DNA from: Longimicrobiales bacterium
GTDB lineage: Bacteria; Gemmatimonadota; Gemmatimonadetes; Longimicrobiales; Gaopeijiaceae
Direction: 5' to 3'
Length of the DNA stretch: 64,000 nt
Assembly: GCA_965198065.1 (NCBI GenBank)
Contig: CBDAON010000004.1
Coordinates: forward strand, 896,001 to 960,000
Shown: positions 1 to 64,000 of the stretch, one piece after another
Layout: the number at the start of each line of letters is the position of its first letter
Position numbering within the stretch: position 1 is the first letter of the stretch
Translations under genes and position numbers: made by a program
The notes under the pieces: generated by a model
Told to the model about the DNA's origin: nothing
What the model saw: only the letters and a program-made list of their open reading frames with translations
The model's database searches: none

Positions 1-1839
1 AATCCGAGCCACCTCGAATTCGTCAATCCCGTCGCCGTCGGCCGCCTGCGAGCCCGGCAGGACCGGAAAGGTGACACTGAGCGAAGGCATGGCCTGTGCA
101 TTCTGCTCCACGGCGACGCCGCCTTCGCAGGAGAAGGCGTCGTGCAGGAAACACTCAACATGAGCCAGTTGTCGGGCTACTCTGTCGGCGGCACGGTTCA
201 CATAATCATCAACAACCAAATCGGATTCACGACGACCCAGTGGCAAGCGCGCTCAGCAATCTACGCCAGTGGCATAGCGAAGATGCTGCAGGTGCCCATC
301 CTGCACGTGAACGGAGAAGACCCTGAAGCAACGGCCCAGGTTGTCCGACTTGCGCTCGACTTTCGAAACGAGTATCAGCGCGATGTCGTGATCGATATGT
401 ACGGCTACCGGAGGCGCGGCCATAACGAGCTTGACGATCCCCGCTTCACGCAGCCGCTGCTGTATCAGGCCATCGAGCGGCGCAAACCGGTTCGAGAAGC
501 CTACCTGCACCACCTCCTGCGCCAAGGCGGAATTGCCGAGGAGCAAGCCGAGCGGATCACGATCGAGCGGCGCGAACACCTTGAGAAGGAATTGGCTTCG
601 GCGAGAAGCAAGGACTACATCTACGTCGGCGATCAGGTGACGGGCGATTGGTCAGGCTATAACCTCGGCGCGGACACACAAGTTCCCGAAGTCGATACCG
701 GCGTGCCCGCGGATCGCCTCAGGGCAATCTTGCAGAAGTTAGGCAAGACGCCGGAGGAGATCGTTCCCAATCGACGTATCGTCCGCTTGCTCGGGCAGCG
801 CACCGAAATGGCCGACGGCAAGCGACCGGTCAACTGGGCGGGTGCTGAGGCGCTGGCGCTCGGAAGCCTGCTGCTCGAAGGGTTTCGCGTGCGTGTGACG
901 GGCCAGGACTGCGAGCGCGGCACGTTCGCCCACAGGCACGCTGTAGTGCGCGATGCCGAAACGGGATTCCCGTACGTTTCGCTCCAGCACCTCTCCCCAC
1001 GCCAGGGTACGTTCGAGATTCACAATAGCCCGCTCTCGGAAGCCGGCCCGCTGGGCTTCGAATACGGATACAGCCTAGAATTCCCGGACGGCCTGATCAT
1101 TTGGGAGGCGCAGTTCGGGGACTTCGTCAATGCCGCCCAGGTGATCATCGACCAATTCATTTCCAGCGGTGAGAACAAGTGGACCTTGTGGAGCGGATTG
1201 GTAATGCTGCTACCCCATGGATTCGAGGGCCAGGGCCCGGAGCATTCGAGCGCTAGGCTTGAACGGTTCCTGCAACTGGCGGCCGAGGACAACATCCAAA
1301 TCGTCAATCCAACCACACCGGCGCAATACTTCCACCTCTTACGCCGCCAGATGGTTCGTCCGTGGCGCAAGCCGCTGATTGTGATGTCACCAAAGAGTCT
1401 GTTGCGTCATCGTCAGGTTTTGTCCGGCCTAGACGAGCTGTCGGAAGGGCGCTTTCAAAGGATTCTGGGCGATCCGCAGGTCGAGCCGAGCGGGGTTAGG
1501 CGCGTGTTGGCCTGTAGCGGCAAGCTCTACTACGACCTAAGGGCAGCTCGAGACGAGGCCGAGCGACAGGACTTGGCCATCATCCGCTTCGAGCAACTCT
1601 ATCCCCTCAGCCTCGAAACGATCAATGATGCCTTGGCGCCGTTCGGCGACGCGGAAGTCTGGTGGGCGCAGGAGGAGCCGAGGAACATGGGCGCTTGGAC
1701 GCACCTCCAAATGCGGTTTCCCGGATCGTTCTCACGCGTCGTCTGCCGCCCAGAGTCGGCCAGTCCGGCGACAGGATCGCCGGGAAGTCACAAACGCGAG
1801 CAGCGCCGGTTGGTCGAAGAAGCGGTCTTGATCGACTAA
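1..1839 (+). CDS. sucA: 2-oxoglutarate dehydrogenase E1, 5'-partial
   Basis: Open frame from base 1 (NPSHLE...). TPP motif HGDAAFAGEG...INNQIGFTT, plus WEAQFGDF and LLPHGFEGQGPEHSSARLERFLQ. Confidence 0.95.
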   Translation, partial: NPSHLEFVNPVAVGRLRARQDRKGDTERRHGLCILLHGDAAFAGEGVVQETLNMSQLSGYSVGGTVHIIINNQIGFTTTQWQARSAIYASGIAKMLQVPILHVNGEDPEATAQVVRLALDFRNEYQRDVVIDMYGYRRRGHNELDDPRFTQPLLYQAIERRKPVREAYLHHLLRQGGIAEEQAERITIERREHLEKELASARSKDYIYVGDQVTGDWSGYNLGADTQVPEVDTGVPADRLRAILQKLGKTPEEIVPNRRIVRLLGQRTEMADGKRPVNWAGAEALALGSLLLEGFRVRVTGQDCERGTFAHRHAVVRDAETGFPYVSLQHLSPRQGTFEIHNSPLSEAGPLGFEYGYSLEFPDGLIIWEAQFGDFVNAAQVIIDQFISSGENKWTLWSGLVMLLPHGFEGQGPEHSSARLERFLQLAAEDNIQIVNPTTPAQYFHLLRRQMVRPWRKPLIVMSPKSLLRHRQVLSGLDELSEGRFQRILGDPQVEPSGVRRVLACSGKLYYDLRAARDEAERQDLAIIRFEQLYPLSLETINDALAPFGDAEVWWAQEEPRNMGAWTHLQMRFPGSFSRVVCRPESASPATGSPGSHKREQRRLVEEAVLID

Positions 1840-2092
1840 CGGAAGGTCCCCCCTCCGTATTCCCGATCACCTATTCCACGATGTCGATCACTGATTCCAC
1901 AGCGGAGGGCTGTCGTCTACGCACCGGCCAGAGGAGGCGACTTCGGGACCGCCGAGAAGCTCGGCGTCGGGCAATGCCGGCAACGGTACGGCGTGAAGGA
2001 TCGTGGCTCAGCCGCCCGAGTCCCGTCCTCGAGGCCGCTCCTGTCGCGCGAGCCGACAGCGTTCGCATCCCCAGAAAATTACCTCCGGGTCC

Positions 2093-2394
2093 TGACGTGA
2101 CACCCTTAGTTGATCCGTTTATTCCCTGACTCCTCAGAGTAAGGAGGAGTCATGAGGAGGAGTAGGTTCACGGAAGAGCAGATCATCGGGATCCTACGGG
2201 AGGCGGAGGCGGGCGGAGCGACGAAAGAGGTATGCCGACGCCATGGGATCAGCCACGACACGTTCTATCGGTGGAAGAAGAAGTACGGGGGCCTTGAGGT
2301 CAGTGACGCGAGGCGGTTGAAGGCACTTGAGGACGAGAACCGACGGCTCAAGCGCATCGTGGCCGACCAGGCGCTGAACCTTCAGGTGCTGAAG
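2093..2394 (+). mobile_element. IS3-family left end and orfA (2152-2394), truncated by a second IS
   Basis: MRRSRFTEEQIIGILREAEAG...CRRHGIS...FYRWKKKYGGL is a typical OrfA. It ends exactly where the next IS begins. The TG start at 2093 is tentative. Confidence 0.85.
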
Positions 2395-3659
2395 TGATCT
2401 ACCCCCCTAAAACGAGACCGAGTCCAGTTTTAGAATCTGGACGGGGTCAAGACACGAAAGGGGAGGGCACAATGGCCGCACCAAAGAGGCTGAGTCCGGC
2501 ACAGATCATCAACCGGCTACGCAAGGCAGAGGTGGCCCTGGCGAACGGCAATACGACCAAAGAGGTGTGGCGAGACCTGGGGGTGAGCGAGCAAACGTAC
2601 TACCGATGGCGGCGGGAGTACGGGGGAATGAAGCTGAGCCAGGCGAAGCGTCTCAAGGAGCTCGAGAAGCAAAACCAACGCCTGAAGCAGGCGGTGGCGG
2701 ATCTGACGGTCGACAACCTGATTTTGAAGGAAGCCTCCAAGGGAAACTACTGAGCCCCGAGCGGCGCAGACGCTGCGTGGTGCAAGTACGCCAGCGGCTT
2801 GGGGTGAGTGAGCGCAAGGCGTGCCGGGTGTTGGGCCAGGCACGCTCGACGCAGCGTCGGATACCGAAGCGAAGCGAAGATGAGGAGGTGCTGAGAGAGG
2901 ACGTGGTGAAGGTGGCTCGACGGTTTGGACGCTACGGGTACCGGATGGTGACGGGGATGCTGAGGACGGAGGGCTGGGCCGTGAACCACAAGTGGGTGGA
3001 GCGGATCTGGAGACAGGAGGGGCTCAAGGTGCCAAGTAAGCAGCCGAAACGAGGGAAGGCTGTGGCTGACCGACGGTTCTTGTATCCGACTGCGGCCCTG
3101 TACCGACACCATGTATGGGCGTATGACTTCGTGGCGGACCGGACGCATGATGGACGGCCGCTCAAGATGCTGACGGTGCTGGATGAGTACAGCCGGGAGT
3201 GCCTGGCGATCGTGGTGACTCGCAGGCTTCAGGCGGACGATGTTCTGCAGACGCTGAGCGAGCTGTTTGCCGAGCACGGTCCACCGGCGAATCTTCGCTC
3301 CGACAACGGTCCGGAGTTCACGGCCCGAGTGGTTCGGCAGTGGCTCGGTGAGCTAGGCGTGAAGACGCTGTTCATCGAGCCGGGCAGCCCGTGGGAGAAC
3401 GGCTACAATGAGAGCTTTAACGGCACGCTCCGAAACGAGCTGCTGAAGCGCGAAAGGCGAAGGTGCTGATCGAGCAGTGGCGGCGCGAATACAACACGCA
3501 TCGACCGCACAGCTCTCTGGGTTATCGACCCCCGGCCCCCGAAGCGATCCGGCCAGACCCAAAGCTGCTCAACCTACCTCTGCTTCTTGGACCACCCCCC
3601 AGCCAAAAGGAGGTGCTTGGACTAACACTCTAGGTGGTACCGCTTTTGGGGGCAGGTCA
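2395..3659 (+). mobile_element. IS3-family element, full length (~1265 bp), orfB frameshifted
   Basis: Imperfect terminal IRs TGATCTACCCCCCTAAAAC / GCTTTTGGGGGCAGGTCA. orfA 2471-2753, GGGAAAC slippery site 2741-2747, DDE core (WAYDF, RSDNGPEF, PWENGYNESFN). 19-bp deletion near 3445 relative to the copy at 16290. Confidence 0.93.
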
Positions 3660-3756
3660 GCGCAACCGCCGGTCCGGCCTCGCCGAGATAATGCTCGACC
3701 GCCTCATCGATATCACGCCGCGCCCGCTCTCGGAGGACAACTGGTTTGCCGCTCAC
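3660..3756 (-). pseudogene. ParE/RelE-family toxin, N-terminus only
   Basis: VSGKPVVLRERARRDIDEAVEHYLGEAG. GTGA overlap with the antitoxin stop codon; cut off by the IS right end. Confidence 0.8.
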
Positions 3757-3992
3757 CGGCGGCCGGCTTCGCGGACCCGACCGCGTAGCCGGTCGAAGTA
3801 GTCCGCATCGGCCGTGACCGCCTGTGGCGACTCCGCGCCTTCGAGAAGGAGACCGCGCAAGCGCTGGCGGTCCTGATCCTTGCGGATTAGTTCGCGGACA
3901 TATTCGCTGGAGGTGCTGTACCCACGTGCGCCGACCTGATCGTCCACGAAGGACTTGAGCGCTTCGGGCAGCGATATGTTCATCGTGATCAT
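3753..3992 (-). CDS. ParD-family ribbon-helix-helix antitoxin
   Basis: MNISLPEALKSFVDDQV..RGYSTSSEYVRELIR..LRGLLLEG pattern, coupled to the ParE-like gene. Confidence 0.88.
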   Translation of the reverse strand: MITMNISLPEALKSFVDDQVGARGYSTSSEYVRELIRKDQDRQRLRGLLLEGAESPQAVTADADYFDRLRGRVREAGRR

Positions 3993-4168
3993 GGTACGAC
4001 GCTAGCGATCTTGGCAAAGTTTGGCAAGAATCGCTCTGCTAGTCAGGCCGTCAGGCTGCGAGGCACGGTGGTTGGCACCCGGTCGGTCTTCCGTGGGGTG
4101 CAAGGAGTGCCTAGCTGGCTTCGACGATCGCTCGCCACCTATCTATGGGCGTCCTCGGCCGCCCCATA

Positions 4169-4200
4169 GATTCCCGTTCAGGAAGAGGGATGTAATGAGG
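4169..4200 (+). repeat. Dispersed 32-bp motif, copy 1 (putative integrative-element end)
   Basis: GATTCCCGTTCAGGAAGAGGGATGTAATGAGG. 29/32 identical to revcomp of 11189-11220 and 23/32 to revcomp of 16980-17011. Followed by an AT-rich tract with IHF-like TAACAATAACTTA (4237-4249). Confidence 0.7.
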
Positions 4201-5279
4201 TAAACAGGTGGGGCTGGTCGGTAATAAGGCATTATGTAACAATAACTTACAATATATCTAGCGCGTCTTACGCCTCCGCGGCCCGGCCGGCCGTGGCCAG
4301 ACGGGCCGCTCCCGATCCAATGATCCCTGGTGGGAAGGGCCATCGGGCCGGCGCTCGGCGTCTAGGTCTTCGCCGCTGGCTCGACGATGAGTCGCCCGCC
4401 CGCGCGTTTGAGCACATAGCCGCCACGACGAATCGCGAGCTCGCCTTTCTCAACAAGGGGCCAAAGACTCTCGGCGATCAACTCGGCGTTCCGGTCGCTC
4501 GCTTGTACGGCCTCTACGGTTGCTTGTCGGGTGAGCCACTCGGCTAACGCCCGCTCGCCGATATCTTCACCGACGGACCTACGCAGTGCGTTCAGCTTGC
4601 GGAGTTGGCCCTTCGTCAGAGCGCGCTCGTCAATACTCCTCGATTATGCTGGCATAGCTTGCCTTTCCGTGGGACTGTCTACTGAGCCCGTCGTCTGATT
4701 ATGGGAGATTCGGGCGAGCCTGTCTCGATGGGCCAGTGAACGGCCCTCCCGCAGGGATCATTTTACCGGGAACGAGCTCTGGAGCGGCACCGCCGCTTCG
4801 GCGGCCGCGCCGCAACTGCAAAACGGCCAGCCACATGAGGACGCGCCGGCGGGCATATGGAAATGGCGTCTTAGTGCACATGCACCCCTTTGTGTGATGT
4901 GCCCTCGCCGGTCGCAAGTGAATCGGCGCAGCTATCGGTGAAAGCGTGTGACGCGTGGCAACAGATCCACTCCTCGAGTCACGATCGCCCGCGATTCTCA
5001 CTACCAACTCGCCAACCGGCTGGCCTGGACGTGGAGGCTGGTCACTCTCGGGATACCCGTGGTATTGCTCTACCTCGGTTTCACCGGGGACGAAGGCATC
5101 CGCGACGTCGGGGAGCCTTTTCCAGACGACGCCAGCTGGCAGCGCGCGTTCGCCGAGTACTCAAATCCGTCCATACCAATGGAGCTCGTTGGTAATAGAC
5201 TTAGGCTTGACCAACCACCTGCTTGGATCGTATCCCGAAGCAGGCCTGTCTTATCGATTTCGCCGTCATCCGGTTCGAA

Positions 5280-5518
5280 ATGATTCCGCTAAATGCTCCT
5301 GAGTTGAGACGTATCGCCCGTTGCATGGGCAGGCGCGATCCGAAGTCTACTGTCCCTATGCTTGCCGGACTCCTTACTGTGCCCGCTCTCCAGGCTAATA
5401 CAATTCGATTGGAGACCCTCGTACACTTGGCTGCTGCACATTGCAGAGGCCGCTCACGCCCCAACCGAAATGTCATCGACAAATGGCTCAACAAGCGTCT
5501 CGGAAGCACCCGCGTTCC
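5280..5518 (+). pseudogene. N-terminus of an uncharacterised protein, truncated by IS
   Basis: MIPLNAPELRRIAR...LLTVPALQANTIRLETLVHLAAAHC reads like natural protein and runs into the IS left end at 5519. Confidence 0.5.
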
Positions 5519-6285
5519 TGATCTACCCCCCTAAAACGAGACCGAGTCCAGTTTTAGAATCTGGACGGGGTCAAGACACGAAAGGGGAGGGCACAATGGC
5601 CGCACCAAAGAGGCTGAGTCCGGCACAGATCATCAACCGGCTACGCAAGGCAGAGGTGGCCCTGGCGAACGGCAATACGACCAAAGAGGTGTGGCGAGAC
5701 CTGGGGGTGAGCGAGCAAACGTACTACCGATGGCGGCGGGAGTACGGGGGAATGAAGCTGAGCCAGGCGAAGCGTCTCAAGGAGCTCGAGGGAAGGAGAA
5801 CCAACAGCTGAAGCGGGTGGTGGCAGAGCTGACGCTGGACAAGCTGATCTTGAAGGAAGCCTCCGAGGGAAACTTCTAAGCCCCGAGCGGCGCAGACGCT
5901 GCGTGGTGCAAGTACGCCCAGCGGCTTGGGGTGAGTGAGCGCAGGGCGTGCCGGGTGTTGGGCCAGGCACGCTCGACGCAGCGTCGGATACCGAAGCGAA
6001 GCGAAGATGAGGAGGCGCTGAGAGAGGACGTGGTGAAGGTGGCTCGCAGGTTCGGGCGCTACGGGTACCGGATGGTGACCGGGATGCTGAGGACGGAGGG
6101 CTGGGCCGTGAACCACAAGCGGGTGGAGCGGATCTGGAGACAGGAGGGGCTCAAGGTGCCAAGTAAGCAGCCGAAACGAGGAAGGCTGTGGCTGACCGAC
6201 GGTTCTTGTATCCGACTGCGGCCCCTGTACCGACACCACGTCTGGTCGTACGACTTCGTGGCCTCGAGGACGCACGACGGGCGTT
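5519..6285 (+). mobile_element. IS3-family element, second copy: left end, orfA and 5' orfB
   Basis: Starts with the same TGATCTACCCCCCTAAAACG. Near-identical to 2395 onward with indels and diverged patches; stops after WSYDFVASRTHDGR. Confidence 0.92.
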
Positions 6286-6484
6286 CTTCCATCCGCTGCC
6301 GAAGCTCCGTCACCGAGGTGGTGAACCGAGTGAGCGATGCCCTAGCCGGGCGGACAGAGGGAGCGGGAGCGCCGCCAGCGCACGACGAAAGCGTCACGCA
6401 GGCGAGGACACAGCACACGAGGCGATGGGCGGCAGGGGCTGCCTGCCAAGGCCTAGCGAAGGCCATCAGAGCTGGCCAGATCAT
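6286..6484 (-). pseudogene. Putative lipoprotein N-terminus, truncated
   Basis: AGGAGG upstream of ATG; hydrophobic stretch ending LSSC (lipobox-like); the frame runs into the IS sequence. Confidence 0.4.
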
Positions 6485-6622
6485 ACCGTCTCCCTCCTGA
6501 GATGTGAATCAGGCAGTCCCGTAAGGGCTGCACAGAGGAGACGACCGCACGCCTCGTAGACGCACAGGTCTGGTGGCTGCGGCGGGCTAGAGCCTACTGC
6601 AACGTCGTGCGCGTCGGCTAGA

Positions 6623-9322
6623 TCAGCTGACCCGCTTCTCCTCGCGCGCCTCGCGCACCGCCTCCAGCACGCGCGCCGCCACATCGCGCTCTTCGCGGAG
6701 CGCAGTGATCAGAGCCTCGGCCTCCTTCGCTTGGAACGACAGCTGCCCCGCTTTCTCGAGCACCGCGTCCACCACCGCCTTCTGGCTGTGGACCGTCTCG
6801 AGACTGCCCTGGATGTCGTTGAGGAGCGTGTCCAGTCGCGCCATGCGCTCCTCGGCGTCGCCGATCTCCATCTTTTTCTTGTCGACTGCAAGCGCGAGCT
6901 CGTCTACACGAGCCGCTCGTTCGAGGACATCGTCGAGCACGGCCCGAGAACGCTGGATTTCCTGGCGCGCGTCTGTGATGCTCCTCACGTCGCTCACCGT
7001 GCCCTCCACCGCGGTGAATAACTGATCCAGCTCTCCACGCACTGCGTCCACTCCTTCCTGCCGTGTGGCCAGGTTCTGGAGCGTTTGCTCCAGACTCTGC
7101 TCGGCCGCCGAAAAGCCAGCAAGCTTCTCCTCGAACTGGGTGATGCGCTTTTCCGCGAAGCGCAGGTTGCCCACCCTGCCCTCGACCTGGTCAGCCAGCT
7201 CTGCCATGAGGGAGGCCTGTTCGCCCGCCGCAGCAGCCGCATGGGACACGCGCCGCTCCTGTTCCTCCAGATCCCGGATCCCTTTCGAGAGGTCCTTGTG
7301 CAGGGCGGTGGCACGCCCCAGATCGGCCATCGCGCTCTGTAGAGCCTTCTCGCGCGTCTCCAGCTCCTGACCTACGGCCTCGATCTTGACCCCGAGCGAC
7401 TCCACGTCGGCCGCACGGAGGCCGGCTGACCTAACCGTCGCATCGACCTCCCGGATCCGGGCCTCCGTGCCTTCCACGCGCTTCGCCAAGGCGTCAAAAC
7501 GCCCCTCCACCTGTCCAGCTTCTTCGGCGCGTTGGGCCACCTGCTTGAAACGACGGTCGGCATCATCGAGTCGGTCGTTCAGCCCGCGAGCGTGTTCCTC
7601 GAGTTCGGTGATGGCAGCCCGACGCGATTCCATCACGCTCATGCGCTCGTCCAGGCTATTCGACAGCATGCCGAGGTCGTCCAACCTCTCTTCCACGGAC
7701 GTCAGCAAGCGCTTGCGCTCTTCGATCAGGTCATTGCGCGCAGCGAGATCATCCAACGCCGTGCGCGTCTCGTCGATGCGCGCGACGTCAAGGTCCATGT
7801 CCGCGACCTGAGTCCTCAACTCATCGAGTTGGGTCTGCGTTTGGGTCAGCCAGGAGCGGGTGTCCGCTTGTGCGGCGTGACTCCGCTCCACCTCGGCGCG
7901 GGCTTCCTTGAGCTGTTCCAGCGTATCGTTGACCCCGTCGTGCGCCTTGCTCAGCTCGACGATGTCGGCTGCCATCCTGTCCAGGGACGGTTGCGAGTCC
8001 TCTAGGCTCTGAACCCGCTCTCGCACCCGCGCAGCGGACGCCTCGGCCCGCTCCAAAACGGAACGCATGGCGTGTGCGCGCTCCGCCTGCTCGTCCACCC
8101 GTCCAATGTCTGTCATGAGGGTGGCCAGCCGTGCGGTCAACTCATCCGCCCGCGCCGTGGCCCCAGCCATATCGCGAGTGGCCTTCTCCATGTCTGAGCG
8201 CCGGCCCTCGAACTCTCCGAGTGTGCTCCTCAGGCTGAGGACCTGTGTGTTCACCGTATCCAGGCCACTACGCTCCATCTCGAAGCGTTGGAGCCCGGCG
8301 TCGATTTCGTCACGAATTTCGCCCAGCCGCTTCTCCAGACCCCTGCCCTCCCGGGCCACGTTCTCTTCGCGCGTCCTCAGGGTGCCTAGCTGCTCCTCCA
8401 CCCGTTGCACCAGCTCCTGTACTCCGAGAATTCGCTTCTGCGTCTTCTGGATCACCTTGGAATCCTCGGTGACCTTCTTGAGCTTCTTGTCCACGTCCCA
8501 CACGAGATCGTCCAGGCGGGCGGCTTGGGCCGCCGCCCGGTCAACGACTTCGCGCTGCTCCTCGAGAGACCCGGTCTTGCGGCTGACGTGCTCGGCAAGC
8601 GCATTAAGGTTCTGAAGCTGCTGCTCCACCCGGGACGCCACCTCCCCTACCTTGGTAACCTTGGAGGTTGCAGCCTCCATCCGGGCCAGCCGCGCGGAAG
8701 CCTCCTCCACCTCGCGTCCCAGACGCTGCGATAGCGAGCGTAGCTCCTCGAGCTCGCCCTGCTCCACCGCCTGCCCCTTCCGCAGCGTCTCCTGGGCCTC
8801 CTCTACCTCGTGGAGACCTTCCCGCACGTCCTTGAGCCGCTCGCCCACCTCTTCCGACTTCTGCTTGAGCTGGTCCACCGTGCCCGCCGGCCCGGCCAAC
8901 CCCTCCACGTCGGCGCGCACCTTGCGCGCCTCCTTGAGGGCAGCCTTGATCCCGGTAATCTCCCCTTCGAAAGACCCCATCTCTTCGCGTATCTGAGCGA
9001 GTCCCTCCCCAGCCTCGCCCTGGCCTTGCTCCAGCTCAGCCGCGCAGTCACGAGCTCGGGCAACCTCGTCAGAAAGCTCGGAGACGCTGTCAGCGCGGCT
9101 CTCAGCCGATGCTAGCACCTCGCCGAACTCCTCTTGGCGCCTCGCCACATCGACGAGCTGCTTGTCCACCTTGCTCATGGACTTGGCGGCGCCGCGCACC
9201 CGCTTGAGGACAACCTCGAGCTCCGCCTTCTCCTCTTTTACTTCACCCAGCAGTTCCTGGAGTGCAAGCGGAAGCTCGGCGGCAGATGAGCGGAACGATT
9301 TCCGGATACCGAACAGGGCCAT
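6623..9322 (-). CDS. 899-aa coiled-coil protein of unknown function
   Basis: E/L/A/R/Q-rich heptad pattern over the whole length, very few Pro. No Walker A, TM helix or signal peptide seen. Confidence 0.85.
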   Translation of the reverse strand: MALFGIRKSFRSSAAELPLALQELLGEVKEEKAELEVVLKRVRGAAKSMSKVDKQLVDVARRQEEFGEVLASAESRADSVSELSDEVARARDCAAELEQGQGEAGEGLAQIREEMGSFEGEITGIKAALKEARKVRADVEGLAGPAGTVDQLKQKSEEVGERLKDVREGLHEVEEAQETLRKGQAVEQGELEELRSLSQRLGREVEEASARLARMEAATSKVTKVGEVASRVEQQLQNLNALAEHVSRKTGSLEEQREVVDRAAAQAARLDDLVWDVDKKLKKVTEDSKVIQKTQKRILGVQELVQRVEEQLGTLRTREENVAREGRGLEKRLGEIRDEIDAGLQRFEMERSGLDTVNTQVLSLRSTLGEFEGRRSDMEKATRDMAGATARADELTARLATLMTDIGRVDEQAERAHAMRSVLERAEASAARVRERVQSLEDSQPSLDRMAADIVELSKAHDGVNDTLEQLKEARAEVERSHAAQADTRSWLTQTQTQLDELRTQVADMDLDVARIDETRTALDDLAARNDLIEERKRLLTSVEERLDDLGMLSNSLDERMSVMESRRAAITELEEHARGLNDRLDDADRRFKQVAQRAEEAGQVEGRFDALAKRVEGTEARIREVDATVRSAGLRAADVESLGVKIEAVGQELETREKALQSAMADLGRATALHKDLSKGIRDLEEQERRVSHAAAAAGEQASLMAELADQVEGRVGNLRFAEKRITQFEEKLAGFSAAEQSLEQTLQNLATRQEGVDAVRGELDQLFTAVEGTVSDVRSITDARQEIQRSRAVLDDVLERAARVDELALAVDKKKMEIGDAEERMARLDTLLNDIQGSLETVHSQKAVVDAVLEKAGQLSFQAKEAEALITALREERDVAARVLEAVREAREEKRVS

Positions 9323-9466
9323 GTGAGACCATCCTGCTGGGGGAACGGGACGTTGAGGGGACGTTCAAACTCGGCCGCTGAGGCCGCTGCGTCAACGAAA
9401 ACGTGTTTTTCGGGGGGCGTGCCGGAGCACTCCGGTCGCGTTGTGGCTAGAATCAGCGCCAACGGC

Positions 9467-9919
9467 ACCAGGACCACCGGCGGATCACCGTCACCGACGA
9501 GCGCGGCCGGCCCGTCAGGGACAACGAAGGCAAGCGCGTCTACCGCCACGAGCGCCTGCCCACGCCCGTCGTCCGGCAGTACACCGTGTTCAACGCCGAG
9601 CAAGCCGACGGGCTGCCGGATCGGCCCGCACCCACGGCCGAGCCGCTCTGGAAGGTCCACCAGCAGGCCGAGAGGGGTGCTAGACAGCGGGGTCCCCGTC
9701 CGCCACGTGGCCGGCGACCGGGCGTTCTACAACCTGAACCGCGACGAGATCGTGCTGCCCGAGCGGGTGCAGTTCCCCTCGGCCAACCACTACTACCAGA
9801 CTGTGCTCCACGAGCTGGGGCACAGCACCGGCCATCCCGAGCGGATGAACCGCCCAACGCTCACCCAAGGGATCGCCGACGGGTTCGGCTCGCCGGCCTA
9901 TGCGAAGGAGGAGCTGCGT
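9467..9919 (+). pseudogene. ArdC-family antirestriction protein fragment, frameshifted
   Basis: YTVFNAEQADGLP in one frame, then DRAFYNLNRDEIVLPE..F...YYQTVLHELGHSTGHPERMNR...FGSPAYAKEEL in another. Confidence 0.85.
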
Positions 9920-9964
9920 GGCTTCTTCGACGTTGAGCGCCACCCTGGTCCATCCTTCTGCGTA

Positions 9965-11075
9965 CTATACGACATAGTCGCTCCATGCCTGCATGACTTC
10001 GCGCCGGCGCGCCAGCAGGTCCGATCTCATGTACGCGCCCTCGGTGCCGCGCACGACGTGAGCCAACACGGCTTCCGCCGTCTCGCGGTCCACGCCGGTT
10101 TCGGCCATCCAGACACGAATCGACGTTCGGAAACCGTGCAGCGTCGTCCCGGTGACACCGGCCAGCTGGAGCACCCGGAAAGTGGATTTCGAGGACAGCG
10201 CGCGGCCGGCCCGCGTCAGGAAGACGAACGGCGAATCGTCGGCAAGCTCGCTGGCGCGCCGCTGGACAGCGGCACGCGATGCTCCCGGCCGGCTTTCATT
10301 CTCGCCGGCGGGATCGTCCAAACCTTCGCCGCCGTGTCGATTTCGTCCCACGTCGCGGCGCGCGCTTCGCCGGAGCGCGCCGCCGTCAAGACGATCAGCT
10401 CGACGGCGAGCCGCGCGGATTCCGGGGCGTTGGCCGACCGAATGCGCCGGAGCGCGTCCAGAACCTCACCGTGCGGGAGCGCGCGATGGTGCGTCGTGCC
10501 GTTGCCGTTGACCTTCGGGAGCGCGGCCACTGCGCGGTCCACGGGATTCGTCGAGATGTAGCCTTGTCCGACGCACCAGCGAAATGCCGCGTGGAGCCGG
10601 TTCCGGGCTTTCCGCGCGGCGGCTGGCTTCACGTTCCATACCGGCCGGAGACACGCCAGCACGTCGCCCGACGTGATCCGGTCCACCGGCTTGTCCCGGA
10701 TCGGCGTGGCGTACAGCCTGAACGTCGAGCGCCATTCCCCGAGGAGCGGCGAGCCGGCTTTCCACGATTCGGCGTGTAGCCGGATCGTCTCTTCGGCGGC
10801 TTCGCGAAACGTCGGGACGCCGCCGCCGCGCGGGTCCACACCCTGGCCGATGGCCCGCGCGTTCTCAATGGCCTTGTGCCGGGCTTCCGCCAACGAGACT
10901 TCGGGAAACCGGCCGAGCCCGGTCGTCGTCAGCCGCCCCGCGACGCGCAACCGTTGCCTCCATGTGCGCGAGAGCCGGCCGCTCTTCATCCTGTGAACGC
11001 GCAAGCTCAGGCCGCGCGAGCCGCGTCCGTCGCCGTAAACGCCGGGCTTGCTCACCGTCCGAACGAAGGCACCGC
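9965..11075 (-). pseudogene. P4-like tyrosine integrase, frameshifted, start missing
   Basis: Arm-binding N-terminus (PGVYGDG..GLSLRV..GLGRFPEVSLAEAR), TAARSGE and MKAGREHRVPLS; HGFRTS, LAH and AYMRSDL lie in a second frame after ~10255. Confidence 0.9.
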
Positions 11076-11188
11076 CGACACCGAGCTCCAGGTCGAGCAG
11101 GTCGTGCTCCGCATCCACCCGGCACCGGAGGCGCCGCACGGCGCGACCGCCGATAATATACTTAAGACTATTTAACCAACTCTGATAC

Positions 11189-11220
11189 CCTTATTACACC
11201 CCTCTTTCTGAACGGGAATC
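11189..11220 (-). repeat. Dispersed 32-bp motif, copy 2
   Basis: Revcomp GATTCCCGTTCAGAAAGAGGGGTGTAATAAGG, followed by an AT-rich tract. Lies between alpA and the integrase. Confidence 0.7.
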
Positions 11221-11339
11221 CAGGGGACCGTAGCGGAGGTTCGCGGAGGAGGCGAAGGAGCGAACCTTGCGGGAGGGCGGGTTGTTGATGGCCCCTGTCC
11301 TCTCGCATTGCGAACTATTCAGATAGTTATCGTCTCAGA

Positions 11340-11555
11340 TCACTCGGCACTGCTGCGGCTCGCGGCGATCTGTTCTCGGATCCACGCATCCACTTCGGAC
11401 TCGATCCAGCCGACGGCGCGCGCGCCGAGCCGGATCGGTTGGGGAAAGCTCCCGTCGGCCACCCGCACGTAGATCGTGCTCCGCGCCAGCCCGGTGCGGG
11501 CCTGCACTCGAGGTAACCTCAGGACGCGCGCGGGCGCGTCCATGCCCTGTTCCAT
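11340..11555 (-). CDS. AlpA-family regulator/excisionase
   Basis: VLRLPRVQARTGLARSTIY...GSFPQPIRLGARAVGWIESEVDAWI. Confidence 0.92.
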   Translation of the reverse strand: MEQGMDAPARVLRLPRVQARTGLARSTIYVRVADGSFPQPIRLGARAVGWIESEVDAWIREQIAASRSSAE

Positions 11556-11599
11556 TGCTCTTCCGGGGCGCGTTGCCCCGGGAGGGAACAGGGGCCACA

Positions 11600-11793
11600 T
11601 GGGCCCGGCTGCAGGCTTCGATGAACACGGGGACCTGGCAGGCCATCGCCAGCCTCGGGGAGCGGCCAGGACGGAGCTGACGCACCAGGATCGGATCGCC
11701 CACCGCTTGCCGACCGGGCGTGGATGTTCTCATGCCCGTGCGCTCGACGGACGCAGCCACTCGCGATTGGAACTGCTTCGTCAGCATCCCCAT
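11600..11793 (-). pseudogene. Degenerate small phage-type DNA-binding protein
   Basis: MLTKQFQSRVAASVERTGMRTSTPGRQAVGDPILVRQLRPGRSPRL looks like an HTH-type protein; sits directly upstream of alpA. Confidence 0.4.
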
Positions 11794-12000
11794 GGCGGTT
11801 ACGGTCGAGACGCGGCCCACGAGGACCCGCTCATCCACGGCCGAGGCTGGCCGGGCACGGCCAGATCTCGCCTCGGAGGGAGCTTTCAAGTGAGTCGAAC
11901 GTTGGCCGGCGACTTGCGGGGACGGTCACCCTGGATCTTGATCTCGCCGCATCGAGCGGGCGCGGCCCCACGCCTCGAAGGCGGGCGCCGCGCCCGGCGC

Positions 12001-12423
12001 TCAGCGGGAGATCGCGGTCCCGTACGCGGTCAGGTCCCTGAGCGCGAAGTCCTCGCCCGCCACCTGGAGCAGCCTCACGCGGTACCGGGCCTCGTCGCCC
12101 CGGTGGGGCACCCAGACCCGCACTACGGGCGCGTCCGGCAGCGCTCCGGCGATGATGACCTCGCGTCGCGTCGAGGACGATTCTTCCGTCTCGAACATCT
12201 CCAGACCCGGCGCCTGCAGCGAGTCGATGGCCGGACCCTCGATCACCAGCATGGCTCCGATGTCGCGAGCCTGCGGCGGGGCCGTCAACCGGACGTGCAG
12301 AGGGCCGGGATCCACGACCGCCGCGTTGGCTCCGTCATACCGGGGTGCGTCATTCCGCGGGTCGACAATGCCGTCCCCGCAGCCCCATACCGAGATTACC
12401 ACGGCCAGCAACGCCGTCCGCAA
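12001..12423 (-). CDS. Putative lipoprotein with a single beta-rich domain
   Basis: MRTALLAVVISVWGC lipobox-like signal, then ~110 aa of beta-strand-patterned sequence. Overlaps the end of the upstream surface-protein ORF. Confidence 0.65.
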   Translation of the reverse strand: MRTALLAVVISVWGCGDGIVDPRNDAPRYDGANAAVVDPGPLHVRLTAPPQARDIGAMLVIEGPAIDSLQAPGLEMFETEESSSTRREVIIAGALPDAPVVRVWVPHRGDEARYRVRLLQVAGEDFALRDLTAYGTAISR

Positions 12424-15068
12424 CCACCCGGACCGCCGGGTCGCGGAACCGGTGGCGGGTGGGTCGGGAACCGTTCGGCGGTGGCGGGCAGGACCGCGCG
12501 CGCCCTTTCGCCGCCGGCCGGCCCGGATGCCTCGCCCCCGCGGCAGCGGGCGGCCCAGGCGAGCATGTCGCCGAGGTCATACCCTCCGTTCCCGTTGCCG
12601 AGACTGTCCAGGGCGGCAAGTCGGTCATCGCTCACATCGCCGTCCTCCCACAACGCCGCGACCATTGATGTCCGGGTCATCTCCTCTCCAATGCCCAGAG
12701 CGGAGCAGAGGCGCGCGGCCCGGCCTGGCCAGCCGGGGGCGGCCGCCGCGGAGCTCGCCGCCGGACCCTTGACCGTCGCCGACGGGCTGTTGGTCAACTG
12801 CCGCCGGTTCTCCCCCTTGGTGCAGATCGCACCGGACGTCGCGCACTCGCGCCCCACCGCCAGCGTGATCGTCACGTCCCCGTCCGAGTCCGGCCTCACC
12901 GTCATCTCGAACAGGTCGCGCCGGCCGTCCACGCGCGAGCCGCCCGTGACCCGCCCGCCGGTCACCGTGAACGCATCCTCGCGCAGCGCCCGGAAACTGA
13001 TCCCGATGTCCTCGCTGAACGCCACCCGGAAGTGGAACCCGCCCTCGCCACGGTGTTTGGCCGGCATGCCCTCGAACGACGCCGTCAGCTCCGGCGGTCC
13101 CGAGCCGCCCGCCGGACCCGCCACCGTCGCCGACAGGCTGTTGGTCAACTGCCGCCGGTTCTCCCCCTTCGTGCAGATCGCACCCGAGACCCCGCACTCG
13201 CGCCCCGCCGGCAGCTCGATCGAAACGGCGCCGTCGCCGTCGGGCGCCACCGTCATCTCGAACAGGTTGCGGCGGTCGTCCACGCGCGCCCCCCGTGTCA
13301 CCCGCCCGCCGGTCACCGCCAGCGCGTCCTCGCGCAGCGCCCGGTAGCTGATCCCGATGTCCTCACTGAACGCCATACGGAACGTGAACGCGCTCCCGTC
13401 GTGCGCCGCCGGCACGTCCTCGAACGTCGCCGTCAGCGGCTGGATCTCGCTGTTGTGGATCGTGCCCGTGGCCTCGCCTTCGCCGGACCTGAGCTTCGCG
13501 CCGTCCGGGTTCGACAGCGTCAGCGTGAACGTCTCGCCGTCGTCCTCGTGGGCGTCGTCGGTGATCGGCACCGACACCGTCCGTTCCGTCTCCAGCGGAT
13601 TGAACGTCAGCGTGCCGCGCGTCTCCGTGTAGTCGGAGCCCGCCCTCGCCGCTTTGCTCCCCGTGCCGTCGGCCGTCGCGTAGTCGACCGTCACGATGCC
13701 CAGGCCGTGCGGCTCCAGGCGCACCGTGAACTCCATCTCGCCGTCGGCCTCGTGCGCCTCGGCATCCTCCACCGACAGGTACGGCCCCGCCGCCCGTGAC
13801 CCGTCCACCTTGTGGCCGCGCTGCGTGCCCTTCCCCTTGTAGGAAAGGTGCGCCTCCTGGTCCGCGGCGTTGCGGATGCGGTCGCCGGACACCACCTCGA
13901 TCGGGTTGCCGCGGATCGCGATGCCGTTGCGGTCGATGTCGACCTCCAGCACCAGGTACGCGAACACCAGCGTGTTCGTGCCGCTCCCCGACTCGTAGTC
14001 GGCCTCGCACACCGCCAGGCAGGGATTGCCCACCTCGAGCGCGAACGTCGGCTCGCCCTCGACCACCACCGGCTGGTCGAAGCGCACCTCGATGCGGATG
14101 TTCTCGCCCTCGCCGTAGGTGTCCCTGGTCGTGGTGCCCTTCGAACTCAGCCGCGGCGTCGAGACCACCTCGATCCGTTCGATCATCGGCACGTCCGCCG
14201 TCCCGTCAACCTTGTGGCCGGACTGCGTACCGAGCGCGGCATGGTCCAACTCCGTGGCCCCGCCGCCCTCGCTTGTAATCCGTGCCCCGGAGGCGAGCCG
14301 CAACGCATTGGCGCCGATGCGCACGCCGTCCTCGTCGCGGTCGAACAGCTGCACCTTGTATTCGAAATGCATATGCCGGGCGACCTGGGCCTGCGGGGTA
14401 TCGGCGGTCGGGCGCTGGCTCTGCGAGAGGCCCGAGAACACGGCCTCCACCGTGTTCCCGGAGGCCCCGCCGGGATTGTCGAGACCGACCTCCAGCCTCA
14501 GTCGCCCCGGTGTGACCCGCACCGGTTCGTTGAACGTCACCGTGAACAGGATCGTCTCGTATGAGCGGTACGTGTCCCCCGACTGTGGCGCGGACGCGAC
14601 CACCACGGAGGTGACTCTGGGGGGAGCGCAGACGGCCCCCCGGAAAGTGATCGTCGCCAGCCACGTGTGCAGTTGAGATCCCGGCGGCACTCACAGACCT
14701 GTGTTGCGAATGTCGAACACATCGAGCTGGGTCAGTTTCTCTAATTCGGGAGGGATCGCCCCGCTCAACTCGTTGCTGAAGAGATCCAGGTTCAGGAGGT
14801 TGCCCAGATTCCCGAGCTCGGATGGGATCTCCCCCGTCAACTGGTTGCCGCCAAGCCTCACTTCGCTAACTCGGCCGTTGCTGTCGGTAATAACCCCGTG
14901 CCACTCCCCCAGCGGCTCTATGCTCACCCAGTTGTCGCTGTAGGTCCAATTCGCACCGTCCGTCGCGCCGTAGAGCACCACCAGGGCAGCGAAGTCCGAC
15001 TCCACCGTTCCTTGCGCGTGAGCGTTTTCCACTACGAGCAGGCCGGTTGCCAGCAGAGCAACGGAACC
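12396..15068 (-). pseudogene. Multidomain surface protein (LRR, 2 Ig-like repeats, Calx-beta, 2 further repeats, C-terminal DxxGNGNGxYDLGD motif) with in-frame TGA
   Basis: Plant-type LRRs (LGGNQLTGEIPSELGNL). In-frame TGA at 14691-14693 joins two ORFs. Calx-beta (VTVDYATADGT..AGSDY..GTLTF). Tandem ~110-aa repeats at ~13440-13110 and ~13090-12765. Confidence 0.8.
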
Positions 15069-15755
15069 TGACAACAGCGATGAGACACCCGGAGTCATAA
15101 TTTAGTGAGCAGGCTGCGGTGTCGGAGCCGCAGCTGGTGGATTGATCCAGACCTCCGTCGGGAGAGGCTGGGGCGTGGGGATCCCCTGCACGAAGCGTTC
15201 AGGGTGTTCTGACCACGCCTGCTGGAGAGTGCGCTCACGCTGGGCGAGCACGTCACGGGCTCGGTCGTGATGGACATCAGCCGGGGTGAGCATCGCGATC
15301 CCGCCGTGGCGATGCTCATGGTTGTACCAAGGGAAGAAGGATCGGCAGAAGTCGATCGCCGCGCCGATGTCGGCGAAGCGTCCGGGGAAGTTGGGGTGGT
15401 ACTTGACGGTCTTGAAGTGCGCCTCCGAGAAGGGGTTGTCGTCGCTGACCCGGGGACGGCCGAGCGAGCGGGTGATCCCGAGGTCGGCGAGCAGCTGGGC
15501 CGTGCACTTGCTGGTCATCGGGGCCCCGCGGTCGGAGTGCAGGGTCAGCGTCTCGGGCTGGACATCCTGCTTGAGGCAGCTCTCCTGGATGAGCCGGCCG
15601 GCGAGCGCGGAGTTCTCGCGGTCGCCGACCATCCATCCGACCACGTACCGGCTGAAGATGTCGATGAGGACGTAGAGGTAGAAGTACGACCACTTCTCGG
15701 GTCCGAGAAGCCGGGTGATGTTCCACGACCAGGTCTGGTTCGGTGCCGTGGCCAC
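15069..15755 (-). mobile_element. IS3-family transposase 3' fragment with probable right end (different isoform)
   Basis: PNQTWSWNIT..YLYVLIDIFSRYVVGW..HSDRG..DNPFSEAHFKT. Probable IR ending ...GTGTCTCATCGCTGTTGTCA at 15069. Confidence 0.85.
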
Positions 15756-15820
15756 GAGCGGTAGTTTTATGGGGCACTATTCTGGGGCAGACTACCGTAT
15801 CCCTCAACCGGTGCCCCAAC

Positions 15821-16289
15821 ATGCCGCTGACCGATACCGCCATCCGAAAGGCCAAGCCCACCGAGAAGCCGCGCAAGCTCTACGACAGCCGCGGCCTGTA
15901 CCTCGAGATCGCCCCGCGCGGCACCAAGGCCTGGCGCTTCAAGTACCGCTTCGCCGACAAGGAGAAGCGGATCTCCATGGGCATCTATCCCGAGGTCTCG
16001 CTGAAGCTCGCGCGGGAGCGGAGGGACGAGGCCCGCAAGCTTCTGGCCCGGGAGATCGACCCGAGCGCCTACCGGAAGGCACGCAAGCAGTCGAAGCGGC
16101 AGTGGGCCAGCAACAGCTTCGAGGCCGTGGCCACGGAATGGCTCGCGAAGCATTCGCCCAATTGGTCCGCCCGCTACGTCTGGCGGATCGAATGCGATCT
16201 GGGAAAGGATGTGTTCCCGTGGATCGGAGCGAATCCGGTCGCGGAACTCACGGCGCCGGAGCTGCTGGCCGCGCTGCGCCGCATCGAGG
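15821..16289 (+). pseudogene. P4-like integrase N-terminal half, truncated by IS
   Basis: MPLTDTAIRKAKP..KLYDSRGLYLEI..GTKAWRFKYRF..MGIYPEVSLKLAR. Short TGGGGCA direct repeats upstream. Confidence 0.92.
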
Positions 16290-16698
16290 TGACCTGCCCC
16301 CAAAAGCGGTACCACCTAGAGTGTTAGTCCAAGCACCTCCTTTTGGCTGGGGGGTGGTCCAAGAAGCAGAGGTAGGTTGAGCAGCTTTGGGTCTGGCCGG
16401 ATCGCTTCGGGGGCCGGGGGTCGATAACCCAGAGAGCTGTGCGGTCGATGCGTGTTGTATTCGCGCCGCCACTGCTCGATCAGCACCTTCGCCTCCTCCA
16501 GCGAATAGAAGATTTCGCGCTTTAGCAGCTCGTTTCGGAGCGTGCCGTTAAAGCTCTCATTGTAGCCGTTCTCCCACGGGCTGCCCGGCTCGATGAACAG
16601 CGTCTTCACGCCTAGCTCACCGAGCCACTGCCGAACCACTCGGGCCGTGAACTCCGGACCGTTGTCGGAGCGAAGATTCGCCGGTGGACCGTGCTCGG
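16290..16698 (-). mobile_element. IS3-family element, third copy: 3' orfB and right end, inverted
   Basis: Revcomp of ~3270-3659, including the IR TGACCTGCCCCCAAAAGCGG. Retains the 19 bp missing from copy 1. Confidence 0.93.
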
Positions 16699-16769
16699 AC
16701 CACTCCTCCAAGTACCGGAGCCCGGTCCAGCCGGAAACACTGTTGTCGACGATGAAGAGCCCGCGGCCC

Positions 16770-16826
16770 TTGCGCAGGCGCGTCCTGATGGACGATTGGG
16801 CTGCGTATCTGGCGGGCGAGCGCTGA
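16770..16826 (+). pseudogene. Tyrosine integrase extreme C-terminal remnant
   Basis: RRRVLMDDWAAYLAGER* resembles the RRRRLMSDWAAHFAGER remnant at 23433. Confidence 0.6.
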
Positions 16827-16979
16827 CAGCCCCCGACCGCTGCTTCAAGCGGGGCTCCGGGCGCAGCTTCGAGCGCGTCCGCTCGCGGGGCTCGGTGCGC
16901 CTTTCGTGGTGAGAGTCAGCCTCCCCTTTGGGGCTTATTGTCATACAAATATTTGAAGTCAGCACACCAGTTACGATCC

Positions 16980-17011
16980 CCTCTTCATATCCCCTTTTTC
17001 GTACGGGAATC
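16980..17011 (-). repeat. Dispersed 32-bp motif, copy 3
   Basis: Revcomp GATTCCCGTACGAAAAAGGGGATATGAAGAGG, followed by an AT-rich tract. Confidence 0.55.
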
Positions 17012-17333
17012 CGTTCGACCCCAGTGGACCTTCCCGGAGTAACCGTTCGGCCGAGCCGTGATGGCCTGGAACGGAAGGAGGTTGGAAGTGGCTGCCATCA
17101 AAGGAGTCCGGTCGCCCGTGCACGCCGAGCCTCACCCGTCGGCAAGTGATTCCACGGCTCGCCCGAACGGTTACTTCCCGGATTCGCGGATGGTCCGTGG
17201 ATGAGTCCGGCCGATTAACCCAGGCCCCCGGACCAAGCGGCCGAGGAGTCCGTAGATCCGTAGCGGATCATCACCGATTCTGGAACGCGCCGATAGGCAG
17301 AGTTGGCGCAGGAGAACCCGATGTAGCGAGCCG

Positions 17334-20300
17334 CTACTGCGGCTTCCCGTCGTCCAGAATGTCATCCACATTGCGATTCCTCGCGCCAGGCACATCGGGA
17401 AAACGAAGCCTCCGTTGCGCTGTGAGGCGCTTAAGACCAAAAGAATCGAGCACCGCCCGAACATGGTCACCGGAGCCAGATTCGAACCCCTCATCTTGCG
17501 ACAGCTTGCGTGCCATGAGCTGAAGCTCGCTCGGCGGAATCTCCTCGAAGGTGCGGGGGCCACGCTCGCGAAGCACGGTTGCAGGCGTACCCTTGATGCG
17601 CACGATCGAGTTGACTAGGCCCCCGGTGCCGAACTCGTCCTCCTTGGCAACTCGACCTTGTCGAATGGCGTGCTGGAGCGCCCCGTTCAAGGCACGCTTG
17701 AGTGGGCGACCCATTCGGGCGATGCCAATGCCGCGCAGATAGAGGTTGTAGGCTCGCTTGCCTAGCATCGGACCCTCTGTATCGATGATGCGGCAAAGCC
17801 CCTCGGCAACCTGGGCGGGTGTGGAGTGCCGCGGGTCAGGGCCAGCTGGTCCTTCGAATGCGACGTAGGGTGCGACTCTATTGGGGACGGGCGTGACTGG
17901 GTCATGGTTTGTAGGAAGCGGTCGATTCTCGGGATAGGAGGTCGGTTCTGGTTCTTCCTGGGGCTCGACTACAAGCTCGCGGGCATCCGGCTTCGGGTCA
18001 GAGCCATGCGTGGGCGTTGGCGAGGCCTCGTCGAAGGGACGCGGAACCGTAGGCACCACCTCGACCAACTCTGGGGACGCCGGCTGACCATCCGAGGGCT
18101 CATCGAGATCGGCTTCCGTTCGCCTCTGCGAGCCTCTCGACTTCGGTGGCGGCGGCGCTGCGGCTGAGTCGTCGATGCCGCCCGGCCGGATGCCGAGGCG
18201 ATCGAGCTCTGCCCACACGGGCTCCATGGCCTTTTCGCAATCCCGGTAGAAGTCGCTACCCTGAATTCGGGCGAAGTGCCAGCCCGCCCGCTCGAGATCG
18301 CGTTGACGCGCCATATCCTGCTCGTAGCGATCAGGGCCGTGCCACTTGTCACCATCGCACTCTACCGCCAGTCGCCCTTGCATGCCCTCGACGACCAAGT
18401 CGATCCGGTAGCGGTGATTTACCGGGTCGCCCACGCACACCTGAGTTCTCACGTGAAATCCGCGTTCGGTGATGCGCTGGTAGACATCTCGTTCGAACTT
18501 TGACTCGAACCGCTGCTCATCCGGATCGGTCGGCTTCCGCCCTGGGTTGAGCATGTAGCTGAGGAGGGCATGACGCATGCATTTGTCGCTGAGCAAATCG
18601 AGCTCGGCCGTATGGAAGAGCCAGAGCTGGTCTTCGGCGCGGCTGACCGCAACGTTGAAACGCTGCCGGGCGGCCTCGTTTGCGAGCACACCGATCCGGT
18701 GCTCTCCTGGGGCCGCGACCAGGCTCAGGAAGATCACGTTGCGCTCGTCGCCCTGGAACGCATAGGCATCGCCGCAAATGAGCCGCCGCTCCACAATCAC
18801 CTCGGGATCGAGCGCCTGGAGAAGCTTGTTCTCGATCAGCTTTGCCTGCGCCTCGCCTTGGAGACTTATCACGCCCATGGTCCTGCCGACGTAACGCGGG
18901 TCGTCTATACAAGCGCAGATCTGCTCGACGATCGCCTCCGCTTCCGGCGGGTTCTGTGCGTTCTGTGCGGAGTTGGTGCTTCCCCTGCGGTATCCGTCAG
19001 GCACGTGCCGACGTACAAGTGGTTGAAGCCGATTGGCGGTGTAGGCACGCAGCGGATCGAGGGGCACACCGTTGCTGGCGTAACAAAGGTCATTCGAGAA
19101 CTGGATGATCTCGGGCATGCACCGAAAGTGCTCGCGTAGCACGATGTTCTGATTAAACCGGATTTTCGCGTTAGCGTAGACGCTACTCTGCGGGTAGAGC
19201 GCGACCTTGTGCGGGACACCTTCCAGAAAGTGCTGTTGCAGGGCAGCGACATCGGCATCGGGAATACCTACGCCCGCAGGGTTGATCTGCTGATCATCAC
19301 CGACGACGATGATCTTCTTGGAGATATAGAAGAGAAACAGGCTCTCGATGCCCAGTTGGCTGGCTTCATCGACGATAACAAGGTCGTAGAGACCCGGCGA
19401 AGGGTCGATCATTTCGGCCACAAGATACCGCGGCATGATCCAAATCGGGATCGCCTTACGGCATTCATCCATGTAGTTGCGCGCCTCCCGCCTCAGACGT
19501 GCTATTTTTGCGGATTTCCCTGTGCCCTTGCCCATCGCGCGCACCGCCTCGCGCCAGCCTTTGAGCGCATTGCGTTCGCGCGGGGAGAGACGCTTGAAGA
19601 AGTCCTTCCAAGCCCGGAGGGAAGCGGCTTCTGCGACGAGTCCGCTCTTCCTAACCTCTGCCTCGTGACGCCTTCGCCAGAGTTCCTGCTGGTAGTCGAA
19701 GTCGGACCGCTTCTTGAGCCACCCGTCAGCCCACGCCCAGCGCCAGGCGTCCTCCCAATGGGAGAGCCGATCATCCCAGACCGGCTCGTTGAGGCTCGAC
19801 TCGATTTCCTCCGCCAAGCTAGGTGCAGCCAACCTGATCGCGGCCTCGATTCGCGCGCGTTCCGACTGGGCCTCCCGCGTCCGTTCGATCACAACTACAT
19901 GCTCGTGACATTGGCTGTAGGCTGTCACGTCTCGCGCGGCAATCGCGTCGAGAAGCTCGTCTACGACAGCGTGGACGTCATGCAGCCCGCGAAGTCGCGC
20001 TAGGGGCTGGCCGCATGCTACGACTTGCCGTTCCGCCTCGTCCAGCTCCTCGTCGATGCCCGCGCCGACGATGAGATCGACCCACCGCTGCGCTTCTCTA
20101 TCGAGCCAGTTGGGCGTCGGGACCGGGGGGGACTTGCGGGACATGTTCTGGGCAGCTTGGGTACAGGCGTCGCCGTATTCGAGTGCGTCCTCAAGGGCTG
20201 ACACGTGCGGTTTCAGATCGGGGAGGCAGAATCGCCGGTCGGCCGAGATTTCAGTGACTCCTACGTCCTTCCAGAGGCTCACAAGATCTGCAAGCGCGAA

Positions 20301-22751
20301 CTCGAGGTCGAAATCATCGCATACAAAGCTCAGCTTCTGGACATTATCGGCGGGTTGTCCGTCGACCAGAACATCTCGCTTGAGATAGGTTCGTCCTTTG
20401 AGTGCCTTTGGGGTGACCAATCCAAGTAACTTCCACTTGCCACCGGCCTGTAGATGCTTGGCCGCGCCCACCGCATCCGAGCGTATTTTCCGAGGGTCGA
20501 GCCCTTCAGGCCGGGTCACGACTCGACTGCCGAGACTACGCAGCAGCGGCTCAATCTGCCCGATGCGCTCCTTGCTGAGCTTGAGCAGCGTACGCCACTT
20601 TGCGTTGCGACTCGCGACCACCTCTTGGAGCGTTGCGAGCAACCACTCAGCCTGTCCACCTTGGAGAGCGCGCCGTTGCTCCTCGATGTTCCTGAGATCG
20701 TCGGCTAGATGGTTCCGCTCGTCGGTCGGTAAAGCGCGAATCGGCGAGAAGGCTGGGTGCGGTCGGAGCGCGTCCACTTGCTCGCTACTGCGCGTTCGTG
20801 CTGTAGCCTCTTTTGAGACGATGCCTCCGAAATCTGCCGGAGCAGTGAGAGTGGCACTGCTCGGGATCTGGAGTGTCGAGGCCGCGACATCCTCGTCCGA
20901 ATACCGCCTGCGAATCTCCAGCCATCTGGCTGCCTCGGCATTCGAGATCGTCGGATGATTCTTCGCATCCCGTGCCAACCGGAGCCACCCAAAGATCTCG
21001 CGCTCGTCGGCTACCCTGGCCGCGATCTTCGAGGCCGTGCCTTCGTATGCGCCATCAAGCAGCGGATGTGACAGCGTCTCGTATTCCCGCAGGCTTCGGA
21101 TCTCCGAGTCGATCCCGGCGAGACGCCTTCGTGCCACGTCGAGCTCACGATCGATCTCTGCGATCCTGTCATCATATGTGCCCGGCGAGTATGAAGCTTG
21201 CCGGTTTGTGATTCCCTGCACGGCCGTGTTGAGCTCCGCGAATGCGTCTCCGCCGTGCCCAAGCAAGCTGACGCACAAGGGCTGGATTTCATTAGGGAGC
21301 ATGCGCTTGAGAACCTGGAGGGCGCGCCCCGTTTCCGCCGTGATGAGTACTCGCTTCCCCGTGGCGAGCAGGTGGCACATGAGGTTCGCGATGGTGTGGC
21401 TCTTGCCGGTGCCGGGTGGACCTTGAACCAGCACTCCCTGATCGCGGTCGATCGCATTGACGATACACCGCTGCTCGCGGTTGGCTGGCAACGGGAAGTA
21501 AATCTCTGACGGTGACAGCGTGCTCCCACTATGCGTTCCATCGTGACCATCGTACCCCGAAGGCTTCCCACCTCCATCTCCCCAGTCGTCATCAGTAAGC
21601 TCGCCCCAGCCGCGGGGCACTTCGCCTGCTTCGTCCTCAAGGTTCTGGATCAGTTTCTCGTAGATACGGACCATGCCAGTCTGGAGGCGCTTGCGAAGGA
21701 TCAGTGCAGGCGCAAAGCTTACGACTGGGTCATTTCCAGTTGACGGCTTGGCGCTGAGTCCCTCGGACCAGACCATGTCGGGGCTTAGTGCCCCTGTCCA
21801 GGTCTTGAGCGGAGCATGGATGAGCGACTTGTCCCAGATCGCGTCACCCACCTCCTCAAGCTGCGCTTCGACCGCGTCATAGTATGATCGATCAGGTCGG
21901 AGTTCGGCCTCGAGCATGTCGTCTTCGACGCGCAGGTTCGCCCCCTCACTGGGGGCGCCTACGCGAATGACACCCCTGCCTGGGTCAAAGGTCAACTCGA
22001 CCTGCCCGACCACCGCGTGGCGGCGAATCGGGATCGACTTATTGCCGCTCTTAGCTTGCCAGTCCATCAGGCCCAGCCCGAGGACGACCTCGACGATCTC
22101 GCTCTGCTTTTGCAACTGCGAATAGAGCCTGAAGAGCTTGGCATAGAGATCCTGCACCGCCTTACGACGGCGATCTTCGGCCGCCCAGGCTTCCCACTTC
22201 GGCCGGAAGGCCCGATAGGCCCCGACGACTTCGGGGTAGTCCTCCAGTGGTAGCTCGACGAGTGGCGGTGTCTCGCCCTCCTCCAGATCGAGTTCCGTAT
22301 CTTCCTCGAGGATGTTCGGGCGCAGTGGCGTAATATTCGAAGTCGCCCTGAGGAGGGCCTCTGCGTCGACCCATTTCGCGATCATGTCGGGTGGCTCTGG
22401 CGGCCTCTCAAACTCCTGCTTGCGGACCTCGAGCCAAGGCTCTTCTAGATCGTAGTCGTCGGTCCAGGCGCCACTGTGGCAGTCCGCGGCTTGCGGCATC
22501 TCGTCGAACCAGAGCACGGAATCGTACTTGGCTACATCGCGAACGGTCGTACTGCGAAGACCAACGAACTCTTTTAAGTACCGCGCGAGTCGCAGCGAGG
22601 GACTCTCGATTCGGTTACTGTTCGTGCTCAAGCTACCCTTCCGTAGACCTGGTGGTGATGGATCTCTCCTCTCCGCTCTAGGCTCGTGAGTCGGCTGCGG
22701 CGCTCCTCTTGTGGATCTTGCTGATCTGATGACGGGTGACTCATGCTTCAA
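17334..22751 (-). CDS. Large SF1 (Upf1/Dna2-like) helicase with C-terminal Vsr-like PD-(D/E)XK nuclease and DUF3320-like tail; probable defence protein
   Basis: VQGPPGTGKSHT, DLVIVDEASQ, VGDDQQ, LREHFRC, FQGDERN and RFNVAVSRA. Nuclease FESKFE..YRIDLVV..LAVECDGDKWH..QRDLERAGW. True start may be near 22630. Confidence 0.9.
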   Translation of the reverse strand: MKHESPVIRSARSTRGAPQPTHEPRAERRDPSPPGLRKGSLSTNSNRIESPSLRLARYLKEFVGLRSTTVRDVAKYDSVLWFDEMPQAADCHSGAWTDDYDLEEPWLEVRKQEFERPPEPPDMIAKWVDAEALLRATSNITPLRPNILEEDTELDLEEGETPPLVELPLEDYPEVVGAYRAFRPKWEAWAAEDRRRKAVQDLYAKLFRLYSQLQKQSEIVEVVLGLGLMDWQAKSGNKSIPIRRHAVVGQVELTFDPGRGVIRVGAPSEGANLRVEDDMLEAELRPDRSYYDAVEAQLEEVGDAIWDKSLIHAPLKTWTGALSPDMVWSEGLSAKPSTGNDPVVSFAPALILRKRLQTGMVRIYEKLIQNLEDEAGEVPRGWGELTDDDWGDGGGKPSGYDGHDGTHSGSTLSPSEIYFPLPANREQRCIVNAIDRDQGVLVQGPPGTGKSHTIANLMCHLLATGKRVLITAETGRALQVLKRMLPNEIQPLCVSLLGHGGDAFAELNTAVQGITNRQASYSPGTYDDRIAEIDRELDVARRRLAGIDSEIRSLREYETLSHPLLDGAYEGTASKIAARVADEREIFGWLRLARDAKNHPTISNAEAARWLEIRRRYSDEDVAASTLQIPSSATLTAPADFGGIVSKEATARTRSSEQVDALRPHPAFSPIRALPTDERNHLADDLRNIEEQRRALQGGQAEWLLATLQEVVASRNAKWRTLLKLSKERIGQIEPLLRSLGSRVVTRPEGLDPRKIRSDAVGAAKHLQAGGKWKLLGLVTPKALKGRTYLKRDVLVDGQPADNVQKLSFVCDDFDLEFALADLVSLWKDVGVTEISADRRFCLPDLKPHVSALEDALEYGDACTQAAQNMSRKSPPVPTPNWLDREAQRWVDLIVGAGIDEELDEAERQVVACGQPLARLRGLHDVHAVVDELLDAIAARDVTAYSQCHEHVVVIERTREAQSERARIEAAIRLAAPSLAEEIESSLNEPVWDDRLSHWEDAWRWAWADGWLKKRSDFDYQQELWRRRHEAEVRKSGLVAEAASLRAWKDFFKRLSPRERNALKGWREAVRAMGKGTGKSAKIARLRREARNYMDECRKAIPIWIMPRYLVAEMIDPSPGLYDLVIVDEASQLGIESLFLFYISKKIIVVGDDQQINPAGVGIPDADVAALQQHFLEGVPHKVALYPQSSVYANAKIRFNQNIVLREHFRCMPEIIQFSNDLCYASNGVPLDPLRAYTANRLQPLVRRHVPDGYRRGSTNSAQNAQNPPEAEAIVEQICACIDDPRYVGRTMGVISLQGEAQAKLIENKLLQALDPEVIVERRLICGDAYAFQGDERNVIFLSLVAAPGEHRIGVLANEAARQRFNVAVSRAEDQLWLFHTAELDLLSDKCMRHALLSYMLNPGRKPTDPDEQRFESKFERDVYQRITERGFHVRTQVCVGDPVNHRYRIDLVVEGMQGRLAVECDGDKWHGPDRYEQDMARQRDLERAGWHFARIQGSDFYRDCEKAMEPVWAELDRLGIRPGGIDDSAAAPPPPKSRGSQRRTEADLDEPSDGQPASPELVEVVPTVPRPFDEASPTPTHGSDPKPDARELVVEPQEEPEPTSYPENRPLPTNHDPVTPVPNRVAPYVAFEGPAGPDPRHSTPAQVAEGLCRIIDTEGPMLGKRAYNLYLRGIGIARMGRPLKRALNGALQHAIRQGRVAKEDEFGTGGLVNSIVRIKGTPATVLRERGPRTFEEIPPSELQLMARKLSQDEGFESGSGDHVRAVLDSFGLKRLTAQRRLRFPDVPGARNRNVDDILDDGKPQ

Positions 22752-23129
22752 TCATTCCGGGATGTCTTGGCCATACCTTTGTGAAATTAGTGTTCCCCGC
22801 CTTCCCGGTTCCGCTCCACATCCGAATCACTATAGCGCGAAGGCGTGGAGAGCGCATTTGAGGGTAAGGCGCCAGCCGCGCGCCTATTCGTGGTGCGTTA
22901 CCGTTGTCGAGCGCCACTGGGAGCGCGGCGTATCGGCGGACCGATCCGGCCTCCTGGCCCCGGCTCATCGGCCAGGTAAGCGGCCGCGGTGTACACCATC
23001 AAGTCGGCGACGGACGCTGGGTACCTGCCTTTGCCTTCCGCTAGGGGATTGATGGCGCGGGTCCCTCCGTGTCCATAGATCCCGCCAGGAAAGGCTGGGG
23101 CCAGCGCGGCGAGCGGCGACCAAGTGGGC

Positions 23130-23280
23130 GACGGACCTCGACGGCCTGTTGGCCCAGCGGGCGATCTGGTTGAGGTTGCCGCCGATGCGCGCGACTTGGC
23201 GGGTGCGCTCGCGCTCCACCGCGGCCGGCGGCGAGGGCGGTGCGGCGATCAGCCATCACCGCGCGCCGCCACGGGGGAAA
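23130..23280 (-). pseudogene. MobC relaxosome accessory protein remnant
   Basis: ERERTRQVARIGGNLNQIARWAN signature. Confidence 0.8.
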
Positions 23281-23393
23281 GCCCCCTGCCCGCAAACTCC
23301 GCCGCAACGCGAGTCTCCAGGGGTTCGAAGGGGAGCGGAGCCACCCCTCGCCAGCCCCTGCCGGGGACCCGCGAAGCGTGGCCCCAAAGGGTA

Positions 23394-23430
23394 AGCTGGC
23401 TCATGACTTCTAACGGGTCATGAGCCAGCT
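23394..23430. repeat. Perfect 14-bp inverted repeat, candidate oriT element
   Basis: AGCTGGCTCATGAC-N9-GTCATGAGCCAGCT upstream of mobC. No U-tract, so not a terminator. Confidence 0.6.
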
Positions 23431-23432
23431 CC

Positions 23433-23552
23433 TCAACGGATCGGTCTGGCCTCCGGGTCTCGACGTTCGCCGGCGAAATGCGCGGCCCAGTCGCTCATGA
23501 GCCGGCGCCGCCGCTCGAACAGATCCGTGTGGCGATAGGCCGCCTCGGCAGA
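23433..23552 (-). pseudogene. Tyrosine integrase C-terminal remnant
   Basis: AEAAYRHTDLFERRRRLMSDWAAHFAGER, the catalytic Tyr region. Confidence 0.8.
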
Positions 23553-23687
23553 GTACCGGTGGCGTGATTCACGTAGTCCTTCCAACAACAGTGAGGCCCC
23601 GTGACCGGACAGGTCTCTCCCGGTTGGGTATATACAGACGGCCATTCGCTTGATCACTGAGCTGAAGAGGCTAGAGGAGGACTCAAC

Positions 23688-23833
23688 ATGAAGAATGCTG
23701 AAGATTACTTGGCACTACCGTGGCGAACTCAGGTCACGCCCGAGGATTGTACCGACGACACTCAGTGCTACGTTGCCCGCGTCACAGAACTCCTGGGATG
23801 TGAGAGCCACGGAGACACGCCCGAGGAGGCACT
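23688..23833 (+). pseudogene. HicB-family antitoxin N-terminus, truncated by IS256
   Basis: GGAGG RBS; MKNAEDYLALPW...YVARVTELLGCESHGDTPEEAL (not in the ORF track). Confidence 0.8.
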
Positions 23834-24500
23834 GAGTCAATCCCAAAGTTAGTTGAAACTGGAGCGGCCTCCGTCTCAGGCGACAGCATGTGAACGGCTC
23901 TCGGGAAGGGTGATCCCGAGGTCCTTCTGGATCGCGGCCCTGAGGAGCGGGAGGTGTCGGTACCCGAGCAACCTCCGGAGCCGTGACTAGATCTCCAGGA
24001 GCGTGGTCGCGAGCCATCGGTGCTTCTGGCTCGAGTTCTTCCAGTGGTCCACGCGTCCGCACCTCTGCTCGGCCAGGGCGTTCACGGACTCGAGCACGTT
24101 GGTGGTCTTGAGCGACTGGCCGACCAGGGGGAAGACTCCCAACCGGTGGAGGGTGAGGGTCTCCTCGAACCCCTCATCGAGACTGGCCGCCGCGGACTGG
24201 TTCACCCCCGCGAGCTCCTGGCGCAGGGCCTTGAGGTCCTTGACGGCCTCTTCGTACGTGGGCCGCTGGTAGGCGCGCTGCAGACGCTGGCGCCAGCCCT
24301 TCTGCTCCGCTCTCGGCAGATACGAGATCACGTTCTCCCGCTTGTGCCACTGGCACCGCTGGATGAGCACCTGTCCCTTGAAGACCGCCAGGACGCCGCT
24401 CCGGAGACCGCGGGCTCCATCGATCACCACGAGCGCTCCGGCCGACAGGTCGAGACCTCGGTCCTTCAGACTCCGAAGGTCGCTCCTGCGCTTCGCGTCT
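23834..24500 (-). mobile_element. IS256-family transposase 3' fragment with right end
   Basis: VIDGARGLR..IQRCQWHKREN..SLKTTNVLESVN. Premature TAG at 23987 with readable continuation. End sequence ...TTTCAACTAACTTTGGGATTGACTC. Confidence 0.88.
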
Positions 24501-24569
24501 ACCCGCAACCCGTGCTCGCTTCGCTAGTCGCGAGCTCGCCAGTGGCCGGCACGTTAGCATCGTCAGCAG

Positions 24570-24614
24570 TTGGCCCGGGGGGATTCGAACCACCACCGCC
24601 GGTTCCAAAGACCG
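24570..24614 (-). repeat. Duplicated 3' half of tRNA-Gln (att site)
   Basis: 45 bp matching 25538-25582 with one mismatch in the T-stem. Confidence 0.92.
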
Positions 24615-24874
24615 AACGGAGCTTTTCCTCCTAGTTCCTGTAAGTACGCGGGAGTACTCCTGCCAACGAGTTCTCCGACCAGTCAGTGCGTAGGAGTGTC
24701 GCTGTGTTCCCGCAAACGCCGATACCCGGGGGGCAATCCAGGGGTCTGCGGGTCTAGCAGGATTTGACTCACCGAAGCCCCCCAACGCGTAACGCCATCG
24801 GGTCCCATTCGGGAGATGTTCTCCGGCGCATTGGACGCCCGCCCTCCGTGACCGGCTGAAGTGCCATGTCGGCC

Positions 24875-25042
24875 TCAGCGTTCGAGCGGGCGGATCTTAC
24901 CCGGTATCATCCTGCTAACCGAAGATCGAGATACACCCAAGGCGGCGGCTATTTCGCCTTGTGGCGTGCCGAGCTTGATGAGCAGTAAAACGAGGAGCTT
25001 CTTGATACTCTCCACATCGCGTCCTATTGCATCGTCATCCAT
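24875..25042 (-). CDS. 55-aa helix-turn-helix protein
   Basis: MDDDAIGRDVESIKKLLVLLLIKLGTPQGEIAAALGVSRSSVSRMIPGKIRPLER, hand-translated and below the ORF-track cutoff. Confidence 0.65.
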   Translation of the reverse strand: MDDDAIGRDVESIKKLLVLLLIKLGTPQGEIAAALGVSRSSVSRMIPGKIRPLER

Positions 25043-25243
25043 ACCCGTGCATTTCCCATTCTGAATGGTTCAAGAACTTCCGGATGTGCTTGCCCTGGAA
25101 TCTAATGGCAATCTGGGCAACCAATTGGGGCTCGCCTTCGCTTCGCTCGCTCGCCCTCCGCGTCGGCGGTCTGCCGCCATCACGTCGCTCGCTTGACGGC
25201 ATGAAAGCGGTGCTTGGCTGCGCGGTGATGCCACGAGCGCCGC

Positions 25244-25510
25244 TTGGTCGGCATTCCGGACTTCACCATTCACGACCTCAGGCACCATTTCGCTGTGACC
25301 ATGGCCCGGGTGGGCCTGCCGCTGCACCTGCTCCAGAAGCAGCTCGGCCACCGGCACATCGACGTCTCCATGAAATACGCCGCCCACCACCCGGCCTACG
25401 GCGATGTGGCCGCCTACTTCACGGCCGTGGGCGAGAAGCTGACGGGCAACGCCAGGGGGCGATCCAGGGGTCACCCCCCTGCGGAGGAGCCTGCGGCCCG
25501 TGTTGGGTGA
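25244..25510 (+). pseudogene. Tyrosine integrase C-terminal remnant
   Basis: HDLRHHFA...LQKQLGHRHIDVSMKY. Ends just before the tRNA 3' end. Confidence 0.88.
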
Positions 25511-25537
25511 TCACCTAAGTCTTTACCCTATAGGCTA

Positions 25538-25608
25538 TTGGCCCGGGTGGATTCGAACCACCACCGCCGGTTCCAAAGACCGGTGTCCTGCCATTAGACG
25601 ACGGGCCA
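25538..25608 (-). tRNA. tRNA-Gln(TTG)
   Basis: TGGCCCG acceptor stem; anticodon arm CCGGT-CTTTGGA-ACCGG; T arm GGTGG-TTCGAAT-CCACC. CCA not encoded. Confidence 0.96.
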
Positions 25609-25693
25609 ATGAGTCAACAAGTAAGCCAAATCACCTTCGGTTTTCCATATCCAAAAGTCCGGATCGGACACATTTTGGACACATCCGCCGGCC

Positions 25694-25864
25694 TCACAAT
25701 CCACTGGCGACCTCCTTCAATTCCTCGAGGCTCAGCTCCTCGACCAGAGCCAGGAGGTCGGCGTCGAGAAGGTGGGAGTATCCCATGGTGGCAGCAAGGT
25801 CCGAGTGCCCCATGGCCTTCTGCACTAGAGTGGTGCTCTTTCCAGCGGACAGCCACGTCGTTGC
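25694..25864 (-). pseudogene. Tyrosine recombinase C-terminal remnant
   Basis: Hand translation ATTWLSAGKSTTLVQKAMGHSDLAATMGYSHL (GH...Y box). Ends ~85 bp before the tRNA 5' end. Confidence 0.8.
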
Positions 25865-25934
25865 TGGAGAAACAGAGCCAGCTCACGGAGACACCCTCGG
25901 TGCCCCCTCGAGTGGGAACGCAGCGACCGGGTCC

Positions 25935-26598
25935 TCAGCCCTCGGCCAGTCGATTCATGTCCTCGTTTTCGAGGACGCGCTCGGGATAGCCTTCTAGGCA
26001 GACGCGGATCATCGCTCTCCCCATGTTCGTCGTCGTTGTGACGTGCCGCGGAAAGAAGCGACGGAGCAAAGGGAAGAAGGGCCCCATCACCGCATAGGAA
26101 GCGTTGTAGAGGGGCGTCTTGGATCGGATGCCAGGTGCCGGGCGGACGAACCCCGGGCGAAACGCGTACGCGTCAATCGGCATCTCGAAGAGCCGGTTCT
26201 CCGTCCGCCCCTTAACCCGCGCCCACATTCTCCGACCGCGCTCCGTCGAGTCCGTTCCCTGCCCCGAGACGTAGCAAAAAGTCAGCGGCGAACCGACGCT
26301 CGCCAGCGTCTCCGCGACGGCGATCGTTCCGTCGTGGGTGATTCGCGCATAGACCGCCTCGTCCAGCCCGACGGACGAGACGCCGGTGCAGAAGAAGCAG
26401 CTGCGGTAGCCGGCCAGCTCCGACAACACGTCGCTCAAGTCGAAGGGGTCGGGCTTCACGATCTGCCGGAGCTTCCGATGGTCGACGGGGGTTCGCCTCC
26501 GGCCGATCGAAAGCACCGCCTCGACCCGGGGCTCCGCGAGGCATTCTTCAGGACACCCGAGCCGATCATCCCCGTGGCTCCGAACAGGACGACCCTCA
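25935..26598 (-). pseudogene. NAD(P)-binding epimerase/SDR-like protein, frameshifted at the N-terminus
   Basis: VVLFGATGMIGSGVL is out of frame with EECLAEPRV...FCYVSGQGTDSTERGRRMWARVKG. Confidence 0.75.
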
Positions 26599-26698
26599 GC
26601 ACCGGCCGCCAGCGCGGCAGCGCAGACGCCGTCGACGTCGGCCACGTAGAGGTGATGGATCCTTCATCCCCCGCCGTCCACGAGCTCCCGCAGCTCCG

Positions 26699-27454
26699 TC
26701 AGCGCCTCCGGCCAGCGGGGGCCGGCGAGCCGTCGTTGTGACCCGCCCCCTCGACCCACAGGGCGAGCTTCGGCCCCGTGGCCGCCTCGAACAACCGCCG
26801 CCCGTGCGCGATCGGAACCACCTCATCCCGGGTGCCGTGAATCACCAGCACCGAACACTGGATGTCCTCGAGACGGCTCAGGTTCGGGAAGCGGTCGAAG
26901 GGGAGCAGCCGTACGCGGGTCATCACGCGGAACGCGCTCGTGAACGCGCTCTGGAGCACGAGCCCCGCCGGCCGATGGCCGGCCGCGAGATCCACCGCCG
27001 GACCCGAGCCGACGGACGTGCCATAGAGGATGAGCCGGCTCTCCGGAACGCCCAGCTCACCGACGGCGTACCCGTACGCCGCTTCCGCGTCCTCCAGCGC
27101 CTTCCGGGCGGTCGGCGGTCCGGGGCTGCTCTCGCCGTACCCACGATAGTCGAAGCCAATCACGCCGAATCCCTGGTCTCGAAGAGCTCGGAGGGTCGGG
27201 AGCGTAAGCCCCAAGTCCTCGGCGTTCCCGTGGAGGATGTACAGGATCGTGTATCGTGCCGCAGCGCTTGGGAGGTGTAGGAGCGCGATCCACTCGGTCC
27301 GCCCGACCGGCACGCGCCTAACGGGGAGCGTTCCATTCGCGTACGACGGCGGCGGCGGTTGGAAGATGATCCGGTCCGCCACGGCAACCGCAAGCAAGGT
27401 GACGAGGCCGTATGCGAGGAGCCCCGCCACGGCGAGCCGGGCGAGGGTCGTCAT
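26699..27454 (-). CDS. Alpha/beta hydrolase (ABHD17-like), C-terminus probably frameshifted
   Basis: HGNAEDLG, DYRGYGES, GTSVG nucleophile elbow, IHGTRDEVV and GAGHND. Confidence 0.85.
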   Translation of the reverse strand: MTTLARLAVAGLLAYGLVTLLAVAVADRIIFQPPPPSYANGTLPVRRVPVGRTEWIALLHLPSAAARYTILYILHGNAEDLGLTLPTLRALRDQGFGVIGFDYRGYGESSPGPPTARKALEDAEAAYGYAVGELGVPESRLILYGTSVGSGPAVDLAAGHRPAGLVLQSAFTSAFRVMTRVRLLPFDRFPNLSRLEDIQCSVLVIHGTRDEVVPIAHGRRLFEAATGPKLALWVEGAGHNDGSPAPAGRRR

Positions 27455-27960
27455 GCCCCGACAGCTCTCATTTCTCGCACGAACGTCGAGCCCCACTCGA
27501 TGGGCAGGTCCAGATCGTCAGGGCCTGCCCCGCGAAGCTGACCAGATGGGGACGGGTCAGGTGAAAGGACTCGCTGGCTCCGGCCCCAGGTTCCGTCGAT
27601 CGGAACGTTCTCCCAGACGTACCCCTCCTTGTCGTGATCGGCCCCACAGTCGATGGAGCCGAGGCGCCGGCCCGTCCCGTTCGCGACCCCTAGGAGCTCA
27701 GGAGCCAGGAGGGGTGTTCCTCCCGGCTCCCCCCGTTCCAGCGGACCTCCATGGTGACCCGCTCAGCGCGGACGAACATCGCCCGGTCACGTTCTTCCAT
27801 CACCGCATCGTTCACCGGGTTCTCCTCGCGAGGCATAGGTGCTGCGACGGTCGGGTTTGCTCCCTCGCCTGCCGTCGACTAGCGTGAAACGGTTCACCAG
27901 AACGCCTTCCCGTGCATGCTACTGAGCACCGAAGGGGAATCTCCAGCCCGTTGAGGACTG

Positions 27961-29586
27961 ATGGTGCCCTCAAGCTCCCGGCCCCCTGGGAAAGGGCGCC
28001 GACGAGAGAAGCGGCGAGCAGCCGAGGCGGCCCCTGCGCGGGCGGCACCTCCAAGTCGATACTTCTGGGTTCCGCTGTCCTTCATCCTCGCCCTCGTCCC
28101 TATCGCGTTCGTGGAGCGGGTTCGGGACCATCCCGTCCTGGTGTGGTCGGTCTTCGCCTCAGTGGGTACGCTCCTGGCTTGGCAGGCATGGCTCTTCCTC
28201 GGGATGAAGAAGGAGCGAACCACCCCAGCCTTTTCGATTGTCCTGCGACCACAGCATTACCTTCAGGGATGCCTCCAGCTCTCCGTGTTCGCATACTGGG
28301 GGTGGTACTGGAGGCCGGTCTACGAGCACGCGTGGCTCCTGCTCGCGCAGATCCTCTTCGCCTACGCCTTCGCGATTCTCCTCGCGTGGTCCCGCCGTCA
28401 GCCGTTCGCCCTGGGGTTCGGGGTCTTCCCGATCGTGCTCAGCACGAACCTCTTCCTCTGGTTCCATGACGACTGGTTCTACCTGCAGTTCCTGATGATC
28501 GCGGTAGGGTTCCTGGGCAAGGAGTTCGTGCGCTGGACGCGGGAGGGCCGGCGGGTGCACATCTTCAACCCCTCCGCCTTTTCGTTGGGGCTCTTCTCGG
28601 TGGTATTGATCGCCATGAACGCGACGGATCTCACCTGGGGCCAGGACATCGCGTCCACGCTGAGCATGGCGCCGCGCATCTACACGTTTCTCTTCGTGAT
28701 CGGCCTGATCGCGATGTACAACTTCTCGATCACTCTCGTCTCCGGCCTCGCCGCCGTCGTGCTCTTCGGTTGGAGCGCAGGGTACTTCACGGTGACCGGA
28801 GTTCCTTACTTCATCGATTCAGAGATCCCCAGCGCGGTCTTCCTGGGGCTCTTTCTGCTGGTGACGGACCCCTCCACCTCGCCACGCACCCCCCTCGGAA
28901 AGGCGATCTTTGGGCTCCTGTACGGGGTCAGCGTCTTCGCTCTTTTCTCCGGGCTGGACGTGATCGGTGCACCAAGGTTCTACGACAAGCTGCTGGCCGT
29001 TCCTCTCCTGAACCTGAGCGTCCAACAGATCGACCGCCTCGCACGCACGATCCAGGGCACGGCGTGGTGGGGCCGCATGCGTCCCGCGTGGCCTCCCGCC
29101 CGGCTGAACCTGGCCCATATGGCCCTCTGGATCCCGTTCTTCATCCTGATGACCGCGACCGGACGAACGGACGGCCGCCACACGGGAGACAGCGTGCCCT
29201 TCTGGAAGCAGGCCTGTGAGGAGGGCCGGCGCAAGGCGTGCAACCGGTTGCTTGAAGTCGAGTACACCTACTGCGCCGACAACTCCGGCTGGGCCTGCAA
29301 CGAGGTGGGGCGGCATCTCGCGGAAGGGCGGATCGCGGGTCCTGATCCGGAGCTGTCGCGGGAGTATTTCATCCGCGCCTGCGAGGCCCGCTTCCAACCT
29401 GGTTGCCTGAACCTCCTGGAGCCGGAAAGCCTCGCCGTCGCCCCCCCTCGGACCCTGGACTTGAGGCTGCTGGTGCGTGAAGGCAGAGCCACTCTCCTGG
29501 ACATGCCGGAGCCGGAGCTCTACGCGCGGGCCTGCGATCATCAGTGGAACTTCGCGTGCGAAGCCCTAGCACTCCGGTCGTTCTGA
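27961..29586 (+). CDS. RnfD/NqrB-like polytopic membrane protein with C-terminal Cys-rich Sel1-like repeats
   Basis: Many TM segments; HIFNPSAF and LVTDPSTSPRT motifs; four C-x7-C pairs at the C-terminus. Confidence 0.7.
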   Translation: MVPSSSRPPGKGRRREKRRAAEAAPARAAPPSRYFWVPLSFILALVPIAFVERVRDHPVLVWSVFASVGTLLAWQAWLFLGMKKERTTPAFSIVLRPQHYLQGCLQLSVFAYWGWYWRPVYEHAWLLLAQILFAYAFAILLAWSRRQPFALGFGVFPIVLSTNLFLWFHDDWFYLQFLMIAVGFLGKEFVRWTREGRRVHIFNPSAFSLGLFSVVLIAMNATDLTWGQDIASTLSMAPRIYTFLFVIGLIAMYNFSITLVSGLAAVVLFGWSAGYFTVTGVPYFIDSEIPSAVFLGLFLLVTDPSTSPRTPLGKAIFGLLYGVSVFALFSGLDVIGAPRFYDKLLAVPLLNLSVQQIDRLARTIQGTAWWGRMRPAWPPARLNLAHMALWIPFFILMTATGRTDGRHTGDSVPFWKQACEEGRRKACNRLLEVEYTYCADNSGWACNEVGRHLAEGRIAGPDPELSREYFIRACEARFQPGCLNLLEPESLAVAPPRTLDLRLLVREGRATLLDMPEPELYARACDHQWNFACEALALRSF

Positions 29587-29600
29587 CCCATGACAGAGCG

Positions 29601-30536
29601 ATGATCGAGGCGCGCTCCTCCGCTCGCCCGGCCTGGCTGGGCGGAGGTGCGATCTTCCTGGCGGTGCTGACGCTGGTGGGCGCCGTTTGGACGTTCCGGC
29701 CCACCTCAGACGAGCCGCCCCTGCCTCCGATGGCGGGCACCAGTGATCTTTCGCGGTTCCGCGCCGACGCATGGTTCCTGCCGGCCGAGGAGCTCCTGGG
29801 GTTCGTGGAGATCCCCGCCGGCCCGTTCCTCATGGGGAGCGACCCGGGTCTCGATCCCCTCGCTTTCGACAACGAGCATTGGCTGGACACCGGGGGCCGA
29901 GCGACGGTGGAGCTTCCAACCCTCTACGTCGCCCGGTACGAGGTGACCGTAGCGCAGTTCCGTGCGTTCGTGGAAGCGACCGGGGACCGCGCCGACCCGG
30001 CGGCCGTCACCGGACTCGCGGACCATCCGGTGGTCGCCGTCTCGTGGACTGACGCCTTGAGCTACGCGGGTTGGCTCGAGGGGCAGCTGCGGGAGTCTCG
30101 GGAAACACCCGCCGAGCTGGCCCGTCTCCTCGGGGAGGGCTGGCGGGTCGCCCTTCCCACGGAGGCCGAATGGGAGAAGGCGGCTCGGGGCACCGACGGA
30201 CGGATCTACCCCTGGGGAGACGAGCCCAGGCAGGACCGAGCCAATTTCATGAGCGGAGGCACCCAGCCGGTTGGAAGTTTTCCCTGTCCGGAATGCCCCC
30301 ACGGCCTCGCCGACATGGCGGGGAATGTTTGGGAGTGGACCCGTACTCCCTTCCAGGCTGCTCCCTACGATGGGGGAGCGAGTCCCACCGATCTGGGGGA
30401 GGATGCCATCTGGGTCATGCGGGGCGGGTCGTTCACCGATCCCGAGCGGAACGTGCGCGCGGCCATCCGCGGAGGTGCCGATCCCGGCGCCCGGCGCCCA
30501 TTCATCGGTTTCCGGCTAGTAATCAGCCGACCCTAA
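29601..30536 (+). CDS. Membrane-anchored FGE-sulfatase (SUMF1-like) domain protein
   Basis: IPAGPFLMGS, RYEVTVAQF, LPTEAEWEKAARG, GLADMAGNVWEW, RGGSF and GFRL; N-terminal TM helix. Confidence 0.9.
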   Translation: MIEARSSARPAWLGGGAIFLAVLTLVGAVWTFRPTSDEPPLPPMAGTSDLSRFRADAWFLPAEELLGFVEIPAGPFLMGSDPGLDPLAFDNEHWLDTGGRATVELPTLYVARYEVTVAQFRAFVEATGDRADPAAVTGLADHPVVAVSWTDALSYAGWLEGQLRESRETPAELARLLGEGWRVALPTEAEWEKAARGTDGRIYPWGDEPRQDRANFMSGGTQPVGSFPCPECPHGLADMAGNVWEWTRTPFQAAPYDGGASPTDLGEDAIWVMRGGSFTDPERNVRAAIRGGADPGARRPFIGFRLVISRP

Positions 30537-30548
30537 CCCCCGTCCCCC

Positions 30549-30589
30549 AAAAAAGCGCCGGGCCCCGGGTATGAATCCCGGAGCCCGGC
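30549..30589 (-). terminator. Intrinsic terminator between convergent genes
   Basis: GC-rich stem-loop followed by T6 on the minus strand. Confidence 0.7.
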
Positions 30590-30609
30590 CCGCTGAAGGT
30601 GTGAGACGC

Positions 30610-32715
30610 TCAGGGAAGCGTCAGAGCGAAATAACCGGCCGGCAAGCCCTGCTGGGCGCTGGACGAGTTCACTACGATGTACTGCTTGCCTTCGTGCATG
30701 AACGACATCATCCCGTACGAGCCAGGCGACGGGAGCTCGGTCGTCGCGACGACCTCACCCGTCCGCTTGTCACGGGCGTTGAGCAATGGCGGACCGGCGC
30801 CGCCCCCCCGGCCGCCGCCGCCCGTCTGGAGCAGGAGGTCGCCCATGACCATCTGGATGCCGCCCCCTGAAGACCCCGTATTGGGAACATCCACTCCCTG
30901 CAGGAGGGGGTGGTTCTCGTAGCTGGCGGGTAGGCCGCCCATGGGCTGGTCCCAGATCTTTGTGCCCGTGTTCATGTCGATGGCAACGAGCCCACCGTAG
31001 GGCGTGTAGATCGGCAGACCGTCTATGTTATCTAAGCCGGGGTCGTTGCCGCCGGGCATCCAGGGAACCGGCGTTCTGCCCGTAGTGGGCGTGGTGGTCG
31101 AGCCGGGCGCAAAATCGGTGAAGTCCACGTCCACCCCCCCCGTGGGCTCCACTTGGCCCGAGGTTCCGCACCTCCGGGAGTGCGAGGCGTACATGATTCC
31201 GGTCGTGGGATCCGCGACTGCCGGCGTGGGAATGTTGAGGCCCCCCATGCCGCAGTTGATCATGGCTACGTATTCGTTCTGGTGATCGAAGGGGAGCGGC
31301 GGCGCGTAGGTCCCACCTATGTTGTAGTTCTCCAGGATCTCCAGCGCCCGTGCCCTTAGCTCCGGAGTGTAGTTGATGATGTACTTGTCAGTCAGACCGT
31401 CGAGGACAATCGAATCCAGCGGCGACGGAAGGGTCGGATAGGGCTGGGTCGGCGACGTCCAGTCGCCCGGGACCTGCGTCTGAGGAACCGGTCGCTCCTC
31501 GATGGGCCAGATCGGCTCCCCGGTCTCCCGGTTGAACGCGAAGACGAGCCCCTGCTTCGTGTTCTGGATGAGCGCCGGGATCTCCTGCCCGTCCACCGTG
31601 AGGTCCAGCAGGATCGGCGCGGCCGGAAGGTCGTAGTTCCAGCGGTCGCTGCGGTGGATCTGGAAGTGCCACCTACGCTCCCCTGTCTGGACATCCAGCG
31701 CGACGACGCTCCCGCCAAAGAGGTTGGTCCCCGGGCGAAAGCCCGTGAAGGACTGGATCGTCGAGGCGTTTGTGACCAAGTATACGAGCCCGAGCTCCGG
31801 ATCGGCGGACGCGGGAGCCCACTGGCCCATGTTCCCCGTCCACTGCCAGGCGTCGCTCTCCCAGGTGTCGTGGCCGAACTCACCGGGACGCGGCAGGACG
31901 TGGAACTTCCAAAGATGCTCTCCGGTCCTGGCGTCGTAACCCGAGAGGTCGCCCGGGACGTTCTCGATCCGGGTTTGGCCGTAAGCAGGCTGGTGGGCCG
32001 TCTGCGCCACGATGACCCCGTTCACGACGATCGGGGGCGAGGAGCTCGTGACCATCCCCAGCTCCCTGGGGATCCCATAGTCCGGGTCGTAGGTCCCCCC
32101 CGCGGCCGTGTAGTCCAGCCACGGCCCCCAATCCCCGATGAGGTCCGGGAGCAGGTCGACGACCCCAGTCTGCGGGAAGGTATCGATCCCTACGGGCGAG
32201 CCCCAGCCCTCCACGGGCAGCCCCGTCTTGGCATCCAGGGCCCACAGGAAGAACGCAGGCGACGTGATATAGATTACGCCTCGTCCGTCTATTTCCCCGT
32301 AAGCGACGCCCTTTCCGTGCGCCGCCCTGGGCGACCGCTGGTACCTCGTGGTGTTGGGCTCACGGAAGGTCCAGAGCGTCTCTCCCGTCGCCGGATCGAT
32401 CGCAACCACCTGGCGGCGGCTGCCCGACACGGTGTAGAGCATCCCGTCTACGTAGATCGGGGTTCCCCGGGCCGAGTAGGTGGGTGACGGCCCCATGTTG
32501 TCGCCCCGCCAGGTCCAGGCCACCTCCAGGTCGCCAAAGTTGGAGGCGTTGATCTGGGTCAGGGCCACATTGGACCGGGTGGCGCCAGCATCGCCGATGA
32601 AGTAACGCCACTCTCCGTTCTCCAGGCCCGTGAGCTGCGCGGATCCGGGCATCGCGACGCCGAGCGCGATCGCGAGAGCAAGGACGCCTGAAATGCTCCG
32701 ATGTCGAGTTGTCAT
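30610..32715 (-). CDS. Secreted PQQ-dependent (glucose/quinate-type) dehydrogenase
   Basis: Signal peptide; QINASNFGDLEVAWTW; repeated A.D..TG...W propeller motifs; WNYDLPAAPIL. Confidence 0.9.
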   Translation of the reverse strand: MTTRHRSISGVLALAIALGVAMPGSAQLTGLENGEWRYFIGDAGATRSNVALTQINASNFGDLEVAWTWRGDNMGPSPTYSARGTPIYVDGMLYTVSGSRRQVVAIDPATGETLWTFREPNTTRYQRSPRAAHGKGVAYGEIDGRGVIYITSPAFFLWALDAKTGLPVEGWGSPVGIDTFPQTGVVDLLPDLIGDWGPWLDYTAAGGTYDPDYGIPRELGMVTSSSPPIVVNGVIVAQTAHQPAYGQTRIENVPGDLSGYDARTGEHLWKFHVLPRPGEFGHDTWESDAWQWTGNMGQWAPASADPELGLVYLVTNASTIQSFTGFRPGTNLFGGSVVALDVQTGERRWHFQIHRSDRWNYDLPAAPILLDLTVDGQEIPALIQNTKQGLVFAFNRETGEPIWPIEERPVPQTQVPGDWTSPTQPYPTLPSPLDSIVLDGLTDKYIINYTPELRARALEILENYNIGGTYAPPLPFDHQNEYVAMINCGMGGLNIPTPAVADPTTGIMYASHSRRCGTSGQVEPTGGVDVDFTDFAPGSTTTPTTGRTPVPWMPGGNDPGLDNIDGLPIYTPYGGLVAIDMNTGTKIWDQPMGGLPASYENHPLLQGVDVPNTGSSGGGIQMVMGDLLLQTGGGGRGGGAGPPLLNARDKRTGEVVATTELPSPGSYGMMSFMHEGKQYIVVNSSSAQQGLPAGYFALTLP

Positions 32716-32943
32716 TCTTCCTCCCGCAGAAAACGACGTGGGAAACGCCCACCTGAACTGCGCCTGGGATCGTCACGCCCCAGAGCCGGGCTTCCAATGG
32801 CCAGGTCGCGATACCGGTGGCTAGTATCGATGACAAGTTACGTGGGACACCAATATCCGGAAAGGGTGAGAATACTCGACGAGCCTTGGCATCACACAGC
32901 CCCCCCCGAAAGCATCCGAAACGGACCGCACACCTCCAAGGTG

Positions 32944-32983
32944 AAAAAACGAGAAAGGCCCCGTCTCCATTGAGGAAACGGGG
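32944..32983 (-). terminator. Intrinsic terminator after the tRNA 5'-half remnant
   Basis: CCCCGTTTCC-TCAAT-GGAGACGGGG, then a T-rich tail. Confidence 0.7.
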
Positions 32984-33016
32984 TCTCGATGAGTCTTGGG
33001 AAACGCCCGGTTCTGA

Positions 33017-33053
33017 TCCAAAGACCGGTGTCCTGCCACTAGACGACGGGCCA
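33017..33053 (-). repeat. Duplicated 5' half of tRNA-Gln (pseudo-tRNA or att site)
   Basis: TGGCCCGTCGTCTAGTGGCAGGACACCGGTCTTTGGA, 36/37 identical to the 5' half of the intact tRNA, ending at the anticodon loop. Confidence 0.9.
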
Positions 33054-33103
33054 TCGAGCGGACCAGGGGCGCACGGCCGGCGCCTGGAGGCCGTGCCCCG
33101 CCG

Positions 33104-34087
33104 CTACATGATCGGCCGGCTCACCACCGCACGCCCGATCATGTTCGCGTCCGTTCCGAACCAGAGCATTCCCGTCCGCTCGTCGAACATCATGTTGCGG
33201 ATGTTCCCGCTCACCTCGAGGTTCGAGAAGATTTGCTCCGCGGCCGGATCGAAGCCGATCAGACGCTTCTCGGGCCCGGTGAGCGAGTACCAGATCCGCC
33301 CCTCCCCGTCGGCGTTTACTGCGTACGGGCGGGAGTCGCCGCCGCCTGGCGCGGCCCATTCCGTAGACTCCCCCGTGTTCGGATCGAGCTGGCCGAGATA
33401 CCCTAGAGCGTAGTCCGTATACCAGATCATCCCGTCGGGCGTGACCGCTATGCGACGGTTCCGAGTCTCCGCCGTCCCAACCGGGTACCTGGTCACGTCC
33501 ATCGTTTCCGGATCGATCCTGGCGATCAGGTTCGTCGCGAAGAGGTTGGCCCACGGGCTCCCCTCGGAATCCATCACGATCCCGTAGGGATTGGCCTGCC
33601 GGGAGTACGGGTTGTTGATGATCTCGATCTGGCCAGTCGCCATGTTGAGACGGCCGATCCGACTCGCGCCCTGCGCGGTGAACCAGATGTTCCCCGCGCC
33701 GTCGAACGTCGCCGTGTGGGGGTCACGCACGGCCGGGTCGGGCATCATGAAGATCTCGACCTCGCCCGTAGCCGGATCCAGCTTCCCGATCCGGCCGTTC
33801 CGGTTCCCCATGTACCACACGAACCCCTCCCCGTCCACGATCAGGCTGTGGGGGTTCGTTCCGCCCTCGATCTCGAAGCGTCGGAACTGCTCCGTCTCCG
33901 GGTCGAGGCGCGCGATGTAGTTCCCCTGCTGACCCACGAACCAGACATGGCCGTTCGGGGCCACGTACGGATCCCGCGTTCGCCCGCCCCACTCCACGGA
34001 CCACTCCTGCAGGTCGATGGTTTGCGCGGGCAGCGGGGAAGTGAGCCCAACGAGCCCGGTCAGGACCAGAAGAATCAGTTGTCTCAT
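33104..34087 (-). CDS. Vgb (virginiamycin B lyase)-like beta-propeller protein, secreted
   Basis: Signal peptide MRQLILLVL...; repeats of DG..W......IG.LDP.TG. Confidence 0.85.
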   Translation of the reverse strand: MRQLILLVLTGLVGLTSPLPAQTIDLQEWSVEWGGRTRDPYVAPNGHVWFVGQQGNYIARLDPETEQFRRFEIEGGTNPHSLIVDGEGFVWYMGNRNGRIGKLDPATGEVEIFMMPDPAVRDPHTATFDGAGNIWFTAQGASRIGRLNMATGQIEIINNPYSRQANPYGIVMDSEGSPWANLFATNLIARIDPETMDVTRYPVGTAETRNRRIAVTPDGMIWYTDYALGYLGQLDPNTGESTEWAAPGGGDSRPYAVNADGEGRIWYSLTGPEKRLIGFDPAAEQIFSNLEVSGNIRNMMFDERTGMLWFGTDANMIGRAVVSRPIM

Positions 34088-34249
34088 GATGTGTTCTCGG
34101 GGTTCCAAGGTCAGTGCGACCTTCTGAGCATGGCTCTCGATTCCAAGACAATCGGGGTGGCTTTTCGCTGTCCCATGATGCCTTCGCGCTCGGCCAGGGC
34201 GCAAGCACGGGAGCTCTCGCCGCCGCCCGAGGTCACCGTGTTTGGGCAG

Positions 34250-35233
34250 CTACCGCCCCTCTGTGACGGACGTCCGGGTTCGGAGGACCCGCACGTCACC
34301 GACGGCCGAAGCCCCGCGCTCGAGCGCGTCCTGGTCGTCGAACACGCCGAACACGGCCGCCCCGCTCCCGCAAAGGAGGGCCGGCCCCCCACCCGCCCCG
34401 AGGAGGGCCGCCTTGATCAGCGCGAGCTCCGGCCGGAGTGGAAAGAGCGCCTCCTCGAAGTCGTTCTGAGCTTCGTCCCCAACACCGGCCCATTCGTCGC
34501 TCGGGCCCGGGCCCTCCCTGTAGCCGAACCTCGGGCGAGCCGGAGCTTCGCGCTCTCGGGCCCTGCGAGAGGCCAGGACCCCGTAGGCCCAGTCCGTTGA
34601 AATCGGAGGCTCGGGAACGGCGAGGAGCACGTCCCGAGGAGGGAGGGCCGGCAGCTCGAGTACGCGTTCCCCTCGACCCCACGCCACGGCACGGGCGGCC
34701 CCCGACACAAAGAAGGGCACGTCGGAGCCGATCCCGGCTCCGAGACGCATGAGATCCGCTTGTGGGAGAGCTTCTTCCAGGAGGGCATTCAGCCCTCGAA
34801 GGACAGCCGCCGCGTCGGAGGATCCGCCACCCAGGCCGGCTCCGTGAGGAATCCGCTTCGAGAGGTGCACCCGGATCCCAGGGAGCCGCGTCCCACGCGT
34901 CGCCAGGACCCGCCGAAAGCCCTCGGCGGCACGAACCGCAAGGTTCGCCTCGGGGGGACCTAGCGCTCCCTCGGCCACGCCCTCCAGCTCCAGCTGATCG
35001 GAGTCTCGGTCGAGGAAATCCAGCCTCAGGGTGTCCGCGAGCTCGACCGTATGAAGGACGGTCTCGATCCGGTGGTAGCCGTCCTCCCCCCGCTCCAGGA
35101 CCCGGAGGAGGAGATTCACCTTCGCGGGCGCATCCCCCGTCCAGGAGTTCGCCACCCATCCCAAGTGGCGAGTCACCGCCCCCAGCGCCCGCTCGCCCGC
35201 CGAGTCATCGGCCCCGCGGCTCCCTCGTGCCAC
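34250..35233 (-). CDS. ispE: 4-(cytidine 5'-diphospho)-2-C-methyl-D-erythritol kinase
   Basis: APAKVNLLL, KRIPHGAGLGGGSSDAA and IGSDVPFF. Start may be ~35156. Confidence 0.95.
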   Translation of the reverse strand: MARGSRGADDSAGERALGAVTRHLGWVANSWTGDAPAKVNLLLRVLERGEDGYHRIETVLHTVELADTLRLDFLDRDSDQLELEGVAEGALGPPEANLAVRAAEGFRRVLATRGTRLPGIRVHLSKRIPHGAGLGGGSSDAAAVLRGLNALLEEALPQADLMRLGAGIGSDVPFFVSGAARAVAWGRGERVLELPALPPRDVLLAVPEPPISTDWAYGVLASRRAREREAPARPRFGYREGPGPSDEWAGVGDEAQNDFEEALFPLRPELALIKAALLGAGGGPALLCGSGAAVFGVFDDQDALERGASAVGDVRVLRTRTSVTEGR

Positions 35234-36245
35234 TCAGCCCGATCCCCTCCGTCCGGCGCAGATCCGAAACGCTCAGCCCCACGCGCGCCGCGTACCACAG
35301 ACCCAGGAGCGTGACGGGGAGGAAGCTGCCCAGGTGGTATCCGAACGCGAACGCGAGCGTGGGCCCTTCGGCGACCCCGTAGACCTCGTGGAGCGCGATC
35401 ACCGCCGCTGCCTGGAACGTCCCCACGTACCCCGGGGCGGCCGGAACCGCCACGCCCAACGTGATGATCGCCTGGACGAAGAGAGCGGTCACGTATCCCT
35501 GCTCGATCCCGAAGGCCCAAAGGCCCACGAGATACGAGAGGCCGTTCCATGCCCAGAAGGCGAAGGACCAGATCACGCTCAAGGAGAGAAGGCGCGGGCT
35601 TCGTAGCGCACCCAGGCCCCGAAGGAACGCCTCCAGGAACTCGGTGATCAGGTGACCCGCCCGTCCGGGCAGATGCGGAGCGACGCGCCGAGCCAGGCTC
35701 ACCAGCGGATTCGGGAGAAGGAGCGGGACGAGGAGGACCGACACTGTCAGGACGAGCACCACGGCCACGCCGGGAAGAAGCGACTCGAGGGAACGCCCTC
35801 CGACCGTGACACTGCCGGGGAAGCTGGGGTGGAGGACGGCGACGAGGAGCAGGCCGAATACCGCAAGGAGATCCATGAAGCGCTCCACGACGATGGAACC
35901 GAACGTGGCGCTCACGGTCACGGATTCGAGCCTGGCAAACGACCAGGCGCGGGCGAACTCCCCCATTCGCGCCGGGAGGACGTTGTTCAGGCCGAACCCG
36001 ATGTTCACCGCGGCAAATCTGGAGTGGAGACGGGTGCCGGGCCGCACCGGGTGAAGAAAGACCCCCCAGCGGAGCGCCCGGATCAGGAATCCCGAGGTCG
36101 TGATCGCGACGGCGAGGAGTAGGAGCCAGAGGTTCGCCCCACGGACCTCGGCCCACACCTGACGCGGATCCACGTCGCGGAGGACCCACCAGATGAGGAG
36201 CGCGCTGACCGCGATCCCGAGAACGGCCTTCCAGCCCCGCCTCAC
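35205..36245 (-). CDS. Lysylphosphatidylglycerol synthase TM / flippase-like membrane protein
   Basis: RALRW, NNVLPARMGEFAR, VVERFMD and PAAPGYVGTF. Confidence 0.88.
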   Translation of the reverse strand: MRRGWKAVLGIAVSALLIWWVLRDVDPRQVWAEVRGANLWLLLLAVAITTSGFLIRALRWGVFLHPVRPGTRLHSRFAAVNIGFGLNNVLPARMGEFARAWSFARLESVTVSATFGSIVVERFMDLLAVFGLLLVAVLHPSFPGSVTVGGRSLESLLPGVAVVLVLTVSVLLVPLLLPNPLVSLARRVAPHLPGRAGHLITEFLEAFLRGLGALRSPRLLSLSVIWSFAFWAWNGLSYLVGLWAFGIEQGYVTALFVQAIITLGVAVPAAPGYVGTFQAAAVIALHEVYGVAEGPTLAFAFGYHLGSFLPVTLLGLWYAARVGLSVSDLRRTEGIGLSGTREPRGR

Positions 36246-36278
36246 GGGCCCGGCTCCACCTCGGCACCCGATCGGCGA

Positions 36279-37049
36279 TCAGTACCCAATCGGCGGCACC
36301 CACCGCCCGGGCTCGCCAACGCGCGCCGGAGCCTCGTTCATCAGCTGGTGCATCTCCCGAACCGCTCGCTCCAGTCCGACGAGCACCGCCCTGGATACGA
36401 TCGAGTGCCCGATGTTCAGCTCCTCGATGCCCGGCAGGGCGGCAACCGGGGTCACGTTCTCGTACGTGAGCCCGTGCCCCGCGTGGGCCGCGACCCCGAG
36501 CTCCCTCCCCAACCGGGCCGCCCGCAGGAGCCTCTGGAGCTCCGCCGCGCGGTCTTCGTCTCCGCGCGCGTTGGCGTACGAACCCGTATGGAGCTCGATC
36601 GCCTCGACGCCCAGATCGGCGGAAGCGCGAACGGCCCTCTCGTCGGGATCCACGAAAAGGGACACTCGGATCCGGGCGTCCTTCAACCGACCAACCGCGC
36701 GCGCGATCCCCGCCCGGACGCCGCCGGCGCCCAGGTCTAGCCCCCCCTCCGTCGTGACCTCGTCCCGGCGCTCCGGCACGAGCGTCGCCTGCATGGGCTG
36801 GATCTCGCAAGCGATGTCCAGGATCGCGGGATCCACCGCCAGCTCGAGGTTCACGCCGGTCCGGACGGTCTGGACGAGCAGCCGGATGTCCCGGTCCTGG
36901 ATGTGCCGCCGATCCTCGCGAAGATGGACGGTAATCCCGTCCGCCCCGGCGAGCTCGACGAGCGCCGCGGCACGCACGGGGTCCGGCTCGTCGGTGCCCC
37001 GCGCCTCTCGCAGCGTCGCCACGTGGTCCACGTTGACGTAGAGTCTCAC
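36279..37049 (-). CDS. pdxJ: Pyridoxine 5'-phosphate synthase
   Basis: [34 protein letters not shown] and ELNIGHSI. Confidence 0.97.
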
Positions 37050-37909
37050 GAGTACCTCTCGAAGAGCTCGGCGATCTCCGCCGCCGTCGCGGGCGGCAGC
37101 CCCTCGCCAATCCATGCCAGGCCCCGCACTCCCAACGCCGAGTAGAGTCGCGCGTCGGCCGGCTCCAGCGTTCTGAGGTGCAGGGCAATCGTCTCGACGT
37201 CCCCCCGCAGGAGGGGGCCGGTGAGCGCACGATCTACCCCCAGCTCTTTAGCGTTCTCGAGCGCCCCTATCGCGAGCGTCGCGAGCGCCTGCTCGGCGTC
37301 TTCGCGGTCCGCTCCAGCCTGCTCGAGCAGTCGGGTGGCCTCGTGAAGGAGAAGGACCGCGTAGCTCGAGGCGAGCACCGCCGCCGCGTGGTAGAGAGGA
37401 CGCCGTGTCGTGGGCACCGCGATCGAACGCCCTCCCAGAAGCGAGACCAAGCGTCGACCGACGAAGAGGGCCTCTGGCTCTCCGGAGAGCGCGAAGAAGG
37501 CGCCCAGGAGCCGATCGGGACCGACCGTCGCGTTCGGTATGGCGCGAAGCGGGTGCAGGGTCCCTACCGAGTACCCGCGAGCATGAAGGGAGGCGAGGGG
37601 ATCCGCCCCAAGAGCTCCCGAGCAGTGGAGGACCGCACAGCTGCCGGGCGCCTCGCCCCGTTCGGAGAGGGCGTGCGAGACGTCCGCGATCGCCCGGTCG
37701 GGGACTGTCAGGATGACGGCGGTCGTACCGGTCTCGGGACGGTCGATCCCGAAATGGTACCGGGCGAGCCCGTCGTCGAAGAGGGGATGCCGAGGCGGCT
37801 CAGCGTGCCGCCCCATGACCGTGACCTGCGTCCGCCGGTCGGCCCGCGCCACGGCGTAGGCCAGAGAGAGCCCCAGGCGCCCCGGCCCCACGAAGACGAG
37901 CCGCTCCAT
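37046..37909 (-). CDS. Rossmann-like/DUF2520 oxidoreductase (PanG-like)
   Basis: [25 protein letters not shown] and [10 protein letters not shown]. Confidence 0.88.
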
Positions 37910-37967
37910 CAGGTCGAACGGGACTCCGCCCGAGAGAGGGCAGACCGGGGGCAGGCGGCACGACGGA

Positions 37968-39251
37968 TCACGGCTCGGCCAGCTCGACCTCCGGGTCCCG
38001 CCTAAGACGTCCCAGCAGGGCCGCCGGCACCCTCGCCGTCAGCCGCAGCCGGGATCCGTTTTCCTGGACGGAGATGACCTCCCCCTCCCGATGCACGGCC
38101 GCGAGCACGCCGCCCGCCCCCGCGGGGAGCTCCATCTCGACCCGGGGATGCCTCAAACGGACCCGAGCCCGGAGCGCTTCGACGAGCGGATCGAGCCCGC
38201 CGGCCTCCACGGCGGAGACGAAGACGGCGGGCGTCCCCCCCAGCGCTCGGGCTCTCGCCGCATGTATCTGCTCCTCCTCGTGCGTCAACCGATCGACCTT
38301 GTTGCACAAGAGGATCTGCGGACGGTGCGCGAGATCGAGCTCACCCAGGACTTGGTCGACGACCTCCCTCTGCGCCTCCCACTCGGGGTGCGAGAGGTCG
38401 ATCACGTGGAGGAGAAGGTCGGCCTCGCGGGCCTCTTCCAGAGTCGATCGGAATGAAGCGACCAGGTGGTGGGGGAGCTTCCGAATGAAGCCCACCGTGT
38501 CGGTCACGAGGGCGGCGTATCCGTGGCCCAGCTCCACCTGTCGGGTCGCGGGGTCCAGGGTCGCGAAGAGCCGATCCTCCACAAATAGCTCGTCTCCGGA
38601 CAGGCTCCTGAGCACGGAGGACTTCCCGGCGTTCGTGTACCCGACGAGGGCAGCCCGAAAGTGTCCGTGCCTGCGCTTCCTCTGCGTAGCGCGCTGCGAG
38701 GCCACCGCCTTCAATCTCTTCCTGAGCCCGGAGATGCGCCGTCCGATGAGCCGCCGGTCCGTTTCGATCTGGGCCTCGCCCGGTCCACGCAGCCCGATGC
38801 CGCCCCGGATTCGGGACAGGTGGGTCCACATGCGGGCCAGCCGGGGGAGGAGGTACTCGAGCTGGGCGAGCTCCACCTGAAGCTTCGCTTCCCTGGACCG
38901 CGCGCGTGAGGCAAAGACGTCCAGGATCAGCTCGGACCGGTCCATGACCCGTACCTCGATCGACCGCTCCAGGTTCTTGGCCTGGTCCGGCTTCAGGTCG
39001 TCGTCGAAGATCACGAGATCCGCCTCGCGCTCCCTTACGAAACGGCGGAGCTCGGTCACCTTCCCCGAGCCGATCAGAGTCTGTGGAGTGGGGGAGTCCA
39101 ACCGCTGAATGAGCTCGCCGACGACCTCTCCACCGGCGGTGGCAGTCAGGCGCTCGAGCTCCTGCATGTGCTCGCGGACGATCCTTTCATCGACCGAGCG
39201 GGACGGGGCACCCACCAGGACCGCTCGCTCAGGCTTCCGCCCGTTTTCCAA
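37968..39251 (-). CDS. hflX: GTPase HflX
   Basis: GIGLRGPGEAQIETDRR, GYTNAGKSS, LFATLD, DTVGFI and NKVD. Start uncertain (TTG at 39251 chosen). Confidence 0.96.
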   Translation of the reverse strand: MENGRKPERAVLVGAPSRSVDERIVREHMQELERLTATAGGEVVGELIQRLDSPTPQTLIGSGKVTELRRFVREREADLVIFDDDLKPDQAKNLERSIEVRVMDRSELILDVFASRARSREAKLQVELAQLEYLLPRLARMWTHLSRIRGGIGLRGPGEAQIETDRRLIGRRISGLRKRLKAVASQRATQRKRRHGHFRAALVGYTNAGKSSVLRSLSGDELFVEDRLFATLDPATRQVELGHGYAALVTDTVGFIRKLPHHLVASFRSTLEEAREADLLLHVIDLSHPEWEAQREVVDQVLGELDLAHRPQILLCNKVDRLTHEEEQIHAARARALGGTPAVFVSAVEAGGLDPLVEALRARVRLRHPRVEMELPAGAGGVLAAVHREGEVISVQENGSRLRLTARVPAALLGRLRRDPEVELAEP

Positions 39252-39360
39252 GTGCGCTCTCGGTATGGCTCGTGCCCTCCTCGGGTGCCAGTTCGATGCC
39301 GCTCGACGAGGCGCCGTGGGGGAGACCGGCGCCGCGTACCCGCCGGATCCGTCCTCCCTC

Positions 39361-40827
39361 CTACCCGGGATCCTCGGGATCGTGTCCCACGTCCTCCGCG
39401 ATCTCCTCCCCCACGCGGACGCGTCCCCCGGATCGGCGCTCTCCCCACCACCGCAGTCGTGCCTCGATCGCCTTCTCGAACCCGAACGTCCCGGGTTGGT
39501 AAAAGCGACGGCCGGTGAGGGCCTCCGGAAGGTAGTGCTGCGAGGCCACCCCATCTGGCTGGTCCGGGTCGTATCTGTACCCTCGCCCGTAACCCCACTC
39601 CTTCATTTCGGGGGTCGGAGCGTTCCGGATGTGCAGCGGAACCGGTTCGGAGGCCGTCTCCTCCGCGGCCGCCATCGCTCGACTCCAGCCCACGTACGCG
39701 CGGTTCGACTTGGGAGCGGTGGCGAGATAGAGGGCGGCCTCCGCGATGGCGAGCTCACCCTCCGGAGAGCCGAGGAAGTGGTAGGCCTGCCAGGCGGACA
39801 CCGTTATCTCGAGGGCCGCGGGATCCGCCAGGCCGATGTCCTCGGACGCCATGCGCACGAGTCGCCTGGCCACGTAGAGCGGATCCTCGCCGCCCCGGAT
39901 CATGCGCGCGAGCCAGTACAGCGTGCCGTCCGGGTCACTCCCCCGTACGGCCTTGTGTAGGGCGGAGATCAGGTTGTAGTGCTCCTCCCCCGACTTGTCG
40001 TAGACGGCGAAGCGATGCTGGAGCGCGTCCCTTGCGACCTGGACCGTGATCGTTTCTCCGTCTCCCGCGATCTCGTGCGCCGCCTCGAGGCCGCCGAGCG
40101 CCCGCCGGGCGTCCCCGTCCGCACCCTTGACCAAAAGGGCGAGCGCATCGTCGTCGATGGTGACGCGGGCGCGCCCCAAGCCGCGGCTCTCGTCCTCCAT
40201 CGCAGCGCGGAGGATCTCCTCGAGATCCGGATCCCCAAGCGGCTCCAGTAGGAAAACCGGGGCGCGAGAGAGAAGAGGACGGTTCACCTCGAAGGAGGGG
40301 TTCTCCGTCGTCGCGCCGACGAGCACGATGGTCCCGTCCTCTACGAACGGAAGGAACGCGTCCTGCTGTGCCCGATTGAAGCGGTGGATCTCGTCGCAGA
40401 AGAGGACGGTCTTCCGCCCCGAGGCGCCGAGACGGACTCTGGCCGAGGCAATTACCTCGCGTACGCGGGCGACGCCTTCCGTCACCGCCGAGAAGGAGAC
40501 GAACTCCGCGTCCACCCGCTCCGCGAGCAGCCGGGCCAGGGTCGTCTTTCCACTCCCGGGCGGTCCCCAGAGGATGCAGCTCGTGAGCTGCCCGCCCTCG
40601 AGCATCCGTCGAAACGGCTTCGCGGGACCGAGAAGATGGGCCTGGCCCCGCACCTCGCCCAGCTCCCGCGGGCGCATCCGCGCCGCGAGGGGGGCGTGCC
40701 GCCCCGGCCGCTCGCCCGGGTCGCCCGGTTCGGAGCCTTGCGGTCGCGACCCGCCGGACCCCGGCCCGCCCGGTTGAGACTTGCCCCCGCCCGCCGCCCC
40801 TCCGCGGAAGAGATCGAGATCGCTCAC
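39361..40827 (-). CDS. rarA: Replication-associated recombination protein A
   Basis: PLAARMRP, WGPPGSGKTT, DEIHRFN..QQD, GATTENPSFE and HYNLISALHK. Confidence 0.96.
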   Translation of the reverse strand: MSDLDLFRGGAAGGGKSQPGGPGSGGSRPQGSEPGDPGERPGRHAPLAARMRPRELGEVRGQAHLLGPAKPFRRMLEGGQLTSCILWGPPGSGKTTLARLLAERVDAEFVSFSAVTEGVARVREVIASARVRLGASGRKTVLFCDEIHRFNRAQQDAFLPFVEDGTIVLVGATTENPSFEVNRPLLSRAPVFLLEPLGDPDLEEILRAAMEDESRGLGRARVTIDDDALALLVKGADGDARRALGGLEAAHEIAGDGETITVQVARDALQHRFAVYDKSGEEHYNLISALHKAVRGSDPDGTLYWLARMIRGGEDPLYVARRLVRMASEDIGLADPAALEITVSAWQAYHFLGSPEGELAIAEAALYLATAPKSNRAYVGWSRAMAAAEETASEPVPLHIRNAPTPEMKEWGYGRGYRYDPDQPDGVASQHYLPEALTGRRFYQPGTFGFEKAIEARLRWWGERRSGGRVRVGEEIAEDVGHDPEDPG

Positions 40828-40858
40828 GGACGGGGCCGCGTGGGCGCCTGGAGGGCAC

Positions 40859-42232
40859 TCATCCTGGGGTGGTCCTCGGCGCTATGCCACGCGCCTCAAG
40901 CCATCGTTCGGCCTCCACCCGGAGCGAATCCCGACGGTTCAGGGATGGATCATCCAGGGCGAGGTCGAGCAGCGAACGTAGCACCTCCCCGAAATGGGGG
41001 CCGGGCGCGAAGCCCATCCGTATGAGGTCGCGGCCGCTGAAGTCCAGCTCCTCCACTCGAAGGGGCGCGTCGGAGCGGGCCAACCGGCGGAGGCGGGTCG
41101 CGAGGATCGTGAACCCGTGGCGACCGTGGGCTCCCTGCCCGGCCCGGCCCCGCGCCTCGTCCGCCCTGACGGAGGCGCTCCAGATTCGGAGAACCGATCC
41201 CAGCCTGGCCCGGCCCGCCGAGGCTAACCAGCGTCGAAGCTCGGCGTCGGACGCCTCCGGGGCCGGGGGTCTGGAGGAAAGGGCGGCGACCTCGGCGATC
41301 TCCCGAATGCGCGCGTTCGATGCCCGGAGTCGCTCGAGGACCGCGGCCGCACGGAGGAGGGTGAGCGTGGGGGGCGTGGCCCCCGCCTCATCCTCCCCGT
41401 GCCCCGCCGCCTCACCGACGCCCTGGAAGAGCGCGGCCCATCGGAGGTCCGGTCGGACCCGAGCGATGCGGTCCACGGTCTCCAGGGCGTGCGCGAACCA
41501 CTCCACCCCCGGCTCGCGCACGCACCCCACGGTGCGGTCCAGCTCGGGGAAGAGGGAGCGGGCAACGCCCGAAGCCGCGTAGAGCGCGAGAGAACGCGAC
41601 GGGGGCGCCACTCCCGCGAGGATCCTCTGGAGCTCTTCGTGGAGGCGCTCCGAGGAAAGGACGCCGAGGTTCTCGACGGCTCGAACGAGAGCTCGCCAGG
41701 TATCGGCCTCGATATCGAGGCGAAATGTGCCCGCGAAGCGCAGAGCGCGGAGCACTCGCAGGTAATCCTCGGCGAACCGGCGGGACGGATCTCCCACGGT
41801 CCTGAGCACCCGACGAGCCATGTCCTCCCGCCCCCCGAAGGGGTCGTGGACAACCTCGCGAACGGGATGCCAGGCCACGGCGTTGATCGTGAAGTCCCGG
41901 CGGGCAAGGTCCTCGTCCAGCGTATCCGCGAAGGCAACCTCGGCGTGCCGGCCCGTCGTGCGTACGTCCTTCCGGAACGTAGTGACCTCGTACAGGGTCC
42001 CGTCCCTGAAAAGTACCCCGACCGTCCCATGTTCGAGACCGATCGGAACCGTGCGAGGGAAGACCTTCTTCACCTGACTGGGCCGAGCGGCTGTCGTGAA
42101 GTCCCAGTCGTAGGATGAAAGCCCGGAGACGGCGTCGCGGACTGCACCCCCCACGGCCCAGGTCTCGTAGCCCGCCTCCTCGAGCCTGGAGACGATCCAG
42201 TGCGCGGCTTTGGGAGCGGGCAGGCGCGTCAT
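40859..42232 (-). CDS. cca: CCA tRNA nucleotidyltransferase
   Basis: VGGAVRD, DWDFTT, EVTTFR, DLARRDFTINA and FAEDYLRVLRALRF. Confidence 0.88.
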   Translation of the reverse strand: MTRLPAPKAAHWIVSRLEEAGYETWAVGGAVRDAVSGLSSYDWDFTTAARPSQVKKVFPRTVPIGLEHGTVGVLFRDGTLYEVTTFRKDVRTTGRHAEVAFADTLDEDLARRDFTINAVAWHPVREVVHDPFGGREDMARRVLRTVGDPSRRFAEDYLRVLRALRFAGTFRLDIEADTWRALVRAVENLGVLSSERLHEELQRILAGVAPPSRSLALYAASGVARSLFPELDRTVGCVREPGVEWFAHALETVDRIARVRPDLRWAALFQGVGEAAGHGEDEAGATPPTLTLLRAAAVLERLRASNARIREIAEVAALSSRPPAPEASDAELRRWLASAGRARLGSVLRIWSASVRADEARGRAGQGAHGRHGFTILATRLRRLARSDAPLRVEELDFSGRDLIRMGFAPGPHFGEVLRSLLDLALDDPSLNRRDSLRVEAERWLEARGIAPRTTPG

Positions 42233-43050
42233 GCCCGGAGGAAGGACAGGAGTCGCCGGAGCAGTCCCGGCCTTCCTTCCAGCCTCGGCACGGGCAGGGG
42301 CCGCTCTCCCCGGGCGATCCGTCCCGGATTGATGCCAGTGAGAAGGGACCAGGCCTCGGTCGCGTCTAACTTCTCGAAGGTCTCCCGGGCGCCGTCCACG
42401 AACAGGGGGAGCGACGGACTCCCGTGGAAATCCGTCGAGAGGCAGTCGACCCAGCCCTGCTCTAGCAGCCTGAACGCCTGCTCGCGGGGCTGGGGGCCGT
42501 ACTTTCCGAGGAGCGACCCGTAGTTTACCTGACACATCGCGCCCTCCCCGCGCCACCGCTCGACGACCGTCATCCCCTCGTCGTACCCCGCGTACCGCTC
42601 GGCGTGAGCGATCACGATCTCGACCCCGTGTTTGTGGAGCGCCCGTATCACGGCAGGGGTCTCGGGCGGGATCTGGAGCCGCGGCCACTCCGCAAGCACG
42701 AGGTCCGTCCCGGCGAGTCGAACGCGCGGATCGGAGAGATCCGGGTCGGGGACGTCGAGCATCACCTCGTGGCCACGTCGCAGATCCACGCCGGGGACCA
42801 GCTCCGCGACCGCGGCGGCCAGCGTGTCGAAGACCGCGTCCACCTCGGAGAGCCTCCGCTCGAGCGCTCGACCGTCACGGGTGAGGCTTCCGTTCAGGTG
42901 TGGGGTCGTGACGATAGTCCGGATCCCTTCGGACCGCATCCTCTCGACCCCCTCGAGCGCGTCTTCCAGGACGCGTGCCCCGTCGTCCACGCCCGGGACC
43001 AGATGGGAGTGGAGGTCGGTCAGGGAGGGGCTCTGCCCATCCGTCGTCAT
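42229..43050 (-). CDS. CpsB/CapC-family PHP tyrosine phosphatase
   Basis: DLHSHLVPGVDDGA, TTPH, IAHAERY and STDFH. Confidence 0.92.
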   Translation of the reverse strand: MTTDGQSPSLTDLHSHLVPGVDDGARVLEDALEGVERMRSEGIRTIVTTPHLNGSLTRDGRALERRLSEVDAVFDTLAAAVAELVPGVDLRRGHEVMLDVPDPDLSDPRVRLAGTDLVLAEWPRLQIPPETPAVIRALHKHGVEIVIAHAERYAGYDEGMTVVERWRGEGAMCQVNYGSLLGKYGPQPREQAFRLLEQGWVDCLSTDFHGSPSLPLFVDGARETFEKLDATEAWSLLTGINPGRIARGERPLPVPRLEGRPGLLRRLLSFLRA

Positions 43051-43057
43051 CCCCGGG

Positions 43058-43381
43058 CTACGCCTCGTCGCCGAGAATGGCCAGGACGTCACGCAGTCCC
43101 GCCTCGGGATCCTCCTCGTTCAGGCAGGCCTCGATGGTATACGTGAGAAGCCCGTCTGCTGCGAGCAGGGCATAGGCCCCCTCGCGTACCCGTCCCGGCC
43201 GGCGCAGGGCCTCGCGAAGCGCCCGCACCGCGCCACGGGTCAGCTCGGGCGCGCTCCTGTCGAGCGGCACGAGCCCGTACCGCTCCATCCATTCCCTCAC
43301 CTCCGGCGGCACCGTCGGCGCCCCCGACTCGTCGGCGCTCATCGGGCCCTCCCCGGACCCACGCGCCTGGCCCTGGCTCAT
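43058..43381 (-). CDS. Hypothetical protein
   Basis: ATGA overlap with the alaS stop; REGAYALLAADGLLTY segment; fills the operon gap. Confidence 0.65.
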   Translation of the reverse strand: MSQGQARGSGEGPMSADESGAPTVPPEVREWMERYGLVPLDRSAPELTRGAVRALREALRRPGRVREGAYALLAADGLLTYTIEACLNEEDPEAGLRDVLAILGDEA

Positions 43382-46046
43382 CCGCGGCCTTCGGCGAGGG
43401 CGTGTCTCAGCGCCTGCTCTCCGGCCTCGAGCGCCTCGTTCACCCGGGCCCGATCCTCGACTCCGGCCTGCGCCATGTGCGACTTGCCTCCACCCCGGCC
43501 CCCGGTGACCGCCGCGATCTCCCTGACCAGCGCACCCGCCTTCACGCCGCGACCCACTAGGTCGTCCGTCACGAACACGTAGAAGCTGAGCTTCTCGTCC
43601 GAGGATTCCGCAGCCAGGGCGGTGACAGACATGGACTCCTTGGCTCGCAGTGCGTCGCCGAACGCCCGCGCGTCCTCGGCATCCTTCACCTTCACGCGCA
43701 GCGCCTGGTAGCGCGCGGTGCCGCCGTCGTCCAGGGGAATCACGGCCTCGTGGATTGGAATCTCGCTCGCCCCGCCCCCTCGGCGGAGCTCCGCGAGCAG
43801 CCCCTCGAGCCGGTCCCGCTCCGCGATCAGATCTTCCACGCGCCGTGCGAGGGACTCCCGCCCGGTCTTGAGAGTCCGGGCTAGCTCGTCGAGCTCCCAC
43901 TCAGATCGTCGCAGCCGGACGAACGCCGAGCGCCCCGTGAGGGCCTCGATCCTCCGCACGCCGGCCGCGACCCCGCTCTCGCGGACCACGGTAAAGAGCC
44001 CGATCTCCCCCGTGTGTCGGAGGTGCGTCCCCCCGCAGAGCTCGAGGCTGACTCCGGGAATCTCCACGACGCGAACGCGGCTGCCGTACTTCTCGCCGAA
44101 CAGCGCCATCGCCCCCTCAGCGAGCGCATCCTCCCGGGAGGTGATTCGCCACCGAACCGGGTGGTCCCGCCAGATCGCCTCGTTCACGTCGCGCTCGAGC
44201 GCGTCGATCTCGGCCAGCGTCAGCGGGTCGGGGTGCGAGAAGTCGAAGCGGAGGCGCTCAGGGTGGACGAGGGACCCCCGCTGCTGGACGTGATCACCGA
44301 GCACCTTCCGGAGCGACGCGTGAAGGAGGTGAGTCGCCGTGTGGTTCCTCTCCGTGTCGTGGCGGGCGTCCGCGTCCACCGACGCCACCGCCCTCAAGGC
44401 GCTGTCCTCCCCGTCCGGGAAGCGACCCTCGAGGGGTCCGAAGACGGCCGTGCGTCCTTCGACTCTCCGCACCTCGTCCACTGGGATCCGCCACCCGTCT
44501 CCCTCCACCACGCCCCAGTCCGCGACCTGCCCTCCCGCTTCCGCGTAGAACGGGTTCTCGCTGAGGATGAGGCCGACGCGCTCGTCCTCGCTCACGAACG
44601 CCCCAACCGCCGTCTCAACGGCACGGGAGTCCCAGCCCACCCACTCCTGGGAAGCCTCCGGGGCCAGGACCGTCCACTCCTCGAGACCCGGAACCCGCTT
44701 CGGCGCGGACCCCGCCTCGGCGCGATCCGCTCGACTGCGCGCCCTCTGCTCCTCGAGCGCGCGCTGGAAACCCTCCTCGTCCACCTGGTATCCTCGCTCC
44801 CTGCCGATGACCTGCGTGAGGTCCAGAGGGAAGCCAAACGTATCGTAGAGGCGGAATACCTCCGACCCGGGGATGATTGTCGCCTTTCTTCCCGCCTCGC
44901 GGGAGCGCCTCGGAGCGATCTCGTCCAGGCGCGCCATCCCCCCCTCGATGGTTGTCAGAAACCGCTCCTCCTCCCTCCGCACCGTCTCCAGCACCTGAGG
45001 AGCCCTCTCGCCCAGCTCCGCATAGACGTCCCGCATCAGATCCACGACTTCCTCGACCACGTGCACCAGCGCCGGCTCGGTAAGGCCGAGGTGCCACGCA
45101 TGCCTCACCCCGCGGCGGAGGATCCTTCGCAGCACGTATCCGCGTCCCTCGTTCGACGGGACGACTCCGTCGGTCGAAAGGAACGCCACCGCCCGGGCAT
45201 GGTCCGCGAGGACCCGGTAGCTCACCCCTTCCTCGTGGTCCCGGCGGTACGGACGACCGACGATCTCCGCGACCCGCTCCAGGAGCGGAAGAAACAGGTC
45301 CGTGTGGTAGTTCGAGTCCACGCCCTGGAGCACGGCGGCGAGCCGCTCGAGCCCCGCCCCGGTATCGATCGAGGGGGCCGGAAGGGGCGTCAAGACGCCC
45401 TCGCGGTCGCGATCGAACTGCATGAACACGAGGTTCCAGAGCTCCAACACGTCACCGCGCTCGCCCAGGGCCTCGAACTCCGTACGGGACGGGACGTTTC
45501 GGGCCGATTCGGCCCTCAGGTCGTAATGGAGCTCCGAGCACGGCCCGCAGGGGCCCGTGTCAGCCATCTGCCAGAAGTTGTCCTTGTCCCCGAGGCGATG
45601 GATACGCTTCGGGGAGATTCCCGAGACGTCTCGCCACGCCTGGTGCGCCTCGTCGTCGCTCTCGTGAACCGTGACGAAAACTCGGCCCGCCTCGAGACCC
45701 AATTCCTTAGTCGTGAGCTCCCACGCGAACGCGATCGCCTCGCGCTTGAAGTAGTCGCCGAAGGAGAAGTTCCCGAGCATCTCGAAGAACGTGTGATGCC
45801 CGGCCGTGAGCCCGACCTGCTCGAGGTCATTGTGCTTTCCGCCCGCACGCACGCACTTCTGAGCCGTGACCGCCCGCCGGTAAGGAACCCGCTCCTCACC
45901 CAGGAACACCTTCTTGAACTGCACCATCCCGGCGTTCGTGAAGAGGAGGGTCGGATCGTCTGCCGGAACGAGCGACGAGCTGAGGAGGAGCTCGTGTCCC
46001 CGCAGCTGGAAGTAGTCGAGGAAGCGGCTTCGGATGTCCGCAGCCT

Positions 46047-46050
<4 letters not shown>
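43378..46050 (-). CDS. alaS: Alanine--tRNA ligase
   Basis: [40 protein letters not shown] and ELCGGTH. Confidence 0.99.
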
Positions 46051-47111
<1,061 letters not shown>

Positions 47112-47205
47112 CGCCTCCTTCCTCCTCGCTCTGTAGGCCTCGCGCCTGGCCCGCACTCGATTGGCCCGGAACCTGGTCGATCGGTCTCACCGAGCCGAAG
47201 ATAGA

Positions 47206-47220
47206 GAACCCGAACAGAAC
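47206..47220 (-). promoter_or_regulatory. Candidate LexA box GTTC-N7-GTTC in the recA promoter
   Basis: Minus strand GTTCTGTTCGGGTTC, just upstream of a TATCTT -10-like hexamer. Confidence 0.5.
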
Positions 47221-47436
47221 GCGAAAGTACTCCTTACACCACATCCGACCCGGGGCCATGCCCCCTCCGGCGCCCCCTGCCCCGCCCCAAATCTAGGCCG
47301 AGCGAGGGGGCATCGAAATGACACCGCGGGACGGACCTCCGGAGCGCTCGACGCACACACGGTCGGCTTGCCGCGCTCGGGAACGCGCGACCATCTTCGT
47401 TACGTCCCTACACACAGCTACTCCAAGCAGGGGCTC

Positions 47437-47910
47437 ATGGACGCCGATCCCCCGGACAGCCGGCCTTCGCGCCGCCGTGCCCGCTGCCACTCGGTGGAGA
47501 CGAGGACCTCCCGTGACTCCCGCTGCATGGTGCGGGTGGAAGTGGAGTGGATCAGCGGCGAGATCGTCGAGGGGCAGGGACAGGCCACGGACACGCCCGA
47601 GGGCCGCATGCAGGCCGGCGCGACCGCCGCTCTCGAAGCCGTTTCTCGTGTCGGAGAGGGAGCCATCGGCCTCGAGATCCGAGGGACCAAGCTGGTTCGG
47701 GCTTTCGACGGCCTGATCGTGATCGCGGCGCTGCGCGCGCTCCGCGGGGAACACCGATACGACCTGATCGGGTCCACGGTGGCCCCGCGGGACGACGTGG
47801 CGCGTGGTGCCGTCCTTACGGTGCTCGACGCCACGAACTGGATCCTGGAGCCGCGCGCCCCGGTGGAGGCGGCAGGCGACCCGAACGTGCCAGAGACATC
47901 GCTGGAATGA
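47437..47910 (+). CDS. Hypothetical protein
   Basis: Natural-looking alpha/beta sequence, divergent from recA. Confidence 0.7.
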   Translation: MDADPPDSRPSRRRARCHSVETRTSRDSRCMVRVEVEWISGEIVEGQGQATDTPEGRMQAGATAALEAVSRVGEGAIGLEIRGTKLVRAFDGLIVIAALRALRGEHRYDLIGSTVAPRDDVARGAVLTVLDATNWILEPRAPVEAAGDPNVPETSLE

Positions 47911-47938
47911 AGGAGACCTTCGCCGGTCCGCCGCGCCG

Positions 47939-48106
47939 TCAGGACTCGATCTTCTCCTCCACCTTCCTTAGCCGTCGGAGGATCGAGACCACCCAACCGA
48001 AGATGAGCACCCACGCCGCCGCGTAAGCCACGAATACGTGCCAGAAGTGCCGCATCTCCAAGCTGCCTTCCTGGACGGCCTGGAGGAGCAGGGCCTCGAG
48101 AGTCAT
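47939..48106 (-). CDS. ccmD: Heme exporter protein D
   Basis: 55 aa, hand-translated: HVFVAYAAAWVLIFGWVVSILRRLRKVE. Follows ccmC. Confidence 0.8.
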   Translation of the reverse strand: MTLEALLLQAVQEGSLEMRHFWHVFVAYAAAWVLIFGWVVSILRRLRKVEEKIES

Positions 48107-48122
48107 CGGGGAGCGTTCCTCG

Positions 48123-48818
48123 TCAGATCGTGGTGGTGGGGGCAGCCTGCTCCGCCCGCGCCTCGAGTCGTGCCACCCCGTAGCGCAGGAGGAAGAGGGA
48201 CAGGAAGAGGAAGGTGAACGCCACCAGGGCGAGCATCAGCGTCGTGAGCATGTCGCCGGGGAGCTGCGGGGCCCCCGCCGTCTGGAGCACGACGGGCTCT
48301 GGGTGGAGCGAGCGGAACCAGACGACGCTCACGTGGATGAGGGGGATGTTGAACGCCCCCACGATCCCGAGCACCGCCGCGAACTTCTTTCCGCGCTCGG
48401 GGCTGTCGGTGGCGTTCCGCACCAGGAAGTACCCCAGATAGATGAACCACAGGAGAAGCGTCAACGTGAGCCTCATCTCCCACGTCCACCAGGTTCCCCA
48501 GGAGATACGCGCCCAAAGGGGGCCCGTGACGAGCACGATCGTGGTGAAGAGCATCCCACCTTCCGCGGCCGACCTCGCGGCCTGATCGAGCTTCTCCTCG
48601 CCCAGCCAGAGGTACACGGCGCTACAGAACGCTACGATTCCGAAGGCGAAGAACGCGACCCACGCCGAAGGGACGTGGATGTAGAAGATCCGCTGGACGA
48701 TCCCGAGCGTGGCCTCCGTGGACACCCAGAAGAAGACCTGCCAGTGGAAGACGAGGGTCAGGGCGACCCCGAGCGCACCCAGGGTGAGCGCCGCGAGCCG
48801 TATCGTCCTCAGCGACAT
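48123..48818 (-). CDS. ccmC: Heme exporter protein C
   Basis: RIFYIHVPSAW, TGPLWAR.SWGTWWTWEMRLT and WFRSLHP. Confidence 0.95.
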   Translation of the reverse strand: MSLRTIRLAALTLGALGVALTLVFHWQVFFWVSTEATLGIVQRIFYIHVPSAWVAFFAFGIVAFCSAVYLWLGEEKLDQAARSAAEGGMLFTTIVLVTGPLWARISWGTWWTWEMRLTLTLLLWFIYLGYFLVRNATDSPERGKKFAAVLGIVGAFNIPLIHVSVVWFRSLHPEPVVLQTAGAPQLPGDMLTTLMLALVAFTFLFLSLFLLRYGVARLEARAEQAAPTTTI

Positions 48819-49498
48819 CACTCCTCCACGATGTAGCGAAAGAGCAGCACTCCGGCCGTAAGGGCTACGAGCGTGAAGGCCGAGAGGATCCGCAAGTTGC
48901 CATGCACTCCGGCGGCGGGGAAGCCCTGGAGTAGCTGGCCGGTTCCGTTGGCCCCAAAGGTCACCACCGGAACGAGGAGGGGGAAGAGGAGGACCGGGAG
49001 GAGAGTCGTCCCGATGCGAGTGCCGGCCGTGATCCCGCTGAAGAGGGTGCCGAGCGAGACGAACCCCAGCGTCCCCATCCCCAGGTGGAGGGCCAGCCAC
49101 CCCGGGTTCCGGGTGAGATCCACCTGGAAGAAGAACGCGACCGTGAACACGGTCAGGGCCACGATCGTCCCGACGAGGACTGCGTTCGAGACCACCTTAC
49201 CGAGGAAGAGCGCGTCCCGCGGCACGGGAGCAACGAGAAGACCATCGATCGCGCCCTCGTCCTTCTCAAGCTCGAAGGTCCGACCGAGGCCGAGGAGCCC
49301 GCCCAGGAGGAGCGTCATCCAGATAAGCGCGGAGGCGATGTCGCGCGGTTGGACGACCCCGTGATCGATGGCGTAATTGAAGAGGAACGCGGTGAGCACG
49401 ACGAACGCCGCCATCGTGGCGAAGCGCTCGCGCGTCCGCCACTCTACGCGGAGGTCCTTCGCCGCGATGGCCCAGACCTGTCGTAGATACCGCTTCAC
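48818..49498 (-). CDS. ccmB: Heme exporter protein B
   Basis: KDLRVEWR, FELEKDEGAIDGLL and LLPVLLFPL. Confidence 0.93.
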   Translation of the reverse strand: MKRYLRQVWAIAAKDLRVEWRTRERFATMAAFVVLTAFLFNYAIDHGVVQPRDIASALIWMTLLLGGLLGLGRTFELEKDEGAIDGLLVAPVPRDALFLGKVVSNAVLVGTIVALTVFTVAFFFQVDLTRNPGWLALHLGMGTLGFVSLGTLFSGITAGTRIGTTLLPVLLFPLLVPVVTFGANGTGQLLQGFPAAGVHGNLRILSAFTLVALTAGVLLFRYIVEE

Positions 49499-50220
49499 AC
49501 CGCTTCCCTCGACCCGTCGTCCACCCGTCGCCGGTAGAACGCCTCCTCCTCCCCCGGGGGAATCTCGCTACGCCCTCCGAGGAACGCGAAGCGGCCGTCC
49601 ACCTGGATCGCGACCCGGTCCGCGAGGGCTAGCCCCTCGGACAGGTTGTGCGTGACGAGGACCACGGTCCGACGGCCGTCCTTGAGCTCCCCCAGGACCT
49701 CACGGAGCAGCCCCGACGCATGGACGTCCAGGCCCGTGAACGGCTCGTCCAGGAGCACGAGCGACGGATCGTGGAGGAGGGTCCGGGCCAGCGCGAGCCG
49801 CTGCCTCATCCCCCGTGAAAACCCGTTCACGGGTCGGTCCGCGTGGCGAGCGAGCCCCACCCGCTCGAGGCGCTCGGCGACGCGTTCGTCGAGCCCTTCC
49901 AGGTCGTAGAGCCGTCCGAAGAAGACGAGGTTCTCGCGGGCGGTGAGGGGTCCGTAGAGGAAGCTCCGGTGGGAGAGGAGCCCGATCTCACGGCGCCACT
50001 CGGTCCGCGCGGCGTCCCGGGGCTCTCCCCGGAAACGGATCTCTCCCGCGTGGGGTCGGAGCGCGCCGGCGAGCATGCCGAGCAGAGTGGTCTTCCCCGC
50101 GCCGTTCGGGCCGAAGACCGATAGGAGCTCCCCCTCGTCGACCGCGAAGGAGACGTCCCGTACCGCATGGATCGGACCGTAGCGGCGCGCGAGCCCCTGC
50201 ACCTCGAGGACGGGCGCCAA
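49495..50220 (-). CDS. ccmA: Heme exporter ATP-binding protein
   Basis: GPNGAGKTT, FSRGMRQR and LLDEPFTGLD; lies within the ccm operon. Confidence 0.92.
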   Translation of the reverse strand: MAPVLEVQGLARRYGPIHAVRDVSFAVDEGELLSVFGPNGAGKTTLLGMLAGALRPHAGEIRFRGEPRDAARTEWRREIGLLSHRSFLYGPLTARENLVFFGRLYDLEGLDERVAERLERVGLARHADRPVNGFSRGMRQRLALARTLLHDPSLVLLDEPFTGLDVHASGLLREVLGELKDGRRTVVLVTHNLSEGLALADRVAIQVDGRFAFLGGRSEIPPGEEEAFYRRRVDDGSREAV

Positions 50221-50223
50221 ACC

Positions 50224-50724
50224 TTACGAGCTCCCTCGCCGAGTGGCCGGCAGGGCCGCCCCGCAGTCTCCGCAGAACCGGCTTCCGCGAGGATTGGGGT
50301 GCGCGCACTGTGGGCAGATCACGCCTTCGCGGATCGACGCTCGGAGGGCCTCGATCTCCTGCTCCATGGCCGCCGCGGCCCGGGCGTCCGCGGGCTCCCC
50401 TACGGCCCCGATCCCGTCCGGCTCGCCCCGGTCCGCCGCGCCTGCCCTGCCTCGCCACTCCTCTTCCTCCAGGTCGATCGCCTGGAGAGCCTCATCCGCC
50501 AGCTCCTGCTTCAGCTGGAGGTAGTCGGCCTTGTCCAGCTTCCCAGCATGGAAGTCGTACTCCACGTCCCGGAGAGCCAGGAGGGTCACGCGCTTTCGGT
50601 GCTGGGTGTCCGTGAGCTCACCCTCGTCGGGGTCGAGCGGAGCCTCGAGCCCCACCGCCACGGGATGGAGAACGAAGAAGACCACGGCCGCGGCGAGGAA
50701 GATGGCCGGAACGAGAACGCTCAT
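50224..50724 (-). CDS. Membrane-anchored zinc-ribbon protein (CcmI-N-like)
   Basis: N-terminal TM; ALRDVEYDFHAGKL..DY; CPQC...FCGDCG. Confidence 0.8.
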   Translation of the reverse strand: MSVLVPAIFLAAAVVFFVLHPVAVGLEAPLDPDEGELTDTQHRKRVTLLALRDVEYDFHAGKLDKADYLQLKQELADEALQAIDLEEEEWRGRAGAADRGEPDGIGAVGEPADARAAAAMEQEIEALRASIREGVICPQCAHPNPRGSRFCGDCGAALPATRRGSS

Positions 50725-50818
50725 CTCGTGGTGCTCGGCACAGGTACGGTGACCCGCGTGTCGCGTCGCCTGCGCGGTTCGGCGCGGGACCGACGACGGG
50801 GCGTCCGAGGGCCCGGAG

Positions 50819-52915
50819 CTATCCGACTGCGGCGGGCGTCCCGCTCGCCGGGTCACGCTCCGGGCCGCTCCAGGTAGCCTCGTCCGTGTCCCGGACCTGT
50901 CTCGCAGCCGGTCCGGTGCGCCGAGTCGGGATGCCCGCCCCGGGCCAGAGACCGATCAGGGCTCCCACCACTACGATCAGGCCCCCGTACCAGATCCAGG
51001 GCACGAGCGGGTTCACCATCGCCACGAACGTGGCCCGCTGGAGGTCCGGCCGGTTCCCGATCACCCCGACTGCGTCTTGATCGAGCACGAGCAGGAGGTA
51101 GAGATCCTCGACCAGGGTGGATCGGATCCCCACTGTCGTCATGGGCTGGGGCGGAGCGAGGACGAACTCCCTGGCGGTGGTGATCGTTCCGACGTTTTCA
51201 CCGTCCAAGCGGATAGTAAAGAGCGCGGTCACCACCGCCAGCGTGTTCCGCGGCCGGTCCGTCGACAGCCCCTCGTACTGGAGCTCGTACGTGTGCCCGA
51301 AGGGGGACGGGACCGACATCGTCTCGCCGGGTGAGAGGTTCTGGCGCACCTCCACGTTATAGGCTTTTCCGGCAAAGCCCATGAAGACGATTACCACACC
51401 GACGTGCACGATGTAGCCGCCCCACCGCTGGCGGTTCCGGCGGACAAGGTGAACGAGGGCGACCGCCGGATTCTCTTCCTCGATCCGCGCGCGGGCCCGG
51501 GTCCCCTTCCAAAACTCGATCACGATGACCGTCACGACGAAGGCGCCGAGCGCGAACGTGAGTAACGCGTACGTGTGGCGAACTCCCATCCCGAACAGCG
51601 CCGCCCCCACCCCCACCGCGACCGCGACCGGAACGAGGAAGTTTCGCCTGAGGTTCCGGGGAGAGGCCTTTCGCCACGCGATCACGGGCCCGATCCCCAT
51701 GAGGGCGAGGAGCGCGAGGCCGATCGGAATGTTCACGCGATTGAAAAACGGGGGCCCCACGGCCACCTTCGAGCCCGTCAGCCCTTCGGTGAGCAGCGGG
51801 AACATGGTGCCCCACGTGACCGCGAACGCGATTCCGAGGAGGACCAGGTTGTTCAGGAGGAACGCCGTCTCGCGCGACAGGAACGACTCGAACTGCCGCT
51901 CGCTCTGGAGGAGCGGAAGTCGCCAGACGATGAGGACGGTCGAGACCGCGGCGACCGCTCCCAGGCACCCGAGGAAGATCCACGCGATCACGAGATTCTC
52001 GGCGAAGGAGTGCACGGACTCGATCAGCCCGGAGCGCGTCAGGAACGTCGCGAAGATCGTCATGAGGAACGTGAGGACCACGAGCCCCATGTTCCAGATC
52101 TTCAGCATCCCCCGGTTCTCTTGGATCATCACGGAGTGGAGGAACGCGGTCGCCACGAGCCAGGGGAGGAGCGAGGCGTTCTCCACGGGGTCCCAGAACC
52201 AGAACCCACCCCACCCGAGCTCCTCGTAGGCCCACCGCATCCCCAACACGACTCCGACGGTGAGGAAGAGCCAGCTCGAGAGCGTCCACTTCCTCGTCAC
52301 CTGGATCCACCTCCCGTCCAGGCGCCCGGTCATGAGCGACGCGATCGCGAACGCGAAGGGGATCGTGAAGGAGGTGAACCCCAGGTAAAGCATCGGGGGG
52401 TGCATCGTCATCCAGTAGCTCTGGAGCTGCGGGTTCAACCCACGACCGTCGGCGGGAGTGAAGGCGAGGAGCTCGAACGGCGGGGTGACGAAGATCGAGA
52501 TCGCGATGAAGAAGGAGAGGAACGCGAGGAGCACCCCGTTCACGTACGGCATCAGGTCGCGGTGGCGATCCCGGTTGAACCAGACCGCGACGGAGGAGAA
52601 GAGGGCCAGGTTCAGCCCCCAGAACACGAGCGAGCCGCGCTGACCCGCCCAGAGGCCGGCCACCTTGAAGAAGGTGAGCAGCTCCCGGCTCGAGTAGTTG
52701 TAGACGTACCAGTACTCGTACCGGTCCTGCAGGAAGGCCGTGATGATACCGGCGGAGGCGACCGCGAGGAGGAAGAGGACCCCGTAGGTGCTACGCTCGG
52801 CCGAAAGGACGAGGTCTCCACGCGACCACTTCCCCCCGAGGAACGCCAGCACACATCCCCAGAGAGCGATGGGCAGGGCGATCCAGAGCGCGAACTCGCC
52901 CAGCGCGGGGATCAC
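50819..52915 (-). CDS. ccmF: Cytochrome c heme lyase
   Basis: GLNPQLQ, HPPMLYLG, WAYEELGWGGFWFWDPVENAS, TRSG and SVHSF. Confidence 0.97.
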   Translation of the reverse strand: MIPALGEFALWIALPIALWGCVLAFLGGKWSRGDLVLSAERSTYGVLFLLAVASAGIITAFLQDRYEYWYVYNYSSRELLTFFKVAGLWAGQRGSLVFWGLNLALFSSVAVWFNRDRHRDLMPYVNGVLLAFLSFFIAISIFVTPPFELLAFTPADGRGLNPQLQSYWMTMHPPMLYLGFTSFTIPFAFAIASLMTGRLDGRWIQVTRKWTLSSWLFLTVGVVLGMRWAYEELGWGGFWFWDPVENASLLPWLVATAFLHSVMIQENRGMLKIWNMGLVVLTFLMTIFATFLTRSGLIESVHSFAENLVIAWIFLGCLGAVAAVSTVLIVWRLPLLQSERQFESFLSRETAFLLNNLVLLGIAFAVTWGTMFPLLTEGLTGSKVAVGPPFFNRVNIPIGLALLALMGIGPVIAWRKASPRNLRRNFLVPVAVAVGVGAALFGMGVRHTYALLTFALGAFVVTVIVIEFWKGTRARARIEEENPAVALVHLVRRNRQRWGGYIVHVGVVIVFMGFAGKAYNVEVRQNLSPGETMSVPSPFGHTYELQYEGLSTDRPRNTLAVVTALFTIRLDGENVGTITTAREFVLAPPQPMTTVGIRSTLVEDLYLLLVLDQDAVGVIGNRPDLQRATFVAMVNPLVPWIWYGGLIVVVGALIGLWPGAGIPTRRTGPAARQVRDTDEATWSGPERDPASGTPAAVG

Positions 52916-53370
52916 TCGATCGACTCTCCGACCCGAGCGGCGAGCTCAGGCTCGGGCATCGCCTCGTAACGGCTCCCGCACTTCGTGAGGACTTCCGTGG
53001 CCTCGAAGACATGATCAGCGCGGAGCGTGCCCTCCATCACGACCTCGACTTCCATGGAGGGGTCGTCCGTAAACGTGTCCGGAAGGGGGTGCCGGAACTC
53101 CACGTCGAAGCTGACCGACGGGTCCTCCGGGTCTTCCACTACGAAGCGGTGGAGGAGCTCGCTGCTAGAGTGCCGGTAGCTCTCCGGGACCAGCTTCCCG
53201 CTCACCCGCCACGACCGCGCCATGGACTCCGGGCTCTCGTCGATGCGGGCCAGGAGCTCAGAGGGGGTCACGAAATAGAGCATGGTCTCGGAGACCCCCG
53301 TCCACACGAGGTAGCCGACGACCGCCGCGACGGCGGTGAGCCCCACGAAGAACCGTGGATCCTTGCGCAT
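52912..53370 (-). CDS. ccmE: Heme chaperone CcmE, CxxxY type
   Basis: YFVTPSEL, LPDTF and FEATEVLTKCGSRYE. Confidence 0.93.
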   Translation of the reverse strand: MRKDPRFFVGLTAVAAVVGYLVWTGVSETMLYFVTPSELLARIDESPESMARSWRVSGKLVPESYRHSSSELLHRFVVEDPEDPSVSFDVEFRHPLPDTFTDDPSMEVEVVMEGTLRADHVFEATEVLTKCGSRYEAMPEPELAARVGESIE

Positions 53371-53501
53371 GGAAGGCTCCGAGGATGTGGTCGAAAGTGT
53401 CTCGCGAACCGCTCCGTGAATCTTACCCGGCGAGACCCCTCATTTCAAGCCAAACCCAGGCTCTCCCGAACCCGCTCTCGGGCTCAGCCAGCAGTCGGGA
53501 G

Positions 53502-54995
53502 CTACCGGAAGCTCCGTGCCGCCTGGACGGCGTGCGCCCAGCGGTCCCGGAGGGCCTCACGCTCGTTCTTCCCCATAGAGGACGGAAAGGTCCGCGCCTC
53601 GCCCTGGGATTGGAGGAAGTCGTCCGGAGTCTTCCACAGGCCTACCCCCAGGCCCGCGAGCCCCGCCGCGCCCAGGGCGGTCGTCTGGACCTCGGCCGGG
53701 CGACGGACGGGGATGCCGAGAACCCCCGCCTGGAACGCCATGAGCCAGTCGCTCGCCGAGGCCCCGCCGTCCACCTGGAGCTCCAGGGTCTGGATCCCGG
53801 AGTCGGCCTCCATCGCCTCGAGCACTTCGGCCGTCGAGAAGGCCATAGCCTCGAGCGCCGCACGCACGAGGTGCGCCCGCGTCGTGCCGCGAGTGAGCCC
53901 GAGAATCGTGCCCCTCGTTTCCGGGTCCCAGTGCGGGGCTCCGAGGCCCACGAACGCCGGGACGAAGTACACGCCGTCGTTGCCCTCGAGGGAGGCCGCC
54001 ATCGCCTCCGACTCGGCGGCCGACGCCAGGAGCCCGAGCCCGTCTCGGAGCCACTGGATCGCCGCCCCCGCGACGAATATCGAGCCCTCGAGGGCGAAGG
54101 TCCGCTCGCCCCGCGGGCCGCACGCCACTGTCGTGAGCAGGCCATGCTTCGAGTGTACGATCTCCCCGCCAGTGTGGTGGAGAAGGAAGGCGCCCGTTCC
54201 GTACGTGTTCTTGGCCATGCCGGGAGCCCAGCACCCCTGCCCGAAGAGCGCGGCCTGCTGATCCCCCGCCACGCCCGCGACGGGCGCCTCGATCCCCAGC
54301 GCGTCCCCGGAGCAGATGCCGAAGTCGCCCGAGCTCGACCGAATCTCGGGAAGGAGCGCACGCGGCACCCCGAACGTGTCGAGGAGCCCGTCCTCCCAGG
54401 TGCCGCTCTCCAGCCCGTAGAGGAGTGTGCGCGACGCGTTCGTCGGGTCGGTCGCGTGGGTGCGTCCGCCCGTGAGCGCCTGGATGAGCCAGCTGTCGAT
54501 CGTGCCGCAGGCCAGCTCCCCCGTCTCCGCCCGGCTCCGGAGCCCGGGCACCTCCTCGAGGAGCCACGTGAGCTTCGTCCCGGAGAAGTAGGGGTCGAGG
54601 ACGAGCCCGGTGGCCGCCCGAATCTCGTCCTCCCTTCCCTCCTCCCTGAGCCTCCGGCAGAGCGGGGCCGTCCGCCGGTCCTGCCAGACGATCGCCCGGT
54701 GGACCGGCTGGCCGGTCGCCCGGTCCCAGACGACGACGGTCTCCCGTTGGTTCGTGATCCCAATGCCCTCGATCGTCACCGGCTCCCGACCGGCCGCCTC
54801 TCCGATCGCCTTCCGGGCGACGGAGAGTGTGACGTCCCGGATCTCGTCCGCGTCGTGCTCGACCCACGCCGGCTTCGGGAAGTGCTGGGTGAACTCCGAG
54901 TATCCAGTCCCGAGGATCCGCCCGTCCCTCGCGATGACGAGGGCGGTGCTCCCGGTCGTTCCCTGGTCGAGGGACAGGACGGCGGCGATCGGCAT
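53502..54995 (-). CDS. glpK: Glycerol kinase
   Basis: DQGTTGS, GITNQRET, AIVWQDRRT, GDQQAALFGQ and KNTYGTG. Confidence 0.98.
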   Translation of the reverse strand: MPIAAVLSLDQGTTGSTALVIARDGRILGTGYSEFTQHFPKPAWVEHDADEIRDVTLSVARKAIGEAAGREPVTIEGIGITNQRETVVVWDRATGQPVHRAIVWQDRRTAPLCRRLREEGREDEIRAATGLVLDPYFSGTKLTWLLEEVPGLRSRAETGELACGTIDSWLIQALTGGRTHATDPTNASRTLLYGLESGTWEDGLLDTFGVPRALLPEIRSSSGDFGICSGDALGIEAPVAGVAGDQQAALFGQGCWAPGMAKNTYGTGAFLLHHTGGEIVHSKHGLLTTVACGPRGERTFALEGSIFVAGAAIQWLRDGLGLLASAAESEAMAASLEGNDGVYFVPAFVGLGAPHWDPETRGTILGLTRGTTRAHLVRAALEAMAFSTAEVLEAMEADSGIQTLELQVDGGASASDWLMAFQAGVLGIPVRRPAEVQTTALGAAGLAGLGVGLWKTPDDFLQSQGEARTFPSSMGKNEREALRDRWAHAVQAARSFR

Positions 54996-55418
54996 GGGCT
55001 AGCCCCTCCGCGCCGGACCGTCTCTGCCCGCCCGGCCCCAGCGAGCCAGGAGCCGCGAGACGAACGCCGGCACGCGGTCGGGTCCAGCGACACGTAATCG
55101 TGGATGAGAATGTTCCGAAAGCCGGGCGGACGGCCCAGCCCGACGACGAGATCGTCCGGGAACCCCGCGCGGAGAGCGACGTGGGGGATCAGGAATGGTC
55201 CACTCTTCCAGAGCTCTCGGCCACATGACCGTCAGGCGCGCCGCGGTCTCGAGGTACCGCTGCAAAGCCGTGGAGTACTCCCGAAATCGTTCCACAGCCC
55301 AGCGAGGCATCCCCACTCCCCGGCGCCAAAGGACGACGCGTGTAATGCGGCTAGATCGCCGACAGCTCGGAGCATGTTTCCTGGAATGCTGAAGAGAATA
55401 TATTCCGCCGCCTCGCAG

Positions 55419-56051
55419 TTACCTCCCCCCGAATCGATACGGACACCCCGCTTCTTCCAGGAGCCGGACGAGTAAGGGCACGGGAAGCCCGACGACCGCC
55501 GTGTAATCTCCCTCGATCCGGCTGACCAGAGCCGCGCCCTTCCCCTGGATGCCGTACGCACCGGCCTTGTCCATGGGCTCGCCCGTCCGAACGTACGCCT
55601 CCGCTAACGCACGACCGAAGGGTCGAAACGAGACGGCCGTCGTTTCGACCCCGCTCCGGATGCGCCCGGCGGGATCGGGGCTGGCCCCAGGCACAGGGGA
55701 CGCCGGCTCCAGGTCTCCAGCGGGAGGAGCGAGGGCCAGCGCCGACACGACCCGGTGGACCTTCCCCTGGAGGCGGAGGAGCATCCGGACCGCGTCCTCC
55801 GCGTCCACTGGCTTCCCCAAGACGGCTTCGCCGTCCGCCACAACGGTGTCTCCGGCCAGCACCCAACGGCCGGGAAAGCGCTCGCTCCCGACCGCGGCCT
55901 TCCGGCGCGCCAGCCGCTCGGTGTGCGTCTCGGGCCGCTCGGCCGGGACCGGATCCTCCGGGACGCCGGCGGGATGAACTTCGACGTCGAACCCGAGGCC
56001 CCGGAGGATCTCGGCCCGGCGCGGGGACCCCGAAGCGAGAACGAGCTTCAC
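55419..56051 (-). CDS. maf: Maf-family nucleotide pyrophosphatase
   Basis: [16 protein letters not shown] and [13 protein letters not shown]. Confidence 0.95.
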
Positions 56052-56569
56052 GGAAACGACTCGCGGAGGGGAGCCTCTCCACCCCCTGCCCCAGAGACGC
56101 CGCCGCGCCCGGCGCCAGGCAACGGTGCCTCCTTCTCGAGCATGAGCGTCACCGGCCCCTCGTTCACCAGGCGGATGTCCATCATCGCCCTGAACTCACC
56201 CGTCTCGACCAGGCCTGGGGCGCGCTCGCGGAGGAGGGACACGAAGCGCTCGTAGAGGCGAACCGCCCGATCCGGGTGAGCGGCCTTCACGAACGACGGC
56301 CGCCTTCCCTTTCGCGAGTCCCCGTAGAGAGTGAACTGGCTCACGACCAGGATCGCGCCGTTCACCTCCGCGAGGGAAAAGTTCATCTTCCCGTCCGCGT
56401 CCCCGAAGACCCGGAGGCCCACGACCTTCTCGGCCATCCAGGCAAGCTCGCCCTCGGTGTCGGCGTCGGTGAACCCCGCGAGGAGGAGGAGCCCCGGCCC
56501 GATCTCGCCGAGGACCCGACCCTCGACGGCAACCGACGCCTCGCTCACCCTCTGGAGCACGACCCTCAC
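56048..56569 (-). CDS. dtd: D-aminoacyl-tRNA deacylase
   Basis: MRVVLQRV, VSQFTL, KGRRPSF and NEGPVT. Confidence 0.97.
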
Positions 56570-56630
56570 GGGGCCGGCCCTCCCGAACCTGGCCGTCGGA
56601 TGAGCGCCACGGATGGCTGGGGCTGGGCTG

Positions 56631-58469
56631 TCACTCCACCGTCACGGACTTGGCGAGGTTTCGGGGCTGATCCACGTCGCAGCCGCGGAGCACAGCGATG
56701 TGGTACGCCAGGAGCTGGAGCGGAATCACGGTCAGAATCGGGAGAAGCGCCGGATGGGTCTCCGGAACCGTCAGGAAGTGGTCCGCCTTCCCTTCGAGCT
56801 CCTCGGCGCCGTTGCTCACAACCGCGATCACCCGTCCGGAGCGCGCCTTCACCTCCTCGATATTCGAGACGACCTTGTGGTAGACCGTGTCCTGGGGAGC
56901 CAGAACCACGACGGGCATCTTGTCGTCGATCAGCGCGATCGGCCCGTGCTTCATCTCGGCCGCGGGGTACCCCTCGGCGTGGATGTAGCTCACCTCCTTC
57001 AGCTTCAGAGCTCCTTCCAACGCGACCGGGAACTGGAATCCCCTCCCCAGATAGAGGAAGTTCGGCTCGTCCTGGTACTGCTCCGCGAGCTCCCGGATCC
57101 GGTCGGTGTCGGCCAGGATCCGCTTGACCTGATCCGGGAGCTCCTTCATCGCCTTCACGAGCTTCCGCCCCTCAAGCAGGGAGAGGTTCTTCCGGCGGCC
57201 GAGGTAGAGGCTGAAGAGGGCGAGGGCGCCCACCTGACTCGTGAACGCCTTGGTCGAGGCGACGCCGATCTCCGGGCCCGCGTGGAGGTAGACCCCGAAG
57301 TCCGTCTCCCGCGCAATCGTGGAGCCCACGACGTTCACGATTCCCATGACACGGGCTCCCCGCCGCTTCGCCTCCCGAAGTGCGGCGAGCGTGTCGGCCG
57401 TCTCGCCCGACTGACTCACGACGATGACGAGCGTGTTCCGGTCCACGACGGGATTCTTGTAACGGAACTCGGACGCGTACTCGACCTTAGTGGGAATCCG
57501 CGCCATCTCCTCGAGCATGTACTCGCCAATGAGCGCCGAATGCCAGGATGTGCCGCACGCGGTAATCACGATCCGCTCGACCCCGAGGAGGTCCCGGTCC
57601 TCGATCGTGACGCCCCCGAGGCGGGCGGAACCCTCGTCCTCCAGGATCCGGCCCCTCATCACGTCCTGGAGGGTCTGCGGCTGCTCGCAGATCTCCTTCA
57701 GCATGAAGTGCTCGAAGCCGCCCTTCTCGATCGCAGCCAGGTCCCAGGTCACCTCGTGCACTTGGCGCTGCACTGGGCCCAGCCGGAGATGGAAGGTCCG
57801 ATAGCCCTCCGGCGTGATCACCGCATAGTCGCCGTCGTCCAGGTAGACGACGTTCCGGGTGTGGGCGATTACCGCCGCCGCGTCAGAGCCGACGAGCATC
57901 TCCCCGTCCCTTCCGACGCCGAGGAGGAGGGGCGAGCCGTGCCGCGCCACGACGATCTTGTCCAGATCCCGGGAGCTCACGACCGCGATGCCGTAGGCGC
58001 CGATCACTCGCTCTAGGGCAAGTACCACCGCGTCTTCGAGACGACCCCCCTCAGGCCAGAGCTGCTCGATCAGATGTACGACTACCTCAGTGTCTGTCTC
58101 GCCCTGGAGCTCGACGCCCGCCGCCTGGAGGCCGGCCCTGAGCGTCGCCGCGTTCTCGATGATTCCGTTGTGGACGAGCGCGATCGACCCGTCTCGGGAC
58201 GTGTGCGGGTGGGCGTTCTCGTAGTTGGGCGAGCCGTGGGTGGCCCACCGCGTGTGGCCGATCCCGCACGTGCCGGCCAGAGGATGCTTCTGGAGGAGGT
58301 GCTCGAGCTGAGTCAGCTTACCGGGAGCCTTGACCGTGCGGAAGACGCCACCGCGATCGAGAACGGTCAACCCGGCGGAATCGTACCCCCGATACTCGAG
58401 CCGGCGAAGCGCGTCGAGGAGAATCGGCACGGCCGGCCTCGGTCCGACATAGCCCACGATTCCACACAT
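56631..58469 (-). CDS. glmS: Glutamine--fructose-6-phosphate aminotransferase
   Basis: [25 protein letters not shown] and [11 protein letters not shown]. Confidence 0.99.
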
Positions 58470-58507
58470 ATCCCGGTTCCTCCGCTACGCTCGCCCGCGC
58501 TCGTCCC

Positions 58508-59896
58508 TCAACTGCCCACCGAGCCGGCGAGGACCTCGAGCGCGCGTCCCACGAGGCGCTCGGCCGCTGCCTCGCTCGGGGCCTCGGCGATGACGCGCAC
58601 GACGGGCTCGGTTCCCGACGCGCGTACGTGGAGCCACTCCTTTCGGTCCGACCATGCCAGCCGGAGCCCATCCGAAGCGTCGCTCTCTCCCGCGACGAGC
58701 TCCGCAGCGAGGGCCGCGAGCGCGGCGGCGACCCGGTCCCGCGGAAAGTTGACCTTCCGCTTCACGATCCGGTAGCTCGGCCAGCGCTCCCGGGCCCCGC
58801 GGAGGGTGGAACCGACGTCCAGAAGATGCTGAAGGACGAGCGCCGCGCCTACAGGCGCGTCGCGCGTGTAGTGCAACTCCGGGAGGATCACGCCTCCGTT
58901 TCCCTCCCCACCGACCACCGCTCGCTCCTGCTCCATCCGCCGGGCCACGTTGATCTCGCCCACCGGCGCGCGGTGGCACGCGACCCCGAATTCGGCCGCG
59001 ACATCCTCGACCACGCAGGACGTGGAGAGGTTGGTGACGACTGGCCCGGGCCGGCGCCGGAGCACCGCCGCTGCCGAGAGCGCGAGCGTCAGATCCTCGC
59101 CGAGGGGGGCCCCCGCTCCGTCCACTAGAGCGAGGCGGTCTACGTCCGGGTCCACGGCAAGCCCGAGATCGGCGCCCGTCGTGCGCACCAGCTCGCCCAG
59201 GTCTCCCAGGTTCCGGGCCGTGGGCTCGGGATCCCGGGGAAAGCGCCCGTCAGTTTCGAGCCCGATCCCGCTCACCCGGCAGCCGAGCGACTCGAGGAGC
59301 CGGGGCAGGATCCGCCCCCCCGCCCCGTGCACGCAGTCGACGGCGACGTGGAAGCCCCGCGCGCGGAGTCGGTCGGTCTCGAGGAGAGGCAGCGCGAGGA
59401 TCCGTTCGATGTGGCGGGAGATCGCGTCGGGATCGTCCCGGACCTCCCCCAGGCGATCCCACGATGCTCTCGCGGGGTCGCGGCGGAGCGAGGCCTGAAA
59501 GCGGCCCATGCTGTCCGGGTCGAGGAAGAGACCATCCGGTCCCGCGAGCTTGAGGGCGTTCCACTCCGCGGGGTTATGGCTCGCCGTCACCCCAACCGCC
59601 CCGGCCGCCTGTCCCTCTCGCGCGGCGAGGAGCAGTGTGGGCGTCGGGACGATCCCGAGGTCCACCACGTTCCGACCCACCGACACGAGCCCCCCTCTCG
59701 CCGCGTCGGCGAGCATGGGGCCGGACGTGCGCGAATCCCGTCCGAGATAGATCGGGCCCTCGGCCCGCTCCTCGTCGAGGAACGCGCCGAACCTCGCTGC
59801 CAGCGCCGTCACGAGGTCGGGCGTGAGGGAGAGCCCGACGCGCCCCCGGAACCCGGAGACGCTCACCATTAGGTCGTCCGGGAGCGAGAGCGTCAC
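58508..59896 (-). CDS. glmM: Phosphoglucosamine mutase / phosphohexomutase
   Basis: TASHNP, DPDVDR, GGEGNGG and RASGTEP; adjacent to glmS. Confidence 0.88.
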   Translation of the reverse strand: MTLSLPDDLMVSVSGFRGRVGLSLTPDLVTALAARFGAFLDEERAEGPIYLGRDSRTSGPMLADAARGGLVSVGRNVVDLGIVPTPTLLLAAREGQAAGAVGVTASHNPAEWNALKLAGPDGLFLDPDSMGRFQASLRRDPARASWDRLGEVRDDPDAISRHIERILALPLLETDRLRARGFHVAVDCVHGAGGRILPRLLESLGCRVSGIGLETDGRFPRDPEPTARNLGDLGELVRTTGADLGLAVDPDVDRLALVDGAGAPLGEDLTLALSAAAVLRRRPGPVVTNLSTSCVVEDVAAEFGVACHRAPVGEINVARRMEQERAVVGGEGNGGVILPELHYTRDAPVGAALVLQHLLDVGSTLRGARERWPSYRIVKRKVNFPRDRVAAALAALAAELVAGESDASDGLRLAWSDRKEWLHVRASGTEPVVRVIAEAPSEAAAERLVGRALEVLAGSVGS

Positions 59897-59900
59897 GACC

Positions 59901-60581
59901 CTACCCGATGCCGAGCTTCAAGCCGATGCTCACGATCGGCCAGTAGTTCAGGTACGTGCCGACCTCTTCCTCGACGTTCGTTTCTTCTTGTCGTAGACGA
60001 GCCTGGAACGTGGTGTCGTCGATCACGGCCGAGTTTCCCTCGGTCGCCTCGAGCAGCACCTCCGGCTCGCCCAGGAACGCGACGCCCAGGTCCAGGAAGA
60101 GGCCGAAGCCCGTGTTCGTGTGCCGGCCGAACCCGATGAGCAGGTACGGGGCCGAGTCGGCCGAGTCTAGCGTGCCCACGACCTGGGCTACGTCGCTCCC
60201 CGTGTAGGTCCCGTCCCCGATGTCGATCGTCGCTTGTGGGGTGAGCGACGCCGTCACGGTCGGATCGTCGGGCTTGAAGAGCATCCCCCCTCCGATCCGG
60301 AAACCCCCGCCCAGGTACAGGTCGCCACCGATGTTGTACCACGTCTTCGGGAGCTCCAGGTCGGCCGTGATGTCGTCCGCGTCGAGCAGGCTCGAGCCGT
60401 CGATCTCGAGCGGCATGACGCCGATGCCGCCTCGCGCCACGAGGTTCCCGAACAGCCCGATGGCGCCCTCGGCGCCGATCCCGAGGGTGCCGACCCGGCC
60501 CGCCACCCCGATCTGCGCGGAAGCGACGGCCGGCGCGATGGCGAGCGCGGCCGCGGTGAGGACGATAAGTCTTCTTGTCAT
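59901..60581 (-). CDS. Putative outer-membrane beta-barrel protein
   Basis: Signal peptide ending ASA-Q; amphipathic beta strands (GTLGIGAE, APYLLIGFG, WPIVSIGLKLG). Confidence 0.7.
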   Translation of the reverse strand: MTRRLIVLTAAALAIAPAVASAQIGVAGRVGTLGIGAEGAIGLFGNLVARGGIGVMPLEIDGSSLLDADDITADLELPKTWYNIGGDLYLGGGFRIGGGMLFKPDDPTVTASLTPQATIDIGDGTYTGSDVAQVVGTLDSADSAPYLLIGFGRHTNTGFGLFLDLGVAFLGEPEVLLEATEGNSAVIDDTTFQARLRQEETNVEEEVGTYLNYWPIVSIGLKLGIG

Positions 60582-60823
60582 GAGGTCTCCGATGAGGTTG
60601 ACCGGGACGTGGGGGACGGGAGAGACGCCGGCGGTCGCAACCGTCGTCCGGCGCCCGAGCAGTATACAGAGGGACCCCGCCCCGGGAAACGGCGGAGCCC
60701 ACCCCCCTGTGTGTGGCCCGTCCTGGCAGACGGCGGACCGCGCCACGCCAAGCGGGGCAGGCGTAGCGAAAGGCGCCGCGATCCCGTAGCGCGGGCCCCA
60801 GGGGCATCGGTAGCTTCACCGCC

Positions 60824-61981
60824 ATGAAGAAGCTTCCCGCCCAGGGATTCGGGACCCGGGCCGTCCACGCGGGGCAGTCGCCCGATCCCACGACGGGCGC
60901 GATCATGCCGCCCATCTATCAGACCTCCACGTACGTGCAGCCCGAGCTGGGCCGGCACCTCGGATACGAGTACGCCCGGGTCCAGCACCCCACCCGGGAG
61001 GCCCTCGAGGCGAACCTCGAGGGGCTCGAGGGCGGAGCCCACGGGATCGCCTTCGCGAGCGGCCTCTCGGCTATCGAGGCTGTGATCAAGACGCTCTCCG
61101 CCGGTGACCACGTGGTGAGCGAGGAGAATACCTACGGGGGGACTGCGCGCATGTTCACACACGTGCTCTCCCGCCTCGGGATCGAGTTCTCGTACGTGGA
61201 CACCCGGGACGAGGACCAGGTGCGAGACGCGTTCCGCCCAGAGACGAAGCTCCTTCTCGTCGAGACCCCGACGAACCCCATGATGCGCCTCGCCGACCTG
61301 CCGCGGATGGTGGAGATCGCGCACTCAGCAGGAGCCTGGCTCCTCGTGGACAACACGTTCGCGACGCCGTTCAACCAGAGGCCTCTCGAGCTGGGAGCCG
61401 ACATCGTCGCGCACTCGACCACGAAGTACCTGAACGGCCACTCCGACATCATCGGCGGCGCCCTGGTGGTGCGGGATGACGACATCGCAGAGCGGATCCG
61501 GTTCGTGAGGAAGTCCACGGGCGCGGTCCCCGGGCCCATGGACGCGTGGCTCGTGCTCCGCGGCACCAAGACGCTCCATCTCAGGATGCGGGCCCACAAC
61601 GAGAACGGCATGGCCGTGGCCCGCTTCCTGGAGGGGCATCCCGCGCTGGAGGCGACGTATTACCCAGGCCTTCCCTCGCACCCGCAGCACAAGTTGGCCC
61701 AGCGTCAGATGCGCGGGTTCACCGGAATGGTGTCGGTGGAAACCGGGAGCGCCGAGCGGGCGAAGCGTCTGGTCGAACGGACGGAGCTCTTCGTCCTCGC
61801 GGAGTCCCTGGGCGGCGTCGAGTCGATCATCGGCGTGCCGGCCATCATGACACACGCCTCGGTGCCGAAGGAGCGGCGGGACGCGATGGGGGTCACGGAC
61901 GGGCTCGTCCGGCTGTCCGTCGGGATAGAGGACGTGGACGACCTGCTCACGGACCTGGATCAGGCGCTGAAAGCTCTCTGA
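60824..61981 (+). CDS. Cystathionine gamma-lyase/synthase (PLP, Cys/Met metabolism)
   Basis: PIYQTSTY, ETPTNP, VDNTFATP, HSTTKYLNGHSD and AESLGGVES. Confidence 0.95.
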   Translation: MKKLPAQGFGTRAVHAGQSPDPTTGAIMPPIYQTSTYVQPELGRHLGYEYARVQHPTREALEANLEGLEGGAHGIAFASGLSAIEAVIKTLSAGDHVVSEENTYGGTARMFTHVLSRLGIEFSYVDTRDEDQVRDAFRPETKLLLVETPTNPMMRLADLPRMVEIAHSAGAWLLVDNTFATPFNQRPLELGADIVAHSTTKYLNGHSDIIGGALVVRDDDIAERIRFVRKSTGAVPGPMDAWLVLRGTKTLHLRMRAHNENGMAVARFLEGHPALEATYYPGLPSHPQHKLAQRQMRGFTGMVSVETGSAERAKRLVERTELFVLAESLGGVESIIGVPAIMTHASVPKERRDAMGVTDGLVRLSVGIEDVDDLLTDLDQALKAL

Positions 61982-62188
61982 CGCGTGAGCGGGATCCCGT
62001 CCGATGGCCGCGCGCGGGCCCTCGGGGGGGGAGGTCCGATCCGAAACTTCCCGAGCGGCCGACCGTACTGTGTACGAGCGGACCACACGGATTGCGATCG
62101 GTTGCGAGCTGACGCGATTCGAGCCGAAGCGAGCGGTCGCGGACCATCGCCGACGACCCCGTCTCCAAGAACCCGGATACCCCTCCCG

Positions 62189-63184
62189 ATGACGCCCGAC
62201 GACCCTCGATCGAACGACCCCGGTCCCTCCGACCCGGCCCGAGCCACCCGAATCCTCAAGGACATCTCCCAGCGCGCCTGGGAGCACCCGGCGGACCGTG
62301 CGGCGCTCACCACGCTTCGGGCGATCCCCGTCTTCGACCAGGTCCTCAAGGCGCTCTTCGGGGTCCTCGGGGAAAAGCCGATCCGACTCGCCTTCCAGGC
62401 CAACTCGGTGCGGGTGACCCCCACGCAGTTCCCCCGGGTCCACGGGCTCTACCAGGAAGTGCTCCGCACGCTCGACGCTCCGGAAGAGTACCCTCTCTTC
62501 GTCACCCAGACCCCGTTCGTGAACGCGGGAGCATACGGGATGAACCGGCCGTTCATCATCCTGAACTCCGCGACGATCATCCTCCTGGACGACGACGAGC
62601 TCCGCTACATCCTCGCCCACGAGGTCGGCCACGTGCTGAGCGGGCACGTGCTCTACCACACGATGACGGTCATCCTCATCCGGCTGGCCCAGATGGGGTT
62701 CCCGATCGTGGGGCTCACGGCCCGGGCGGTCCTGCTCGCACTCCTCGAGTGGCACCGGAAGAGCGAACTGTCGTCGGACCGGGCCGCGCTCCTCGGGGTG
62801 CAGGACCCCGAGGTCGTGTTCCGCGCCATGCTCACGATGGCCGGGGGGGTCGATCGCTCGGAGACGAACGTGACCGCCTTCCTTGAGCAGGCGGAGGCCT
62901 ACCGGGAAAGCGAGGACGTGGCGGACTCGGCCTTCAAGGTCCTGAACCTCCTCGCCGTGACCCACCCGTTCTACGTGCTCCGAGTCTCCGATCTGAGACG
63001 CTGGATCGAAGGCGGCGGCTACGACCGGATCCTCCGCGACGAGTATCCGCGGCGTGGAGAGCCCGAGCCCGGCTACGTGGAAGACCTGCGCGCCGCCGCA
63101 GCCGCGTACGGGGAGGAGGCGAAGGACTTTCTGGGCGATCTCACCGCAGCCGCCAGGAAGATGCGGGAGACCCTTAGGATCTGA
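62189..63184 (+). CDS. M48-family zinc metallopeptidase
   Basis: WEHPADRAAL, LAHEVGH, SELSSDRA and THP. Confidence 0.9.
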   Translation: MTPDDPRSNDPGPSDPARATRILKDISQRAWEHPADRAALTTLRAIPVFDQVLKALFGVLGEKPIRLAFQANSVRVTPTQFPRVHGLYQEVLRTLDAPEEYPLFVTQTPFVNAGAYGMNRPFIILNSATIILLDDDELRYILAHEVGHVLSGHVLYHTMTVILIRLAQMGFPIVGLTARAVLLALLEWHRKSELSSDRAALLGVQDPEVVFRAMLTMAGGVDRSETNVTAFLEQAEAYRESEDVADSAFKVLNLLAVTHPFYVLRVSDLRRWIEGGGYDRILRDEYPRRGEPEPGYVEDLRAAAAAYGEEAKDFLGDLTAAARKMRETLRI

Positions 63185-63243
63185 GCGTCTCCGGCCGCGC
63201 GCCGTCTTTGACGGAGCCGGTCTCTCCCGGGTACGATTGGCCC

Positions 63244-64000
63244 ATGAAGATCTTCCTCGTGGGCAACGGGGGACGCGAGCACGCGCTCCTCTGGAAGCTC
63301 AGGCAGGACGCCCCCGCCTCGGCGGAGTTCTACGCCACCGAGCCGAATCCGGGAATGGCCGAGCTGGCCCATCCGGTCGAGATCCCCCCGACGGACGTGG
63401 ACGGTCTCTCGTCCTGGGCCGAGGGGCAGGGCGTCACGCTCACCGTCGTGGGCCCCGAGATCCCGCTGTCCCTGGGAATCGTCGAAGCGTTCCGCCGGCG
63501 TACCCTTCCGATCTTCGGCCCCACGTCCACCGCGGCCCGCATCGAGACCTCGAAGGCCTATGCGAAGGACCTGATGGCCCGGGCTGGAGTTCCCACGGCC
63601 GCGCATCGCACGTTCACGAGGTGGTCCGAGGCGTCCGCCCATCTCCGCGAGAGGGGAGCGCCGGTGGTGGTCAAGGCGTCCGGCCTGGCCGCGGGTAAGG
63701 GCGCCATCCCGTGCGCCACCGTCGAGGAGTCGCTGACCTCTGCACGCGACATGCTCGAGGAACGCGTATTCGGAGACGCCGGCTCGGAGGTCGTGATCGA
63801 GGAGCTCCTGGAGGGCGAGGAACTGTCCGTCTTCGGGATCACAGACGGCCGGGACATCGTGCTCCTCCTCCCGTCCCAGGATCACAAGCGGGTCGGCGAG
63901 GGGGACACGGGCCCGAACACGGGGGGCATGGGCGCGTACGCCCCGGTTCCCTGGGTTGAGGACGATCTGCTCCAGGAAGTGAAGGAGCGGATCTTCCTTC
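63244..64000 (+). CDS. purD: Phosphoribosylamine--glycine ligase, 3'-partial
   Basis: MKIFLVGNGGREHAL, VVGPE, VVKASGLAAGKG and QDHKRVGEGDTGPNTGGMGAY. Confidence 0.97.
   Translation, partial: MKIFLVGNGGREHALLWKLRQDAPASAEFYATEPNPGMAELAHPVEIPPTDVDGLSSWAEGQGVTLTVVGPEIPLSLGIVEAFRRRTLPIFGPTSTAARIETSKAYAKDLMARAGVPTAAHRTFTRWSEASAHLRERGAPVVVKASGLAAGKGAIPCATVEESLTSARDMLEERVFGDAGSEVVIEELLEGEELSVFGITDGRDIVLLLPSQDHKRVGEGDTGPNTGGMGAYAPVPWVEDDLLQEVKERIFL

Follow-up and report, generated by a model that had tools for sequence, protein, structure and literature searches.

Most of what is known of docking between cohesins and dockerins comes from Gram-positive cellulosomes, in which a multi-cohesin scaffoldin gathers dockerin-bearing glycoside hydrolases. 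The system described here, met at a locus in a 64,000-nucleotide stretch of a Longimicrobiales genome of the phylum Gemmatimonadota (hereafter the window), departs from this pattern, with one cohesin per lipoprotein in the loci listed. The type I pair of Clostridium thermocellum (1ohz, 2ccl, 3ul4, 4dh2), examples of which include the single-cohesin surface anchors OlpA and OlpC, is alike in both predicted folds, in the C-terminal tag on a secreted cargo, and in having one cohesin per anchor. In contrast to that pair, the tag here has one predicted calcium loop with a two-residue insertion, the cohesin-like domain spans only ~100 aa and aligns from about residue 16 of 1ohz_A, the bacterium has two membranes and its anchor is predicted to be a lipoprotein, and each tag gene is either paired with a single anchor gene or fused to it. 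The cargos differ as well (proteases, propellers, adhesin-like proteins), and a scan of 100 of the 105 tag-bearing ORFs found no catalytic glycoside hydrolase family.

The best structural matches of the lipoprotein are the X82 cohesins of Clostridium perfringens NagJ/NagH (2w1n, 2vo8, 2jh2) and the Archaeoglobus fulgidus cohesin (2xdh), with Z scores of 9.2, 8.7, and 8.0. These non-cellulosomal pairs lack a large scaffoldin, as does the present one, whereas the Gemmatimonadota tag and cohesin have no Pfam dockerin or cohesin match. We know of no lipobox, and no fusion via an internal signal, in the C. perfringens and A. fulgidus proteins.

A single calcium loop has a precedent in the group-2 truncated dockerins of Ruminococcus flavefaciens (9GVB), which are reported to bind a cell-anchoring cohesin (PMC12270676). 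They are described there as loop-helix-loop-helix, with canonical ligands at N, N+2, N+4, N+6, and N+11 and one binding helix, so that two of them can bind one cohesin (PMC12270676). In contrast to that form, the tag here is arranged as helix-helix-loop-helix, with a longer loop. Given its three helices and the absence of the first loop, one-to-one binding is predicted. Archaeal cohesin-dockerin pairs are reported to bind (PMC9012536).

We consider, with a probability of about 0.6, that the locus represents a Gemmatimonadota cassette that has been damaged, and that in this cassette the one-loop dockerin-like tag of a secreted passenger likely binds, probably with calcium, a predicted cohesin that is itself likely lipid-anchored, by which the passenger would be held at the envelope.

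Organization of the locus

The features of the locus are collected in Table 1. The original prediction had named a loop motif, a lipobox-bearing ORF, a beta-rich domain, and a 28-nt overlap between ORF 12001-12423 and the 764-aa ORF, and all of these are present. The motif LDSLGNGNGGYDLGD (12611-12567) is followed directly by MLAWAARC in the 764-aa ORF. It had been placed at the end of the surface protein; in fact 56 residues follow the motif, the last 40 of which are out-of-frame read-through past a break at 12519. ORF 12001-12423 begins with TTG and reads M, RTALLAVVISVWG, and then the lipobox Cys (12381-12379; lipobox VWG-C at 12390-12379), after which comes a beta-rich domain of ~103 aa. 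The LRR portion is found on an ORF of its own (14691-15098), cut off by a TGA, and the 764-aa ORF itself has no signal peptide. The motif pattern occurred in none of 200 codon-shuffled copies of the window, and at least 112 stretches in GTDB genomes match an exact DNA pattern for it, so that the motif is not a chance feature. In the same genome, an AlpA gene lies 3' of both tag-cohesin copies and of three barrel-type anchors.

Table 1. Features of the tag-cohesin locus and its surroundings in the window.
Feature	Position	Strand	Remarks
N-terminal passenger piece	14691..15098	-	signal peptide damaged; LRR domain; ends at TGA
764-aa ORF: remaining passenger (Calx-beta, unnamed repeats), tag, out-of-frame tail	12396..14690	-	
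Calx-beta domain	13494..13772	-	PF03160, E 2e-17
Unnamed domain, two repeats of ~110 aa	12740..13437	-	also in barrel-anchored paralogue, same genome
Dockerin-like tag	12543..12680	-	helix, helix, one predicted Ca loop, helix
Loop motif LDSLGNGNGGYDLGD	12567..12611	-	family consensus L-D-x-x-G-N-x-N-G-x-[YF]-D-[VL]-G-D
Surviving copy of short direct repeat	12510..12524	-	site of 67 missing nt and frame switch
Arg-rich linker remnant GRRRKGARGPARHRRTVPDPPATGSATRRSGW	12424..12519	-	in lipoprotein's frame
Hydrophobic stretch and lipobox (VWG-C)	12379..12423	-	fused gene's internal signal; possible TTG restart in window copy
Cohesin-fold domain and stop codon	12001..12312	-	
AlpA regulator	11340..11600	-	downstream of tag-cohesin unit
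Tyrosine integrase, C-terminally truncated	10216..11139	-	spans positions 7-76 of 172 in PF00589
IS remnant (rve integrase core)	15062..15759	-	abuts passenger's signal peptide; 99.9% copy elsewhere in genome

Predicted folds of the tag and the lipoprotein

The tag was modeled with a pLDDT of 73.9 and helices at residues 8-15, 23-32, and 41-53, and the predicted model matched the three-helix dockerin fold. In VIA-align, ranks 1-11 were all dockerin entries, the best with a Z of 6.3 (rmsd 2.6 over 53 residues; best unrelated row, Z 2.9), a value below the caution level of VIA-align for small helical domains. Foldseek gave 1ohz_B as the best match (TM 0.69). Compared with canonical dockerins of the same phylum, represented by 13 sequences, the tag profile reached E 4e-4, a score attained by 0/100 column shuffles, with an HHalign probability of only 35%; a single dockerin sequence gave an uninformative E of 0.08. 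This alignment starts only at the end of helix 1, and thus after loop 1, and runs through the linker helix and loop 2 to helix 3. The two duplicated calcium loop-helix repeats are absent from the tag, which has a single loop and no conserved acidic loop before helix 1.

The dockerin loop of PF00404 has 12 residues, D-x-N/D-x-D-G-x-x-x-x-x-D. The tag loop reads D-x-x-G-N-x-[ND]-G-x-[YF]-[DN]-x-G-D, which is two residues longer after the first Asp, and the pattern used fits 100/105 tags. At E values up to 1, 0/34 tags matched PF00404, and the tails of 11 proteins, three fused forms among them, gave no match to the PEP-CTERM, GlyGly-CTERM, and MYXO-CTERM models of NCBIfam. The model of the tag is that of a predicted dockerin without the first calcium loop. 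The canonical dockerins of the phylum have two loops and occur in 26/151 genomes; they concentrate in one family (f10) of another class, with 14-38 per genome, and the tag was found in 0/11 genomes of that family.

For the lipoprotein, the model (pLDDT 93.8) matched the jelly-roll beta-sandwich of cohesins, and the beta-sandwich that had been anticipated is thus borne out in the prediction. Ranks 1-21 of 48,161 chains in VIA-align were all cohesin entries, the best with an rmsd of 3.0 over 100 residues. In the proposed Foldseek comparison, the E values were 0.012 for the cohesin and 0.55 for the dockerin. Neither structural match is decisive alone. The model has eight strands of at least three residues in comparison with nine in cohesin, and the alignments begin near residue 16 of 1ohz_A; strand 1 is probably missing. 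For the homologue P0025, the nearest family-bearing cluster by features in the Atlas is cohesin (0.82, a lead only). Pfam PF00963 matched 0/35 members at E up to 1, NCBIfam and Pfam gave no family for either tag or cohesin, and in a search of PDB sequences neither profile found a match below E 0.3.

An alignment of 179 cohesin sequences contains hydrophobic runs on three strands (positions 30-32, 49-50, and 62-64; 77-100% hydrophobic) and an Ala95 conserved at 94%. Judging from the sequences, these positions may belong to the dockerin-binding face (strands 8-3-6-5). A hydrophobic stretch followed by [GAS]-Cys precedes 131/140 distinct cohesin domains, which are likely lipid-anchored judging from this signal. 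An Asp at +2, the inner-membrane retention signal of E. coli, was present in 19/131 of these lipoproteins. With a 45-residue one-loop tag and a 100-residue socket, the pair could provide a new orthogonal docking system for surface display.

Cargos and the anchor slot

The cargos scanned were mostly M6 metalloproteases (63/100), so that the system is not confined to LRR/Calx-beta proteins, for the display of which it had been proposed. S8 proteases accounted for 4/100 and adhesin-type cargos (Calx-beta, cadherin, fn3, PKD, LRR) for 9/100; propellers were also found, and unrelated cargos bear the tag at the C-terminus. The genome of the window also has an intact split pair with an M6 cargo (G000:C4, 1175.3-1178.6 kb). 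In one paralogue of the passenger, encoded in this genome and 45% identical over 653 aa, the C-terminal part is an autotransporter-like barrel, and the same AlpA gene follows; the barrel label is a reading of the sequence, for which Pfam gave no barrel match. The barrel thus occupies the slot of the tag-cohesin tail, which supports an anchor role for the latter. It is of unrelated fold, and a barrel of this type exports as well as anchors.

The complex might instead be periplasmic, or the lipoprotein might help the cargo to fold or to be exported, or inhibit it, and not be a surface anchor. Proteases such as M6 and S8 often have dedicated partners, and both their frequency among the cargos and the strict one-to-one coupling fit such a role; the residue at +2 is mixed, and no secretin was found in the genome (87.6% complete). 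The adhesin-type cargos, however, would serve little purpose in the periplasm, and the genomic slot of the module is also that of the barrel. We regard this reading as unlikely. In the preferred reading, the N-terminal signal would export the passenger, and each lipidated cohesin would retain the single passenger encoded with it; the outer membrane is the most likely site. The pair suggests how a widespread, barely cultured phylum may keep proteases and adhesins on its cells.

Fused forms and a putative internal lipoprotein signal

In 27/31 selected close homologues, a single ORF encodes the passenger, the tag, an Arg-rich linker, an internal lipobox, and the cohesin. The original prediction had offered one frameshifted fusion with an internal lipoprotein signal as its alternative, and it is this arrangement that the relatives carry in frame. 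Three proteins (P0094, P0104, and P0107) each cover both window ORFs with one frame switch. The signal of a fused form lies inside the chain, 57-148 residues past the loop. All 16 fused linkers listed contain a hydrophobic stretch ending in Cys, and in 13/16 the 30 residues before this stretch are richer in Arg/Lys than both other reading frames; two of these 13 have a GC content of only 41-46%. The Arg/Lys excess and the kept hydrophobic stretch form the pattern of a selected signal n-region. The Arg tract is not universal among fused relatives and is absent from some (P0100, P0111).

In this reading, the cell would treat the Arg-rich linker and the internal signal as a second lipoprotein signal, and signal peptidase II would cut at the internal lipobox. 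We propose tentatively, at somewhat less than even odds, that a marine Gemmatimonadota lineage has made the class-wide pair into a self-anchoring polyprotein, composed of an adhesin, a one-loop dockerin, and its own lipid-anchored cohesin behind a buried signal. The chain would be cleaved within the membrane, and docking would bring its two parts together again; on mobile adhesin cassettes, which would pass from one genus to another, the whole tail and an autotransporter barrel would be able to replace each other. If true, this would be a new surface-display route for bacteria with two membranes, and signal peptidase II would be found in nature to act on a signal that lies hundreds to two thousand residues into the chain.

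The topology of the fused chain allows another explanation, in which the protein stays uncut and the internal stretch is a stop-transfer anchor, so that the tag and cohesin pair within one chain or sit on opposite sides of the membrane. Without a second crossing segment, an N-terminally exported chain would place the lipobox Cys on the cytoplasmic side. A moderately hydrophobic segment able to return the chain to the cytoplasm was found in only 9/16 fused linkers and is absent from the subfamily of the window, where the best 15-residue hydropathy (L250) is -0.07; an internal start codon near the signal is missing in 5/16 fused ORFs. Against this stand the hydrophobic stretch and Cys kept in every fused linker and the n-region pattern, and we judge an uncut protein distinctly improbable. 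The fused form poses the question of whether an internal lipoprotein signal can be processed after an exported passenger. Among the papers that literature searches returned, none deals with the pair or with internal lipoprotein signals in proteins of this kind.

Distribution and linkage

The co-occurrence of motif and lipoprotein across genomes, proposed as a check, was observed: both parts were found in 68 of 151 genomes of the phylum, only the tag in 4, only the cohesin in 3, and neither in 76. Among 101 tags, the cohesin lay directly downstream of 71, was fused to 12, and lay upstream of 8 (91/101 linked); 10 had none. The corresponding figure for pattern-found loci was 67/80. The profile models used (A2 and A3) were built partly from loci later counted. 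Across the class, tag and cohesin are usually two genes with a 4-nt overlap (exactly 4 nt in 66/75 split pairs), and each lipoprotein carries one cohesin among the loci listed. The tags co-vary with their own neighbor cohesins, in that 0/300 within-genome re-pairings reached the observed correlation. Co-inheritance of neighbors is not binding.

The tag might also be a stand-alone calcium-binding or stabilizing end cap, co-inherited with a lipoprotein that does not bind it. In addition to the ten unlinked tags, no cohesin was detected near 12/80 loci, and the loop is two residues off the dockerin spacing. The tag occurs in 72/151 genomes phylum-wide; within the family of the window, the tag was found in 122/151 and the cohesin in 91/151, an excess that looked like a counter-example. 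When 15 loci from the ~32 apparently tag-only genomes of this family were checked, however, all 15 had a divergent cohesin lipoprotein next to the tag, which indicates a sensitivity limit in these loci. As two modules that each resemble one half of a known complex (1ohz is matched by both) adjoin or fuse in ~90% of cases, an end cap is very unlikely. The proposed tag-and-anchor system is thus supported at the family level, on the basis of both predicted folds, co-occurrence, and adjacency; the window pair itself is very probably not two working genes. This predicted docking pair, missed by Pfam and NCBIfam, occurs in roughly every second Gemmatimonadota genome of the sample and gives a likely function to a large set of 'hypothetical' lipoproteins.

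Damage at the window copy

Relative to the commonest in-frame fused relatives, the window copy lacks 67 nt, so that the cohesin is no longer in frame. A TGA at 14693-14691 replaces the TGC (Cys) of a 97%-identical copy (L007) and splits off the LRR part, and the passenger start and n-region are replaced by IS-derived DNA upstream of about 15061. Because of these three lesions, the window copy is likely a pseudogene of a fused gene, and the 28-nt overlap, first read as that of two working genes, is a by-product of the deletion. Such a copy would export no tagged passenger and would yield at most a small lipoprotein from the weak TTG start. As the 50 tRNA genes of the 87.6% complete genome include no tRNA-Sec, we rejected the reading of the TGA as selenocysteine. 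A lost GTGA start/stop overlap was rejected as the source of the 28 nt, since the closest intact relatives are in-frame fusions.

That the window ORFs function as a split pair, in the manner usual for the class, is the least probable reading: the lipoprotein ORF is open, with a TTG start and lipobox, and split alleles recur (L003, L192, and one contig from run X5, which is +66 nt relative to the window), but the 764-aa ORF has lost its signal peptide to the TGA and the upstream piece its n-region to the IS, the frame breaks of the window, L003, and L192 lie at three different sites while L002 and L250, both fused, differ only by indels in multiples of three as far as indels go, the overlap is not the typical 4 nt, and no tRNA-Sec was found to read the TGA.

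One of the window lesions may be an assembly error. The lesions found no confirmation in public runs: none of the listed contigs spans the deletion in the form of the window, with a best share of only 0.59 of the words, and contigs that bridge the site are longer there by 66 nt (X5) or 67 nt (X6). The window copy is probably dead, and its value therefore lies in the family and its intact relatives. Intact relatives of the window gene exist, for example P0094. The LRR domain of the window copy also carries a 144-nt in-frame deletion, by which two repeats are gone.

A broken fusion gene in the window

The tag–cohesin system is a real, class-wide and unannotated variant of cohesin–dockerin docking with an unusual fused form, and the window copy is a broken member of that form. 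The original prediction had described a dockerin-like motif near the end of one ORF and a second, lipobox-bearing ORF overlapping it by 28 nt; all of these were present on the minus strand, and the motif pattern was absent from 200 codon-shuffled copies of the window. The host genome comprises 3.05 Mb in four contigs (87.6% complete). Named relatives of the tag and lipoprotein alike belonged to Gemmatimonadota, the closest being Candidatus Palauibacter (protein P0006, locus L250).

Features of the window, with positions in window coordinates
Feature	Position	Strand	Remarks
764-aa ORF	12396-14690	minus	Calx-beta domain; helix-LDSLGNGNGGYDLGD-MLAWAARC near end
140-aa lipoprotein ORF	12001-12423	minus	TTG start; hydrophobic stretch ending VWG|C
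Frame switch	near 12510
TGA codon	14693-14691
Cys on either side of tag	12710-12543		RLCSAL ... AARCRG
Start of common downstream DNA	11925		just past cohesin stop
899-aa protein	6623-9322	minus	weak coiled-coil family matches only
1805-aa superfamily-1 helicase	17334-22751	minus	MTES_1575/DUF559 nuclease domain; inside mobile region; possibly a defence gene
Permuted tmRNA	22986-23658		ARAGORN; no Rfam support
tRNA-Gln	25537-25609		right edge of IS- and integrase-rich region

From 80 tag-search matches, we selected 31 that carried the flanking words of the subfamily or a long tail. The tag, linker, lipobox and cohesin formed a single ORF in 27 of these homologues; of the other four, one was the ORF of the window itself, two were broken relatives and one was a long tail unrelated to the rest. 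The homologous proteins P0094, P0104 and P0107 are each 85-95% identical to the two window ORFs, and each alignment passes from one ORF to the other with a single frame switch. In comparison with the commonest in-frame spacing, the window DNA was 67 nt short between two short direct repeats, and contigs bridging this site in two public sequencing runs were longer than the window by 67 nt (X6) and 66 nt (X5). The loci L003 and L192 had each lost one base, at other places than the window's break, while the fused copies L002 and L250 differed from each other only by indels in multiples of three. The single-ORF homologues and the missing 67 nt bear out the alternative originally offered, a frameshifted fusion with an internal lipoprotein signal.

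A 97%-identical copy from another genus (L007) reads TGC where the window has TGA. Relative to this copy, the window lacks two LRRs, and IS-derived DNA replaces its start and n-region. Combined with the frame break, these lesions make the window copy very likely a pseudogene; two overlapping working genes, the first reading of this site, are contradicted by the frame switch, the TGA and the replaced start. The same genome holds a second copy, which kept the tag–cohesin fusion and lost the front end of its passenger to an integrase fragment, and a third (L072), an open split pair of an M6 protease and a lipoprotein.

Predicted folds of the two parts

We predict a cohesin fold for the lipoprotein and a dockerin fold for the tag. 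AlphaFold2 modelled the lipoprotein domain from a 35-sequence alignment as a confident beta-sandwich (pLDDT 93.8), the fold on which the original prediction depended. The three best Foldseek rows were cohesins, though none reached E 0.001. Against 48,161 chains, VIA-align placed cohesin entries at ranks 1-21 (best Z 9.2, rmsd 3.0, 100 aligned), with the first non-cohesin fold at Z 6.2. None of the 35 members matched the Pfam cohesin model. Among 179 sequences, three strands showed runs of consecutive hydrophobic positions, indicating that both of their faces are hydrophobic, and one Ala was 94% conserved; we read these features as a putative binding face. A hydrophobic stretch with [GAS]-Cys lay upstream of 131 of 140 distinct cohesin domains. 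Some anchors contain extra Ig-like sequence between lipobox and cohesin (L081:2707-7161, L083:2917-7905, L089, L109, L127, L136), a possible spacer lifting the cargo off the membrane.

The tag consensus is A-A-x-x-L-L-G-x3-L-S-x2-Q-x3-L-D-x-L-G-N-x-N-G-x-Y-D-L-G-D-x-L-A-W; the loop pattern fitted 100 of 105 tags and was nearly invariant in those 100. The tag was modelled with three helices (pLDDT 73.9), and the best Foldseek row for this model was, as originally anticipated, a dockerin (1ohz_B, TM 0.69, E 0.55). In VIA-align, ranks 1-11 were all dockerin entries, with Z falling from 6.3 to 3.6, and no unrelated row scored above Z 2.9. A profile comparison with 13 canonical dockerins of the same phylum gave E 4e-4 (probability 35%), a score reached by 0 of 100 shuffles. 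The aligned region runs from the end of helix 1 through the linker helix and loop 2 to helix 3, and the tag loop is longer by an insertion of two residues. On the structure rankings and the profile alignment, the tag resembles a dockerin that lacks the first of its calcium loops. Neither the two-repeat definition of PF00404 nor the Pfam model fits it, and it is thus classed as dockerin-like rather than as a member. One-loop dockerins of Ruminococcus flavefaciens are reported to bind nonetheless (PMC12270676); they share the single loop with the tag but differ from it in layout.

Within the window's subfamily, a Cys stands on either side of the tag, and most other fused members have a C-x(6)-C pair after it; these cysteines suggest a disulfide clamp.

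Linkage across genomes

In a phylum-wide sample of 151 genomes, tag and cohesin occurred together in 68, the tag alone in 4, the cohesin alone in 3 and neither in 76. For 101 tag matches, a cohesin was found downstream at 66-498 nt in 71, in the same ORF in 12, upstream within 12 kb in 8 and nowhere in 10, a count that is partly circular since about 30 of these loci were used in building the cohesin model. The co-occurrence and fusion expected from the original prediction are thereby borne out. An exact DNA pattern of the tag retrieved at least 112 stretches from GTDB genomes, and 78 of the 80 among the matches listed were Gemmatimonadota by name, the other two carrying no taxon name. These 80 loci, which partly overlap the first sample and have flanks of only 2.5 kb, had the cohesin downstream (51), fused (5), upstream (11), absent (12) or at a contig edge (1).

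Among 151 genomes of the window's family, 122 had the tag and 91 the cohesin; a divergent cohesin lipoprotein was the next gene in all 15 loci fetched from tag-only genomes. In one member, G251, 10 tags and 8 cohesins were counted, and those listed are mostly fused. Tag and cohesin similarities were correlated (Spearman 0.54, 92 pairs); when partners were exchanged within the 17 genomes that have several pairs, none of 300 re-pairings came up to the observed value. This covariation shows co-inheritance, not binding.

Canonical dockerins and the one-loop type largely complement each other in their distribution over the phylum. Eleven genomes of f10, a family of another Gemmatimonadota class, have 14-38 canonical dockerins each (e.g., L284-L289), and the tag was not found in these eleven. 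One gene cluster (L009:5174-10773, genome G012) carries both docking types: a subtilase with a near-canonical two-loop dockerin plus the one-loop tag is preceded by a protein in which Pfam recognises a cohesin (PF00963) and followed by the small cohesin lipoprotein.

Non-cellulosomal cohesins and dockerins have been reported from diverse bacteria and archaea (PMC9012536), and dockerin-like and cohesin-like motifs from a Gram-negative marine bacterium (PMC2386152). A genomic survey of cellulosome-displaying bacteria (PMC11557425) does not mention Gemmatimonadota, and the consulted part of PMC12484212 holds nothing on the tag–cohesin system. The words dockerin, cohesin and lipoprotein are all absent from the main text of the Palauibacterales paper (PMC10469786), from whose abstract a marine, possibly sponge-associated source is only inferred. 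A full-text literature search, whose reach excluded most subscription papers and all supplements, returned no paper on the pair.

Passenger proteins

We scanned 100 of 105 tag-bearing ORFs. M6 metalloproteases made up 63 cargos, Vps10/BNR propellers 10, adhesin-type proteins (Calx-beta, cadherin, fn3, PKD, LRR) 9 and subtilases 4, with RCC1, CARDB and NHL once each; seven had small Ig-like or pre-peptidase domains only, and four had no match. The supposed tag-and-anchor system for LRR/Calx-beta proteins therefore does include such cargos but is not confined to them. By a crude rule, 70 of 99 tag-bearing ORFs had an N-terminal signal. The loop of unfused proteins lay 7-78 residues from the C-terminus, with one exception.

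Split and fused forms and their anchoring

The architecture, linkage, modularity and lesions of the system were observed directly and both folds are predictions; calcium binding, tag–cohesin binding, lipidation and surface exposure are what we infer. Exactly 4 nt overlapped in 66 of 75 split pairs, and coupled translation would yield one cargo and one socket. Fused genes have 57-148 linker residues between loop and Cys. The linker is Arg/Lys-rich just ahead of the hydrophobic stretch. This enrichment surpasses that of either alternative frame in 13 of the 16 fused genes, even at 41-46% GC, a pattern that selection for a signal n-region would produce; P0100 and P0111 have no Arg tract. A Gly/Ala-rich, moderately hydrophobic segment, absent from the window's subfamily, occurred in 9 of 16 fused linkers, where it could pair with the hydrophobic stretch as a hairpin. 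Internal starts accompanied by a Shine-Dalgarno-like word occurred in 4 of 16 fused genes, and 5 of 16 had no nearby start. Our best guess is that signal peptidase II would cleave at the internal signal.

Behind the tags of L082 (2068-3249), L241 and L247 lie a pair of Cys residues, a stretch rich in Gly and Ala, and a cluster of Arg residues, with no in-frame cohesin detected. Such tails resemble either broken fusions or a signal for C-terminal sorting.

No secretin was found in the host genome (87.6% complete), so a periplasmic or chaperone role is still a real rival to surface display. The best indirect evidence that the tag–cohesin tail anchors its passenger to the envelope comes from the genomic setting. 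The cassette lies among IS elements and integrases, with AlpA directly after it. A paralogous passenger in the same genome (45% identity over 653 aa) has a different C-terminal end, a barrel-like domain, which had no Pfam match and which we read as autotransporter-type. DNA of the AlpA region follows three barrel ends and both tag–cohesin copies in this genome; given this common downstream DNA, the barrel tail and the tag–cohesin tail fill one slot. One 1453-aa open frame of the host genome has cadherin, fn3 and Calx-beta domains and a C-terminal barrel-like domain without a Pfam match (L011:5822-10183; G000:C4:2827821-2832183); the three barrel ends ahead of AlpA-region DNA are copies of this barrel end.

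Follow-up and report, generated by a model that had tools for sequence, protein, structure and literature searches.

Displaced front and back halves flank a single-copy tRNA-Gln gene, probably rebuilt by mobile elements, in a Longimicrobiales bacterium

Introduction

In the Islander catalogue, 3760 islands carry 3′ fragments of tRNA genes, 125 tandems are listed, and 159 of the 3919 islands carry 5′ fragments (PMC4383910; Hudson, Lau, Williams 2015). Islands can also occupy both ends of one gene. In Klebsiella strains 616 and A708, arg2A is reported with two islands, one at each tRNA end, and a distinct integrase subclade targets the 5′ end (bioRxiv 10.1101/2020.11.02.365908). For pTN3-like archaeal integrases, attB is the tRNA gene’s 5′ half and the restored gene is expressed from a promoter of the element; the review describing them, citing Williams 2002, regards a 5′-half attB with an element promoter as seldom seen in bacteria (PMC8371274).

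The locus described here lies in a 64,000-nucleotide stretch of a Longimicrobiales bacterium (the window). It shares with the 5′-fragment islands of Islander an intact tRNA, a same-strand 5′ fragment upstream, a tyrosine integrase and an apparent crossover in the anticodon loop, but differs from those described there in that both sides of one gene are occupied (PMC4383910). Neither unit would pass the Islander filters, because the integrase is a 56-codon remnant and the 3′-side unit is shorter than 2 kb. As at Klebsiella arg2A, there are two islands at one tRNA gene, one per end; however, the 5′ site reported there comprises the acceptor stem, D-stem and D-loop, whereas here both sides meet in the 7-nt anticodon loop (bioRxiv 10.1101/2020.11.02.365908). 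Because they meet in the same 7-nt loop, no middle part of tRNA-Gln need be host-derived. Use of the tRNA 5′ half as attB and an element promoter, here predicted, recall the pTN3 type, although integrase genes of that type are described as split by integration and as lending their own promoter, while here the predicted promoter lies in the attachment arm (PMC8371274). On the other side, the order of tRNA, small element, 3′ fragment, large region and host 3′ fragment is that of 3′-replacing tandem tDNA islands; unlike typical tandem islands (Islander), the 3′ side is decayed, and none of the integrases of the 57-kb unit is at the junction. A layout in which front and back half copies flank a single gene is rare but already known. 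The finding is modest, and its novelty is lower than the earlier note on this DNA implied, since 5′-fragment islands and two-sided occupancy are both in print.

Results

The tRNA-Gln gene and its displaced halves

25538..25608, minus strand: working tRNA-Gln(TTG), anticodon UUG (Rfam 65.4 bits, and ARAGORN)
33017..33053, minus strand: displaced 5′ fragment, tRNA nt 1-37 (36/37 identical, E 2.5e-12)
24570..24614, minus strand: proximal 3′ fragment, tRNA nt 27-71 (44/45 identical, E 4e-17)
C4:863211-863251, outside the window and 57.3 kb further on: distal 3′ fragment, nt 31-71 (100% identical)
33104..34204, minus strand: vgb-like gene for a beta-propeller protein, lying between ispE and the 5′ fragment and scoring far under the cut-offs of the Vgb family
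34250..35233, minus strand: ispE, upstream anchor of the ancestral ispE-tRNA-Gln-prs order

The working gene is the only one with a TTG anticodon for Gln among the 50 tRNA genes called (assembly 87.6% complete), and its anticodon loop is nt 31-37, window 25572-25578 (Rfam). The intact gene, the 45-bp copy of its 3′ half and the 37-bp copy of its 5′ half, with one mismatch each, had been noted before, and their coordinates and identities were confirmed. The displaced 5′ fragment ends at the last anticodon-loop base and shares the strand of the intact tRNA, 7.4 kb upstream of it, and the distal 3′ fragment starts at the first anticodon-loop base, directly before prs. The ends of the outer fragments (1-37 and 31-71) thus fit the Rfam loop exactly, and the two copies in the window overlap at nt 27-37. 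As a chance control, 5 of 300 shuffled tRNAs shared even one exact 18-mer with the genome. The mismatches, in the D-loop of the 5′ copy and the T-stem of the proximal 3′ copy, are private to the fragments; all 21 intact copies from other genomes or contigs agree with the working gene at both positions. The alleles therefore do not show element origin, and comparing D-loop and T-stem alleles, as the earlier note had proposed, was uninformative. It is the breakpoints and flanks that point to an element origin.

Relatives define the ancestral site. An empty ispE-tRNA-prs site is present among them: at 20 of the 28 relatives’ loci the 1.5 kb flanking the tRNA match contain ispE, and at 7 of 28 they contain both ispE and prs. 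This comparison bore out the proposed gene order and showed that 25609-33016 is not core synteny; nor do the relatives have two full tRNA-Gln genes here. The vgb-like gene is at the same place in the related genome G001. A host-type promoter still stands in front of the displaced 5′ fragment in G246 and G046, in agreement with the earlier placing of the ancestral 5′ position at 33053, and the fragment at 33017..33053 would be the host’s original front half. The proposal that two elements supplied the halves is likewise supported, with an amendment: the host’s own 3′ end is the copy at C4:863211-863251, not the one at 24570, which is an internal junction where the small element adjoins the 57-kb region. 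What follows the distal copy is homologous to the region upstream of prs in G001; in that genome about 230 bp separate the tRNA from the prs start.

The 5′-side element

25609..33016: 5′-side element, 7.4 kb, with an integrase remnant and putative cargo
25666..25686, minus strand: pair of GTGTCC direct repeats, roughly 105 nt away from the anticodon loop
25694..25864, minus strand: C-terminal 56 codons of the 5′-side tyrosine integrase, co-oriented with the tRNA
25935-26645: ORF with no Pfam or NCBIfam match
26699-27496: alpha/beta hydrolase
27961-29586: NQR2/RnfD-like membrane protein
29544-30536: FGE-sulfatase-domain protein
30610-32715: PQQ dehydrogenase
32890..33016, minus strand: outer flank of the element (left limit approximate), homologous to the post-fragment flank in other genomes
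32959..32983, minus strand: terminator-like hairpin with a T-rich tail, just after the displaced 5′ fragment

Some 85 nt separate the end of the integrase gene from the tRNA, and stops just upstream close the frame of the remnant. The ORF had no Pfam match at 1e-4 and weak NCBIfam tyrosine-recombinase matches (best E 7e-5); it is 77% identical, over 95% of its length, to the PF00589 protein P0001. The paired GTGTCC repeat, common to 3′- and 5′-type relatives, is likely a pair of integrase arm-binding sites. The paired arm repeat of relatives is missing from the outer flank in this genome, where the hairpin is predicted to stop host transcription entering the element. Set against the PF00589 ORF and two intact att sites of an active island in the Islander sense, the remnant integrase and missing outer repeat make this a decayed remnant. 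Integrase genes of the family stop short of the arm repeats and the tRNA, and are not split as in the pTN3/SSV type; in L161 and L087 the whole integrase gene lies at one end of the element. No virion or conjugation genes were found in the five putative cargo ORFs here or in 46 ORFs from G160, L161, L087, G086 and G126, and a search of viral contigs gave only two distant matches (27%) and no close integrase. The interval of G001 equivalent to 25609-33016 measures 598 bp.

The 3′-side elements

25244..25510, plus strand: C-terminal remnant of a second, different tyrosine integrase (PF00589, E 7.6e-10)
24615..25537: proximal 3′-side element remnant, 0.92 kb
1..24569: window part of the 57.3-kb distal 3′-side region

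This second remnant points at the tRNA 3′ end, so that tyrosine-recombinase C-termini do lie on both sides of the tRNA, as first proposed. Because both integrases of this genome are remnants, both elements are likely immobile. Close to either end of the proximal unit there is a 16-nt repeat (about 24729-24744 and 25455-25470), and closely related strains have a larger version of this unit. Some 60 bp beyond the proximal 3′ fragment an IS256 piece begins. The 57.3-kb region holds IS pieces, a P4-like integrase piece (10216-11139), a DUF4011-like helicase and an extra sucA, and ends outside the window at the host 3′ fragment before prs. As in 3′ tandem islands, the 3′ fragments lie downstream on the same strand, the last followed by the ancestral neighbour prs. 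The small unit has its PF00589 remnant; the large one contains two P4-like integrases inside and none at the junction, and no integrase is assignable to it. None of 75 candidates passed as a full-length relative of the 3′-side remnant; the one relative found, another remnant, lies at tRNA-Ser(TGA) of this genome and is 45% identical. A tmRNA* call at 22986-23658 was rejected, having no Rfam support.

The same 5′ fragment in related genomes

Of 301 genomes of the same family, at least 8 carry this 5′ fragment; in most of them the flank is shared as well, and a related integrase lies upstream of the intact tRNA. Fragments were counted by exact pattern, which gave eight matches in 6 of the 301 genomes, all ending at nt 37 followed by T, and no control matches. 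The pattern misses alleles such as those of G160 and G246, which hold two further fragments with a different base at nt 37. Ten fragments in eight genomes stop at the same base. A DNA search of the 301 genomes, giving the best 150 matches, was not used for this count. ispE lies upstream of the fragment in seven of the eight genomes. The flank after the fragment aligns at 49-70% among six of nine copies, and in those six it folds into a hairpin (-21.5 to -34.3 kcal/mol).

A related integrase or remnant lies co-oriented just upstream of intact tRNA-Gln in G001, G160, G246, G170, L098 and L161. That of L161 is full-length and falls in the same clade as the 5′-side remnant, providing the full-length homolog for which the earlier note had advised a search. 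In G160, both element ends are on one contig, 22.5 kb apart. G126 has a fragment with a divergent flank and no integrase trace. In the DNA examined around their loci, G001, G126, G160 and G246 have the 5′ element and no detected 3′ fragment, so the 5′ and 3′ sides are separate events. For the co-oriented tRNA-Leu(TAA) integrase of G004 a 5′ fragment was not found, and L093, L095 and L189 are 5′-type by orientation only.

Phylogenetic claims rest on a careful tree of 18 rows, from which short rows, long branches, duplicate loci and rows lacking a tRNA had been dropped; L061 and L062 occupy less than half of its columns. A 44-row tree was a quick tree only. The 5′-type Gln integrases group with 3′-type relatives, and on this tree the 5′ orientation appears to have arisen more than once.

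A predicted promoter in the attachment arm

25618..25647, minus strand: predicted element-borne tRNA promoter (TGGAAA, 17-18 nt, TTACTT/TACTTG, then 9-10 nt to tRNA nt 1)

The -35 box of this predicted promoter lies within a family-wide TGTGGAAAA-type attachment-arm motif. With a matrix trained on 41 host tRNA upstream regions, a site 9-10 nt before the tRNA was found in six of eight restored Gln genes (scores 7.2-13.2) and in neither G170 nor G126, counts that overstate independence because the restored genes are related in sequence. Random positions reached 7.2 in 1.0% of 3000 trials, and 14 3′-type loci scored at most 5.5. The site in this genome is the weakest of the six (7.2), and 21.5% of random 260-nt windows contain one as good. 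A generic sigma-70 scan gave no sites on either side, and in the RNA-labelled runs (n = 18) no more than 7% of the words were present, roughly what the tRNA itself would account for. The earlier suggestion that an element supplied the promoter thus stands as a prediction, according to which the working tRNA would be driven by element-borne DNA.

Discussion

We think it very probable that one and the same 7-nt anticodon loop served unrelated tyrosine-integrase elements as their recombination site, in opposite orientations; the working gene that they left would derive wholly from elements, and its promoter is predicted to be element-borne. Recombination there by unrelated elements most likely explains why the 5′ copy ends and the 3′ copy starts at the same loop, and nt 31-37 would be the crossover for both. 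On the 5′ side, the attachment site of the element would have carried tRNA nt 1-37 plus upstream DNA; its integration would have left the host front half behind, followed by the terminator-like hairpin, and put the element’s front half and promoter onto the tRNA back half. On the 3′ side, ordinary 3′-replacing integration would have taken place at least twice, in tandem (the 57-kb region and the 0.97-kb remnant), leaving the host back half in front of prs. Later decay of both integrases would have fixed the elements, probably. Since the tRNA depends on the inner end of the 5′ element, that end would be retained.

Other histories account for parts of the layout. The outer fragments, whose overlap is precisely the 7-nt loop and which would give a complete gene if joined again, also suit one composite element that split the host tRNA through a short loop overlap while carrying a complete replacement tRNA inside. 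We consider this very unlikely: the four genomes with the 5′ part have no detected 3′ fragment, the integrase remnants represent two different families and each has end repeats of its own, the 3′ side varies among close strains that share 25579-27866, and G001, at genus level, already has one side occupied and the other empty. Decay of whole-gene duplicates to halves, with the integrase pieces as bystanders, would fit the one mismatch in each fragment in the window, but would not give a breakpoint shared by ten fragments in eight genomes, most of which continue into one conserved non-tRNA flank; we take the shared breakpoint to refute it already, and its probability seems to us slight indeed. 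Equally slight is that of misassembly or a strain chimera. No single listed public contig spans the locus; contigs break at the tRNA repeats, and they gave no usable excision or empty-site joints (metagenome; joints at 25608 have sides under 30 nt). However, public-run contigs cover 24756-25566, 25579-27866 and 33018-35500 with 0.3-2.4% other letters, those from three studies carry the unique tRNA-adjacent segments on both sides, and G001 has the same 5′ layout. Since contigs from other runs cover the adjoining segments, the tRNA pieces are not an assembly artefact.

A further alternative keeps the same layout and moves the promoter into the last integrase codons, where a TTGCYA-17-CACCTT-type sequence is found. 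This seemed striking at first: TTG(C/T)NA-17-CAC(C/T)TT occurs in all seven distinct 5′-Gln sequences first compared and in none of the 12 other family rows, decayed copies begin a short way upstream of it, in G086 and G170 it precedes a 5′ fragment by 16-32 nt, and a promoter there would also explain why remnants keep that piece. It was demoted after L098 proved to lack the sequence, after matrix scoring, where the site reaches at most 8.5 and falls outside the top four sites in this genome and G001, and after the neighbouring codons were found to be conserved as well, so that shared ancestry suffices. In addition, of the 34 host -10 boxes used in training, 31 have T as their first base and one has C, as the candidate CAC(C/T)TT would, and 6-7 nt of microhomology can explain one of the deletions. 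We hold this alternative to be improbable.

Under the preferred history of two element sides meeting in the loop, both halves of the working tRNA-Gln(TTG), and so the whole gene, would be element-derived, and the locus offers a clear case of a tRNA gene, present once, that takes its halves, and probably its promoter also, from mobile DNA. This would make the inner end of the dead 5′ element impossible to lose and would explain why only the tRNA-adjacent end persists in several genomes. As to how the 5′ type arose, we tentatively suggest, giving it rather less than an even chance, that at the symmetric anticodon loop 3′-replacing elements have reversed their orientation on more than one occasion, and that the Gln lineage made its promoter from TGTGGAAAA, a pre-existing arm motif 70 nt from the crossover, used as -35, together with a gained -10. 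If true, one Gemmatimonadota integrase family shows how 5′-replacing islands arise; a narrow literature search for islands that replace promoters brought nothing relevant to light. Of greater use is the family itself, with close 3′- and 5′-type members, a full-length 5′-type integrase (L161) and mapped sites, which suits a direct test of orientation switching at the tRNA and of promoter source. It also includes a second two-sided case, at tRNA-Cys (L087).

Displaced Fragments of the tRNA-Gln Gene

The only TTG-anticodon gene among the 50 tRNA genes called in this genome (G000; assembly 87.6% complete) is an intact tRNA-Gln at 25538-25608 on the minus strand (ARAGORN, Rfam). BLAST of the gene against its own genome returned three end fragments:

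33017-33053, 5′ fragment (tRNA nt 1-37), one mismatch
24570-24614, proximal 3′ fragment (tRNA nt 27-71), one mismatch
G000:C4:863211-863251 (= L002:7211-7251), on the same contig outside the window, distal 3′ fragment (tRNA nt 31-71), 100% identical, before prs

The two copies within the window, described in the earlier note, are real. Only 5/300 shuffled tRNAs had an exact 18-mer in common with the genome, and the two outer fragments (nt 1-37 and nt 31-71) overlap by exactly the 7-nt anticodon loop, nt 31-37 in the Rfam structure. The earlier note also looked to the alleles to tell which half is ancestral. At positions 15 and 61, all 21 intact copies from other genomes or contigs agree with the working gene; both mismatches are private to the displaced fragments and are read as decay after displacement, so alleles alone are not diagnostic of an element-derived half.

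Elsewhere on the contig, 18 tRNA genes, 17 of them on the same strand and including the sole tRNA-Gln(CTG), lie within 2.4 kb (G000:C4:1710874-1713237). A permuted tmRNA called by ARAGORN at 22986-23658 lacks Rfam support and is likely false; a standard tmRNA is present at C4:64817.

The Ancestral Site and Two-Sided Replacement

The order here is ispE, a vgb-like gene, the 5′ fragment, 7.4 kb, the intact tRNA, 0.92 kb, a 3′ fragment, 57.3 kb, a second 3′ fragment and prs. The distal fragment stretches the 3′-side island region to ~58 kb; prs starts ~80-120 bp past it, after a spacer similar to the sequence in front of prs in G001, a genome of the same genus. An empty ispE-tRNA-prs site was found in relatives: among their 28 loci (30 returned, minus G000 and G001), ispE lies within the 1.5-kb flank of the tRNA match in 20, and ispE and prs both do in 7. 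Because prs adjoins the distal fragment here and these genes flank the tRNA in relatives, we read the locus as an ispE-to-prs order with a split tRNA.

Every element here very probably recombined at the anticodon loop. A loop overlap flanked by stem symmetry is the classic tyrosine-integrase site according to a review (PMC8371274). For a 5′-type element (integrase co-oriented with the tRNA, front half replaced) the attachment site would comprise nt 1-37 plus upstream DNA, and for a 3′-type element (integrase convergent on the tRNA, back half replaced) nt 31-71 plus downstream DNA. With both events done, 66 kb would separate the two halves of the host gene, and the working copy would be element-derived on either side of the loop. 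The earlier reading of a gene rebuilt from both sides is supported as the correct interpretation.

The locus is a decayed addition to an already known minority class. Displaced 5′ fragments like this one occur in 159/3919 islands of the Islander catalogue (PMC4383910), and islands at both ends of one tRNA gene, as here, are described for Klebsiella arg2A in two strains in a preprint (bioRxiv 10.1101/2020.11.02.365908); further two-sided cases may be recorded in its supplements or in Islander. For pTN3-like integrases the review also describes targeting of the 5′ half, with expression driven by the element, and calls this seldom in bacteria (PMC8371274).

A Recurring 5′-Side Element

ORF 25694-25864 matches tyrosine-recombinase models weakly, and its identity to P0001, a PF00589 protein (77%), and to full-length P0002 (66%) bears out its assignment as a recombinase remnant. 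The named relatives of this family are Gemmatimonadota, and the host is likely to be one as well. Full-length homologs, sought as the earlier note proposed, include P0002 and a complete reading frame beside tRNA-Gln at locus L161.

A search for exact matches to a fragment that stops at nt 37 found 8 sites in 6/301 family genomes, with T next in all and no control matches; it leaves out G160 and G246, which carry another base at nt 37 and were found by the P0002 search, their fragment likewise after ispE. In G160 both element ends lie on a single contig, 22.5 kb apart. Upstream ispE was present in 7/8 fragment-bearing genomes; the two fragments of G170 sit at contig ends. Of nine aligned flanks beyond the fragment, six show 49-70% similarity to one another and form a strong hairpin with a T-rich stretch behind it; the window's hairpin is predicted to be terminator-like. 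A paired GTGTCC-type repeat lies beyond in 5/6 of these, the window copy being without it. G000 and G001 may share one insertion: their flanks are 58% alike, against 49-53% for three other genera, and their integrase tails are the most similar pair. On the inner side, integrase end, paired repeat and tRNA stand at fixed spacing in G000, G001, G160, G246, G170, L098 and L161. G126 has the fragment, but its flank is divergent and there is no trace of an integrase, and the fetched DNA of G001, G126, G160 and G246 holds no 3′ fragment.

G086 (L072, L073) and G170 (L036, L042) have two 5′ fragments each. Ahead of three of these four, at a distance of no more than ~50 nt, lies a scrap of the integrase's last codons, which suggests stacked or repeated 5′ events. 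In G086 a PQQ-family gene lies between ispE and the 5′ fragment, and an intact tRNA-Gln(TTG) was not found. Cargo varies among genomes, and virion and conjugation genes were absent from 46 ORFs scanned in related elements. Four sequencing runs yielded contigs at ~95% identity, with depth above the flanks, over the window's cargo genes (27850-32800), suggesting that co-occurring organisms carry close copies of them.

Integrase Orientation

P0002 relatives in 21 family genomes face a convergent tRNA (3′-type) in 13 and a co-oriented one in 3, with none nearby in 5. In a careful 18-row tree, the three Gln 5′-type proteins form one clade (100/99), which joins two 3′-type Leu integrases with moderate support (82/97). 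A second two-sided case, L087:1361-16521, centres on a tRNA-Cys(GCA): its 5′ fragment (nt 1-37) lies 9.3 kb upstream and its 3′ fragment (nt 39-72) 5.8 kb downstream, and it has a complete, co-oriented integrase of the P0002 family. This protein is placed apart from the Gln clade, and a single clade of the four 5′-type proteins is rejected (p-AU 6.6e-6); 5′ orientation would therefore have been gained at least twice, or lost repeatedly, the midpoint rooting leaving the direction of change unproven. Separately, tRNA-Leu(CAA) at L078:6921-10745 (G004:C15) has a 5′ fragment 3.7 kb upstream, with no P0002-family integrase between them.

A Predicted Promoter Within the Attachment Arm

Empty sites carry TTGA..-17/18-TA...T upstream of the tRNA, and such a host-type site still precedes the displaced fragment in G246 (score 12.0) and G046 (10.4); the best host-side candidate in G000 is upstream of the vgb-like gene (9.1). 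With a matrix built from 41 regions lying upstream of host tRNA genes, a site was predicted 9-10 nt before the restored tRNA (the working gene beside a 5′-type element) in 6/8 cases, two genomes being without one, at scores of 7.2-13.2 for promoter sequences that are related to one another. It was the best within 260 nt in 5/8, and the window's candidate was the weakest of those found. Random positions attained 7.2 in 1.0% of 3000 trials, and the maximum at 3′-type loci was 5.5 (14/16 could be scored).

The -35 hexamer lies within a TGTGGAAAA-type motif, which presumably resembles a DnaA box. Since 11/14 3′-type relatives have the motif too, several likewise 70 nt from the loop, it is primarily a feature of the attachment arm, and may double as the -35 box of the predicted promoter. 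The boldest reading, in which orientation flipped repeatedly and an arm motif was made into a promoter, is possible but less likely than not.

The 3′ Side

The 3′ side of tRNA-Gln is ordinary and decayed. Its small unit has a 16-nt repeat near each end and an integrase remnant unrelated to that of the 5′ side; a PF00589 match for ORF 25244-25510 upholds the earlier description of a tyrosine-recombinase remnant aimed at the tRNA. The unit is likely larger or stacked in close strains, as a ~5.17-kb contig from runs X22 and X24 matches 24756-25566 and then departs into other sequence, and 24633-24753 is present in two variants in X22 and X23.

The 57-kb region contains IS pieces, restriction-modification genes, a DUF4011-like helicase, one of three sucA copies and two P4-like integrases; none of its genes was recognised as its own integrase. 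Its features include:

142-1839, plus strand, sucA-like gene, 47-50% identical to the genome's two other copies
4152-4207 and 11182-11237, arms of a 56-nt imperfect inverted repeat
6623-9322, minus strand, 899-aa coiled-coil protein with no clear family match
10216-11139, minus strand, truncated P4-like integrase, next to one of these repeat arms
17334-22751, minus strand, 1805-aa helicase/nuclease that resembles the anti-phage ProA and DUF4011 Hhe models at scores below their cut-offs
L003:12276-13613, second P4-like integrase

At another site in G000 (C4:706071-718110), tRNA-Ser(TGA) is accompanied by 3′ fragments of nt 32-88 and nt 28-85 and by an integrase remnant that shares 45% identity with the one on the 3′ side in the window; this is another decayed tandem array.
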